Below are positions 1-64,000 of a stretch of DNA of 64,000 nt, in pieces (within the stretch, counting starts at the first letter, position 1; each line of letters starts with the position of its first letter). The position numbers and the translations under genes were made by a program. The DNA is taken from positions 406,735-470,734 of the forward strand of contig LODT01000028.1 in NCBI GenBank assembly GCA_001606155.1, read 5' to 3'. This stretch comes from Tieghemostelium lacteum. Taxonomy: Eukaryota. The notes under the pieces are model-generated. The model was not told the DNA's origin, searched no databases, and was given only the letters and a program-made list of their open reading frames with translations.

Positions 1-331
1 CATGTTCTAATTAATCTGATTTTATCTTTATCACTATGTAATAGTTTTACAATCTTTTGTATTACTAGATAATTATTATATGACATGATATTACTGCAAT
101 TTAAAAATAAATCAAAAAATGATAAAAATCCAATTTCATTTTCAATAAAAGTAAAAGAAATTCTATTTAATAGCCATTGGCTCTGGATTGAAATTCAAAT
201 GGACAATAAGATTATATACTTGAAAATTTAGTTTTTTAAAAACACTCGGTCGTTTTCACTGTTAATAAATTATTTAATTAAATTTTATTATATTTTTTTA
301 CAAAAAAACGAAAAACAGATACATTTAAAAA

Positions 332-1192
332 ATGATTAGAAGAAATGCAAGATTAAGACAAGAATATTTATATAGAAAGAGTTTAGAAGGAAAAGAAAAA
401 GATATATATGAAAAGAAGAGAAAAATTAAAAAAGCATTAGATGAAGGTAAACCAATTCCTACAGATTTGGTAGATTTTGAATTCCAAGTTAGAGATGAAA
501 TGAAATTAAATGGTGATGGTGAAGTTAAACCACCATCTATAGATGATGAATACGCAAGATGTGGTATTGTAGATCCAAAAGTTTTTATTACAACCAGTAG
601 AGAACCATCAAGTAGATTGACACAGTTTGCTAAAGAGCTCAGAATGATATTTCCAAATTCACAAAAGATGAATAGAGGTTTACACATTTTAAAAGAGTTG
701 GTGGATGCATGTCGTGCTAATGATGTCACAGATTTGATTATTGCACATGAACACAGAGGTGAACCTACAGGTATCATTATATCACATCTTCCATATGGTC
801 CAACAGCCTATTTTGAAATTAAGAATTGTGTGATGATTCATGATATTCAAGATTCAACCCCACCCTCACTTGCATTCCCACATTTGATTTTTGATAATTT
901 CACAACACCTCTAGGTGAGAGAACAATGAATGTACTCAAATATCTCTTTCCAGTGCCAAAAGATGACAGCAAACGTGTCATTACCTTTGCCAACAATGAA
1001 GATTTTATTTCATTCCGTCATCACATTTACGAAAAAGATACTTATAAAAATGTAATACTAAAAGAAGTTGGTCCCCGTTTTGAATTAAAACTATACAAAA
1101 TCCAATTGGGAACTGTAGATCAAGAGGAAGCTGATGTAGAATGGGTATACAAACCATACATGAATTCTACTAAAAATAGATTATTCCTTTAA
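332..1192 (+). CDS. imp4: U3 snoRNP protein Imp4 (Brix domain)
   Basis: 286-aa ORF starting MIRRNARLRQEYLYRKS. Colinear with IMP4 over its full length (from memory of the human sequence): PKVFITTSREPSS, HLPYGPTAYF, VGPRFELKLY. Single exon. Confidence 0.85.
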   Translation: MIRRNARLRQEYLYRKSLEGKEKDIYEKKRKIKKALDEGKPIPTDLVDFEFQVRDEMKLNGDGEVKPPSIDDEYARCGIVDPKVFITTSREPSSRLTQFAKELRMIFPNSQKMNRGLHILKELVDACRANDVTDLIIAHEHRGEPTGIIISHLPYGPTAYFEIKNCVMIHDIQDSTPPSLAFPHLIFDNFTTPLGERTMNVLKYLFPVPKDDSKRVITFANNEDFISFRHHIYEKDTYKNVILKEVGPRFELKLYKIQLGTVDQEEADVEWVYKPYMNSTKNRLFL

Positions 1193-1235
1193 GATAATAA
1201 AACCTAGTTTCCTATACAATGTTTCCTTTATTTTT

Positions 1236-2303
1236 TTATATCATAAAAGAATCACGATCGAATAAATAGACTAACCATTGAATTAAATATAAAATGATTG
1301 GGTTCCAAACTACTAGATATCTAACAGAATCCAATAAGGATCCCCAGATAAAAGTTTGTTTTTCCCATGGATTATCAGAGAGTTCACGTAGGTTTACTTT
1401 TTCGTTGCAGTGTGGACACATGTTCTTTTTACCTACCAATGACCAACCTCTAATACACCATTCGTGAAATACATGTTTGCATCCTGGTAATTCAACTGGT
1501 TTCTTACTAAACAATTTATTCATTACCCAATCCATTTTAGTTTCAATCGATTTATCTCTACTGCTATTGTTAGCTGCATTACTACTGTTATTGATACTTG
1601 ATAATAATAGATCTGATCCGACTGAATTTGATGTACTGGATGCAATAGGTTTTAAATTATTTGTACAAATAGCACAATAGCTATTCGATATTGCAGTGAA
1701 GGGAAGTCTTGATCCACCAAGTCCTAAAATGGTTGCAATTCTATCAGAACACAATTCTGCGAAATCTCTTCCTAACAAACCAAAATAGAGTCCATAAAAG
1801 ATTATTGTAGCATAACCATCTGTTGATCCAGGTAAGAATATCATACCCAAAAATCCAATAACTGAAATTATAAAACTGATAATATAGATAAAATAGAACC
1901 AAATGAATACGATCTTTGGTGTCTTTCTATCCAATGGATTCTGAGTAGATAATCTGTAGAGGTAGACAAGTGCTCCTGAAAATGCACTCCATATCAATAT
2001 CATTCTGACATGCTGATAATAGAGTGAGAAGACTATAGGGAATACCCAAAGACCTAAAAGTGAAAGTCTAAGGAAGGATCTTGGATATTTATTCCTCCAT
2101 ATTAGTAATAGAAACTGAGAGACTACCATTACTAATATTACACCTAATGTTATCATTCGGTGTAGTTCATTGTGTCCTGGGTGGTTTATTATTCCACTGT
2201 CATCGGCATTGTGTGAATGTCCGTGTGCTTGACCAATCTTATCTTGTGTTAAATCTTGTTGGTGTTGTTGTTCTATACCACTATCTTCATTTATATTCAC
2301 CAT
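1236..2303 (-). CDS. Multi-pass membrane RING-H2 finger protein (RNF121/RNF175-like)
   Basis: 355-aa ORF with true ATG at 2303. About six hydrophobic segments are followed by a C-terminal RING-H2 (CAICTNNL...CKHVFHEWCIRGW...CPHCNEKV). Confidence 0.7.
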   Translation of the reverse strand: MVNINEDSGIEQQHQQDLTQDKIGQAHGHSHNADDSGIINHPGHNELHRMITLGVILVMVVSQFLLLIWRNKYPRSFLRLSLLGLWVFPIVFSLYYQHVRMILIWSAFSGALVYLYRLSTQNPLDRKTPKIVFIWFYFIYIISFIISVIGFLGMIFLPGSTDGYATIIFYGLYFGLLGRDFAELCSDRIATILGLGGSRLPFTAISNSYCAICTNNLKPIASSTSNSVGSDLLLSSINNSSNAANNSSRDKSIETKMDWVMNKLFSKKPVELPGCKHVFHEWCIRGWSLVGKKNMCPHCNEKVNLRELSDNPWEKQTFIWGSLLDSVRYLVVWNPIILYLIQWLVYLFDRDSFMI

Positions 2304-2614
2304 CCTCTGACCCCCCTTACACTATGTATAACCCTAAGATTAAATGATAAAAAAAAGTGAATAAAAAATTAAAATTAATTTAATTTTCAAAAGTGGTGGG
2401 GTAAAATGAGTGGGTTTTATGTCCCTAAGATTTTATACTGACTTGTATACACATCGATTTAAACTAAATTTTCACTGATATTATACCTTTTTGATTTTTT
2501 CATTATTATTTTCTTTTGATTACAATGCAAATACAAAACTCTACAACTATATTTTGACCAATTGGAAATCTATTGAAAAAAGACATAAAGAGTATAATAT
2601 ATTACAATTTTTAA

Positions 2615-4931
2615 ATGGAATTAAAAAGTTATTTATTTTGTTTTTTAATTAACTGCCCATTAGTAGTAACAATGAAATCCATACTAATTACAATAATTTG
2701 TATATTTCTATATTGTAGTATATTAAGTGTTGATGGTCAAGAAGAAATAGTTTTACAATCAATAATCAGAGATTTGACTCCATCGACCAATCCAGATTTT
2801 GAAATTGCTGGTTTAAATAAAATAATTAAAGGTCTTGTTAAAAGAAGACTTGGTGCTGATAGGAAACCAGTATATTCCTATAATTCACTGCCTGCTGAAT
2901 ATTCTGGAAATGTAATTATTCACAATCAAACTACTTTTTATTCATGGTTTCATAATGAACCTGGTGTATCAATTCCCATATCCATGCCAATAATTTTAAC
3001 CAACAATCAAACTTCAGAAGACCCTAGAATCTTTACTTACAAAAATCCAGCCTTTTTCCCAATTGATAACAAAGGTTGGGAGAAACCAAGTCTTGTTCAA
3101 AATTCCAATCACAAACTATACTATGATAAATATGAAAATGTTCATAACTTTCATTTTTGTTTGGAATTACATTCAACTTTTACCTACCAAGGTGGTGAGT
3201 TCTTTGAGTTTATAGGTGATGACGATGTGGTATGTATATTTAGGAATTTTAGGGATGTTGATAGAAATTCATAGACTAATTACATTGTTATTCGAATAGT
3301 GGGTTTTTATAAATAATCTATTGGTATTGGATTTAGGAGCACCACATGATACTATTGGAACTAATGGACATGGTTCAGTAGATTTGGATAGTTTAGATGG
3401 ACTGAAAATTGGTAAAGATTATCCATTTGATTTCTTTTATTGTGAAAGAAAATCAACTGAATCTTATATTGAAATTTCAACTAGTTTGAAATTAAAATGT
3501 AAATATCAGGATTACTGTGGTGTGTGTGAAGGTGATGGTTCTAGTTGTTGTAATGCTGAGGATAATTGTGATGACTATAATCCATGCACAATTGATAAGT
3601 GCCCACCTCCACTAACTAAACGATCTAAAGGTCAGTCAATTGATGAGATTTGCATACATGAACCTATACAATGCAACAGTACTGCTTGTGGTGAATATGC
3701 ATGTAATCGTAAATCAGGTCAATGTGAATTGGTCAGTGAAAAACTATGTACCTATAAAGACTCTTGTCAAATTGGTAAATGCCAAGAGAAGTTTGGTGGA
3801 TGCACTTATGACTCTATAAAATGTTTGGATAACCCATTATGTTCTGTTGGGCAATGTATGAATGGAACATGCCATTATACACCAATTACATGTGAAGACA
3901 ATAACAAGTGTACCATTGACGAATGTAACGATAAAATTGGATGTACCCATAGACTTTTGGATTGCAATGACCATGACCATTGCACAACAGACAGTTGTCA
4001 TAAAGATAAAGGATGTGTGCATACACCAATCTCACATTGTATTCCATGTTCAAATTCCACAAAATGTGAAACTAAAAATCCTTGTGTAAATATAGAATGT
4101 GATCCTGAAGCCATTGGGAAGTGTGTTAGTAAACCAGTGGTTTGTGATGACTTGAACAAATGTACAAATAATCAATGTGAAGTTGATCCAAAGACCAATC
4201 AACCATTTTGTAAGTTTACACCTATAGAGTGTCCCCAAACCAGTCTATGTGAGATTACATATTGTAATAGCACTCTTGGAAAATGTCAATCTATACCCAT
4301 GTCATGTGATGACTCTAATCCATGCACCATTGACTTTTGTGTTGATGGTCAATGCGAACATGTTTTGGATGCTTGTGATGACGGAGACAAATGCACAGTA
4401 GACCAATGTATAGTCGACAAAGGAGGATGTGTAAACTCTCCATTAGATTGTAGAGCTTCTTTTAACAGTAGCGATATATGTACAGAATTCACATGTGATT
4501 CACAATTGGGGTGTATACCAACACCTAAAATCTGTCCACAATCTGAGAGATTTTGTGAGATTTCACAATGTGATATAGTGGCTGGTGGTTGTATTTACTA
4601 CAACAAAACATGTATTACTGATAATCCTGATTGTGAATATGGACAATGTATTGAAGAATCAAGGTCATGTGAAACTAAGAGTTATAAACCTCTACCTTTT
4701 AAATGTTCTGGTGCTGCTAAAGCTGGTGTGGCAATTGCTGGTGCTGCTGTTGCTGGTATTGTCCTTGGTGGTGTTGCTGTATTATTATTGGCTGCATTTG
4801 GTGCCAAAAAAGGATTTGAACATTGGAGAGATTCCTCTAACCAACGAATGACACAAGTTCATGCTAATCCTCTATATGTCGAAAATCCTAATGTACAACA
4901 TAATCCTTTATATGTATCATCAACCATCTAA
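2615..4931 (+). CDS. PA14-domain, cysteine-repeat type I membrane protein (Psi/PsiA-family-like); exons 2615..3229 and 3300..4931
   Basis: Signal peptide (alternative ATG at 2672). A 70-nt intron 3230..3299 (GTATGT...AATAG) restores the PA14 core GDDDV|WVFINNLLVLDLGAPHD. There are about 20 CxxDxC-type Cys repeats, a TM segment AGVAIAGAAVAGIVLGGVAVLLLAAF and a tail with two NPLYV (NPxY) motifs. Confidence 0.75.
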
Positions 4932-5124
4932 TACCTAAAAACCTAATTTATTAAGAACGTATATTTCCAAAAATAAAATCTTAACATTCACTTATTCTGG
5001 TGTTTGCAAGAAATAATTATAAACAATCTAAAAAAAATTTAAATTTTTTTATTTTGATATAAACACAGTCTTACCCACACACAAATAAAACCATAAAACC
5101 TTATTTAGGAAATTATATAATGAA

Positions 5125-5321
5125 ATGATAACCTGTAGGGATTTATCTGATAAATATTTTCAATTTAGAGAAGTTGCAAAACAAGAAAAAAAGAAAAGAG
5201 ATCAGCAAGAATTCCTTACATTTGTTCAAAACAGACCTATCACAAAGTCACCAAATAATGAAAATAATTCAAGTTTCTCCAAATTTCCAAATATATTTAT
5301 CAATAAAACACCTGTATCAAC

Positions 5322-5352
<31 letters not shown>

Positions 5353-6372
5353 CCAGTAAATGGTAATCTTACAAATCTTCCACATTGTAGCAGTTGTGGT
5401 AAAGAATTTGGATTATTTACATCAAAGATAGCATGTGATTTGTGTTATATAAACTTTTGTGAAAAGTGTGTAAAAAAGATAACTAGTAAAGATATAACAG
5501 GTGTATTACGTGAAGGTCAAGTTAAACAGTATTGCTCAAAATGTGTATTTATAGTTACTAGAGAAGAGAGTAAAAGGAGATTTGAATTCTCATGTAAAGC
5601 CTCTCTTTCTGATCCTCTACTTGTACTATTTCAAAAAATCACTGATATAAAGGATCTGATACAATCGAGAATACCAAATTTTGAATATCTCGGATCGACA
5701 ATAACTGATTTCAATAAGGTAAATGCAAAGAACAAAGAGGCATTCATACTGGTCTATGGAGAGGTTGTTAAATTTCAAAATGAATTACAACAATTATTTA
5801 TGGAATTTGATAAACATTTTAAATTGATACAGGCAGTACCAGTGGTAAAAGGTTCGTCTCAAGAAAAAGTACATGGAAATATGAAACATGTATACGTAAC
5901 CTTTCTCCAACAACATCTACCAAAATTCAATAATCTAAAAGAACAAATACAGCATTTGGAATTGAATACAATAACGAATATATATATTATCCTATGTAGA
6001 GTTTCAATGGATAATCAATTACATCGTGAATTTTGGTCCAAGTATCAAGTGGAATTCCAAACTGCCATCAAAAGCATTCGAACAGAACTCTTTAATTCCA
6101 CATTAAAGTGCGGTGAAAACTGGGATAAACATAAGAGTTTTATAGATGAGATGATATGTGCTACTGAGAAATCACATTTAAATATCGATGGTCATCCATC
6201 AAAAGAATTTGAAGGTACACTATTGCGAAAGAACAAAGAGATTATTCAAAAGATTCAAGAACAAGTCCATATGCGTACTAAACCAGATGAACTACCACAA
6301 TCTAAACAGTCCTTACAACAACTAGCTGGTTATTTAAATAGTTCTTATCAGTCAAGTATGATTTTTAAATAA
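5125..6372 (+). CDS. Hypothetical protein with FYVE/PHD-like C4-C4 zinc finger
   Basis: 415-aa ORF. It has a poly-Pro/Thr linker, then CSSCGKEF...CDLCYINFCEKC...YCSKC. No FYVE basic signature is present; a 5' exon upstream is not excluded. Confidence 0.5.
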
Positions 6373-6399
6373 AATTCAAGAAATAATAATAATAAGCAT

Positions 6400-6777
6400 T
6401 TATTTTTTTTTATAGTGTGAGAAATATTCTTCTACCCATTTATTATGTTTATCATCTGTTCCACCTTCCAAATAAGATTTGAAAACTAGAATTCCAATAT
6501 TATCCTCTACATAATTTCCTTTAAAATCGTGGAATTTGAAATAACTCTTACAAATTTGGGCATATTCTATAAGATCATCATATCTTTTTTCCATTAAATC
6601 TTTACAAGACTGGTTACATGATGAAGTAATAGGGCTTATATCTAAGTCTGTCAACACCTCATACCGTCGTATTCGGTTACATTTAACATAATATTCATGG
6701 TTTGGACAGGGTTGCATATTATTTTGGATATCAATTAAAAGAATAAAAATAACCACATAAATAAAATAAATAAACAC
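6400..6777 (-). CDS. Small secreted Cys-containing hypothetical protein
   Basis: 125-aa ORF with a hydrophobic N-terminus (signal-like) and 7 Cys. The 5' end is uncertain. Confidence 0.35.
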   Translation of the reverse strand: MFIYFIYVVIFILLIDIQNNMQPCPNHEYYVKCNRIRRYEVLTDLDISPITSSCNQSCKDLMEKRYDDLIEYAQICKSYFKFHDFKGNYVEDNIGILVFKSYLEGGTDDKHNKWVEEYFSHYKKK

Positions 6778-7654
6778 ACAAATATTTTTTTACTGGAAAA
6801 CAATCAAGTATTAATATTGATTTACCAAAAGATAATAAAACTCCTAATTGTAAATTTATTTTAATAAATTGTCTTTGGTTTTATATACCAAATAGGCATA
6901 GATTTCATATTTATTAATCAAAGTATGTGAGAAATTTGTCAATATTGCCAACTTTTTTGCCACTAATAATGTTTCATCCTTCGATGTAACACCTCTTAAT
7001 CTATCTGTTTTACCATTCATCGCTGAAATGGTGTTATGTATTAAATTATCACTACAACAAACCCTTTTGAGCTTTAAAGAGGCTGTTTTATAAGACAAAG
7101 TTAGCCTTTTTAACTTTTCTTCTAATTTTTCAAAACCTATCCAAGATGTTATGTACTTCTTGTTATTATTTGAGTTATGGTGATTTATTTTTAATTTTAG
7201 GTGGACATATTCAATGAGAAAATAAAAATTTATTTAATTATTTAATTTTTAAGTAAATTATTTTGCACTAAATAGCTTTAAATCTTCCTTAGTGTTCGAT
7301 TTAGCTGTCAACCAGCATTAAATTGTAGATATGTTAATTAAAAAGGGTAAGAAAAAGGTTTTAAAATCTTATTCACTAGAGGTAGCGGGATTAAACCCCA
7401 AATATGCAGAAGATATCAAAATATATTTAACTAAAATTTCTAATAAATTGAACAACCTCAAATACAATCAATAAGTCTAACAGCTCTTCAGCAATAGTGA
7501 ATAACAACAATTTGATGAATTTTTTAAAAGACTTTAAGATTCATTTTATTTTTTTTTTAAGTTGCTAAGAAAAATATCTGAAATTTGATTACTTTTTAGA
7601 AGGAAGAAGGACAATCTTTCGAATTTTTTTTTTTTGATATTTCTTCATTTTAAA

Positions 7655-9181
7655 ATGAGAATAGTAAACAGTATTTTAGTTTTACTGTTTATATGTATTG
7701 TTGTCAACCAATGTATTGGTAAAACTATAGAAGTTCCAACTACTCAAAGACATTCTACAGTTGTGTCATCAGGACCATATGACAGTGGTTCAGGTGAAAA
7801 CTCTGCATCTGCATCAACAGCAACTGGAACTGGATATCAAACTACTAGATCTTCAACCACTGAATACACCACTCGAAGCAGTGGTCCATATGATAGTGGT
7901 TCAGGTCAAAACTCCGCCTCTTCATCAGGATCATCAGCATCTGCAACAGGATATCAAACTACCAGACCTTCAACCACTAAAAGATACACAACTCAAAGCA
8001 GTGGTCCATATGACAGTGGTTCAGGTCAAAACTCTGCCTCTTCATCAGGATCATCAGCATCTGCAACTGGATATCAAACTACCAGATACGCAACTACTAG
8101 AACCACCGAAAGCAGTGGTCCATATGACAGCGGTTCAGGTAAAAACTCTGCATCAGCCTCGTCAGCATCATCAGGATACGGTCCATATGACAGCGGTACA
8201 GGTAAAAGCTCTGCATCATCTTCAGCATCTTCTGGAACAGGATATCAAACTACCAGACCTTCAACTACTAAAAGATACACAACTCAAAGCAGCGGTCCAT
8301 ATGACAGTGGTTCAGGTAAAAACTCTGCATCTGCATCATCTTCAGCATCATCAGGATACGATAGCACAACTAGAAGATCAACTGATACATCAGGATTTGA
8401 TAGTGGAAGATCATCAACATTTAGACCACATAGTAGTAGTGGTCCATATGACAGCGGTTCAGGTCAAAGCTCTGCCTCTTCATCAGCCTCTTCAGATTCC
8501 GGAACAGGATATCAAACTACCAGACCTTCAACTACTAAAAGATACACAACTCAAAGCAGTGGTCCATATGACAGCGGCTCAGGTAAAAACTCTGCATCAT
8601 CATCAGCCTCTTCAGATTCTGGAACTGGATACCAAACAACAAGATATTCAACTACTAGAACCACAGAAAGCAGTGGTCCATATGACAGCGGTTCAGGTAA
8701 AAACTCTGCATCAGCATCATCTTCAGCATCATCAGGATACGATAGCACAACTAGAAGATCAACTGATACTTCTGGATTTGATAGTGGAAGATCATCAACA
8801 TTTAGACCACATAGCAGTAGTGGTCCTTACGATAGTGGTTCTGGTGGATCATCTGCATCAGGAACATCAGGATCATCATCAGGATATGACACAACTAAAA
8901 AATCCTCAGGACCATATAGTAGTGGATCATCAGGTGATATTCCAAATCTCCCAATTCCACCAGCTTCATCAACTCCACAACCAACACCAACTCCAACCCC
9001 ATCACCAAGTACTGTTGTAACACCACCAACTGAATCTGCTGATGTTTCCAACTCCAATTCCGAAGAACCTCCAACAACAACAGTTGGTATAATTTTTGGA
9101 TTCATTGTTTTCTCAACATCATTAATTTTCACTAGCATTTTCTTTAAAGCTATTTTTTGTAATACTTTAAATCAACATTGA
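7655..9181 (+). CDS. Ser/Gly/Thr-rich tandem-repeat cell-surface protein with GPI-anchor-like C-terminus
   Basis: ATG at 7655 with signal peptide MRIVNSILVLLFICIVV. There are about 10 copies of SSGPYDSGSG[QK]NSAS...GYQTTR units, organised into a higher-order unit of about 360 nt. A Pro/Thr stalk and a hydrophobic tail GIIFGFIVFSTSLIFTSIFF follow. Confidence 0.7.
   Translation: MRIVNSILVLLFICIVVNQCIGKTIEVPTTQRHSTVVSSGPYDSGSGENSASASTATGTGYQTTRSSTTEYTTRSSGPYDSGSGQNSASSSGSSASATGYQTTRPSTTKRYTTQSSGPYDSGSGQNSASSSGSSASATGYQTTRYATTRTTESSGPYDSGSGKNSASASSASSGYGPYDSGTGKSSASSSASSGTGYQTTRPSTTKRYTTQSSGPYDSGSGKNSASASSSASSGYDSTTRRSTDTSGFDSGRSSTFRPHSSSGPYDSGSGQSSASSSASSDSGTGYQTTRPSTTKRYTTQSSGPYDSGSGKNSASSSASSDSGTGYQTTRYSTTRTTESSGPYDSGSGKNSASASSSASSGYDSTTRRSTDTSGFDSGRSSTFRPHSSSGPYDSGSGGSSASGTSGSSSGYDTTKKSSGPYSSGSSGDIPNLPIPPASSTPQPTPTPTPSPSTVVTPPTESADVSNSNSEEPPTTTVGIIFGFIVFSTSLIFTSIFFKAIFCNTLNQH
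7800..8830 (+). repeat. Coding minisatellite (about 120-nt units nested in about 360-nt higher-order repeats)
   Basis: RSSTDTSGFDSGRSSTFRPHSSSGPYDSGSG recurs 120 aa apart. The shorter SSGPYDSGSG units recur about every 40 aa. Confidence 0.8.
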
Positions 9182-9479
9182 ACATTAATAAAATCGAATT
9201 TTTGTGTATAAATTCATTCTCAGTGAATACCCATAGGAATTGATTCGGTGTATTTACTTTATCGATTCAATTGAATGACATATTTTTCAAAAATTGAGAA
9301 AAATAAAATATCATAAGATTTGCAGGAATTGCAAATTAATTAATAGGGTATTAATTTATTTTAATTAAATATCTGGATATTATGAATAAAAATTTCAGTT
9401 CTCTGAGGTTTCAATTAAAATTTCTGAAAAGGAATTTTATAAAATCTTGAATAAATTAATAGTTCCTTATTATAGAAGA

Positions 9480-10463
9480 ATGATATCCAAGACTACAAGT
9501 ATTATCTGTTTAATTGTTCTAGCTATCCAATGCTCTAAATCAGAGATATGTTTTGTTTCTAAGGTCTCAAATAACTTTGCCAATGTAAATTCACAAGATA
9601 GTATTGGGAAATGTTTAACCTACCTGGAAAGAAATTGTCAGCTATGTATGGAATTTGGAATCTATATTAAGGAGTCTGAATTGGAAATTTCAGAGACTGA
9701 AAATGTAACCTTCAATAAAGCCAATATGATCACCATTGAACCATATGATTTTTCAACACTCTTAACTATTAAATTTTTAAAGAATGTTAAAGTATTCATC
9801 AACCTAACCAGAGACCAAGTATCAAGTTCACCAACCACTATTTTCTTTGAAAATATAATTTTTGATGGTGGAAATAAAGAATATGAATCATCAGCCGTAG
9901 TTTACAATTCTGAAAATTCATTTCATTATGATAAATTACTCTTTAAGAATTGCCAGTTAAATAATTTCAAATCTGATGTTTCAGTTGTTTCTAAAAATTC
10001 CATTGAATTTCTAAAGCCAGTTAAATTTGTTAAAAAATTGGAATTTATCAGAGACCCTCATTATCTAGTATCTTCTGGAATTGGGAAAACTTTTTCTACA
10101 ACAAAAACTGATGGAAATGTTGATAGATGTATAACCGATTGTATTGGTAGAGAGGATTCTGATGAAGTTTATCAAATTGCTGAAGTAGCTCATCTGAAAG
10201 TAGTGAAATATCACCAACTACAATAACAACATCGTCACCAATGCCTGTAGTACCAGTTTCCGTAATCCCAATGAATCCAGTAGCGTATCAACCAATACAA
10301 ACATTTTCTCCAATGCCAGTATTCAAGTATCTGATTCAAGTTCTTTTGAATCAACTCCAGAGAAAGTAAATGTAAAATCTTCAATTAGTTCTATTCTATT
10401 AGGAGCATTTGCTTTTTCATCATCAATCTTATTAGCCATATTTTTTAAATCACTATTTTGTTA
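9480..10463 (+). pseudogene. Surface protein paralogue (signal peptide, GPI-like tail), interrupted by a frameshift near 10205..10226
   Basis: ATG at 9480 (MISKTTSIICLIVLAIQCS). The frame ends at TAA 10224..10226. The +1 frame opens right after a TGA at about 10205 and runs to 10463, encoding an S/T-rich stalk plus SSISSILLGAFAFSSSILLAIFFKSLFC. That tail is homologous to the upstream gene's. It is either a sequencing error or a pseudogene. Confidence 0.5.
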
Positions 10464-10632
10464 ACAGTCAAAGAATGATAAAATTTAAAAATAAAAATCA
10501 ATAAATATTTATAAAGAATTGATTTTGAGCTTCCTTACTTTTAAAGTAAAGTTATAAATATTGACAATTGGTCAATTGAATGCATTTATTGGTTTAATAA
10601 TAATATATAATAGATACAATTGAGATAGATAG

Positions 10633-11457
10633 TTAAGAAACCATCTCATTATCAACAAAAGATTGATATCCACCAATTGGCATTGGATCTCTACAATGGT
10701 TGTTTCTAAAGAGTTTTTTAGGAGAAGGGAACGCAAATTTTGATGGTTGATTATTTTCACTATTACTCGCACATGACAATGAAGATGACGATGATAGACT
10801 GTGTTTGACAGGAACTGGTTTAATGATTGTAGACTTAGATTCACTATGAATGCTATTGGTAAAAGTAGGATTCTGATTTGGTGTACAAGTTGATTCAAAG
10901 TCACTAATTTGGCTATTGGTTGATGATGATCGAGAGTGGGAAGTAGATCTTGATGGAGAGGATCTTGGATATCGAGTGGATTTCTTATTATTTTTACTCT
11001 CTGGGTAAGTAGGAGTTGGTGGTAATTGAACTGATAGTTCATGTTGTGGGAAAATACTCTGGTCAATTTTTGGTCTTGGTGATGGTGTTCGTATTCTCCA
11101 TGATTTTCTTTTTGTCGATTTTCCAGAATTACTAAATGATGAAGCACTACTGGTACTACTAAAACTTGAATTTAAACTACTATTACTACCAATACTATTC
11201 ATAAAATTATTATTTAAATTGCTACTGTTTGAACTGGATTTTGGATTATAATATGACGAAGTAGTGGATCCTATATATTCACTGTACATTGAATTGGGAG
11301 AGCGATTCGAATATTGTGATGAACTACTTGTCGATGAAATTGATGAACAAATTGAACTATTGGATGATATTGAGGAACATGATGACATATTTGAATAATC
11401 AAATATCTGAATATTGTTTTTGTCTACTTGTTGATCGTTAACAAATTGTTGAGACAC
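10633..11457 (-). CDS. Ser-rich low-complexity protein (3' exon; frame continues upstream through poly-Asn)
   Basis: The ORF has no in-frame ATG at its 5' end. The same frame continues through the (AAT)n tract and a K-rich segment to about 11650, with no ATG. An upstream exon is needed (candidate GTATGT donor near 11700). Confidence 0.45.
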   Translation of the reverse strand: MSQQFVNDQQVDKNNIQIFDYSNMSSCSSISSNSSICSSISSTSSSSQYSNRSPNSMYSEYIGSTTSSYYNPKSSSNSSNLNNNFMNSIGSNSSLNSSFSSTSSASSFSNSGKSTKRKSWRIRTPSPRPKIDQSIFPQHELSVQLPPTPTYPESKNNKKSTRYPRSSPSRSTSHSRSSSTNSQISDFESTCTPNQNPTFTNSIHSESKSTIIKPVPVKHSLSSSSSLSCASNSENNQPSKFAFPSPKKLFRNNHCRDPMPIGGYQSFVDNEMVS

Positions 11458-11526
11458 CTGAATTTCCTTTTCTTTCTTTAATTGTTTTTTAATCTTCTTA
11501 TTTAATTTCTTATTTTTCTTATTTTT

Positions 11527-11527
11527 C

Positions 11528-11583
<56 letters not shown>
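11527..11583. repeat. (ATT)n/(AAT)n microsatellite, about 19 units, coding poly-Asn on the minus strand
   Basis: A perfect trinucleotide run is visible in the sequence. Confidence 0.9.
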
Positions 11584-11584
<1 letters not shown>

Positions 11585-13192
11585 TCTACAGAAGGAGAAT
11601 CAATCTCTGATTCCCCATAATCATCTTCTTTTTTACCTTTTTGTAAAATTACCCATAGTCTAAAAAATTAAAATAAATTAATATTAATCTTTTGGATTCA
11701 TCATAGTTATAGATGGTACATACCCAAGTTTTTTAAAATGTAGACATTTATTAGGGAAAGAATTGGGTATGTAAAAAACCAAAACTTTCATTTCTACATT
11801 TATAAAGTACTTTTTTTTTTATCGATTTGGTAATATAATTAATATTTAATTTGGTTGTATTATACAATATATATATAAATAAAAAAACTAGATAGAATGA
11901 GATATGGATAGAGTGATTTAGCTGTTCATTATTTTCCAAAAATATAAAGTGTCATAAATTATAGTATAGATAGAAATTGTATATATAAGAAACAACTTTT
12001 AAAAAATAAACTAGTACTAGTTTTGAAGTTATTTTTTGTTGTTTTTTCGTTTCAAATTGATTATTACTACTGATAAATAGTTAAATAAATTATTGGATTT
12101 TGGTTGATTATTATTTGTTTTTTGTTTGTTTTGCTTGTGAAAATAATAGTATTTTTTAATATATAGGGAGAAAGATGGATTTAAATAACAGTACTAGCGT
12201 GGTGTTGTGGTTAAAGATGAGTGGGGATGGATAGAAATTATATAAAAAATGTTTAATAAGATGTAGGAATAAATTCCATTGATCTAAAAATTATAATAAT
12301 TTTTTTTTGGGATATTGATGTGTGACTACTATCACTTATTTAAAAAAATTACTATTAGGAATCGAAATTTAAGATCTAAAAATATAACTCTATAACACAC
12401 TCTCCACTAATTTAACCCCACCCCAATTTTCACACTAGACATTATTTTTTCGTGTTTTTTTATAGCACTAAATCTCAATAGAGGGAGATGAAATCGGTAT
12501 ATAAAAAATTATACAACTACTAATCATCCACAATAATAAAAATATTACAACAACAAAAACACAATCATTATAAAAACAGAAATAAAATCACATAAAATTC
12601 GAAATTAAACACAATTAAAACAAAATAAATCTGATTTTTTAACAATTAAAAAAACAACTGCAATAACAACAACAACAACAACAATCAAAAATTGCAAGGA
12701 TAATATAACTAAAAATAAATCAAAAATCATGCTGATTAAAATAAATTGATACTTACAATTTATCTAAATATATACTTTAAAATAATCTAATAATAATGAA
12801 TAAATTGATTACAGTGAAGAATCAATATTAATATAAATTCTTTATATTTATATTTATATGAATAGGTACATTGAATATTGTAACCTTTTAATCCAATAAA
12901 CCAAATTTTAAAAAAATAAATAAATAATTACCTGTACCACAACCAAATAAATATATTTCTAAATAAAAAAATGGTGTAGAAGAAATTGTTAAAAGTAACT
13001 TAAAGTAGAATTACTTTTAAGTAAATTTCTCTTGTTTTAAAAAGTGAACATGAGTAATCAATTATGAATTCGTATCACTGTTTATCTTTTTATATCAAGT
13101 TATATAAATATATCAAGTAATTTTTTAAAATGTGTGTGGTGTGAGTGTGGTGATATTTAAAAAAAAAAAATTATACTAATAATGTTATTCTA

Positions 13193-13623
13193 TTAACTAT
13201 TTTGATATGCAATTATTAATTGTTGAGTGTCATAAAGTGGAATAGAAGAGAAATTGACATAGGTTGTAGTTGTAATACTACTATTTGTTGTAAATGTGGG
13301 ATTGTTTTGATTGTAGCTTTTAATTTCATTCAATAATTGAAATTGAATAAACATTTGGTCAATGTGGTGTCTTCTTTGAATAATGTCATGTTTTAGCAGA
13401 TTAATGTCAACCAAAGAGACATTAGTTTCTATTGATTCAATTTTTTTTGGTTCAGATAATTTGAATAGTTTTGACTTAACATTTTTAAAAGATTTTTCTA
13501 TTTTAGTTTTTGTTATCTTTTCTTTACCTATTTTATATATTTGGATAAGAATTAGAATTTAAAGTAAATTAGTAATATAATAATACATACTTAGAACTTT
13601 TGGATTTCTTTTATTTGAATCCA
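13193..13623 (-). CDS. Small hypothetical protein (about 123 aa), exons 13590..13623 and 13193..13527
   Basis: ATGGATTCAAATAAAAGAAATCCAAAAGTTCTAA|GTATGT...AAAATAG|GT AAA. The phase-1 junction joins to the 73-aa ORF. Helical, K/E-rich. Confidence 0.3.
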
Positions 13624-13747
13624 TTGTTACCAATCTATTTAAAAAGGGGTAGAGAAAGAGTAATGACAATACATTTGAAAATTTGGAAATTTCATATTGT
13701 TTTATTCTATCCTATTTAATTAATTATTATATATTATTTGAAAATAC

Positions 13748-14962
13748 CTAATCGAGTGTTGATGATTTTTGTTTAAGATCAATAGTGTATTTTTTGTCAA
13801 CCCCACTCACACCGCTATCAGTAGTTGAGGTAATATCTGATTTGGTAAAACTTTTATCATTAATTTCTTGATTTTGCTTTTCAATATTATCAGTTTCCTC
13901 TTTACTTAGTTCTTTAAATTCTATAACATTCTTTGTCATATCAATTTCATTGGTTGTAGTAGTTGTAGTAGTTGTAGTAGTAGTTTTATCATCAGTTTTA
14001 GTTTTCTTATCAGCTAATGATAAAGCTTCCATATCTTTAATAACTACATCAAATGAAAACTTTTGTGGGTGATGATTAAACAATTGTAAATGTTGATATT
14101 TACTATCATCAAGTAAATACATTTGTGTTTGTTGATATAAATAATTGGCCTGAATAGAATTCAAAACCTCACTATATGACAGCAGAGTGTTAGTATTACA
14201 AACCAACCTAATACTAAAAAGAATATATAGGTGTACATACAAATTTGGATCAGCTCTCATTAAAACTATACCTTTGGAATCGATAAGATCTGTATAATGA
14301 GTTGCAGTTAACCAAGGTACAGCATTTACTGAATACTTTTTATATTGTTCTAAATAGGTATAAACAAAATGGTCACCTTGATTCTGGTATAGAATGGAAA
14401 TGTATCCTTTGTCACCTGGTAATGGGAATACAAATAGTGGGTTTTGTTTGGCTCTATCAATCATCTTTCTATAGGTTGCAGCTGGAATGACAGCACATAT
14501 ACAATCCTTTACAGAATGATACTGAATCCATAGATCTTTAATAGTTTTTACATCCTCTTTCATAAGTTTCTCTAATTTAACAACTTCATTCAAAGTTGCA
14601 GGTGGTCCCACATATTGTTTACTCTGAGATGAGTATCCTGGGTTGGTTGTATAGTATCTGTTACCTGCCAATGCCTCTGCACATTGTGAAATCTTAATAG
14701 ATGGTTGCATTGGTTTCTTTGTTCCATTATTATTATTATTTACTAATGTATTTTGATTCTTTGTTGTTGTTGAACTAGTGCTATTGTTTGTAGTTGTGGT
14801 TGTGGTTTTTATAAATTTATTACTATTATTAGAAATAGATGGACTTTGTCCACTCTGATTCTTTAATTTATTAAATAATGTTGATTGTGACATAATTTTT
14901 GAATCTCTAACAAATTTTAATAATGAGGTACTGGAATTTTGTATCAATCTACTTGAGATCAT
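13748..14962 (-). CDS. ATP synthase mitochondrial F1 assembly factor ATP11 (ATPAF1); exons 14241..14962 and 13748..14171
   Basis: LWIQYHSVKDCICAVIPAATYRKMIDRAKQNPLFVFPLPGDKGY matches ATPAF1 IWKEYHAIKQDCIFAVIPA...CPLFLLPLPQDKGY. The 69-nt in-frame intron 14172..14240 (GTATGT...TATAG) reads through as the junk peptide YVHLYILFSIRLVCNTNTLLSYS. Confidence 0.8.
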   Translation of the reverse strand: MISSRLIQNSSTSLLKFVRDSKIMSQSTLFNKLKNQSGQSPSISNNSNKFIKTTTTTTNNSTSSTTTKNQNTLVNNNNNGTKKPMQPSIKISQCAEALAGNRYYTTNPGYSSQSKQYVGPPATLNEVVKLEKLMKEDVKTIKDLWIQYHSVKDCICAVIPAATYRKMIDRAKQNPLFVFPLPGDKGYISILYQNQGDHFVYTYLEQYKKYSVNAVPWLTATHYTDLIDSKGIVLMRADPNLYVHLYILFSIRLVCNTNTLLSYSEVLNSIQANYLYQQTQMYLLDDSKYQHLQLFNHHPQKFSFDVVIKDMEALSLADKKTKTDDKTTTTTTTTTTTNEIDMTKNVIEFKELSKEETDNIEKQNQEINDKSFTKSDITSTTDSGVSGVDKKYTIDLKQKSSTLD

Positions 14963-15271
14963 ATTTAATCGAAAAATAAAAAAAAAATTAAAATTAAAAT
15001 GAATTCATTTTATTTATACCAGATAGAATAATATTATAGTAAAGAAGTATTAAACGATAGAACATGTATTTGATAATGTAAAAGAATTTCAGAGTAAACA
15101 CATAATTACAATAAAAATATTTATTTACTAAGAAAACCTTAAGATGGTTTTGGTTTTTTTCTAAATTATTTTTTTTACAGTTATTCCATCATCCAATCAT
15201 TTTTTTAAAACTCAAAAAATCCACCCTTTTTTTCTTCATTTCCTTAATTCCTTTTTTATTATATATCGAGA

Positions 15272-16972
15272 ATGACCCATACTAGAGAGGAGCTCGAAAA
15301 GAAACTCTACAAAGAGATTGTAGCTATAGCTAAATCTCTTGAAGTCAAGGCATCTGGTAAAAAAGATGAAATAATAGATAGAATTTTATCTAGTGGTTCT
15401 GAGGAATCAAGTGAAAAGACTACAACTACCACTACAACCACCACTAATACTACAAGTACACCTTCTACAAAGAAACCAGCACCAAAAAGAAAGTTAGAGA
15501 CAAAAGAAGAATCTGAGGAAGAAGAATCTGAAGAGGAAGTTGTTGAAGAAAAAGTAAAGAAAGCTGCCGCCAAACCTAAACCAGCTGCCAGTAAGAAGAA
15601 AGCTGCTGCTAAGAAAGCTACTACTACCCGTTCTACTAAGAAACATAAGAAAGAGGCTGAAGAAGAAGAAGATGTTGAAATGGATAAAGAAGATGAAGAA
15701 GAAGATGGTGATGAAGACATGTCAATTGATCCAAATAATAATAATGTAAAGTCAAAGTCTCCAGACGTAAAACAAACTGTTTCTGCTAAGAAAGGTCCAA
15801 AGAGTTCTATTGAGCTAAAGAAATGGCATACTAAAGGATCTATTGTCTACTACCTTGACGAATATATCAGTAAACCAAAGATTGCTGGTTTCGATTTGGA
15901 TTACACCATTGTCAAGACTAAAAGTGGTAATGTACATTCTATAAACGCTAATGATTGGTTATGGTGGAACACTGTAGTCCCAGAGAGATTAGTTGAAAAG
16001 TACAAGGAAGGATACCACATTGTCATCTTTTCTAACCAAGGTGGTATTAAATCAGGTTCTCAACGTGATAATGTGAAATACAATGCCATTACTAAGAAGA
16101 TCTTGGCCATTGCTGATGAACTAAAGATCCCAATTGGTTGCTTTATAGCCACTGATGATGATATCAACAAGAAACCAAGCAAGAGCATGTGGGATTTCAT
16201 GTTGGAGGAATGTACCGATGGTTCTGATATACCAATTCAAATATCCGAAAGTTTCTATGTTGGTGATGCTGCTGGAAGACCAGAAGGATGGAAACCTGGT
16301 GCCAAGGCTGATTTCTCCAATTCTGACTCAGGATTTGCCAAAACTGTTGGTATGGAATTCCAGACCCCAGAGCAGTTTTTTCTCGACGAGCCACCTTTTG
16401 AAGTAAACCTTTCTGAATTAATTCCTGCTGCACCACGTACTGGTGCAGTCGTTGAAGGTGGCTCGATTACTTGTAAGGAATTTGAGATGGTTATCTTTGT
16501 AGGGTTCCCTGCCAGTGGCAAATCCACATTTGCCCGAAAACACTATGAACCTGCCGGCTATGTCATTGTCAATGGTGACACACTGAAATCAAAACCTGCA
16601 CAGATTAAACTCGCAAAACAAAGCTTAGCAGAAAAAAAATCTGTTGTAATTGATAATACCAATGGACTGAGCTCCACCAGAGCTGAATGGATTGCATTAG
16701 CAAAACAATATGGTGCTTCTATTAGATGTTTTAGATTTAGAACCTCCTATGATTTAGCTATGCATTTGAACTATTACAGGGAGAGAACATTGAATGTCAA
16801 ACACATCTCAGAGATGGTCTATCGTATTTTCAACAAAAACCTTGTAGAACCAACCCTTTCTGAAGGTTTCAAAGAAATCAATTTTGTAAATTTTATTTTA
16901 GATATAAAACCAGAACAAGAGTCCCAATATTTCATTGCAAATCCCAAAGCAAAATCAAAAAAAACTAAATAA
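15272..16972 (+). CDS. pnkp: Bifunctional polynucleotide kinase/3'-phosphatase (PNKP) with N-terminal SAP domain
   Basis: SAP motif LYKEIVAIAKSLEVKASGKKDEIIDRIL. A K/E/A-rich linker follows. HAD phosphatase DxDxT (FDLDYTIV). P-loop kinase GFPASGKST. Confidence 0.85.
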   Translation: MTHTREELEKKLYKEIVAIAKSLEVKASGKKDEIIDRILSSGSEESSEKTTTTTTTTTNTTSTPSTKKPAPKRKLETKEESEEEESEEEVVEEKVKKAAAKPKPAASKKKAAAKKATTTRSTKKHKKEAEEEEDVEMDKEDEEEDGDEDMSIDPNNNNVKSKSPDVKQTVSAKKGPKSSIELKKWHTKGSIVYYLDEYISKPKIAGFDLDYTIVKTKSGNVHSINANDWLWWNTVVPERLVEKYKEGYHIVIFSNQGGIKSGSQRDNVKYNAITKKILAIADELKIPIGCFIATDDDINKKPSKSMWDFMLEECTDGSDIPIQISESFYVGDAAGRPEGWKPGAKADFSNSDSGFAKTVGMEFQTPEQFFLDEPPFEVNLSELIPAAPRTGAVVEGGSITCKEFEMVIFVGFPASGKSTFARKHYEPAGYVIVNGDTLKSKPAQIKLAKQSLAEKKSVVIDNTNGLSSTRAEWIALAKQYGASIRCFRFRTSYDLAMHLNYYRERTLNVKHISEMVYRIFNKNLVEPTLSEGFKEINFVNFILDIKPEQESQYFIANPKAKSKKTK

Positions 16973-17113
16973 TAATAATACCCATTTACACATTTATTTA
17001 AACAACAAATAAACACTTTTATCTCTTTGCTAAAAAAATCATGTTATTACATTTTTTGAAAATATTTTTTTTTTTTTTTGAAATCAGATTACAGTGATCG
17101 TGTTTGCATAAAA

Positions 17114-17844
17114 ATGAATTTCCTTGGTCACTTATCCAAACTTTCATTTAATATCTTAACACAAGTACCAGTTCAATTAAACCATGTTGTTAAAAGAGGT
17201 TTATTTGTTCGTGGTAAAAATATAGTAAGAGAAGTAGATCCAAATGCACCAAAGTAAATTTCATATCTATTTGACCATATTAGACATTCATAGACCAAAC
17301 AAATATTGATGATTATCTGTAAATATATAGAGTATATAAAATCAGACATATCTACTGTGAGAATCGTATAGTTAGAGGAAAAGCAGGTGTAAAGAAATTA
17401 AGATATTTAGATTTTGTACCAGCAACTATATCAGGTGGTGGATTGCCATATCAACATATAACAGTAGAGTGGAATAGAATCTCTGGTTTACTTCAAACCA
17501 ACAACTTTTATAAAGATAGAAAGTACATTTTGAATATTGGTGACAAAGAGAAAGTTGTCGGTAAATTGGCATTTGCTCAGTTGCATCCAACTACCGAGAG
17601 AACTTTATTTATTAAATTTACAAGAACCACTGATGACCCTACAACTCTTTTAGAAGAAACTCTACCTAATATTGTAGAACAAAAACAAAAAGATGAACAA
17701 AACATGATCAGAATGGAAAAAAGAAGACAAGCTAGAGCACTTCAGAATATTGACTTGTCATTTAAACCATCTATTAAAAAGAGCGATTTACAACAACAAC
17801 AACAAGAACAACAAAAAAAATCAAAACCTTCTACTAAAAAATAA
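17114..17844 (+). CDS. Hypothetical small basic protein, possibly mitochondrial ribosomal mL41-like; exons 17114..17253 and 17331..17844
   Basis: Exon 1 ends GCA CCA AA|GTAAAT (phase 2). The intron is 77 nt and ends ATATATAG. Exon 2 starts A GTA TAT AAA and is in frame with the 133-aa ORF. The FVPATISGGGLPY region weakly resembles mL41 FVVPDL..LKPY. Confidence 0.45.
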
Positions 17845-18008
17845 ATTTCAATAATATATATATACATAGAGACACTCAGTAATAATAATAATTATAAGAA
17901 TGAAGATTAAAAAATGTAATTATAAATAGGTATAGGTGGGTGGGGGTTGGTAATTTATTAAAATTTGGTTATGTGAATATAGGGAAGGATATTTATATAT
18001 GTTTTTTT

Positions 18009-20325
18009 TTACAATTGCAATTGCATAGTGGTATCAGCAACTTTATCATTCATTATCAAATCGTCATCATATTGGTGGTTTGAGACTATGGATTCATTAT
18101 GTTCATTATCATAATTATGGTGATGAGATGATTTTAAAGCTGAATTGAAAATTGGTTGTTGAAGAGGAGATGTGTTTCCACTACTACTACTACTACTACT
18201 TCCACTAGTTGAACTAAAATTACTGTGAACTGAACTTGTTGAATTTATAGACAACTGAGATGGCATTGGTTTTTTAAGATTACTATTAGTGTGCACTGAA
18301 TGTATTTGATTGAATTGGTTGATATTGTTTTCCTTGTTTTGCTTTTTCTTTAGTGCTGATGAACTGGTCTGGGTCTTCAAATGTGTAAGTTCAGAGATAA
18401 TAGGTTGTTTCAGTTTCTTTACAGCTCTTGGTGAGTTGTTATTTATAGGAGACAATGGGAACCGTTTCTTATTAGCTGTATTCTGTATCATTTTACCATA
18501 GGGTGAGGAAAGTAATTCTTGTTGTTTCAGCATTTGTATACGAGATGTTGGGGTTTTTGGTGTAGATGGTGTAGTAGTTTGTTGTTGTAGTTTCTTTTGT
18601 GGAGTTTTATTACCACTAGTAGAGGATGATGTACTAGTTTTATGTGAATTATTATTGTTACTGTTATTTTGACTATTACTACCATTACTAGTAGTAGATT
18701 GTTTATGATTTTGTAATAGTTTCTCTCTGTCTTTACGGATCTTTTCAGATTCTTTTAATTTTTTTTCATGTTCATATTGTTGGTGCATTAATTCCAAATA
18801 AGGAAACCCTTCATAACAAAATGGAGTTCCACGAGATTGATGCCATTGATGTAACTGTTTTTTCAGAGTCTCTTCAATTTGTGGGAGTTTCTGAAAGGTT
18901 TTTCTGAGTTTTTCTTCCTGGATAAATCTACCTCTATCGAATTTCTTGGAGAGTAGTCTTTCCTTATCACCAATAACAGTCTGTTCGTATTCAATCTTGT
19001 CATTTCTAATCTGTTCTCTCTTTTCAATGAGTGCTAACAGAGGTTTGGAAACCTCTAGAATCTCTTCAACTCTTTCCACTTCTCTCTCGTAGACTTCGAG
19101 TAACTCTTCACTTTCCTCCTCACAATTATGATTCTCATATATTTCATTTAACTGGTCCAGTGGTAAATGTAATTGAGCGTATATAACATGAATTCTTGAG
19201 ACTGCTCTGTTAATGTACTGACTAAGAGTAGCTTTTCTCAAATCGGATACTCTCTGAAGTTCCTCTTCACAAGCTTCGATGACATCGTATCCAAGTCCTG
19301 CTGTCTTTGAGAAGAATGATTCACGTTCGTCTTCAGGTACCTCTAATTTATCCCATAGTGATGTGATCTTTGTTGCATATTCTTTTACTATAATTTCATG
19401 TTCATTCTTGATTACTATTAATTTATCTCTCTTTTGTTCCAAAGTAGTCAAAGTACCCAAACTCAGACTTATTGGTGATTTTACATCTAAACTGTCTACC
19501 TGTGTCATCAAAAGTATTGATTGTTCAAATTCAGTTTCTGGTGAGAATCTTAGTTCTTCCCATAACTCTAATATCTCAATTGACAATTCCCTAATTGAAT
19601 TAAATTGTGTATCCTATAATATCATATTCCAAATATATTAGAAAATATACAATTTCCATCCATTCCTATACCCCCTATATTTACTCTTTGAATCTTTGTT
19701 GTATTTAAAATTTTTTGAACAGAAGATATTCTTTCCATTGAATAATCATTATGCATAGTGTCATCATGTGAATGTAAATTTGATTTCATCTCCATCTCTT
19801 GTGAAAGTTCATCAATTTTTGATTCCAAATCATCTATAATAATCATTCTATCTTGAATTCTTTTTCTCAATTTACTTAATTCTGATTCAATATATTGTGA
19901 TCTCTGTAATAAATTCAATGATGCCAATGTTTGATGACACTTTTTAAACCATTGTTAATATTATCCATAAACTATTCCAAACCATTACAAATCAACTAAA
20001 CCTACCTCTTTAACAGTCTCGCCTAATTCAGTAGTCATTGTACAAAGTGTTTCAAGTCCATTTATAATCTCTTTCACTATATCATCTTTCTTTTTCTCCT
20101 CACCTTTTAAAAGGTCAGTATAGATATTTAAAACCTGTAATTGAGCTCTGTTAATTTAAAACTAATGTTAATACCTAATGAATTTCAAATAATTATTCAA
20201 TCTATAATATGAGAGATTACAAACAAATCACATAATGATTTTCTATAATTTTGGTCAAATCCAATCTCATCCCAAACTCTAACTGTTTTTGTTAAGAGAT
20301 CTTTAATGTCCAATTCTATACTCAT
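18009..20325 (-). CDS. PRC1/Ase1/MAP65-family microtubule bundling protein; exons 20221..20325, 20006..20134, 19685..19939 and 18009..19613
   Basis: N-terminus VRVWDEIGFDQNYR matches PRC1 IWELIGIPEDQR. ELWEELRFSPETEFE matches ELWDRLQIPEEERE. The C-terminal spectrin-like region FDRGRFIQEEKLRKTFQKLPQIEETLKKQLHQWHQ is conserved. Three AT-rich introns are present (86, 66 and 71 nt; donors GTAATC, GTAGGT, GTAAAT), all phase 0. The Ser/Asn-rich tail is disordered. Confidence 0.75.
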
Positions 20326-20965
20326 TTTCAATAATTAGAAAACTTTGAACAATTAAATGTGGTTGTGTTTTAATCAATTTAATGAAAAGAAGTGTAATTT
20401 CAAAAAAATTTAATCTAACGGTCATTAATTTTTTGAATTTTTAAAAAAGACCGCAATATTATAATAACTTCAATAATTCTTTGGACATTTTTAAAATGGT
20501 GTATTAATACAAGGCGCACTAAAATAATACTAAATAAATGATCTTTTTACTAATACATTACAATGTATTATAAATATATTTGTAAAAAATCTCTTTTCTT
20601 ATTTCACTAAATGGAAGTTTATCAGAAGTTTGGATTTGTAGTATATCAAATAAATTAATTGGCAAAGATGGTGCTGGATCTTGTTTAAGAATTTCTTCAT
20701 GTAAAGAGTAATGAAAATAAGTATCACAAACATTAGGTTTACCTTTTCGAGGGAAAATCTAGAACATTTTAGTTCAACCTTTGTTTCTTTCTGCCATGCA
20801 CACCTTCCTCTAGGTTTATGATGGTAAATAAAGAAAATTTCTTTTAATAAATTAGATTTCTTTTAATCTTAATTATTTAGATGAAAATGTTATTTTTCTG
20901 AAAAAAATCACTATTTAATTAATAACTTCAATTTTTTTTTTATTCTTCATTGATATAATTAAAAA
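20326..20965. promoter_or_regulatory. Divergent intergenic region between PRC1-like (minus) and dbr1 (plus)
   Basis: About 640 bp of very AT-rich sequence with poly(T)/poly(A) runs, flanked by two start codons in opposite orientation. Confidence 0.3.
20557..20758 (-). CDS. Orphan terminal exon/ORF (IFPRKGKPNVCDTYFHYSLHEEILKQDPAPSLPINLFDILQIQTSDKLPFSEIRKEIFYKYIYNTL)
   Basis: The open frame has no ATG. A possible ATGGCAGAAAGAAACAAAG mini-exon lies upstream, but the splice is non-canonical. Confidence 0.15.
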
Positions 20966-22395
20966 ATGAGAATTGCAATAGAAGGTTGTTGTCATGGAGA
21001 GGTAGAGACTATATATAATTCATTAGTTCATATAGAACAAAAAACCAATTCAAAAATAGATTTATTACTTTGTTGTGGTGACTATGAGGTTAATATTTAA
21101 AAACTCTACCATTTGAAGATTCAAATATATATATTAATATGATACTAAATGATTTATAGGCACTTAGAAATCAGAGTGATTTAAAGTCATTAGCAGTTAA
21201 AGATAAATATAGACAAATGGGATCATTTTATAAATATTATAGTGGTGAATTAGTTGCACCGATATTGACATTGGTAATTGGAGGTAACCATGAATCTAGT
21301 AACTACTTTTCAGAGTTACCAAATGGTGGTTGGTTAGCACCAAATATATATTATATGGGTAGAAGTGGTGTTGTGACTTTTGGTGGTTTACGTATCATGG
21401 GAATTTCAGGTATTTACAAACAATATGATTATCAAAAAGGTTATTATGAACGTAAACCTTTTTCAGAGGACCACATACGTTCTATATATCATGTCAGAGA
21501 AATGGATATACTTAAACTATCTGCATTGTCTGTGCCTAGACTAGACATTGCCTTTTCGCACGATTGGCCACTTTCCATTGTAGAATATGGAAATAAAGCA
21601 AAACTACTAAAACAAAAGAAAGGTTTTGAGGAAGACATAAACAAAGATGCTTTAGGTAATCCAGCAACTTTACAATTACTTAGACTTCACAAACCAAAGT
21701 TTTGGTTTTCAGGTCATTGTCATGTAAAGTTCCCAGCAGTTTATCCACATACCACTAAACAAGATCAACAGAATTCCAATGAAAACCTAACTGCAAACAC
21801 ATCTGATAATGATGATAGTAACAATGTGTTGGAAACCAGGTTCTTGGCATTGGATAAAGTACTACCAAATAGAGATTTTCTTCAAGTTTTAGATTTTGAA
21901 GCTAAAGGCTCACTAAAACTATGTTATGATATTCAATGGTTACTGATACTTGCCAAAACACAAGCACAAGTAAAACAACATACAAAATCTACAGCATCAC
22001 CATTGAACCCTAATGACTTTAAAAACCTCTATACTGTAGAGGAAATTGAAAGATTTGAAGGTAGATTTGAACTATTACATCAATTAAAAAACCCAAACAA
22101 CAATAATAAGGAGTTTAGTAAACAAGATATTCTTGAAATACCAAAGAATTTTGTACAGAATGCTTATTGTCATAATGCAAATGATCTAAAGAATATATGC
22201 GCATTTGATGATCCATATTTTGATAACCCACAAGAGATTGTTTTGAATAATTTAATCAATGTTTTATCGAGTAACACAGAAATCAATGAAGAAACACTGA
22301 AACAATTAAATGTAGAAACCTTCTCCAAATCAGTATCTCAACAAAATAAGAAAATTAAATATGTTGATGATTCTGAAATCAATATAGATGATTAA
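20966..22395 (+). CDS. dbr1: Lariat debranching enzyme Dbr1; exons 20966..21088 and 21160..22395
   Basis: MRIAIEGCCHGE...LLLCCGDYE|ALRNQSDLKSLAVKDKYRQMGSFYKYYSGELVAPILTLVIGGNHESSNYF is colinear with human DBR1. A 71-nt intron GTTAAT...TTATAG is present. Metallophosphoesterase motifs are present. Confidence 0.9.
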
Positions 22396-22471
22396 TAAAA
22401 GTTACACCCCCCATCCTAATATATTTATATTTTGTATAAATGAAACCTGTTACAGTATTCCTTTTATTTTA

Positions 22472-23501
22472 TTATTTAGATTCAGTTGGTGGTGTAGTAG
22501 TTGTATTAGTTTGTGGTACCACTGGTGCTGGTATATTTAAAAGTTTTCTCTTTTGTTCCCATTCATCGGTTTCTCTCTTATTGGTAGTATTCAATGGTTT
22601 ACCAGTTTGAATAGCTTCGATTTCCAGTCTGGTCAATTTAATAGATTCATAAGAGTAATCCATAAAGGCTTCACAAGCAACTGGTACAATTTTTCTAATG
22701 AGAGCAAAAATAGTATTGGCATAATCTCTAATTTCCTTTTGACTGTGTGAGTCCATACGCAATTTAAGGAAATGGAAGAGATTGTGTAAATCAATTTTCC
22801 AGTACCATTCAGTGTATACACTAACTGGTAAACCAATTCTACCAAGTTCTCTACTCAAGCCCTTATCCAAAAGTTCATTATAGGTCTTGTAAGAGCTCTC
22901 TACTTGATCCAAATAGGCAAGAAATTCTTCTGCAGTCTTAGTTTCGAGTTGTTCCTCTCCACCTTGTCTGTTGCTAGCTGATTGTTTTCTGACATCTTCA
23001 ACTTTGGGATGATAAAATTTGTCTGGCATAACAGAATATCTAGCAGAGTATTCGTTAACATTAGCAGTTCTATGTCTAATCCATTGTCTAGCAATGAAAA
23101 CTGGCATTACACAATGAAATTTAAATTCAACCATTTCAAATGGTGCTGTTATTTAATGAGTATAAAGATACTTGGTATTAGTATACAAAGGGATATAATG
23201 TTATATTATAGTGTAAGATTAACATACATGTATGTTGATGTCTGAATAGGTAACGAATTAAACCTTTATCTTCGGAGACTTTTTTGGTACCTGCACCATA
23301 GGAGACTCTTGCAGCTTGTACAATAGAGAAATCAGCAGTTTGACCTACTGGTGCAAGTCTTGGCATACAATCTACCAATGCTACACTTCCATGATCGTGT
23401 ACTTTTACTTCATGACGATGGCTTCCACCCATAACATCATAGTATTCACATTCTGGTTTAGTAATATTAATTTGAATTTGATCAATTTCGTTTTGAATCA
23501 T
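22472..23501 (-). CDS. thyA: Flavin-dependent thymidylate synthase ThyX (Thy1); exons 23228..23501 and 22472..23145
   Basis: ThyX signature [15 protein letters not shown] and HTSPFE. An 82-nt intron 23146..23227 (GTATGT...AACAG) sits in phase 1 and splits codon Ser92. The protein is about 315 aa. Confidence 0.85.
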
Positions 23502-23864
23502 TTTTACTTTGAATTTTTAATATAATAAATATTTATATAAATAAGAATTATAGATTAGATTATACTGTACACAATAATGAAAATTTAAAAAAAAAAAAAG
23601 TTAAATTAGAATCAAATAAAAAAAAAAGGCGCACTCATAAAAATAATATAAAAACTGGTTTCAATTGAATACAGATTTTAATCATGAGTTATATAATCAA
23701 ATAGTTAAATTTTTGTAATTCATTTAACAAAAAATAGATAATATAATAGTAAGAAATTAATTGAATCATTCTATATTTTTAAAGAGAAAATACATCTAAA
23801 TTGATAGTGAACAATAGATTAGATAAGAGTAAATGCAAAGTTTAAACCTGTAGAGGTTGGAGAA

Positions 23865-24866
23865 ATGAAAAAAAAAGCTGGATCTATAGGTACCACTTTT
23901 GAAGGATGCCTAAGTATGAGTAGTTTTGCTGTAAATGAAATGATATCATATATTGAAAGACAACCAAATGAACCCTCTGATTTACACAAAGAGCATCAAA
24001 TTAAAGATTACAAAATCTCAGTTGGAAAAGATTCAAATTGTAACGTAAAATATCTCACTGGTAAAATTACATGTCCTAGACAGAATGCATCTTCTGGAAA
24101 TAGATTTCCATGTGCAGAAGACATTAGTAAACTTGTTAAATATTACCATCATCCAAGTCTAGATATCACCAATAACAAAAAAGAAACTATTCAAATACTA
24201 AAAGAAAACCATTATATTTGGCCTACTATTAGACAAGATTGTGAAGAAAAAATTAGTCATTGTAAACAGTGTATAAATCCAGTTCAAGAACTACAATCGG
24301 TAACAATACCTATACCCAATGTTCCTCCCACTCAAAGTTCCTCACCTCCGCATGCTGCTAATAACTTTATAGTCACACCAACACCAACATCACCCACCAA
24401 ACCACTTTTTCCAATAAAACCATCAATACCCATTAAAAATGAAATTACACCAGACCCTTACAATAATAGATATCAACCATATATAACTACACGAAACAAC
24501 CAACACCAACTTATGCAATCAACATCTTATAGACACAATCCAAATGACTTAAACCCAATGCCACATCATAACTATCCTCTTTATTATCATCCTAGTAACC
24601 ATAACAATAATAGCAATGGTTTTAGTGGAACACCTCAGAGACAGGTAAGGTCTCAAACATCAACAGAAATGCCGTTAGCCTATGTTGATGATATCAAAAG
24701 AAAGGTAAAAGTGGAAGTGGAGGAAAAGATGAAAGAAATCTATACTGCCAAGACCAAAATTCACATGGACAAGATTATTTCTCTTGAAAATCAAAATTCT
24801 CAACTCAAAAAGAATCTAACTGTAAAATTAGAATTATCAGAATACAAAAAGATATCAATAACATGA
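23865..24866 (+). CDS. Hypothetical Pro/Asn-rich protein carrying an integrase-type H2C2-like zinc-finger motif
   Basis: ENHYIWPTIRQDCEEKISHCKQC resembles the Ty3/gypsy integrase zinc-binding domain Y.WP.M..DV..YV..C..CQ. The rest is low-complexity, and the C-terminus is K/E coiled-coil. Confidence 0.45.
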   Translation: MKKKAGSIGTTFEGCLSMSSFAVNEMISYIERQPNEPSDLHKEHQIKDYKISVGKDSNCNVKYLTGKITCPRQNASSGNRFPCAEDISKLVKYYHHPSLDITNNKKETIQILKENHYIWPTIRQDCEEKISHCKQCINPVQELQSVTIPIPNVPPTQSSSPPHAANNFIVTPTPTSPTKPLFPIKPSIPIKNEITPDPYNNRYQPYITTRNNQHQLMQSTSYRHNPNDLNPMPHHNYPLYYHPSNHNNNSNGFSGTPQRQVRSQTSTEMPLAYVDDIKRKVKVEVEEKMKEIYTAKTKIHMDKIISLENQNSQLKKNLTVKLELSEYKKISIT

Positions 24867-25094
24867 AAGATGCATTTAAAGAAATATCTAAAATAGCTCT
24901 AACAGGTACCACCAACTCCAAAAAGGGTGCAAAAGGTAAATCTAAAAAATCAAAACATTAGCTAATATGTTGTCAAAATAAATAACTATTATTATAATTA
25001 TTATAAGTATTTTTAGTTGATTTAATCTAATTGCAGAGATAATTTATACAGCTTATTTATAGTATCCCTATTGTTTATAGAATGTTAATATATA

Positions 25095-26324
25095 CTAATA
25101 TAAAGAAACCCAATATAGTAATACAAACATTAATAATTCTCTTTTTACAGTACTAAAATAATTATAAAATTTACTGACAATTCCAATAGCCAAAACTGAG
25201 AATCTACTGAAATGCAACCTTTTTAAATGTGCCGCAATTACATTTAAACTATTTATCATCGAAGACAGTAACACTTCATTAGGTAACCAATATCTATCAT
25301 AGATATGTAAAATTATCAATTGAATAAAATCTTTGTTAATAACTCTACTTTGATTACTATTATTATCTATTGTGTTGCTTTCATTTTTCTTTTTGGATTT
25401 TGTTGTTTGTTGTTGTGTTACTGTGGTTTTTACAGGAAAGTCTTTAAATATAACTTTGGATTGAAAAGTTTCGGTAAAATTCTTTATATTATCTTCATCA
25501 GTGAAGATTGAATTTATCTTGCTCTTCACCATTGACAAATATTTAAAATGTATAAATTTCTTGTGCACTATTGATGATTTGGACATAAATTTACTATAGA
25601 TTTTCATTTCATCTCTCAAATCAACAGGAGCTCTATGACTTGTAAAATCAGATAACACATTGTTTATCATTGTCAATGTCTCTTCTAATTTACTTTTTTG
25701 ATCACTACTGTAATTTCTATAAAATGTATCATAACTTGTAATATTATCTATTGATATATACCCATTCTTTTCAAAAAGTGACTTAATTGAATGTATATTA
25801 AAAGTGAGTAGATTCTCTCTCTTTTGCATATATATATCCTGTTCCATTGCTTTCTGTTCCTTTTGTTGTTTTTCAGCAGTCTCAACTTTCTTATCAATTT
25901 TCTTGTTTTTTGGTTTATTCAATTGTTTCTCAATTTTGGTTTGTACATCTTTAGCAGTAGGCTTTCCTTTCCCTTTTCCATTAGCAACCTTACCGAATAC
26001 TCTATCACCAGAATTCTGTTTTCCTTTTATATGTTCATGTTTTTTTGGTACTTTTTTATCAAATTGTTTTTCTTCTGTTTCTTTTTGTTTCTTTAGTTTT
26101 GCATGACTTATTTTTTGATCTTTATCCTGTACAATTGATTTTACCTTTTTTGGCGTTGTGTTATCGTCATTTTCTGTGTTGGTGGTGTTTATTGTGCTAT
26201 TTTTGATTTTATCGTCTTTATCTTCTTTTTCATTAACAGGTTTAAACTTTTTTACTGGTCTATCATCGTCTTTGTTTTCTTTATCTTTTCTTTTTACTTT
26301 TTGTTGTTCTTTTTTATGATTCAT
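25095..26324 (-). CDS. Lys-rich (nucleolar-type) hypothetical protein
   Basis: First ATG at 26324 (MNHKKEQQKVKRKDKE...). There is about 150 aa of KKE/KD-rich N-terminus and a structured C-terminal half. 3' end structure is not verified. Confidence 0.45.
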   Translation of the reverse strand: MNHKKEQQKVKRKDKENKDDDRPVKKFKPVNEKEDKDDKIKNSTINTTNTENDDNTTPKKVKSIVQDKDQKISHAKLKKQKETEEKQFDKKVPKKHEHIKGKQNSGDRVFGKVANGKGKGKPTAKDVQTKIEKQLNKPKNKKIDKKVETAEKQQKEQKAMEQDIYMQKRENLLTFNIHSIKSLFEKNGYISIDNITSYDTFYRNYSSDQKSKLEETLTMINNVLSDFTSHRAPVDLRDEMKIYSKFMSKSSIVHKKFIHFKYLSMVKSKINSIFTDEDNIKNFTETFQSKVIFKDFPVKTTVTQQQTTKSKKKNESNTIDNNSNQSRVINKDFIQLIILHIYDRYWLPNEVLLSSMINSLNVIAAHLKRLHFSRFSVLAIGIVSKFYNYFSTVKRELLMFVLLYWVSLY

Positions 26325-26562
26325 CGATCTGAAAATATTTTTCAATTTTAATAAATAAATTCAATTAATTTTTTTTTTTAATTTTTCATATTTATCATTC
26401 TGACTTCTACCACACATTTTGATATTTGTAAATATACATTTTTCAATTTATTATAACCAACAAGTGTGTGAATTCTTTTTTTTATTTTATAAATATATAC
26501 ATATAGATTTTTTGTACATTATTTTACTATTTCCTAAACTATAAACAACATTACATATAATC

Positions 26563-27952
26563 ATGAACACAATGAAACACATCCTTTTCAATCAGAGATC
26601 CCACAGCTCATCTCTAACAGTATCAATTAAAAGATACTATTGCACAAATAACAAAAATAATAACACAACCATCAGTAAACTCAATAATATACCATCATCT
26701 CCTTTGAATTCCATTCTAAAATACACCAAATCAAAACCTACCAAAAATATAATAATAAACGGTCACAATCAAATCTATAAAAGCAAAGAGCTAATAGAAA
26801 GGGGTTACTACAACAAAGCAGAGAAAAGTATATTATATGGATTTAGATATATGCAGAGGTAAGAAATAAATTATTTCCCAAAAAAAAATCCCATACAAAT
26901 CTCCCACCAAAAAATTAAAAGATTTTACTAACATTATTATATGATATTTTGTATTTAGTCGTGTTAACCCTTTATCATCAATATTTACTATTCCAAATCA
27001 TGCTGTAGGCCTGGTGTCTTACAAGATGGGTAAATTTTCAATAGGTGAACAATTTCTAAAATATTCTTTGGATAGAAAAGATGATGACACTGAGAAATCT
27101 ATATTTTTCACAAGACACCAAATAGGAGCTACCAATGACTTGGGTTTGACATTTTTGAGACAAGGTAGATCTCAAGAGGCTGAGGAGACATTGTTCAAGG
27201 CATTGGACATGGCTAACAAATATGAGTTATTCGATTTACTACCTACAATATATTCAAACTTGGGGGAATTTTATAAGGAAATGTGCTATTATGATAAAGC
27301 TGCTGAATATCACGGTTTAGCACATAGTCAAGCAAACTATAATAAGGATCTTATTAATGGTGCTGATATTGATATTTCCAGAATCTATTTGAATCGTGCA
27401 CAGATTCTCAGAATTTCAGGATCATTAGAAGAATGTAAGGTATTCTATGAACAGGGTGTAAAACACATGTTACAGTATTTTGACAAGATGGGGTACAGTA
27501 AGAATAGAGTACCCAAACACAATGACTGGGCAAAATCATTGATTGAGTTTGGTCATATCTATTATCAGGAGGGACAATACGAAAAGGCATTGTTGAAATT
27601 CCAAAATGCCAAAACTATCTTTGAGGAGATGGGTAATGCCAATACACTAGATGCATTGTTTAATCAGTTGAATATTGCATTGATTCTCAAACATTTCAAT
27701 CCCACACAATTAGACTCTAATGTGCAATTAGACAATATTCAACAGATTCTACAGAGAATTGAAAAACCTTATCAAGAGTTGAAACGTGAGAAATATATGT
27801 CACGTTTCAATCGTATCGATACTGTTATTCAATCTCTAAAAGAACAAAAATTCTTTAACTCTTTAGGAGAAAATATTGCTGCAAAAAAGAATTCAGAGAA
27901 AAACATTAAATTAATTGAACCACAACATTTTCAATTAACTTGTTTCAAATAA
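26563..27952 (+). CDS. TPR-repeat protein with mito-targeting-like N-terminus; exons 26563..26858 and 26959..27952
   Basis: Exon 1 ends CAG AG|GTAAGA (phase 2). The intron is 100 nt and ends TATTTAG. Exon 2 is in frame with the 312-aa ORF. TPR-like repeats (ALDMANKYELFDLLPTIYSNLGEFYKEMCYYDKAAEYH and others). Confidence 0.65.
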
Positions 27953-28067
27953 TAACAACCTGATATAGAACATATACAAACGCATTTGTAAATAGAATAG
28001 AAATAAATTAATAGTAATTATAGTTATTATTAGTTTAAAATTCATGTATTTTAATTAATTTATTGGT

Positions 28068-31000
28068 TTAAATTAATAGTTGTTTGAATTTTCCAGCTGT
28101 GATAATTAATTTAATTAGGTGGTCTTGAATGTTCAATTTACTAAGAGCAATTCTAGCTTCAGAGATTTTAAGTTTGGAAAGAAGTTCAGTAATCTGAGTT
28201 CTTGGTTGTTTTATATTGCTAAGGAAGACAAAGACTAGGAGAACTAATAGATGAGATAAGTTGGTACCTTGGGTTGCAGCAGGATTAAGACCGATCAATT
28301 GAGCTTCAGTAATACCAATGTTATTGTACAATGTAGCTTTATAGATGACTGGGAAAACACCATTTGCTAATATACTCTTAAGAGCAGTAGCTACAATTAA
28401 CTGTTGTTTTAGGTGTTCTGGATCTATTTGTTGTTGATCAGATGCTTTAAGAGCTGGTACCACTGGGGCCTTCATTGAACCTGATGCTCCAAATAATGCC
28501 TGTTTGAATGATAAACCCTCCGATGATGAGATAGAGGAAGATAAGGAAGATTTGGAGGAGGATGGAGTTGGAGCTTGTTGGACCTTGTTGAGAGACCATG
28601 ATCGCATTTTGGGTTCTTCCTCCTCCGGTTCCCATTTTTTTGACTTTGCAGCTTTGGAGTGTTTTTTATTCTTTTTTTTGGAGGTTTTGAGTTCTTCTTC
28701 ATCACTTATGTCATCACCCCAATTGTTTTTGAATATATCAAATGGTTGATCTTTTTCTACACTTTTTTTCTTTTGATCTTTTTCTATACTTTTTTGAACT
28801 GGTTCTTCAAAACTATCAAATAGAGAGAATCCCATGTCTTCATCGGAAGATTCTATCATTCTTTTTTCTGATTGTCTCATGGATAATGGCTGAGCTGGTT
28901 TGCTTGTTGATACAGTTGTTGGTGTTGGTGTTGGTGTAGTAATTGGTTCCAATGGATAATAACCAAATAAATCACCATCAGCGAATCCCATGTCAGATTC
29001 GTCTTCTTCTGGCATAGATTTTGCATAATGAGCACTTGTTGATTCTTTAGAATTGGTTCTTGAAACTGGCATACTGTAACCTCCACCATCGTCTCCAAAT
29101 AAGGAGAATCCCATATCATATTCTTCATCTTCTTCCTCTTCTAAATATTTTTCTTTCACCTCCTCTTGTTTAGCTAAAGGTTTTACAGAAGCAGCAGCAG
29201 AATAGACAGTACCTGATATTTTCGAATCAGATCTACCTCCGAAACCACCTTCACTATCCCAGTCTTCATCGTCGTCATCATCATCATTTTCTTCATTACT
29301 GTCATATTCTTTTCTGACAATAGATAGTCTTCTTGTTGACAATCTTGAAGAAAGAGTATCCATAAGAGCTGTTTTGAAAGACTTGTCATTTTCATTTTTA
29401 ACTTCTTTTGGAACAGATTTCAATGTCTGACCAGATTTAATAGACGATAATAGAGATTCAGTTGAAGACTCTTTTTTATCTTCAATAACTTTAGTTGGAA
29501 ATAAACTACCATGTTTCTTTCCACCACTTGGGACACCGCCAGTTGTAGGAGGTGTAATAGAGGATGATCTAGGTGATGGTGTGGTTGAAGAAGATGGTGG
29601 TGGAGGTGGTGGATATGATTGTCCTCCTCCGCCTCCCATGAAATACATAGCACCAGGAGCCATAGGTGGTGGTGTTGGTGATGAGTCCCAACCTATATGA
29701 GCTGCATTTTGGAATGAAGTTGGTGCACCAATTACTAAATCTTTATCATTTAATTTATCTTTCATAAATAGATCTCTCTTTCCCTTTTCTTGTTTAACTG
29801 GTGCCATTTGTTTTGGTGGAGGTGGACCTGAACTTACAGATGGTCTTGGAGGTGGAGTTGATGGTAATGGAGTGAGTGATTGTTGTGGTAGACCTCCAAA
29901 GGATGGCTTTGAATTACCAACTGAATAGAAAACTTGTTGAAAAGATGGTGTCTGTGGTGGACTTTGTACAGATTGTTGCTGTGGTAGACCTCCAAATAAT
30001 GACGTTGAAGGAACTGGGGCTCCAAATGCACTTGTTGATCCAAATTTTCCAGTAGCAGTAGAAGTTGAAGCTGATTGTACGACTGAGAAGCTTTGTTTCT
30101 GTAATTGGTGTTGTTGTATTTTTTGTGGTTGTGGTTGTTGCTGATATTGTACAATTGGAGTAGTTGGTGTATTATAAGGAAGTTGTTGCACAGTTATTGG
30201 TGATGGAGATGGAGGTGGAAGTGAGTTTGTAGATAATTTCTTTTTAAATGAAACCATTCCACCTTTGGATTTACTAAGCTTTTCTTTGTCAACAGATCTT
30301 TCTAAGACACTAAATGAAATATCACTTTTGATATCATTATTGTTATTATTATTGTTATTGTTATTGTTATTGTTATTGTTATTGTTATTGTTATTGTTTG
30401 AAAAATTATTTTTTAAATTGTTGAATGCTTCTCTTAAATTATTACTAAGTGATCTTTTTTTTTCTCCACTTTCTCTTGATCTGGAACCTCTACTTTCGCT
30501 CTCTTTGGGACTTTCATATATCTTTTTATCAATAACCTCAAGCTCACCAGATCCTAAAATGTCATCAACACTATTTTGAGGTGAATATCTAGAAGCACCA
30601 TTGCTCATAGTGGAACCTATTGTACCACCTCTACCTCTAGATCTACCATTGCTGCCACCTCTACCTCCATCTTTACCTCTTAGACTTACATTATCTCTAA
30701 TAGCATTTCTTGAATTTAATGCACCTGATAAATAAGAATCAAGCTCAAGGTCTAAAGAGTCAAAATGTTGATGTGCTTCTAATGATGGTTTTTCATCAGA
30801 TATGGGAATGTTTAATTCAATTGCACATAGTGATTCACTTTGTTCTTCAACTAGGTTTGCTAAATCTTGGAAAATGTCTTTAATTCCAGACATATCTGAT
30901 TGAAGTTGGAGGAGAGATTCATTTCTTTCATGGAGAATTTCATTATAATCCAACTCTTCTTTAGAAAGTTTGTAGGGTCCATATTCTTTTTCTACATTTC

Positions 31001-34000
31001 CAGTTGGATGAGGTCTATTAAGTTCCTTTACAGTTGGTGTGACCGTTTCAACTTTAAAAGTTACGGATGGTTTCATTGGAGATTTAATCCATTTATCTAG
31101 ATTGTTCTTTAACTGTTCTTGTTCATGTTCCTCATTTGAATCTCTGATAGAGGAACGTTCTTGTTCAGATTTCTTTCTTTCCAAACTCAACTCCAAGAGC
31201 TCTTGTTCATTTACAATAGTTGTAAGATCATCTCTAATCTCTTGCATAATCAATGTACTATCTGTATAAGAGTCCTCAGAAAGACTATCCAGTTCTGAGA
31301 TGGCATTGTCAAATGCCTCTTTAAGAATATGAGTTGATTTCTCAACTTGACCTGTTCTCTTATAGAATTGTCCTGCAAATTTACTAGCCCTTAATCTGTG
31401 TGGATGTGTTGATGGTAATGAAGAGAGTTTAGATAAGAGATTGTCAAGTTTTCCCGAGATCTTCTCATCCAATGATTTCTTGGCAATATCATTTTCTTCA
31501 AATTGACTTTGAGTGTCATAGAGTTGACACTCATCTTGAATTAAAGCAATTAGATTCTCATCAACTGCTTGGTTCTTTGGAACGGATTGTTCTATCAATC
31601 TCAATAGACTCTTAACCTGATAGATTAAATCAGTCTTTATCTTCAACTGACCTCTTTGAGCTTGTTTTAATTTTACAGGTGTCAATTTAGTTGGAGTTGA
31701 TACTTTAGTTGGTGTCTTTTTAGGTGTTGAAGTTGAGGGTTGTTGTTGTAAAAATACAGTTGGATCAAATTTAACTAATTCAATCTTGTCAAGAACCAAG
31801 TGTTTAATAGTTTCATTGATCATTTTAATCTCCTCTGTAGTATATTCTCCAAATTGTTCAGTAATTTGGTGGAAAATATTGATTGAATCTTGGTATTGTC
31901 CATTGGCATGCATGGATTTAGCCACATGAACTACTTGGTCTCTCTGGGAGAGTAAAGTGGAATCATTTGGATCTTGATCAGAGCCCTCAGCTTTTTCTTG
32001 CCATTGAATGTATGGTAATGTATCAATAACAGTTTGACTGACAATCTCTTGAATGGATGGTATATCTTTACGTTGAATTTCATTCTTTTCACGTTTTTCA
32101 ACAGCTACAAAACTGGTGAATTGTGTTACAATGGAATATTTAATACTGAGATTGATGATATCTTGTTTCTTTCCAAGTTTAATAAGGTCATTATCAAATT
32201 TTGAATTTGAATAGGTACCATCATTGTATTCTCTAATCATAGATCTTGCTGCTAATCTATGTATAAGACTACCACGAATGAAACCAATTTCAGGAGTGTG
32301 AACTGAATTTGTGATTAATCCACCACCTGGAGCTTGTGCAACGAGAGTAGCTCTAGTAGCAATTCCAGAGAATGCATATATCACTTGTCTTTCTTTCTTG
32401 AAGATTGAAGTAATGATATTAGGTGACTGAATAATCTTATCTGTAGAATCAAATTTAACTGAAATATTTGACATGGATGGTTGTAATGTTCTCTGAAGTT
32501 GATTGATAATCTTTTTTGGATTAGGTCTTTTGTTTGGTACAACAAACTCTGAATAACCACCACCTAGACGAGAGATGGATTTGATGAAATGTCTAGAAAC
32601 ATTTTCACCAATACCAAATGTAAATAATTTACAATAAGGTGATGCCTTTTTAACAAGTTCTTGCACTAAAGTTTCATTGGCAACGTTACCATCACTGTAT
32701 AGAATGATATTGTGTGGATTATTAGGTTTGGCATTCTCAGCTAACAAGAATAGTGATTGTAATGGTTGATGTAGTTGTGTGCCACCATAATGAGGTTTCA
32801 AACGATTGATATGATTCCAAGCCAATTGTAGATTGATTTCAGTTGGAGGTACATCTTCAACGAATAACCAATCAAATTGGTCACCAAACTGGACAATGTT
32901 AAAGAGTACTTTGAAACCACGAAGATTGGAAACAGTGAGTCTAAGAGCTCTTAACATATCCTCAAATGCATCACCAGCCATAGATGCTGAGAGATCAACA
33001 AGTAATGTCAAATGTGTTAGAGAATCCTTGTCATTGTCGATATCTAATTTTGGATAGAATGCCAACATGGATGCATGGTGACCTTGATCATCAACTTCCA
33101 CCCACATTCTAGGTGAATATGGTTCCTCAAGACCAATAAGTAACTGGAAGTTCTTACCAAGACTACTGTCTCCACTTGTGAGTTCAACAGTAGCTTTAGT
33201 GTTAGTCTTCTTTACACGAATTGGATGAGTTGGAGATGTTAATTTAACTATATTATAAGGCATTTCAACACCAACTTGTAGAGTCAAATCAAGGTTTTTG
33301 TCATCACCAATATGGGTAGTAGAAGTTGTGTTTTGAGTTACAGTACTACCACTTTTAGCACGTTGTTGAGGACTGATAGATGATGGTAAAATAAATGAAA
33401 TATCCAAACCATCCATTGACAGCTCTGTTATATAAGTTATCTTTATCAATACATCAGCTTGTGGTGGAAGATTACCAACTGAAACTGAGAAAACATCTGG
33501 TTTATCTTCATCCATTAAATAAGCACCATCACCTCTTTCAACAGCTTCCCTATACTCTCTATGTGCTTTCTCTTTCTCTTTACATTCACCAACTACATGT
33601 TTACCATTGATGAATGCTTCGAAACCACAAACTGCAGCCATTTCATCTAAAGGAAATACATATTTTGCCTCAATTTGAGAACTTGATGAATTCTTGTAAT
33701 GTTGATAGATAACAACCTCACCAATTAAATCCAGAACTTTAGCACGTACATGAACATCTTTTAATGGAATATCAACTTTTCCACCAGATGCAATAAGACC
33801 TACTTCCTTAGGTTCCTCTTCCATATCCTCAGGTTTAGAAGATGGTTGGATCTGGTCACTTACCTTGTCTTGTGGTAATGTTAGTTTTGGAGCACTTTGT
33901 GCACTAACTGCCATAGCTTGAGGTACTGCCAAAGGAGTTGATGTAGTTCTTGCATCAGGCATCTCAAATTCAACTAGATACAAGAGTTTTTGTTGTTTAG

Positions 34001-35935
34001 GATCATAGATTACAATTTCATCATCCTGGAAAGCACTTTGTACAGCAGATGTTGATGCAACACCTTGTACACTTTGGTAGCCTTTTGGAGGGCTGTCTAA
34101 TTGGTATTGATGTTGAGTGTATTTCTTTGTGTTACCCAAGGCAGCTTGGCATACAAACATGTATTTTCTTTGTGAGAAATCGGATCTCTTACAGTACTGG
34201 GTTGAAGTTGAACTCTTTAGACCAAAGTATATACCACTACCAAGGTAACCAATATCTCTTCTGCCTGTGGATAGAGATGTTGATACATTAGGTGTAAGCA
34301 AACCTCTTGACAAAATACCCAAGACATTACTAGGGTTACTACCATGATAGAGTGTCTTAATGTTAGGAATGGAGAACTGAAGATTCAACTCTTCGTTTCT
34401 CTGTGTTGAGTATATCTCCTTGATTACAATATCAGGATTCTGTTGTTTAATCTGGTCATAGAGTTTCTTGTGATCCTTGGAGTTATCAGAAAGACATTGA
34501 ATATTACAACGTAATGCACGATAACGTGTATCCACTATAGAGGTTGAAGAAACACCCAAAGACTCACCAACATTCAGTATATCCTTAATCAATTGAATGC
34601 AATCTTGAATATCCTGAAGTTCAGATACAATCTGAGGAAGATTTCCAGAGGCTGTCAACTGAGCAATCTTGCATTGCTTAAGTTGAGGTAAAGCCTGATA
34701 GACTTCATTGAATAGTTGTACAGTTGTTGGTGATGACAAAAGTGGTTTACCATTATCGGTTTTCATCAGAGTTGCCAATTGGAAGAGTGACAATTCAGCC
34801 TTCTCCACTTGAACCAATGTTATATCACCAAGGTCAGATTTGATTGCACCTTCAGGTGACAATGTCAATTTAGCCTTACACATCAGTTTAGTACCTAGAG
34901 TTGACATGGCTTCCTGATAAATACGTTCAATAAACTTTTGAATAGGTTCGGGAAGTGATGATTTCCCAGAAGAAGACTGTAAATTTGAACTTTGTTGCAG
35001 TCGATCTGAACCTACTCTAGCTGAAGAAACTTGAATTTTAGTGTATTGTCTATTGGAGGTGTACTCTAAAAATATTTGATTATAAAGTTTGAGAGCATCT
35101 TCAATGGTAGATGATGAAACCCATTCTTTAGTTTGATCAACACTACCAGTTGTACCATAGTGCATAAATACTCTATAGAAACTTGGTAATCCTGAATCTG
35201 AAGATCCACTATCACCTCCAAGTGATATAAGTGACAATGCTTTACCAGCTACGTGCAACTCCAAACACATAAACTCTTGTGTATCCAATCTATGAAGGAT
35301 ATTGTATTTAATAATGTGGTATTTATCTTCTGGAAATTGTGATCCAAGATCACTGGACTGCACAGCATTAGGTTGATATTTAACTTTCTTTAACTGTTCT
35401 AATGAAAAACCACTACTACTCTTGTTGTCACCATTTTCAAGAATATCAGAGAAATTCAATGACTTGTAATGAAACTCTTTAATATTATATTGAGATACTA
35501 ATGAATACTCACTAGTTGACAATAAAGTTCCAAATGAAATGGAATCATCAAGATATCTCTTTGAAAGTATTGGTATATTTAATTTTATAGCTTTTTTGAT
35601 ATTAAATGATAATGAATCCACATTTATATCTTTTTTATCTGAATCTGTTTCAGATACTTCTACTTGTTGTTGTTGTTGTTCATCTGCTTTAACTAAATCA
35701 TCAAAATCACCATTATAAATAAAGTAATTAACCTATTGTAAATTAAAGTATTAGTAAAGTAAATAAAATGGTCATTTTCAATGGTGTGTTGGTTCTTAAG
35801 TTAACTTACTTTATGATTTAAAACTGCAGAAACTGTTCCTTTATATTTTAAAACAAGATCTTGTAAAGCTTTTTTAGCTTTGTAACCTTGATTGGTACAA
35901 TCTAAAAAAAAGGTTTGATGTTCAAATATTGACAT
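28068..35935 (-). CDS. Vault poly(ADP-ribose) polymerase (vPARP/PARP4) orthologue with C-terminal WASP-like CRIB-polyPro-WH2-CA extension; exons 35810..35935 and 28068..35732
   Basis: Exon 1 (42 aa) is a BRCT domain (FFLDCTNQGYKAKKALQDLVLKYKGTVSAVLNHK). Intron 35733..35809 (GTAAGT...ACAATAG). PARP catalytic at about 33960..34370: LYHGSNPSNVLGILSRGL, GSGIYFGLKSSTSTQYC, DDEIVIYDPKQQKLLYLVEF. VIT at about 33395..33790 is near-identical to PARP4: EAKYVFPLDEMAAVCGFEAFINGKHVVGE...VGNLPPQADVLIKITYITEL. vWA at about 32540..33025 (LTLLVDLSASMAG). C-terminal half: poly-N; FG repeats; CRIB IGAPTSFQNAAHIGWD (29685..29732); polyPro; WH2 LLSSIKSGQTLKSV (about 29405..29458); central region ALMDTLSSRLSTRRLSI; acidic DDDDDDEDWD (about 29259..29310); three EEDxDMGFSLFD motifs. 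Confidence 0.85.
30334..30410. repeat. Imperfect (GTTATT)n hexamer microsatellite, coding a poly-Asn tract of about 25 residues in the vPARP gene (minus strand)
   Basis: Seen directly in the sequence; NNNNNNNNNNNNNNNNNNNNNN in the ORF translation. Confidence 0.85.
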
Positions 35936-46434: not shown

Positions 46435-47979
46435 CTAATTGATTTTTATAATTACTTTTTTCTTTTTTTTTGATTCTCTGATGATGACATTATTATTGAA
46501 AATTGGATTATAGTTTGGTGGTATACCATTTTTATAGTATGCCACTCTTTTTACTTTGGGATTTTGTAAATTTGGTATATGTTCACAAGTTAGATTATAT
46601 TGACCAAAGTTCTTGATAATTTTCATGTCCTTATCAGGTGATGGTACTGAATATTCAATGGAAATACCTAGAAGTTTAGGAGCACCTTCTGGTAAATGTG
46701 AGAAGAGTTTCTCAATGCTATTCTCTTGACTTAGATAATCAGGTGTAATCAAGTGTAATTGTTCTAGTGATTTACTCTGTGATATGGCTTTTGAAAAACA
46801 CCATCCTAATGATCCGTATAGTTCATATCTTGTTATATTCATTGTAAGGATTCTCAGTGACTTACAATCAGTTAGCATGGCTTTAAAGTTTGTACTGGTT
46901 GATAATGAACATTCTTCAGATAGTGTTAGGTTATCAATACGAAGATTTACCAATGACTCTGATTTGTTATTGAGATGTAGATAACTTTCAATACATCCTT
47001 GAAAAGCATGTATAGTAAATGATGTAATATGTTTCAGAAATATCCATCTAGCAAAATAATTTTCATCAGTTATCCAATAAAGATCCAGTGTCTTTATATT
47101 TTCATATTTGTTTAAAAGTGGGAATAGTTCGTTTAGTTCTTGGTATGCATGAACCTTCAATGTCAGAGTAGACAGATTTGTAAGAGAATCAAACATCAAA
47201 AATACAGAAGAAGATATATAACTAATAGTCAGATTCTTTAGTGACTCTACCTGGTTATTGATAATCCTTGGATCCATAGTATAATCATCTGAGATAAACT
47301 TTAATCTCTCTAATCTATTTGGAGCATAAGTTGACAAAAAGTCAATTGAAGTCAATTTACTAGTTGGATGGTGAAAGTTAATTAAACTGGTTGTATTGGG
47401 TTTCTTGAATTCTAAGTGAAATGATGTTATTGATTTTTCAACTGCCAATAACAAAACTTTAAATGTGTCAACATGGTCACGGTTATCGAGTGTCAGAGTA
47501 AGATGTTCTAGATTTGGTATAACCATTGTAGATTGAAAAGGTGGAAGTAAACCATTTATACCAACACTATTCAATTTTAGAGTTTTTAACACAGGAAAGT
47601 TTTTTACAGATAACAAGTTGTGTGATAATTGATTGTAATGGATATCTAATGACTCTACGTGTACAAATAGTGTTGATAAACCTTTAACGAAGGTTAAACC
47701 TGCCATGTTATTTACTGCCATATTTGATATTATCAATGAGCTAGGTAACCCAAGTAAACAGTAAGGACTACGTAAATGTTCAACAGCTTCTCTAATATTA
47801 CCATTATTTTTCATTAAATCCCAAACTGATATAAATTTGAAATAGTGTTTATGTAGATATTCAAATAGTGCCTTATTGACTAACCCTAAATGCATCTTAT
47901 ATCTAAAATCATAATAATCTGTATCAACTACATAATGAATAATTTGATACAACAATACATGAGGTATTGGAAAATACAT
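46435..47979 (-). CDS. F-box-like / leucine-rich-repeat protein
   Basis: 514-aa ORF with ATG at 47979. N-terminus IPHVLLYQIIHYV is F-box-like, followed by multiple LRR-like L..L.L.N segments. Confidence 0.6.
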   Translation of the reverse strand: MYFPIPHVLLYQIIHYVVDTDYYDFRYKMHLGLVNKALFEYLHKHYFKFISVWDLMKNNGNIREAVEHLRSPYCLLGLPSSLIISNMAVNNMAGLTFVKGLSTLFVHVESLDIHYNQLSHNLLSVKNFPVLKTLKLNSVGINGLLPPFQSTMVIPNLEHLTLTLDNRDHVDTFKVLLLAVEKSITSFHLEFKKPNTTSLINFHHPTSKLTSIDFLSTYAPNRLERLKFISDDYTMDPRIINNQVESLKNLTISYISSSVFLMFDSLTNLSTLTLKVHAYQELNELFPLLNKYENIKTLDLYWITDENYFARWIFLKHITSFTIHAFQGCIESYLHLNNKSESLVNLRIDNLTLSEECSLSTSTNFKAMLTDCKSLRILTMNITRYELYGSLGWCFSKAISQSKSLEQLHLITPDYLSQENSIEKLFSHLPEGAPKLLGISIEYSVPSPDKDMKIIKNFGQYNLTCEHIPNLQNPKVKRVAYYKNGIPPNYNPIFNNNVIIRESKKKKKVIIKIN

Positions 47980-48290
47980 GTATTTATAAATAAATATCTA
48001 ATTTTTCAATCAAAAAATCGATTTTAAAACTGATCAAAAATATTTTTTCAAATATAATTAATAATTTAAATTCAATTAATTTATAATAATTGAATTATAA
48101 ATAAAATTTGTATTAACATTGGTATTTAAGTAACTAGATTGGGGAATGTGGTTTTCAAATTCCCAATTTCACAAGAAGGTCAATCGAAATTTTTTTTTTT
48201 TTGATGGGTCCGTTATTTTTTTTGGTCATACAACTTTTCTGTCAGTTTTTTGTTGTTATTGCACAATAATTATATTAATTCTATTTAAAA

Positions 48291-49008
48291 ATGGGTATGA
48301 TGATGAAAGCTGTAATATTACTCTTGGTAGTATTTTCATTAGTATGTAATCAAATGTACAGTTTTGGGTACCCATAGGTAATGAAGATTTAGAGTCTAAT
48401 TTAAAAGTGAATAGATATCAAGTATATCTTTGGCAGGATATTCATTTACACAGGTACAAAGTAAAGAATTAGGAGGAATTAACATATGTGAAGCTAATAA
48501 TGTGCAATTGAATTTCCCAATTCGAATATATTCTAATAGCACACAAGATGGAAAGGTTGTTGAGGTGTATGGACAGTGTCCATGGGCAACTAAAAACAAT
48601 GCTATTAGAGTTGTAATTGGAATTGTAGGGTTCCTACTTTCATGTGTATTGGGAATTATGGTTGTCAAGGGTAAAACTGGACGTAGTATCGTCTTGGCTG
48701 TTTTGTTGTTGGGTTTAGGTGCAGCAGGTATATACAGTGCCATTATTGATGGTATGAATCTAAAGGATTCGGATTCATTCTGTGAAACAGCTGGAAACTG
48801 TACCACCAAACCATTCATTATCACCATCCTATTGGATGTTTTAAATGCAGTTTTATTAGCTGTATCAGCAATTGTTTTAATTAGATTCAGAAAGAATATT
48901 CATCATCACCATCACCATGAAGATGAAGTTATTCCCGGTAGTGTTGATGAAAAGATTGAAACTACTCCTTTGGTTGGAAATGATCATTCAGCTTCCAATG
49001 CCATTTAA
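48291..49008 (+). CDS. Signal-peptide multi-TM membrane protein with His6 tract; exons 48291..48341 and 48415..49008
   Basis: Exon 1 MGMMMKAVILLLVVFSL|GTATGT. The intron is 73 nt and ends GTGAATAG. Exon 2 is in frame with the 192-aa ORF. There are 3-4 hydrophobic helices and an HHHHHH stretch. Confidence 0.55.
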
Positions 49009-51892
49009 AAATATAGAGATAGACATCAACCAACATTCATTTTATATATATTTAAACCTAACCCACACACAAATATCATTAAAGTTTTTTTTTAATTTTT
49101 TATTTTGATTATTCCTTTAATAGAACTTAGAAGAGTAACTATATAATATATACTCTCAATTCATTAATTCCCTCACCCAGATTATTTTTTTTATTGTTTT
49201 TTTTTTAGTTTTTGTTTATTTTTGTAAAAAGGATGAATCCTTCAACAAATCTACAATCACGATGAGAAAATGGATTTGGTCTTTTCTGGAGTGAACCTTT
49301 TTAATGAAAAACTGTTATTAGGATCTGTAGATTAGTGGGAAGAAGAGATATTATCCAATTAGGAATTACACCATATTTATTGGATGTTGCCAAAAACTTT
49401 TCGAATGCCAAACGGGTCAAGTCTATGGTGTAAAAGTTTAAATCTCCACAAATTAATAAATTTGACCAAAAAACTTTTTGAAGATTACTTCAAATTATAT
49501 CAAAGGGGAATTACAAAAATGCATATATTACCAATTTATTAATGTTTTTCCTACATAAATATCTTATGGGGTACTTGCATCCAAACCGAACTGGAGTATA
49601 AAAAAAAAAAAAATAATTTAGTTCCTTCTATTTCTTTTTTCTTTTAATTTAAATAATTTCAATCTAAATCGAACATCATTTATTTCAAAAAAAATTATAA
49701 ATTTTTATTCAATTGTAATTTTATTATAAAAATATTTTAAAACAAATCCTTATTTGTATTTCTATTCTCAAATTAAAAAGAAAAGGTTAAATTTCTTATT
49801 CTTTTTAATATAAATTTTAAATTAATTAAAAAACAATCAACACCATTAAAAAGGTTAAAAACAACACTTTTTATTGTATTTTAGGATCTTTAGGAATTTT
49901 GTGATTCTATTTCAATATCACATCAACGAACATTATAATCAAATTTATTTGTAAGTATATATATATGTCTGAAATTCACTACCCCCACTATTTACAACAC
50001 CACAATAGAAGACCTATTTTAATTACCCTCCATATATCATTAAAACCCAAATTTGTCATTTTCAAATGAATAACCTATTTGTAAACTAGTTTTAACATTA
50101 TGATAAAATGCTTATCATACACACACACATCACCACATTTAATCAAAACAAATATCTTTTTTTAAAAATTTTTTTACAACTTTTTTTTTTATTAATACAA
50201 TAGTTATATGACGTTGATGTAATGGTTGAGTGTGCGTGTGTGTGTTTTATTAATGTCAAATTTTAGTGGTTCTTATTTTTAGAGTAAAGAAACTGTTGTT
50301 GTTATGTTTTTTTTCATTAAAACTTTGAAAAATTACTCAAATTAGAGTAGTCTAATAATTGATCCACACCAAGTAAATACAAATCCTAGAGCAACCGCTA
50401 TATGATAATGGAGCTAAATTCATCAGAATTGCACGGGGTTTGCTCTGAAATTGGGCAAGCTCCAGTGCTGTCATTTCATAGGCACCATTTATAAAATGTG
50501 GTGTAACAATCAGGCCAAATCCAAAAATTTTTTTTTGTGATTCTACAATTTTGTGTCTATAAATATCAAATCTCTCTAGCAGGAAGTGTGATTTTTTTAA
50601 TATATTAAAAGTGTAATAATGGGGGTTTTATTTATAATTCTAAACTGTTTATCTTTTTGTGATTTTTCATTGTAATCAATGATTTAAAAAAAGTCTCTAC
50701 ACTCTTTTTTTAAAATTAAATCATTGCTTTATAAATCTCAGTTTTCTTGTTGTTATAAATATAAAAACAATTAATAATTGAAAAGACAATACTCAACTTT
50801 CTCAATTATCTAATTTAAATAATATTCTTTTATTTTTTTTTTCAAATAAATTTCATCGTTTATATAATACTTCAATTACTTGTATATACTCACTTCACCA
50901 ATTGAATTATATATGACATTTTAAACACCTTTTGTACAAAAATTTTAATAATTATTAATATAATATATATATATATAAATTGTAAATTTAGATATTTGAT
51001 TTCCACATTTTAAATCAGAGTTATTATTATCATTTTTAATTGAATTGTAATTATAACTAAACCGCTGTGACAACAACTACACCAGCACTATCTTTTTTGA
51101 TTTTCAAATTCAACTACTTTCCAGAGTAAACCCCTCACACTAAAAGGTAAATAGATCATTGTGAATTAATTGGTTAATCTCATACTAACATGTTTCCATT
51201 CTATTAAAAACTGATCAAATAACACAACAAAAAACCTATCTTTTAATTTGCTGTTTGTTTGTTAACTTTTAATTTGCTCTCTTTATGAAATCAGATTTCA
51301 TCACCACTTAACATTCCTATCAAATTTGCAGCAGTAAAAACATCAACACCCAAATACTCCCCACTCCTTTTTTTAAAAACCACTACCCCCCATAAACCCA
51401 CCACACACTGACTCACACAAAAAACTTTTAAAATTATATTTTGGGTGTCATTTTAATTTGAATCAAAGTTGTTTAAAAGAAATTTTAAAATTCATCCCTA
51501 TCACATTTTAATATAATTTGCTGCTTGTTTGTTGCTGTTGTTGAACAAATTCTATTTATAACTCGATTATTTATAGAGTAGTTTTAGTAACTTTTTTTTT
51601 TTTTTATACTGTTTTACTCCTCTATTTGTTTGGTTATGATCTATTGATTTACATCAATCAATTATTACAATAACCTAAACCATTTTATTCTAAATAACAA
51701 AACTAATTTATCCGATTTTCAATTTATATACATATAAAAAAATATATTCAACATCATTCCAAATTTTAGAATTTGTAGTAAATTATTTAATTTTAATTTA
51801 TTAAAATATATTTATTTCCTTATTTATATTTTTCTTTGACATATTATATATAAATATTGTTGTATTATCCTATATATAAAAACTATTACAAT

Positions 51893-52802
51893 ATGGAATC
51901 CTATCGTCAATCAACTCTATTAGAAAATATAAAATCTTCAATTCCATCTAGAGAATTTTCTGAAAAAGAAAAAGATAGTTTATTGTTAGAGATTTTAAAT
52001 CAATGTATAGTAAACTTGGTTAAAATTGGTGATAAAGTATGTATTGTTGAACTTCACTAATTGTCATATTATACATAATAAATATTAATATTTAATTATT
52101 TAATAATTTCAGAATGGAAGAGATACACATGAACAATTTATGCCACCAAATAAGAAATTACCAACCATCAGTATTAAAGATTATCTAGCAAGATTAATGA
52201 AATATTCTCCATGTTCCAAAGAATGTTTTGTAGCATCTCTATTGTATATGGATAGATTAACTGTAGAATGTGGTTTGATATTAAACTCATATAATATTCA
52301 CAGAATTCTTATTACAACTGTATTAATTTCAACTAAATATATGGATGATATGTAAGTTGTTTATTATAATATTGTAGTTCTATGAAACAAATCAAATTCT
52401 AATAACTTTTTTATATATATTAGATTTTATAATAATGAATTTTATTCACAAGTTGGTGGTATAAGCCTAAAAGAAATGAATAATCTAGAATTAGAATTCC
52501 TTAAGCTTTTGAAATTCTCTGCATTTTGTTCAGTTCCGATCCTAAATGATTATCAAAGAGAAATCGAAGCCTGTAAAGACAGATATCTATCCTACCTTAA
52601 CCCAAGCAGTGTTGGTAAACTGTTGATAATTTCACCATTAGAATACTCCCCTTCTAATTTGTCACCTAGAAGAACTCATTCACCACAAGTACCAAACTCT
52701 GGTCCATATTATCAATCATCTAGAAGAGGTTCATGTGATTATGATCCAAATTTTCGAGTAGTTCCAAACAATAACACAATCAATTCAAATTGTGCTGCCT
52801 AA
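51893..52802 (+). CDS. PHO80-like (P/U-type) cyclin; exons 51893..52036, 52113..52351 and 52424..52802
   Basis: DYLARLMKYSPCSKECFVASLLYMDRL...NIHRILITTVLISTKYMDDI|FYNNEFYSQVGGISLKEMNNLELEFLKLLKF matches the Pho80 cyclin box. Introns GTATGT...TTTCAG (76 nt, phase 0) and GTAAGT...ATATATTAG (72 nt, phase 2). Confidence 0.8.
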
Positions 52803-53569
52803 GAAAGTAAAAAAACAAAAATAATAATAATAATACCTCAACTAAAATAATATAATATCTCCTGATCATCTCTATCATACCTCTCCCCCTTTGGTTTGAT
52901 CAACCAAATATAGAAAAAATATTTTTAATTTTTAAATCTATTATTTGTAATAATAGAACAAAGAACTCAAACTAATAATGAAAACAACAGATTTTTATAA
53001 TTAAATAAATTAATCATAATGTGATTTTAAATGTACATACCTCCTTAAAGAACAAGAATAGAAGAAATTCTCTGCACATAGTCATTTCTGTCTTTTCATT
53101 TAATTTATAAAGTCAATTTTAGATGTTTACACTATTTTATGTCGATATTACCCAAAAATAAATACAAAAAAGAATTTAATTTATGATGAGATTACATTCA
53201 ACATAAAATCCCCAACTCGAGCAGTAAATTTCTTTTTTTTTTAAATTTATTTTTTTTTTTTTTTCTCATTCAATTCAATTTCGTTAATTTCTTCCCTTTC
53301 CCGACCACATTTAATTATCACACCACACTTCTTTGTTTTTTAGTTGTTTTTGTTTTTTTTTTTTAATTATATATAATTAATTTATCTATTTGTACAACTA
53401 TATTCTCAATTTTTCAATTTTTATTTATACAATCAAGTAATATCTAATCTCAAAACTATTATTTGTCCAAAAATTTTTTTTAAAAGATATATTACCACCT
53501 TTCACAAATTACCAATACCAAAAAGAAATATTATAATTTGATTTTAGATTTTTAGATATATTAGGAAAA

Positions 53570-54601
53570 ATGTGTAGATTTATATATTATCTAGGACCAC
53601 CAACCAAGTTATCTACAATTATATCAGAGCCATCACACGGATTGATTAATCAATCACTGCATTCTACATGTCCAGGATTAACATTGAATGCTGATGGATT
53701 TGGAGTTGCATGGTATAACGATTTCTCTGCAATTCCTGGTGTATTTAAAGATATTACACCTGCATGGTCAAATATAAATCTGCGACAATTGGCAAAGAGT
53801 ACCAAGAGTTCATGCATTATGGCACATGTTAGAGCTGCCTCTGCAGGTGCTATTGTGAATACCAATTGCCATCCATTCACTTTTAAAAACCTCTCCTTTA
53901 TGCACAATGGTACCATTACCTACTTTTCTAAACTAAAGAGAAGCATTCTATCTATGCTCTCTGATACTGCTTTTGAAATGATAAAAGGTACTACCGATTC
54001 CGAAGTACTATTTGCACTATTTATTACAAACTACGAAAAAGAGATAAAATACGTTCAAGAACAGGTTAAACCCTCCGGTGCTGTTTATTACAGTACACAC
54101 TGTCAATTGGAGATGGAGGAGAAACCATACCCTCCAACAGGTATTGATGTTCTTCCCAAAGTTCTAAGGGAGACCATTCAACAGATACACAGATTGATTC
54201 TGGAATTTGAAATTCAACAGGAAATTTTACCAAAAGACTATCAAGTCGAATCTGGTGCCTCTATGAATCACACTCATACATGCTCTAAATTGAATCTGGC
54301 TGTTACAGATGGTGTAAATGTAGTTGTGAGTCGTTATGCAACTGGACAAATTGAGAATGCACATACACTCTATTGGTCAAGAGGTACAACTATTCAATGT
54401 GACTCTGGTCACTGTAAAATTGGAAGATCTTGCGAACTATCTCCAATGTCTTTACAATACGGTCAAGGAAATACAATTCAACATTCTCTAGTCATAAGTT
54501 CAGAACCACTAGCTCAAGATTTCAAATGTGAAGAAGTACCAATCAATCATATGGTGATAGGTAATTGTCATGGTGGATTTTCAATAGACGCAATAAATTA
54601 A
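53570..54601 (+). CDS. Class-II (Ntn) glutamine amidotransferase domain protein (YafJ/EgtC-like)
   Basis: Starts MCRFIYYLG; Cys2 is the nucleophile after Met removal. The GATase-II N-terminal fold motifs (LNADGFGVAWY, HVRAASAG) are present. Confidence 0.65.
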   Translation: MCRFIYYLGPPTKLSTIISEPSHGLINQSLHSTCPGLTLNADGFGVAWYNDFSAIPGVFKDITPAWSNINLRQLAKSTKSSCIMAHVRAASAGAIVNTNCHPFTFKNLSFMHNGTITYFSKLKRSILSMLSDTAFEMIKGTTDSEVLFALFITNYEKEIKYVQEQVKPSGAVYYSTHCQLEMEEKPYPPTGIDVLPKVLRETIQQIHRLILEFEIQQEILPKDYQVESGASMNHTHTCSKLNLAVTDGVNVVVSRYATGQIENAHTLYWSRGTTIQCDSGHCKIGRSCELSPMSLQYGQGNTIQHSLVISSEPLAQDFKCEEVPINHMVIGNCHGGFSIDAIN

Positions 54602-54669
54602 CAATTCTAGAGATACCCACTTTTTATAATATATATATATATTCCTCATATACCCAAAAAACACTTTGT

Positions 54670-57600
54670 TTATTTAGTTTTTCTGAGATTATCTTTGGTT
54701 TTGTAAAATTGAGAAAGTGATTCTAGGGATTTAGTGCACTTTAAGTTATTTTGTAGACATACTCTTGCCCATTTTGATAGTTTTTCACTGTACAATGATT
54801 TTGAGTATCTTTCATCAACTAACAATATAGAACCATAATCATTACGATGTCTGATACATCTACCTATAGCTTGATTGAGTGCACGGAATGCTTGTAAATT
54901 GTACCAATAGTGTCCGTCAATGGCCTTCTGTTCTTGTTGTTTTATAGTGTCATTATAAGCTTTCTTTAATTTAACCTTGATATCACCAAGATTCGGATAT
55001 GGAATACCAACTACTATAACACCTCTGGCATATTCATCAGAGAAATCAATACCTTCTGAGATCTTTCCTCTGCAGACTGCCATCAGAATGGCACCGTCTC
55101 TACCAGGTGGATTATCTCTGATGGTTACATAGTAGTCTGATAGAGTCTCTTTAAAGTTACTAGAACGTTCTCTAAAGATTTTCTTTACATTATTCAAACG
55201 ATCATAGAGTTTAGTGGATTTCCAACGTGCTTCAATTTTATCTAAAAAACCATAGGATGGGAAAAACAAAAGGACACCATGAGGTATAAGTTTACAATGC
55301 TCCAGAATAGCCTCTCCAAGTGCATCTTGAAATTGTAAAGATTCTGAGGGTTTGGAAGTACAATCCATTTTGATTTGATCATTTTGACCTGCGAAACCTA
55401 GGGTGTTGATCCAAACTCTAGATTTAATGTCACTGAGATTTCCCAGTTCAGCAGTGATTGGAAATGGAGCTGAGAGTTCGAATGCAAAACTATTCAATGG
55501 CGTAAGGGTACCACTGGTCAATATAACAGTTCTAACCTGATCGAATATTAATGATGAAAACGCCACCCTAGGTGACATTGCCCAGATACCCAGTGTATGA
55601 GCCCACTTTGTTCCACTCTGTCCTTTACCAGTTGGCACAAAAACAGAGTTCTTTTGAATGACCAATTTGTAATCTTTCAGAAATGTATAATCTCTCTCGA
55701 ATATAAATTTTATAGATTTGACAAAAGAGTCCAAGAGAATAACAGTTTTAGGTGACACAAATTCATAGAGTACATCACCCTTATTTCCAAAAAAGTCATC
55801 ACCTTTCTTAAGATCTAGTTCACTGGATAGCATAGCAATGTTGGTTTCCAGATCGGGAAATGTAAATTTAGAAACACCCATCTCTTCCAAAGCACTTAAT
55901 ATATCATCCTTTTTCTCTAGAACCAATGCATATTTTTCAAAATCCACTTTCTCTACAGACGCTAGTTTCTTCTTGAACCATGTATTTATCTTCTCCAATT
56001 GTCTAAATATATAGGTCATCGATTGTAAACGTGTGGGATGTTTGGTTGTTAAATCGTTGTATAGTGTAGGGTTCTCCAAAGTACTTCTAATCTGTTGATA
56101 GGATTCAAATAGTTCTTCAAGAGACACATTAAAACTTGCAGCATCCATAAATGCATCCTCTACATTATGTGCCTCATCAAAAATCACAATGGAATTTTTC
56201 ACCTTTTTTTTAAATGCTTTTCTAATGGAGGGATCAATGAGATAATTGTATGGACAGAATATCAAATCTGCAAACTCAATCATATCCTTACTGGCAAAGA
56301 ATGGACATTCTCTAGTTTTCTTTCCTTCCAATATAAGATCCTCTATATCCCATACTGCCAATTCACCACCAGCCTTAAACTTTGATGATTTTGCTATAGA
56401 ATATGTATTTTTTACAAATTTACATCCACTGTCTCTTATCAATTTCATACATCTTTCTTTTTTCTTTGCAATATTCTTTAGTTCTGGATTGACACAATAG
56501 TGATCTCTTGACCCCAACACCAACATATTAGGTTGATAAACTGTCTTTTTTAATTCCTTTGTCAACTGTTTAATTTGTGAATGTGTTCTACTACAATAAA
56601 ATATAGTTGGAACTGGTGGTGCCTTAAAACTATCTTCGTTATCTTCTATATTATCAACATTACCATTTCCATTATTATTATTATTATTATTTTCATTATT
56701 TTTGTTTGGATTATATTTATATTGTGAAATAAATTCATCAAAATCATTGTTCATATTATTATTATTTTCATTTTTGATTTTGTTTGGATTATATTTATAT
56801 TGTGAGACGAATTCATCAAATCCATCATCCATTGTTTTTCGTTTTAATCCATTTGCATTGTCATTGCTATTATTATTATTATTTAAATGTCCAAATCTAT
56901 TGAGTGCATCTTTAAATTCTACAAAATCAGTTTGTAATTTATCTGCAAGTTGTTGTGATATTTGACTAGTTTGTAAATCGTCTAGAGGTGTAGTGGCGGA
57001 GGCTTGTGGGTCAATTTTAACTTTTTTTTGTTGGTTTTTCATCTTTTCCATGAGCTCTGTTTCTTGATGCTTTAGCAAGTTCTTTTGCTTGCTCTAATAA
57101 CTTATTTGCCTTTTGTTTTTGAGTGAACTGCCATTCCAATGTACTTGCCAAGAGAGTTAGTGTTTTTCCAGTGCCTGTTGCAGACTCCAATACACAATGT
57201 GTAGAGTTATCCAATGATTCCAATATATGAGAAATCATTGTTGACTGACATTCATATGGTTCATATGGGAATTTAACTTTATAACCTTTGATTAAATAGG
57301 TATTATCACCTAAATTCGTACATATTGGTGTTTGTATTTTTGGTGGTGATTTACTAGTATCATTATTATTATTGTTGTTATTTTTGTTAAGATTTAATTT
57401 AAGTGTAGATGATGATGATGATGTAGTGGTTGTTGTAGTTGTAGTGGTAGGTTTTTGAGGGAGTTTTAATTTCAATGTCAATTTAGGTTGAGAATTTTGA
57501 GATGAACCTTGTGATGAGTTTTGTAAATTTTCAGTTGGAGTTGGGGTTGGAGTTGGGGTTGAGGTTACTGTATCTTGAGATTGTTGTGAACATTTTGAAG

Positions 57601-57712
57601 AGTCTTGTGTATTTGGTAGAGGTGGTGGATTCAAATTTTGTGATGCATTTTGAGTGGTGTTTTTATTTAGTGAGAGTTTAAGTGCTGGTAATTTTAATGG
57701 TCTTTTGTCCAT
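54670..57712 (-). CDS. ddx11: DDX11/ChlR1 (Chl1) Rad3-family Fe-S DNA helicase; single exon with apparent -1 frameshift in an A8/T8 homopolymer at 57022..57029
   Basis: Motif I [32 protein letters not shown] matches DDX11 [30 protein letters not shown] (DEAH box) is present, and C-terminal helicase motifs. Two ORFs (57017..57712 and 54670..57078) overlap out of frame. Deleting one A in AAAAAAAA joins them into ...DEKPTKK(K)VKIDPQAS.... Confidence 0.8.
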
Positions 57713-57970
57713 TTTAATTACTTTACTCCTATTATTGAATTTAACTTAATAAGAGATAAAGAACAAAAGAGTAGAGATGCACCAACTGGATACGAATGAT
57801 CAAAATATGTCAGAATTAATTTTTTTATTTTTTTTTTTTAATTTTCAAAGTATTTTTGGACCATACATTACTCTTTTATTTTCTTCTTTTACGTTATATT
57901 TATTATTAGGGTTTTAAATAAGTAATTTGAAAACTCAAATTTAGATATTTAAAGGAAATTAAACTAGAGA

Positions 57971-59301
57971 ATGTCATCCAATTATAATAACAATTGGTAC
58001 TTTACCAAAAAACAGGTACAGAAACACTTTGGAGATTCTAAACATGAGATACTCTACAGAAGATCTTCTGCAACTTTTATTCAAGAAGTTGGAATAAAAT
58101 TGAAATTGTAAGAACCTTCTGATACTGGAAATTGAGTATTATAAAGGTTTAGTGTACTAATAACTATAATTCAGACCACAACTTACAATAGCTACAGCTA
58201 TAGCATATTTTCATAGATTCTTTATCAGACATCAATTAAAAGATCATGATAGATATGTACGAAATCTTATTCAATTCAGATCTAAATTGTCAATCTATAG
58301 AATGATTTTTTTATTAATCTCAAAACTCTTTATTGTTATTTAGATTGTTTCAACAGCTTGTTTGTTTTTAGCTGGAAAAGTTGAAGAAGCACATAGAACA
58401 CTTGTCGATGTTATAAATATCTCCTATAGAATAAAGAATAAGATTACAACACCAGGTTATGAAATGGATAAAAATGTATTTATATCTCCTAATCTACTAG
58501 ATTTTAAAACCCCCTATAGTGTATACTAACATGAAATTACTAATACCTCAGGAACTTGATGATATAAAAAGAAAAATTCTAGTTAGTGAACATCAAATTC
58601 TAACAACCATTGCATTTGATTTGGCGGTCGAACACCCATACAAATGTCTATTGGAATATATTAAACATATAGGAGGTAGTAAACATCTGTGTCAAGTAGC
58701 ATGGAATTTTGTTAATGATAGGTATGATATTATTATGATAAGTATATTCTTAGGAATGGACATTTATTAATATTGAAAAATGTATAGTTTAAGAACAACA
58801 TTATGTTTACATTACCCACCAGACTTGATATCATATGCATCGGTGTATTTAGCAACTAAATTCTTAAACTTACAATTGAGTTCTGGTGGTGATGTTAAAA
58901 AACAGTGGTGGGAAATTTTAAATATAAAATTAGAGGTATTAGAAGATATCTCTAAACAGATTTTGGATTTATACGAACCAGTTCCTAATGGAAATGCAAG
59001 TGCAACTAGTGGTACCTCTACTTCTAGTGCACCTCTTACACCAAATGGAAAACATAAAGAAAGTCCTTTGAAATCGGAGTCTTCCGCATCTAATGGTGCT
59101 GTAACTCCACAAATGGAAGTAACTATTCAACCACTAAAAACAGAAACTACACCAACTATAACAGATAGAGAAAGTTCACCAAATGCCAAAAGATCACAAC
59201 CTCCCTACAATTTAGAAACTAATCAACCTAAAGACAATTTGTATACTCCCTATAAGAAACCACATAACAGTGAATCTCCAGGATCTTTGAAACAAGAATA
59301 A
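57971..59301 (+). CDS. cycK: Cyclin K; exons 57971..58107, 58175..58256, 58344..58475, 58552..58721 and 58788..59301
   Basis: The spliced protein NNWYFTKKQ...ATFIQEVGIKLKLPQLTIATAIAYFHRFFIRHQLKDHDRY|IVSTACLFLAGKVEE...FDLAVEHPY...[35 protein letters not shown]...QWWEIL...VLEDISKQILDLY is colinear with human cyclin K. Intron donors are GTAAGA, GTACGA, GTATTT, GTATGA. Intron 3 has TACTAAC 12 nt upstream of its AG. Confidence 0.8.
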
Positions 59302-59574
59302 TAAGATTCATTGCCAATGAAGAATAGTAGTAGTAAATTATTATTTGTTTTTTTTTTTTTTTTTATTTTTATCTTAATTTGTATATTGCCCGAACATTTA
59401 TACACACACTTCACACCTTTTTGATGTACAAATAATAATATTTTTTTTATTATCATAATTTTTAATATAATCTCAGTAATTTCAACTTAAAAAACCTTAA
59501 AGATCAACAAACATATACAAACATATACGCAATCATGAATAATGGTGATAATATTTTAGATACTTTTATTGGAA

Positions 59575-60113
59575 ATGAAGATATATCAGGTACTATAATT
59601 GAAAAATTTCCAGTTGGTATTTTCATCATTTTATATATATATAACCAATAAACAAAAAAAAGAAATGAAATAAAGAAAAATTTAATATTTACTCATTTGA
59701 TTGTTTAATTATAGGATCAAACCTCTAATACAGTAAGAGTTGCTTTGGTAACTAATGTTAATTCATATACCAAGAATCTTACTATACATGTAAATAGAGA
59801 TAAAGTTTATACAATCTATTGTGGTTACAGAAATGGTTATTCACATAGTGGCGGAATAAAATATAATTACACTAGTTTTGAAATTGATGAATCCAGACCA
59901 AATTTACTTTTGAGTTTCTGGAAAGCCAAAGATTTTGGGTTACTTGAAAGAATCACTGATAGAAATTATCCAGTGTCATCTGTGCGTGGTAATACCTTGG
60001 TTGTCTCTTGGCCAAATAAAAATAACCATAAACAGTTTTTATCAAAATCTAATAGATTAACACCAACACAATTGGGATTGTTCAATCCCTATATGTCAAA
60101 TTACATTGGATGA
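59575..60113 (+). CDS. Hypothetical small protein with a 15-nt first exon (exons 59575..59589 and 59715..60113)
   Basis: ATGAAGATATATCAG|GTACTA...TTAATTATAG|GATCAAACC is in frame with the 122-aa ORF (MKIYQ|DQTSNTVRVALVTNVNSYTKNL...). Confidence 0.35.
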
Positions 60114-61799
60114 AAGTACAGTGTCTCCACTGGTGAATTACATTTACATTACCTGAATTTCAAAATTCAGATAATTTAATAAATTGTTGAAGATTATTCA
60201 TTAAATTATTATTTAAAAACTATTCATATTAAATTTAATGAATTGTAAGCAAAAGTGTAAATTTACCATTTTGTTTCAAGAAAATCATTGTGAGAAAGAA
60301 AATTCAATTTTTAAAGGTGTGGTGGTGATAGTAACATTGTGTTGATATTAAATTATATAGATAGTAATTTTATATATCAACCTCTTAATTAGTAGATAGT
60401 TTTTTTTAAAAAATGGTGTGGGTAGTGTGTGTTAATAAAAGACAATAACCACAAGTGACAAATCCAAAACCACACCCACAACACACCACCACACCTCAAC
60501 AAACTCTTTAATAGTGTTATTTAGAGAATAGGAAAAAAGGGGTAGAGACATGTGGAGAATTGATTAGTTTAGATTTTATTATTTTCTATCTATTTATTCA
60601 TTTTCCATTTCACATTCACACTCTATTTATATTTTAAACCAATTTAAAAGTAAACGTCTGTCTATCTTTCCATCTGTGACTTTTCAATTTTTGACCTAAA
60701 AGTAAATATCAATTATAAAAGTTAAAGTTTATTCATATAATCTAGTTGTAGAACCTCTTCATAAACTGAAAAGTTATCACATCAAAAATAGCAAGTATAG
60801 TTATAATGCAATGATTCTTTAATCACCACATTTAAAGAGTTGGTTTATTAAATTAAATTTAATGGGTGCATTAAAACATTTAATATTATCCCTGCCTTTT
60901 TAAAAACTCATAGAGATCATCATTGGTGTGGTTATTAATTAAAAACTATATGATATACATTATATTTTATACACATTGTAATGCATTATAAATTTTGTTG
61001 ATCACTTTTTGATTTTTTATAATCATTTAAAGAATGATTAAAGATAACTGACGAACCACCCTCCACCACTACTATTTTTTTAAATGTATTATATGTGATT
61101 ACTAATGATTAATAATAACTTTTAAAATGCTTGATTGTTTTTAATATTAAAATTGTTTATAATGTTTTTTTAATTTAAATTAAATTTTAAGAGATTGTGG
61201 TGTGTGGTTGTTGATATTTTTGATCATTAGATAGTATTGTGTTAGTTTACTAGGGTATCTGCAGTATAATATTTACCATCGCTCTATAAAATTTTAACCA
61301 ATTTTGGTTGAATTAAATTCAAACAGTACTGAAAATTATTTATATATAGAAAATATATAATGTAAACACTTTGTTTTAAATATTTCAAAGGCGTTTAAAG
61401 AGATATTCAGAATCATTATTCATTTTTAAAAATTAAAAATAATTTCTGTTTAACTTTAAATTTGTTGTGTATTTTTTTTACAGTATAGCTGACAATTGGA
61501 CAATCAAAAACCATTTGTAGAGTGACCCTAGAGAGACACCAACCCACACAACACTAGCTTCATTCAACTTCTTTTTTATATTTTTGTGATTCAATATAAA
61601 TTTATCAAAAATTTCATTTCATTATTAATCAAATTTGTACATTATTTAATTAATCTAAAAATATTAACTTTGTTTACTATTTTTGTATTATAACCATCAA
61701 CAGCAGTAGTAATAATAATCAAGGACCTTTTTTGTAAAATATATAATTTATCCTTAATTTTTATATATCATATATAAATATCCGAATTAGTAATAAAAA

Positions 61800-63260
61800 A
61801 TGATGTTAATGAACCAGTCACTTGCCGAAATTGTCAAACAAGGTGCTGTAGCAGTTGAAGAAGTTAAAGTTGCACAACCTAAACACCAAACACCTGGATC
61901 TACTAATAGCTCGCCAAAGAAGTCTAATCAGACACCAAATATAACTTCAAATGGGTCCAGTGACACCTACCAATACCAGTCTATGAATCCATATTATATT
62001 CAACAGACAATGTATCATGGTCAACAACCAGGATCATTTATGAAACAGATTCATGTCGTCGTCAAAAACACTCCATTTGGAATCACATTGAGAACTAATG
62101 ATATCAATAGACTGAATTTTCATAATTATGTAGTTAAAGCTACTCTTTTATATGATTCTGATCCACCAAAGTACGTAGACTTTATTCACAATGAACCATT
62201 ACAATATGTAGCTACTGTATCTGAAGATGGATCTGAAGTTACCGTTGATGTAAAAGTTGGAATATTGTCAAGTCAACACCAAGGCTCATTATTCATTGTT
62301 GTTTTGTATATAACCTATGTCAATACACCATCACCATCAAACAACGAACCAATTCCAAATATTTTATCACAAATCGGTAACAATTCCATACATAGTCTGT
62401 CACTTCAGAATCTTTGTGCAGTTTCACATCCAATTCGTATAGTTTCTAAAGTTGATCATGTAAAGAAAGAAGGTATTCCCATTTTGAAAAAGAAAACATT
62501 CCATGAGATTCTAACAGACAAATTAAAGAAACTTCAAAAGTCACAAGAACACCAAAGTAAATGGATAAAGAATCTCTATGATCAACATCACATTAGTTTT
62601 GATATGGTACCTTATAGTAGCAACCAGTCACCAACTCAACTGGGTTCCACTTTACTAGTTGCAGCCAATAGCAGTACCACATCCACTCCATTATCAGTTA
62701 AAGGAATTCAAAATAACTCATCAACATCCACACCATCATTTGACAGTATATGTCACCAAACCATGATTAAAACTGAATCTTCTGATGAATCTCAAGATTC
62801 TGATTGTGGACAACAAGATAATCAATCGACACTTGACTATTCACCATCCGTTCACCATCCCAACCCATTTTCCCATTCACCTATATCCACCGAAACCAAT
62901 TTCCAAAATTCCTTTAATCGTGTTGTAGAAGCATACAAATCAGTTCCATCCGATCAGAAACTTCAACAAATTAAACTAATGGTCAGCCTCTTAAAATCAG
63001 AGGATCTAAGTCAACTTGTAGCCACATTTATGGACGAATTAAACAAAACCCCAAACCAAACCGATAACCAACAACAACAAGTACAAAACGAAAATGATTG
63101 TCAATGTCAAGAATGCCCATCTCGATTGGAATTAGAAAAATTCCAAGGTCTTTGTATGAATTTCTTAGTACCACCAACCAACACTATTTCTCTGGGCACT
63201 AATCCATCTTTGTTGATACATGACACCAATGATTATTTGCAACTGCCAATTCAGCTATAA
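61800..63260 (+). CDS. Hypothetical Q/N/S/T-rich protein (possible nuclear regulator)
   Basis: 486-aa ORF from ATGATG at 61800. It has a structured N-terminal about 250 aa and a low-complexity C-terminal half with a CQCQECP motif. Confidence 0.45.
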   Translation: MMLMNQSLAEIVKQGAVAVEEVKVAQPKHQTPGSTNSSPKKSNQTPNITSNGSSDTYQYQSMNPYYIQQTMYHGQQPGSFMKQIHVVVKNTPFGITLRTNDINRLNFHNYVVKATLLYDSDPPKYVDFIHNEPLQYVATVSEDGSEVTVDVKVGILSSQHQGSLFIVVLYITYVNTPSPSNNEPIPNILSQIGNNSIHSLSLQNLCAVSHPIRIVSKVDHVKKEGIPILKKKTFHEILTDKLKKLQKSQEHQSKWIKNLYDQHHISFDMVPYSSNQSPTQLGSTLLVAANSSTTSTPLSVKGIQNNSSTSTPSFDSICHQTMIKTESSDESQDSDCGQQDNQSTLDYSPSVHHPNPFSHSPISTETNFQNSFNRVVEAYKSVPSDQKLQQIKLMVSLLKSEDLSQLVATFMDELNKTPNQTDNQQQQVQNENDCQCQECPSRLELEKFQGLCMNFLVPPTNTISLGTNPSLLIHDTNDYLQLPIQL

Positions 63261-63588
63261 AAAACCTAATAATAAATTTACAATAATAAGATTATTTATT
63301 AACCTCCAAAATACTCTAATTTTCCATCACAAATATGTGTTATTTTTAAGAATCTTCAAAGTTCTTTTAAAAACTTTAGTTGTTGTAACAATCTATAACA
63401 TAAAAAGTTTCAAAGAAGATATTTCACAACAAAAAAGTTAAAAAAATATTTTTTTTTTTTGATCACACATCACCCCCTTATCCAAAAATAAAAATTTTTT
63501 TTTATTTGTGAATATTTATCTCTTTTGATATTTTAGTGTATATATTTAGTAAAGGGGTATATATTTCAATATATATAAAAAATAAATC

Positions 63589-64000
63589 ATGACAACTCTT
63601 AGTGATTTAATTAATGAATTAATTAAACAAAATATCTCATTGGATGAGAAAGAAGGTTCAGATAACCATCACAGCAATAATAACAACAATGGGAATACCA
63701 ACTCTACAATTGATAATGAAAAAACTTTTAATCAATTGTCAACCTATTTACCAATCATTCCAATAAAGAACCTTGAATCATTTATTGACGACACCAAAAA
63801 TAAATTTCATGAGATTGAAAATTATTTAAATAGATCAAACATTAATAACAATAATAATAATAACAATAGTACAATTAGTAAAGATGTAAATAAACTCATT
63901 AAACAATTCTATAGAATCAACAATTCATTTTATGATACAATAAATGAATCGTCTTTAAAATATAACTCAATCATTAGAAAACAGACAACTAGTAGTAATA
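63589..64000 (+). CDS. 5' part of an Asn-rich hypothetical protein gene (runs off window end)
   Basis: ATG at 63589 (MTTLSDLINELIKQNISLDEKEGS...). The frame stays open to position 64000. Confidence 0.4.
   Translation, partial: MTTLSDLINELIKQNISLDEKEGSDNHHSNNNNNGNTNSTIDNEKTFNQLSTYLPIIPIKNLESFIDDTKNKFHEIENYLNRSNINNNNNNNNSTISKDVNKLIKQFYRINNSFYDTINESSLKYNSIIRKQTTSSN

Follow-up and report, generated by a model that had tools for sequence, protein, structure and literature searches.

PARP4-like proteins that carry 14-3-3 and actin-related appendages have been described (Perina et al, 2014; PMC4245714), and in mammalian PARP4 the disordered exon 30 has been under recurrent positive selection in primates and bats and is proposed to encode a region that binds foreign factors for ADP-ribosylation or vault sequestration (PMC4038475). 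The vaults of Dictyostelium discoideum enclose 80S ribosomes and contact ER membranes, and PARPs occur in their proximity proteome (PMC13100048). Here, we describe a PARP4-family gene within a window of 64,000 nucleotides of Tieghemostelium lacteum (contig LODT01000028.1). Its tail occupies the position equivalent to the positively selected exon 30 of mammalian PARP4 (PMC4038475), and on comparison with orthologues it is a partly conserved collage in which a WASP-type module is only one of several borrowed motifs. We found no account of a VCA, P-stalk or SNARE collage on PARP4 in the published literature.

The gene lies on the minus strand at 28068-35935 and has two exons, which upon splicing and translation give a product of exactly 2596 aa; this exact protein is absent from the protein collection searched.

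35810..35935, minus strand: exon 1 (aa 1-42), start of the BRCT-like N-terminus, with the ATG at 35935
35733..35809, minus strand: intron of 77 nt, GTAAGT...TAG, phase 0, whose removal gives the 2596-aa product
28068..35732, minus strand: exon 2 (aa 43-2596 and stop), a single open frame by ORF and GC profile

Readthrough beyond the GTAAGT of exon 1 meets a TAA immediately, and across the splice junction (LNHK/VNYF) the product aligns colinearly to LNQKVNYY of the D. purpureum orthologue. An uninterrupted minus-strand ORF of 2517 codons spans 28068-35621. The sole GC dip within exon 2 is a poly-Asn tract, and scanning of ORF and GC content between the enzyme part and the tail revealed neither a stop codon nor an AT-rich, intron-like dip. 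All motifs quoted in the sequence-only reading occur in the product in the order given there.

The N-terminal 1290 residues constitute an H-Y-E ADP-ribosyltransferase scaffold, which is probably active.

34581..34961, minus strand: helical PARP regulatory-like region, aa 300-426 (PARP_reg 18.6 bits, E 0.002, cutoff 26.8)
33960..34433, minus strand: PARP catalytic domain, aa 476-633, with H505, Y544 and E614 (Pfam PARP and PDB match)
33432..33800, minus strand: VIT domain, aa 687-809 (Pfam VIT 126 bits)
32544..33011, minus strand: vWA domain, aa 950-1105 (Pfam VWA_3 59.6 bits, VWA 48.9 bits)
31992..32543, minus strand: conserved region after the vWA domain, where PARP4 colinearity ends at aa 1289 (LPYIQWQEK; end of the BLASTP match)

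That the gene encodes a vPARP orthologue with an intact H-Y-E triad and VIT and vWA domains, as had been proposed, is confirmed. BLASTP aligns aa 279-1289 to rat PARP4 without rearrangement (35% identity, E 1e-178), and the VIT stretch is ~80% identical to it. The catalytic motifs LYHGS, GSGIYF and DDEIVIYD are located at 503, 540 and 612, and among solved structures the catalytic domain matches human PARP4 best (8swy, E 9e-31; PARP1, 5e-10); H, Y and E of the two align in the HGS, GSGIYF and DDE[IF]V motifs. The regulatory-like region falls inside the block aligned to rat PARP4, its Pfam score being below the cutoff. Of the domains for which a Pfam search had been suggested, PARP (76.6 bits), VIT and VWA are found, whereas BRCT (20.6 bits vs 21.3), PBD/CRIB and WH2 stay below their cutoffs. 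Conservation among dictyostelids is high in the post-vWA region (0.63-0.82). The gene is thereby placed in the PARP4 (vault PARP) family as its dictyostelid representative, and it belongs to the subtype in which a 14-3-3-like domain follows VIT-vWA.

In the last ~1300 residues, a pseudo-14-3-3 domain is followed by a long disordered tail, and a small helical domain forms the end.

31221..31922, minus strand: 14-3-3-like domain, aa 1313-1546, phosphate-binding residues lost (Pfam 47-50 bits, cutoff 33.2)
30795..30935, minus strand: truncated Qa-SNARE (syntaxin-type) motif, aa 1642-1688 (phmmer against PDB)
30615..30677, minus strand: RGG/RS-type box, aa 1728-1748 (direct reading)
29892..30044, minus strand: FG-type repeats, aa 1939-1989, recurring in all orthologues (regex and direct reading)
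29814..29855, minus strand: polyproline stretch 1, aa 2002-2015, PPPRPSVSSGPPPP (direct reading)
29685..29795, minus strand: basic stretch and CRIB core, aa 2022-2058, core 2043-2058, IGAPTSFQNAAHIGWD (Pfam PBD)
29595..29612, minus strand: polyproline stretch 2, aa 2083-2088 (direct reading)
29406..29465, minus strand: WH2 (V) motif, aa 2132-2151, LLSSIKSGQTLKSV (Pfam WH2 12.8 bits, cutoff 23.1)
29316..29375, minus strand: central/connector (C) amphipathic helix with invariant RR, aa 2162-2181, ALMDTLSSRLSTRRLSI (alignment A1)
29250..29303, minus strand: acidic (A) motif with conserved Trp, aa 2186-2203 (W invariant in six orthologues)
29088..29141, minus strand: ribosomal P-stalk tail copy 1, EEEEDEEYDMGFSLFGDD (Pfam Ribosomal_60s; conservation island)
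28956..29009, minus strand: ribosomal P-stalk tail copy 2, EEDESDMGFADGDLFGYY (Pfam; conservation island)
28803..28853, minus strand: ribosomal P-stalk tail copy 3, ESSDEDMGFSLFDSFEE (Pfam; conservation island)
28071..28421, minus strand: C-terminal all-helical domain, aa 2480-2596, candidate vault-docking domain (AlphaFold2 model)

The proposed WASP-type WH2-C-A after polyproline, within one ORF, is borne out by conservation and by profile search. The motifs start at 2002 (PPPRPSVSSGPPPP), 2083 (PPPPPP), 2136 (LLSSIKSGQTLKSV), 2164 (ALMDTLSSRLSTRRLSI) and 2192 (DDDDDDEDWD). The WH2 motif is sub-threshold alone, yet it forms a conservation island among the orthologues and matches WASP-family WH2 motifs column for column; the C helix is likewise a conservation island and fits the WASP consensus L...L..A...RR..I. 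Alignment A1, made of the six orthologous WH2-C-A segments, has L11, R50, R51 and W74 invariant. Its profile, searched against 1.84 billion sequences, retrieved 43 proteins at E<=1e-3, which beyond the five orthologues are mostly C-terminal WASP-family VCAs, found at whole-library E-values of 4.5e-7 to 1e-3. Ten of the matches were scanned, three having WH1 and PBD and three others PBD and WH2. Pairwise BLASTP reached E 1e-5 with a WH1- and PBD-containing WASP and 4e-5 with P0019, a protein with PBD and WH2. The resemblance is beyond chance, and by these comparisons the segment is a genuine WASP-type module, retained in five or six of the six dictyostelid orthologues; P0002 has a degenerate WH2, and in H. 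album ~50 aa of CTD heptads lie between WH2 and C. Of 31 WASP-family matches, 24 have the VCA no more than 6 aa from their end, in contrast to the internal position here, ~400 aa before the C-terminus.

The proposed CRIB/GBD motif stands in part: the core motif is present, but it is below the Pfam cutoff (PBD 15.7 bits, E 0.019, cutoff 21.3), has Asn in place of the first conserved His and is not conserved. Only profile positions 2-18 of 59 match, so that the segment which packs with the C helix into the autoinhibitory fold is missing. Phmmer against PDB returned only WASP and N-WASP (E 0.28-1.7) and a Rad6 chain (1ayz_A), the latter matching the acidic tract. The BLASTP match to the PBD- and WH2-containing P0019 (E 4e-5) also counts in favor of the CRIB. 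Among the six orthologues the CRIB is intact in T. lacteum alone; H. album and D. purpureum keep remnants of it, and none of the other five has a Pfam PBD match. We therefore read the element as a bare core motif whose likeness to WASP is suggestive, and "GTPase-regulated" as a weakly supported description; since the CRIB is intact in one species only, Rho-GTPase regulation does not hold as a conserved property. A classical autoinhibited, Rho-GTPase-switched WASP was rejected given the partial CRIB, the missing autoinhibitory segment and the internal VCA.

To describe the C-terminal extension as a WASP-family activator is thus correct for WH2-C-A but too narrow, as the same tail holds the 14-3-3-like domain, the Qa-SNARE fragment and three P-stalk tails. 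The 14-3-3-like domain matches 14-3-3 zeta in the PDB (E 6.5e-17) and is kept in all six orthologues and in lancelet. The phospho-binding residues K49, R56, R127 and Y128 are unconserved across the six, K49 alone surviving, in T. lacteum only, and the domain is therefore probably a retained surface and not a canonical phospho-reader. The SNARE piece has the zero-layer Gln, a Pro break after IELNI and no membrane anchor; its best PDB match is syntaxin 7 (1gl2_B, E 2.9e-6), followed by ~30 syntaxin-1A, Sso1 and syntaxin-13 chains. Nearly all further matches are syntaxins, and syntaxin 7 is again on top with the whole tail as query. The P-stalk tails, which are C-terminal in ribosomal P-stalk proteins but internal here, reach 31.8 bits over three stretches (Pfam Ribosomal_60s, cutoff 28.1) and 46.9 bits over four stretches in D. 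purpureum; the copy 2 variant DMGFADGDMFD is shared with C. fasciculata. RGG/RS-like boxes also occur in the tails of H. album, C. fasciculata and P0051. The end domain is modeled by AlphaFold2 with 8-9 helices at a mean pLDDT of 67, and hhalign, Foldseek against PDB and a PDB profile search detected no similarity to animal PARP4 MINT, so that vault residence is something we only infer.

In the tail past aa 1560, WH2, C and the three P-tails alone form conservation islands among the six species; the greater part of the sequence cannot be aligned (identity 0.08-0.2) and is of low complexity (poly-N, poly-P, S/T-rich). As judged from the orthologues, the conserved core consists of polyproline-WH2-C-A and, after it, two to four copies of the P-stalk C-terminal tail. 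CRIB, SNARE and CTD modules come and go, the lineage-variable extras being the CRIB core and truncated syntaxin SNARE here and RNA polymerase II CTD heptads in four of the five other orthologues (all except S. polycarpum). P0051, an unrelated eukaryotic VIT-vWA protein that lacks PARP, also has a P-tail and polyPro-WH2-C-A. Invertebrate PARP4-like tails contain fragments of ubiquitin, the Hsp70 SBD, the 14-3-3 C-terminal half, CTD heptads, the actin N-terminus (profile 5-52), synaptobrevin (9-47) and the histone H3 tail (E 1.7e-5), with actin, synaptobrevin and H3 pieces in molluscs and echinoderms. The fusion had been described as not a textbook architecture, but a link of PARP4-like proteins to 14-3-3 and actin-related appendages had already been published (PMC4245714).

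What might such a tail do? By analogy, we hold it on balance probable that it is a multivalent motif-display ("bait") tail, drawing motif-binding proteins to the enzyme or the vault. Each module would bind the partner of its original, the VCA G-actin, profilin-actin and Arp2/3, the SNARE piece SNARE partners, and the P-tails proteins that bind P-stalk tails (translational GTPases, GCN2 or ribosome-inactivating toxins, for example). The tail would in this way be a multivalent tether by which these proteins are kept beside a presumably active ADP-ribosyltransferase, and probably at or within the vault, where they would be modified or sequestered. The internal position of VCA and P-tails, C-terminal in their originals, the WH2-C split in H. 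album and the degenerate WH2 of P0002 speak against display. An origin of the C-terminal part in a separate WASP-like gene or transcript downstream of a shorter vPARP gene, an annotation artefact, would need an internal promoter, with which the sequence alone is compatible, but has a next to negligible probability: the single ORF keeps ~30-36% GC with no stop or AT-rich, intergenic-like stretch, the VCA is followed by another 400 aa that include a conserved end domain, and five independent orthologous gene models from other dictyostelids have the same fused architecture. Quite improbable, in our view, is the earlier proposal that Rac/Cdc42-GTP binds the CRIB and frees the VCA to activate Arp2/3, coupling vault/PARP4 to branched actin. 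The VCA is conserved and statistically WASP-like, the order basic stretch-CRIB core-polyPro-WH2-C-A is that of WASP-like proteins without WH1, P0019 for example, and other PARP4-like proteins bear actin or actin-binding domains (Perina et al, 2014; PMC4245714); however, the CRIB defects and restricted occurrence described above and the internal VCA argue against it, and it leaves the equally conserved P-stalk tails, SNARE fragment, CTD heptads and pseudo-14-3-3 unexplained.

The modules might instead be baits imitating host hubs that toxins and effectors of bacteria or viruses attack. An effector binding or cutting the bait would then be ADP-ribosylated, be caught inside the vault, or set off the enzyme. 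P-stalk tails are a docking site for ricin and Shiga toxins, and the other candidate hubs (SNAREs, WASP/Arp2/3, 14-3-3, actin, ubiquitin, the H3 tail and the Pol II CTD) are effector targets. The modules are fragments and not working domains, as seen in the lost 14-3-3 phosphate site, the truncated SNARE and the partial actin, synaptobrevin and H3 pieces of mollusc and echinoderm tails; their complement changes from one lineage to the next, yet Amoebozoa and Metazoa show the same types of hub, and the equivalent disordered region in primates and bats is positively selected, with pathogen-factor recognition proposed (PMC4038475). Yet hub proteins are also the likeliest partners of any adaptor, and the conservation of WH2, C, A and P-tails across the sampled dictyostelids fits a housekeeping interaction no less well than an arms race; we regard such decoys as unlikely. 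With its truncated SNARE, a CRIB minus one His and a 14-3-3 domain devoid of ligand-binding residues, the display tail may contain several non-functional relics. That the tail as a whole consists of gene pieces gained by fusion or exon capture, now neutral in a fast-evolving low-complexity region, would suit its largely unalignable sequence, the gain and loss of CRIB, SNARE and CTD modules and the lost key residues of the 14-3-3 fold. We consider this very unlikely, as WH2, C, A (with invariant W and RR) and the P-tails are conservation islands across six species, the same motif types recur, independently, in a VIT-vWA protein that lacks PARP and in the PARP4 tails of metazoans, and the 14-3-3-like domain has been kept in all six orthologues and in lancelet.

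The gene for the PARP4-type protein (the vPARP gene) lies in AT-rich DNA, the GC content of the window being 22-36%, and consists of two exons.

35935-35810, minus strand: ATG exon upstream of the main open reading frame, followed by a 77-nt GTAAGT...TAG intron with an in-frame join
28068-35621, minus strand: open reading frame of 2517 codons (ORF scan)

Spliced together, these give the product of 2596 aa proposed in a sequence-only reading of this DNA, and all the motifs quoted in that reading are present in the product in the order proposed. The splice junction (...LNHK/VNYFIYNGDF...) is colinear with the D. purpureum orthologue (...LNQKVNYYVFYGDF...). Could the tail, the sequence beyond the PARP4-colinear part, belong to a gene separate from the vPARP part? 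We consider this extremely improbable: the reading frame is unbroken, the only 90-nt windows below 17% GC inside the gene fall in its poly-Asn tract, so that this measure reveals neither a hidden intron nor an AT-rich, intergenic-like gap, and an orthologue search found the same fused architecture in five dictyostelid models. A separate downstream gene for the tail was rejected on these grounds.

As judged by domain content and alignment, the N-terminal part of the protein is PARP4. Pfam assigns PARP (76.6 bits), VIT (126 bits) and VWA_3 (59.6 bits) domains to the full protein, and residues 279-1289 share 35% identity with rat PARP4 (P0007) over about 1010 residues (BLASTP, E 1e-178), with the VIT stretch being about 80% identical. 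The best solved relative of the catalytic domain is human PARP4 (PDB search, E 9e-31), a match 20 orders of magnitude better than that to PARP1 (5e-10), and the H-Y-E triad aligns with that of the human enzyme (LYHGS/LLHGS, GSGIYF in both, DDEIVIY/DDEFVVY). The PARP domain lies mid-protein, with VIT and then vWA C-terminal to it, colinear with rat PARP4. These results bear out the earlier assignment as a PARP4 orthologue with an intact triad, VIT and vWA; the BRCT domain claimed with it scores just below the Pfam cutoff (BRCT, 20.6 bits, cutoff 21.3; BRCT_2, 20.7 bits, cutoff 27.3) in an N-terminal region with an acidic/Q-rich insertion, the order being otherwise as in vPARP. The five dictyostelid orthologues, from D. 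purpureum, Cavenderia fasciculata, Heterostelium album, Synstelium polycarpum and one EukProt species, are 51-55% identical over roughly the N-terminal 60%, D. purpureum being the closest (55% over the N-terminal 62%). No protein identical to the window product was found in the protein collection searched.

Mammalian PARP4 (rat P0007; human structures 8swy and 9bw6) has the same order of BRCT, helical region, PARP with its H-Y-E triad, VIT, vWA and a conserved post-vWA region, and likewise a long disordered region between vWA and a helical C-terminal domain. In contrast to the mammalian protein, the window protein has only a near-threshold BRCT, a 14-3-3-like domain inserted after the post-vWA region, and a disordered region of about 900 aa with recognisable VCA, P-stalk, SNARE and CRIB modules. 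Its C-terminal helical domain, predicted with a pLDDT of 67, also differs, since no resemblance to MINT, the vault-docking domain, could be detected: with the C-termini of animal PARP4, hhalign gave a probability of 0.3%, a Foldseek search of the model against the PDB returned no PARP4 and nothing below E 0.6, and a profile search against PDB sequences found no PARP4 match. A MINT assignment therefore finds no supporting evidence in these three comparisons, even if the domain could still be a very diverged MINT, and residence of the window protein in vaults is putative.

The sequence-only reading saw in the tail a WASP-like WH2-C-A module (VCA). On single-motif scores alone this claim would be weak: the Pfam WH2 score is sub-threshold (12.8 bits, cutoff 23.1), and the fragment from CRIB to A matches WASP and N-WASP in the PDB at E 0.28-1.7, the only other match being the Rad6 chain 1ayz_A (E 5.3, via the acidic tract). 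We take the VCA to be real and under selection because it is conserved among the orthologues, because its profile retrieves WASP-family VCAs and because it matches WASP-family proteins in pairwise BLASTP. When the six full-length orthologous proteins are aligned (MAFFT), the tail past aa 1560 is almost unalignable, with identities of 0.08-0.3, and its only islands of conservation are the WH2, the C helix and three P-stalk tails. Two elements are kept in all six proteins, a C helix whose RR is invariant and an acidic run whose Trp likewise never changes, and the WH2 is clear in five and degenerate in the orthologue P0002. A profile built from the six WH2-C-A segments and searched against 1.84 billion representative proteins yielded 43 proteins at E<=1e-3. 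The five orthologues come first, and the majority of the other matches span the whole profile at their own C-termini; the VCA ends within 6 aa of the C-terminus in 24 of 31 matches, and that of the window protein at aa 2203 of 2596. Ten matches were scanned with Pfam: two have WH1, PBD and WH2 and a third WH1 and PBD (P0032, P0041 and P0037), three more have PBD and WH2, and WH2 occurs in nine, above cutoff in seven of these. A column-by-column alignment of four vPARP segments with 28 WASP-family VCAs gives the shared consensus R.DLL..IR.G..LK.V ... L...L..A...RR..I..D..(acidic)..DW.D, the common invariants being LL..I..G..LK, RR and W. In pairwise BLASTP with aa 2016-2205, the VCA matches a WASP with WH1 and PBD (E 1e-5) and the basic-CRIB stretch matches a PBD and WH2 protein (E 4e-5) in colinear order, so that the whole of it gives the impression of a WASP-type unit lacking WH1 that has been captured.

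The module order is indeed that of the WASP family, especially of the WH1-less basic-CRIB-polyPro-VCA protein P0019 and of WASP proper (P0032, P0037 and P0041), and both share one consensus for WH2, C (RR) and A (W). Unlike these proteins, the window protein has no Pfam match at E<=1 to WH1, SHD, WAHD or a similar targeting domain anywhere in its 2596 aa, its CRIB is confined to the core and is not conserved, the autoinhibitory GBD is absent, and its VCA is internal rather than C-terminal and sits within a large ADP-ribosyltransferase. To judge by two other matches of the VCA profile, the classical nucleation-promoting-factor families may not be alone in having VCA-like modules: P0022 (581 aa) has the PB1-ZZ-NBR1 Ig architecture of an NBR1-like autophagy receptor with a WH2-C-like segment at aa 89-158, and P0028 (1608 aa) has an internal WH2-C-A and no other recognised domain.

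Is the tail, then, a GTPase-regulated nucleation factor, as was first proposed? The CRIB core scores 15.7 bits with Pfam PBD (E 0.019, cutoff 21.3) and covers only profile positions 2-18 of 59. It is intact in the window species only; H. album has a split remnant (IGSPSNF[N6RDGS]FQHIGMAFG), D. purpureum keeps VIGAP alone, and Pfam detects no PBD in the tails of the five orthologues. In the window protein itself the first conserved CRIB His is replaced by Asn, and nothing resembling the autoinhibitory GBD part follows the core. GTPase regulation is therefore not a conserved function, and the internal position of the VCA together with the missing GBD disfavours a classical switchable WASP. We hold a GTPase-regulated nucleation factor to be distinctly unlikely. 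The sequence-only reading is thus confirmed as an observation, and support for its interpretation is partial: the PARP4 core and the WH2-C-A module stand, the latter through the six-species conservation, profile matches and BLASTP rather than the WH2 score, whereas CRIB-based regulation as a conserved function does not. The 14-3-3-like, P-stalk and SNARE parts of the tail had been missed.

Residues 1313-1546 form a 14-3-3 domain (Pfam, 47-50 bits, cutoff 33.2) that matches 14-3-3 zeta in the PDB at E 6.5e-17, with helices H-I almost identical. In a MAFFT alignment with 14-3-3 zeta, the phosphate-binding residues R56, R127 and Y128 are replaced in all six orthologous proteins and K49 is kept only in the window protein; the numbering follows what we take to be the zeta reference sequence, most of which (roughly residues 3-52 and 70-235) matches the PDB-search alignment. 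A homology search with this region for relatives in Acanthamoeba and Capsaspora found ordinary 14-3-3 proteins only.

For the P-stalk tails, Pfam Ribosomal_60s scores 31.8 bits (cutoff 28.1) over three stretches, all at profile positions of about 54-88, corresponding to the copies EEDEEYDMGFSLFGDD, EEDESDMGFADGDLFG and SSDEDMGFSLFD; the canonical form is ...EESDDDMGFGLFD, with the conserved acidic tail ...DDMGFGLFD. Orthologues carry one to four regex-clean copies in addition to degenerate ones, and D. purpureum reaches 46.9 bits over four stretches. Like the ribosomal stalk proteins P1, P2 and uL10, the window protein thus presents acidic-DMGF-x-LF-[GD] motifs above the Pfam cutoff, but it has just the last 20-35 residues (the last third) of the family profile, lacks a dimerisation or stalk-anchoring domain, and carries its copies internally rather than at a free C-terminus. 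They are, as far as their sequence tells, motif copies and not members of the P1/P2 family. FFAT, LIR and FAM21-type LFa motifs were set aside by eye, since the upstream acidic run and the DMGF match the P-stalk and the Pfam cutoff is passed.

Residues 1642-1688 constitute a syntaxin-type SNARE motif (phmmer against solved structures, E 2.9e-6 to syntaxin 7), about 30 of the 36 matching chains being syntaxins or Sso1. The zero-layer Gln is kept (...LVEEQSE... aligned with ...IHEQGD...), a Pro after IELNI ends the match, leaving the C-terminal layers missing, and acidic, S-rich disordered sequence follows, with no membrane anchor. Pfam gave no SNARE match in the tail and no syntaxin N-terminal (Habc) domain in the protein. 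When the whole tail was compared with the PDB, the uL10 tail was the sole non-syntaxin match, and no further hidden fragments emerged. Exact Pol II CTD heptads (YSPTSPS, two to seven copies) occur in four orthologues at differing places, between WH2 and C in H. album and above the Pfam cutoff in D. purpureum, and FG-type repeats and RGG boxes recur in the tails (direct reading only). In the S. polycarpum protein P0005, the acidic-Trp motif is immediately followed by a weak synaptobrevin-like (R-SNARE) stretch at aa ~2150-2185 (Pfam, 13.5 bits, E 0.063), the Qa-SNARE fragment of the window species lying elsewhere in the tail; SNARE-type pieces may have been acquired independently in the two. 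Borrowed modules thus make up the tail as a mosaic, in which polyPro-WH2-C-A plus the P-tails are the conserved core and the rest varies by lineage.

Related tails are found beyond the dictyostelids. One match of the VCA profile, P0051, is a VIT-vWA protein without PARP (9516-15355, plus strand, on L001, an ENA metagenome contig of a GC-rich eukaryote), and its locus leaves no room upstream for a PARP domain. Its tail contains the P-stalk-like DDNVGFGLFDEE, polyproline, LLSSIHAGSSLKK, LFSALSSALSSRRSS and DEDEDEADWDD, thereby including WH2, C helix and acidic-Trp motif, as well as an RGG box, and ends in a large C-terminal domain; we read this as the same tail logic on a different scaffold. In invertebrate PARP4-like proteins, Pfam finds fragments instead of whole domains, with ubiquitin as a whole domain.

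Pfam matches in the tails of invertebrate PARP4-like proteins
Actin fragment, profile positions ~2-52 of 410: Dreissena, Saccostrea, Amphiura
Synaptobrevin fragment, profile positions 9-47 of 89: Saccostrea
Hsp70 fragment, profile positions 381-526: Dreissena
14-3-3 fragment, profile positions 129-223: Branchiostoma
Ubiquitin, whole domain: Dreissena, Littorina

The fullest description can be given for P0006 (Dreissena polymorpha LOC127851394, isoform X2), in which aa 1193-2330 comprise ubiquitin, an actin N-terminal fragment, an H3 tail, a WH2-like LKKV motif, four CTD heptads, a long polyproline and an Hsp70 substrate-binding fragment, followed by a MINT-like end domain. Its stretch RTKQTARKSTGGKAPR is the histone H3 N-terminal tail (PDB search, E 1.7e-5, 133 H3 chains). 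Littorina P0071 has an H3-like stretch after ubiquitin (direct reading), Saccostrea P0170/P0065 combine the synaptobrevin fragment with the actin N-terminus and, by direct reading, DVDMAFALFDDD, and Amphiura P0057 pairs a 14-3-3-like piece with the actin N-terminus. Sea bream (Sparus aurata) PARP4, P0114, contains DDLGFGLFD; this motif, as with several of the P-tail-like motifs outside dictyostelids, was identified by direct reading. In Dreissena the collage has the vWA region on one side and the C-terminal domain on the other, an arrangement that dictyostelids share by position. These invertebrate proteins, together with Branchiostoma P0060, share the PARP4 core, the tail position and the principle of ultra-conserved hub-protein fragments along a disordered tail with the window protein; 14-3-3, SNARE, CTD-heptad, P-tail-like, WH2-like and polyPro types are common to both, whereas ubiquitin, the histone H3 tail, the actin N-terminus and the Hsp70 substrate-binding domain set the invertebrate tails apart. 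No complete WH2-C-A was found among them in a scan with simple regexes of 132 mostly truncated metazoan sequences, some of whose gene models could hold prediction errors.

Parts of this architecture have been noted before. Perina et al (2014; PMC4245714) described PARP4-like proteins of a "third type", VIT-vWA with an appended 14-3-3, in D. fasciculatum, D. purpureum, P. pallidum, Acanthamoeba, lancelet, sea urchin and Capsaspora, and reported that other PARP4-like proteins have ubiquitin-related domains and domains of actin or actin-binding type. This is the subfamily of the window protein, and the orthologues P0001, P0003 and P0004 are named there; that work gives Pfam-level domains only, without the WH2-C-A, P-stalk tails, SNARE fragment, CTD heptads or loss of 14-3-3 phosphate-binding residues. 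For D. discoideum, the relatives listed by Citarelli et al (2010) are all VIT-less. In the open-access literature we found no papers linking PARP4 with WH2/VCA, P-stalk tails, SNARE motifs, decoys or mimicry, and the conserved VCA and P-stalk-tail core and the wider collage principle appear undescribed.

What might such a tail do? What the sequences show is an enzyme core and a set of modules, together with the conservation of these modules and their similarity to source families. If each module binds the partner of its original, the tail would act as a multivalent tether beside the ADP-ribosyltransferase, a reading to which, by analogy with the source families, we give somewhat better than even chances. 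Its clients could be either endogenous (cargo or substrate recruitment) or foreign (effector decoys). The VCA carries every sequence determinant of an Arp2/3- and actin-binding module, so recruitment of actin and Arp2/3 is the most likely role of this segment, and it may activate Arp2/3 as well. P-stalk tails are known in the literature as docking sites for translational GTPases, GCN2 and ribosome-inactivating toxins, and the three copies could capture the same proteins, which would make a link to ribosome-containing vaults directly testable. The pseudo-14-3-3 and the truncated SNARE, to judge by their residues, cannot do the usual job of their families, which speaks for display or bait as their role more than for functions simply added up. 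That the modules are neutral relics without function is, in our view, very improbable.

Plant NLR integrated decoys and mammalian tripwire sensors are copies of host targets fused to an immune-type effector enzyme or scaffold, with a lineage-variable complement. By analogy, PARP4-type proteins might be decoy-array immune sensors whose tails display copies of attacked host hubs (P-stalk tail, SNARE motifs, WASP VCA/CRIB, 14-3-3, the actin D-loop region, ubiquitin, H3 tail and Pol II CTD); if a pathogen protein docked on a bait or cut it, that protein would undergo ADP-ribosylation or be confined to the vault's interior. Such a system would span social amoebae to molluscs, possibly including the fast-evolving mammalian exon 30, and the vault particle would be an effector trap. 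The likeness is one of concept only: the window protein lacks an NLR/NACHT module, and a pathogen link is hypothetical for it. We regard the decoy variant as rather unlikely. In the PARP4 of primates and bats, positive selection falls only within exon 30, which is disordered, and this region was proposed to recognise pathogen factors for ADP-ribosylation or vault sequestration (Daugherty et al, 2014; PMC4038475). That fragments of hub proteins recur in PARP4 tails across phyla (WASP VCA, P-stalk tail, SNARE motif, CTD heptads, H3 tail, ubiquitin and actin N-terminus) suggests a general principle, be it recruitment of cargo or substrates or pathogen bait, which could explain the selection on the equivalent mammalian region. 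It would moreover place an Arp2/3-activator-like module beyond the nucleation-promoting-factor families recognised so far.

What the vault particle and PARP4 do has been an open question for decades, and the tail of the window protein names concrete, testable partners in actin and Arp2/3, P-stalk-tail binders and SNAREs. In-situ work now reports 80S ribosomes, in fixed orientations, inside D. discoideum vaults, which are also reported to bind membranes of the ER and nuclear envelope (2026 cryo-ET study, PMC13100048). The MVP-TurboID proximity proteome from the same study includes 69 of 79 ribosomal proteins and several PARPs, one of them, not necessarily the counterpart of the window protein, annotated as PARP4/vault PARP (PMC13100048).

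Finally, a tandem-repeat scan of the window found just the poly-Asn tract and one 27-nt repeat (28748-28807, minus strand, 2.2 copies), which encodes the duplicated KSIEKDQKK/KSVEKDQ just past the third P-stalk tail; DQPFDIFKNNWGDDISDEEE, which follows this duplication, is a second acidic-Trp/Phe motif. ARAGORN found no tRNA genes in the window. The following neighbours are ordinary eukaryotic genes.

18009-19586, minus strand: MAP65/Ase1 protein
21217-22395, plus strand: lariat-debranching enzyme C-terminal domain
27014-27952, plus strand: TPR protein, immediately downstream of the vPARP gene
54670-57078, minus strand: DEAD_2/Helicase_C_2 (XPD-type) helicase

About 6 kb from the vPARP gene, with two unannotated ORFs in between, a 1208-aa ORF (42223-45849, plus strand) contains a SIR2-like domain at aa 936-1057, behind a long disordered N-terminus (Pfam SIR2_2, 104 bits), and thus encodes a second putatively NAD-linked protein in the vicinity.
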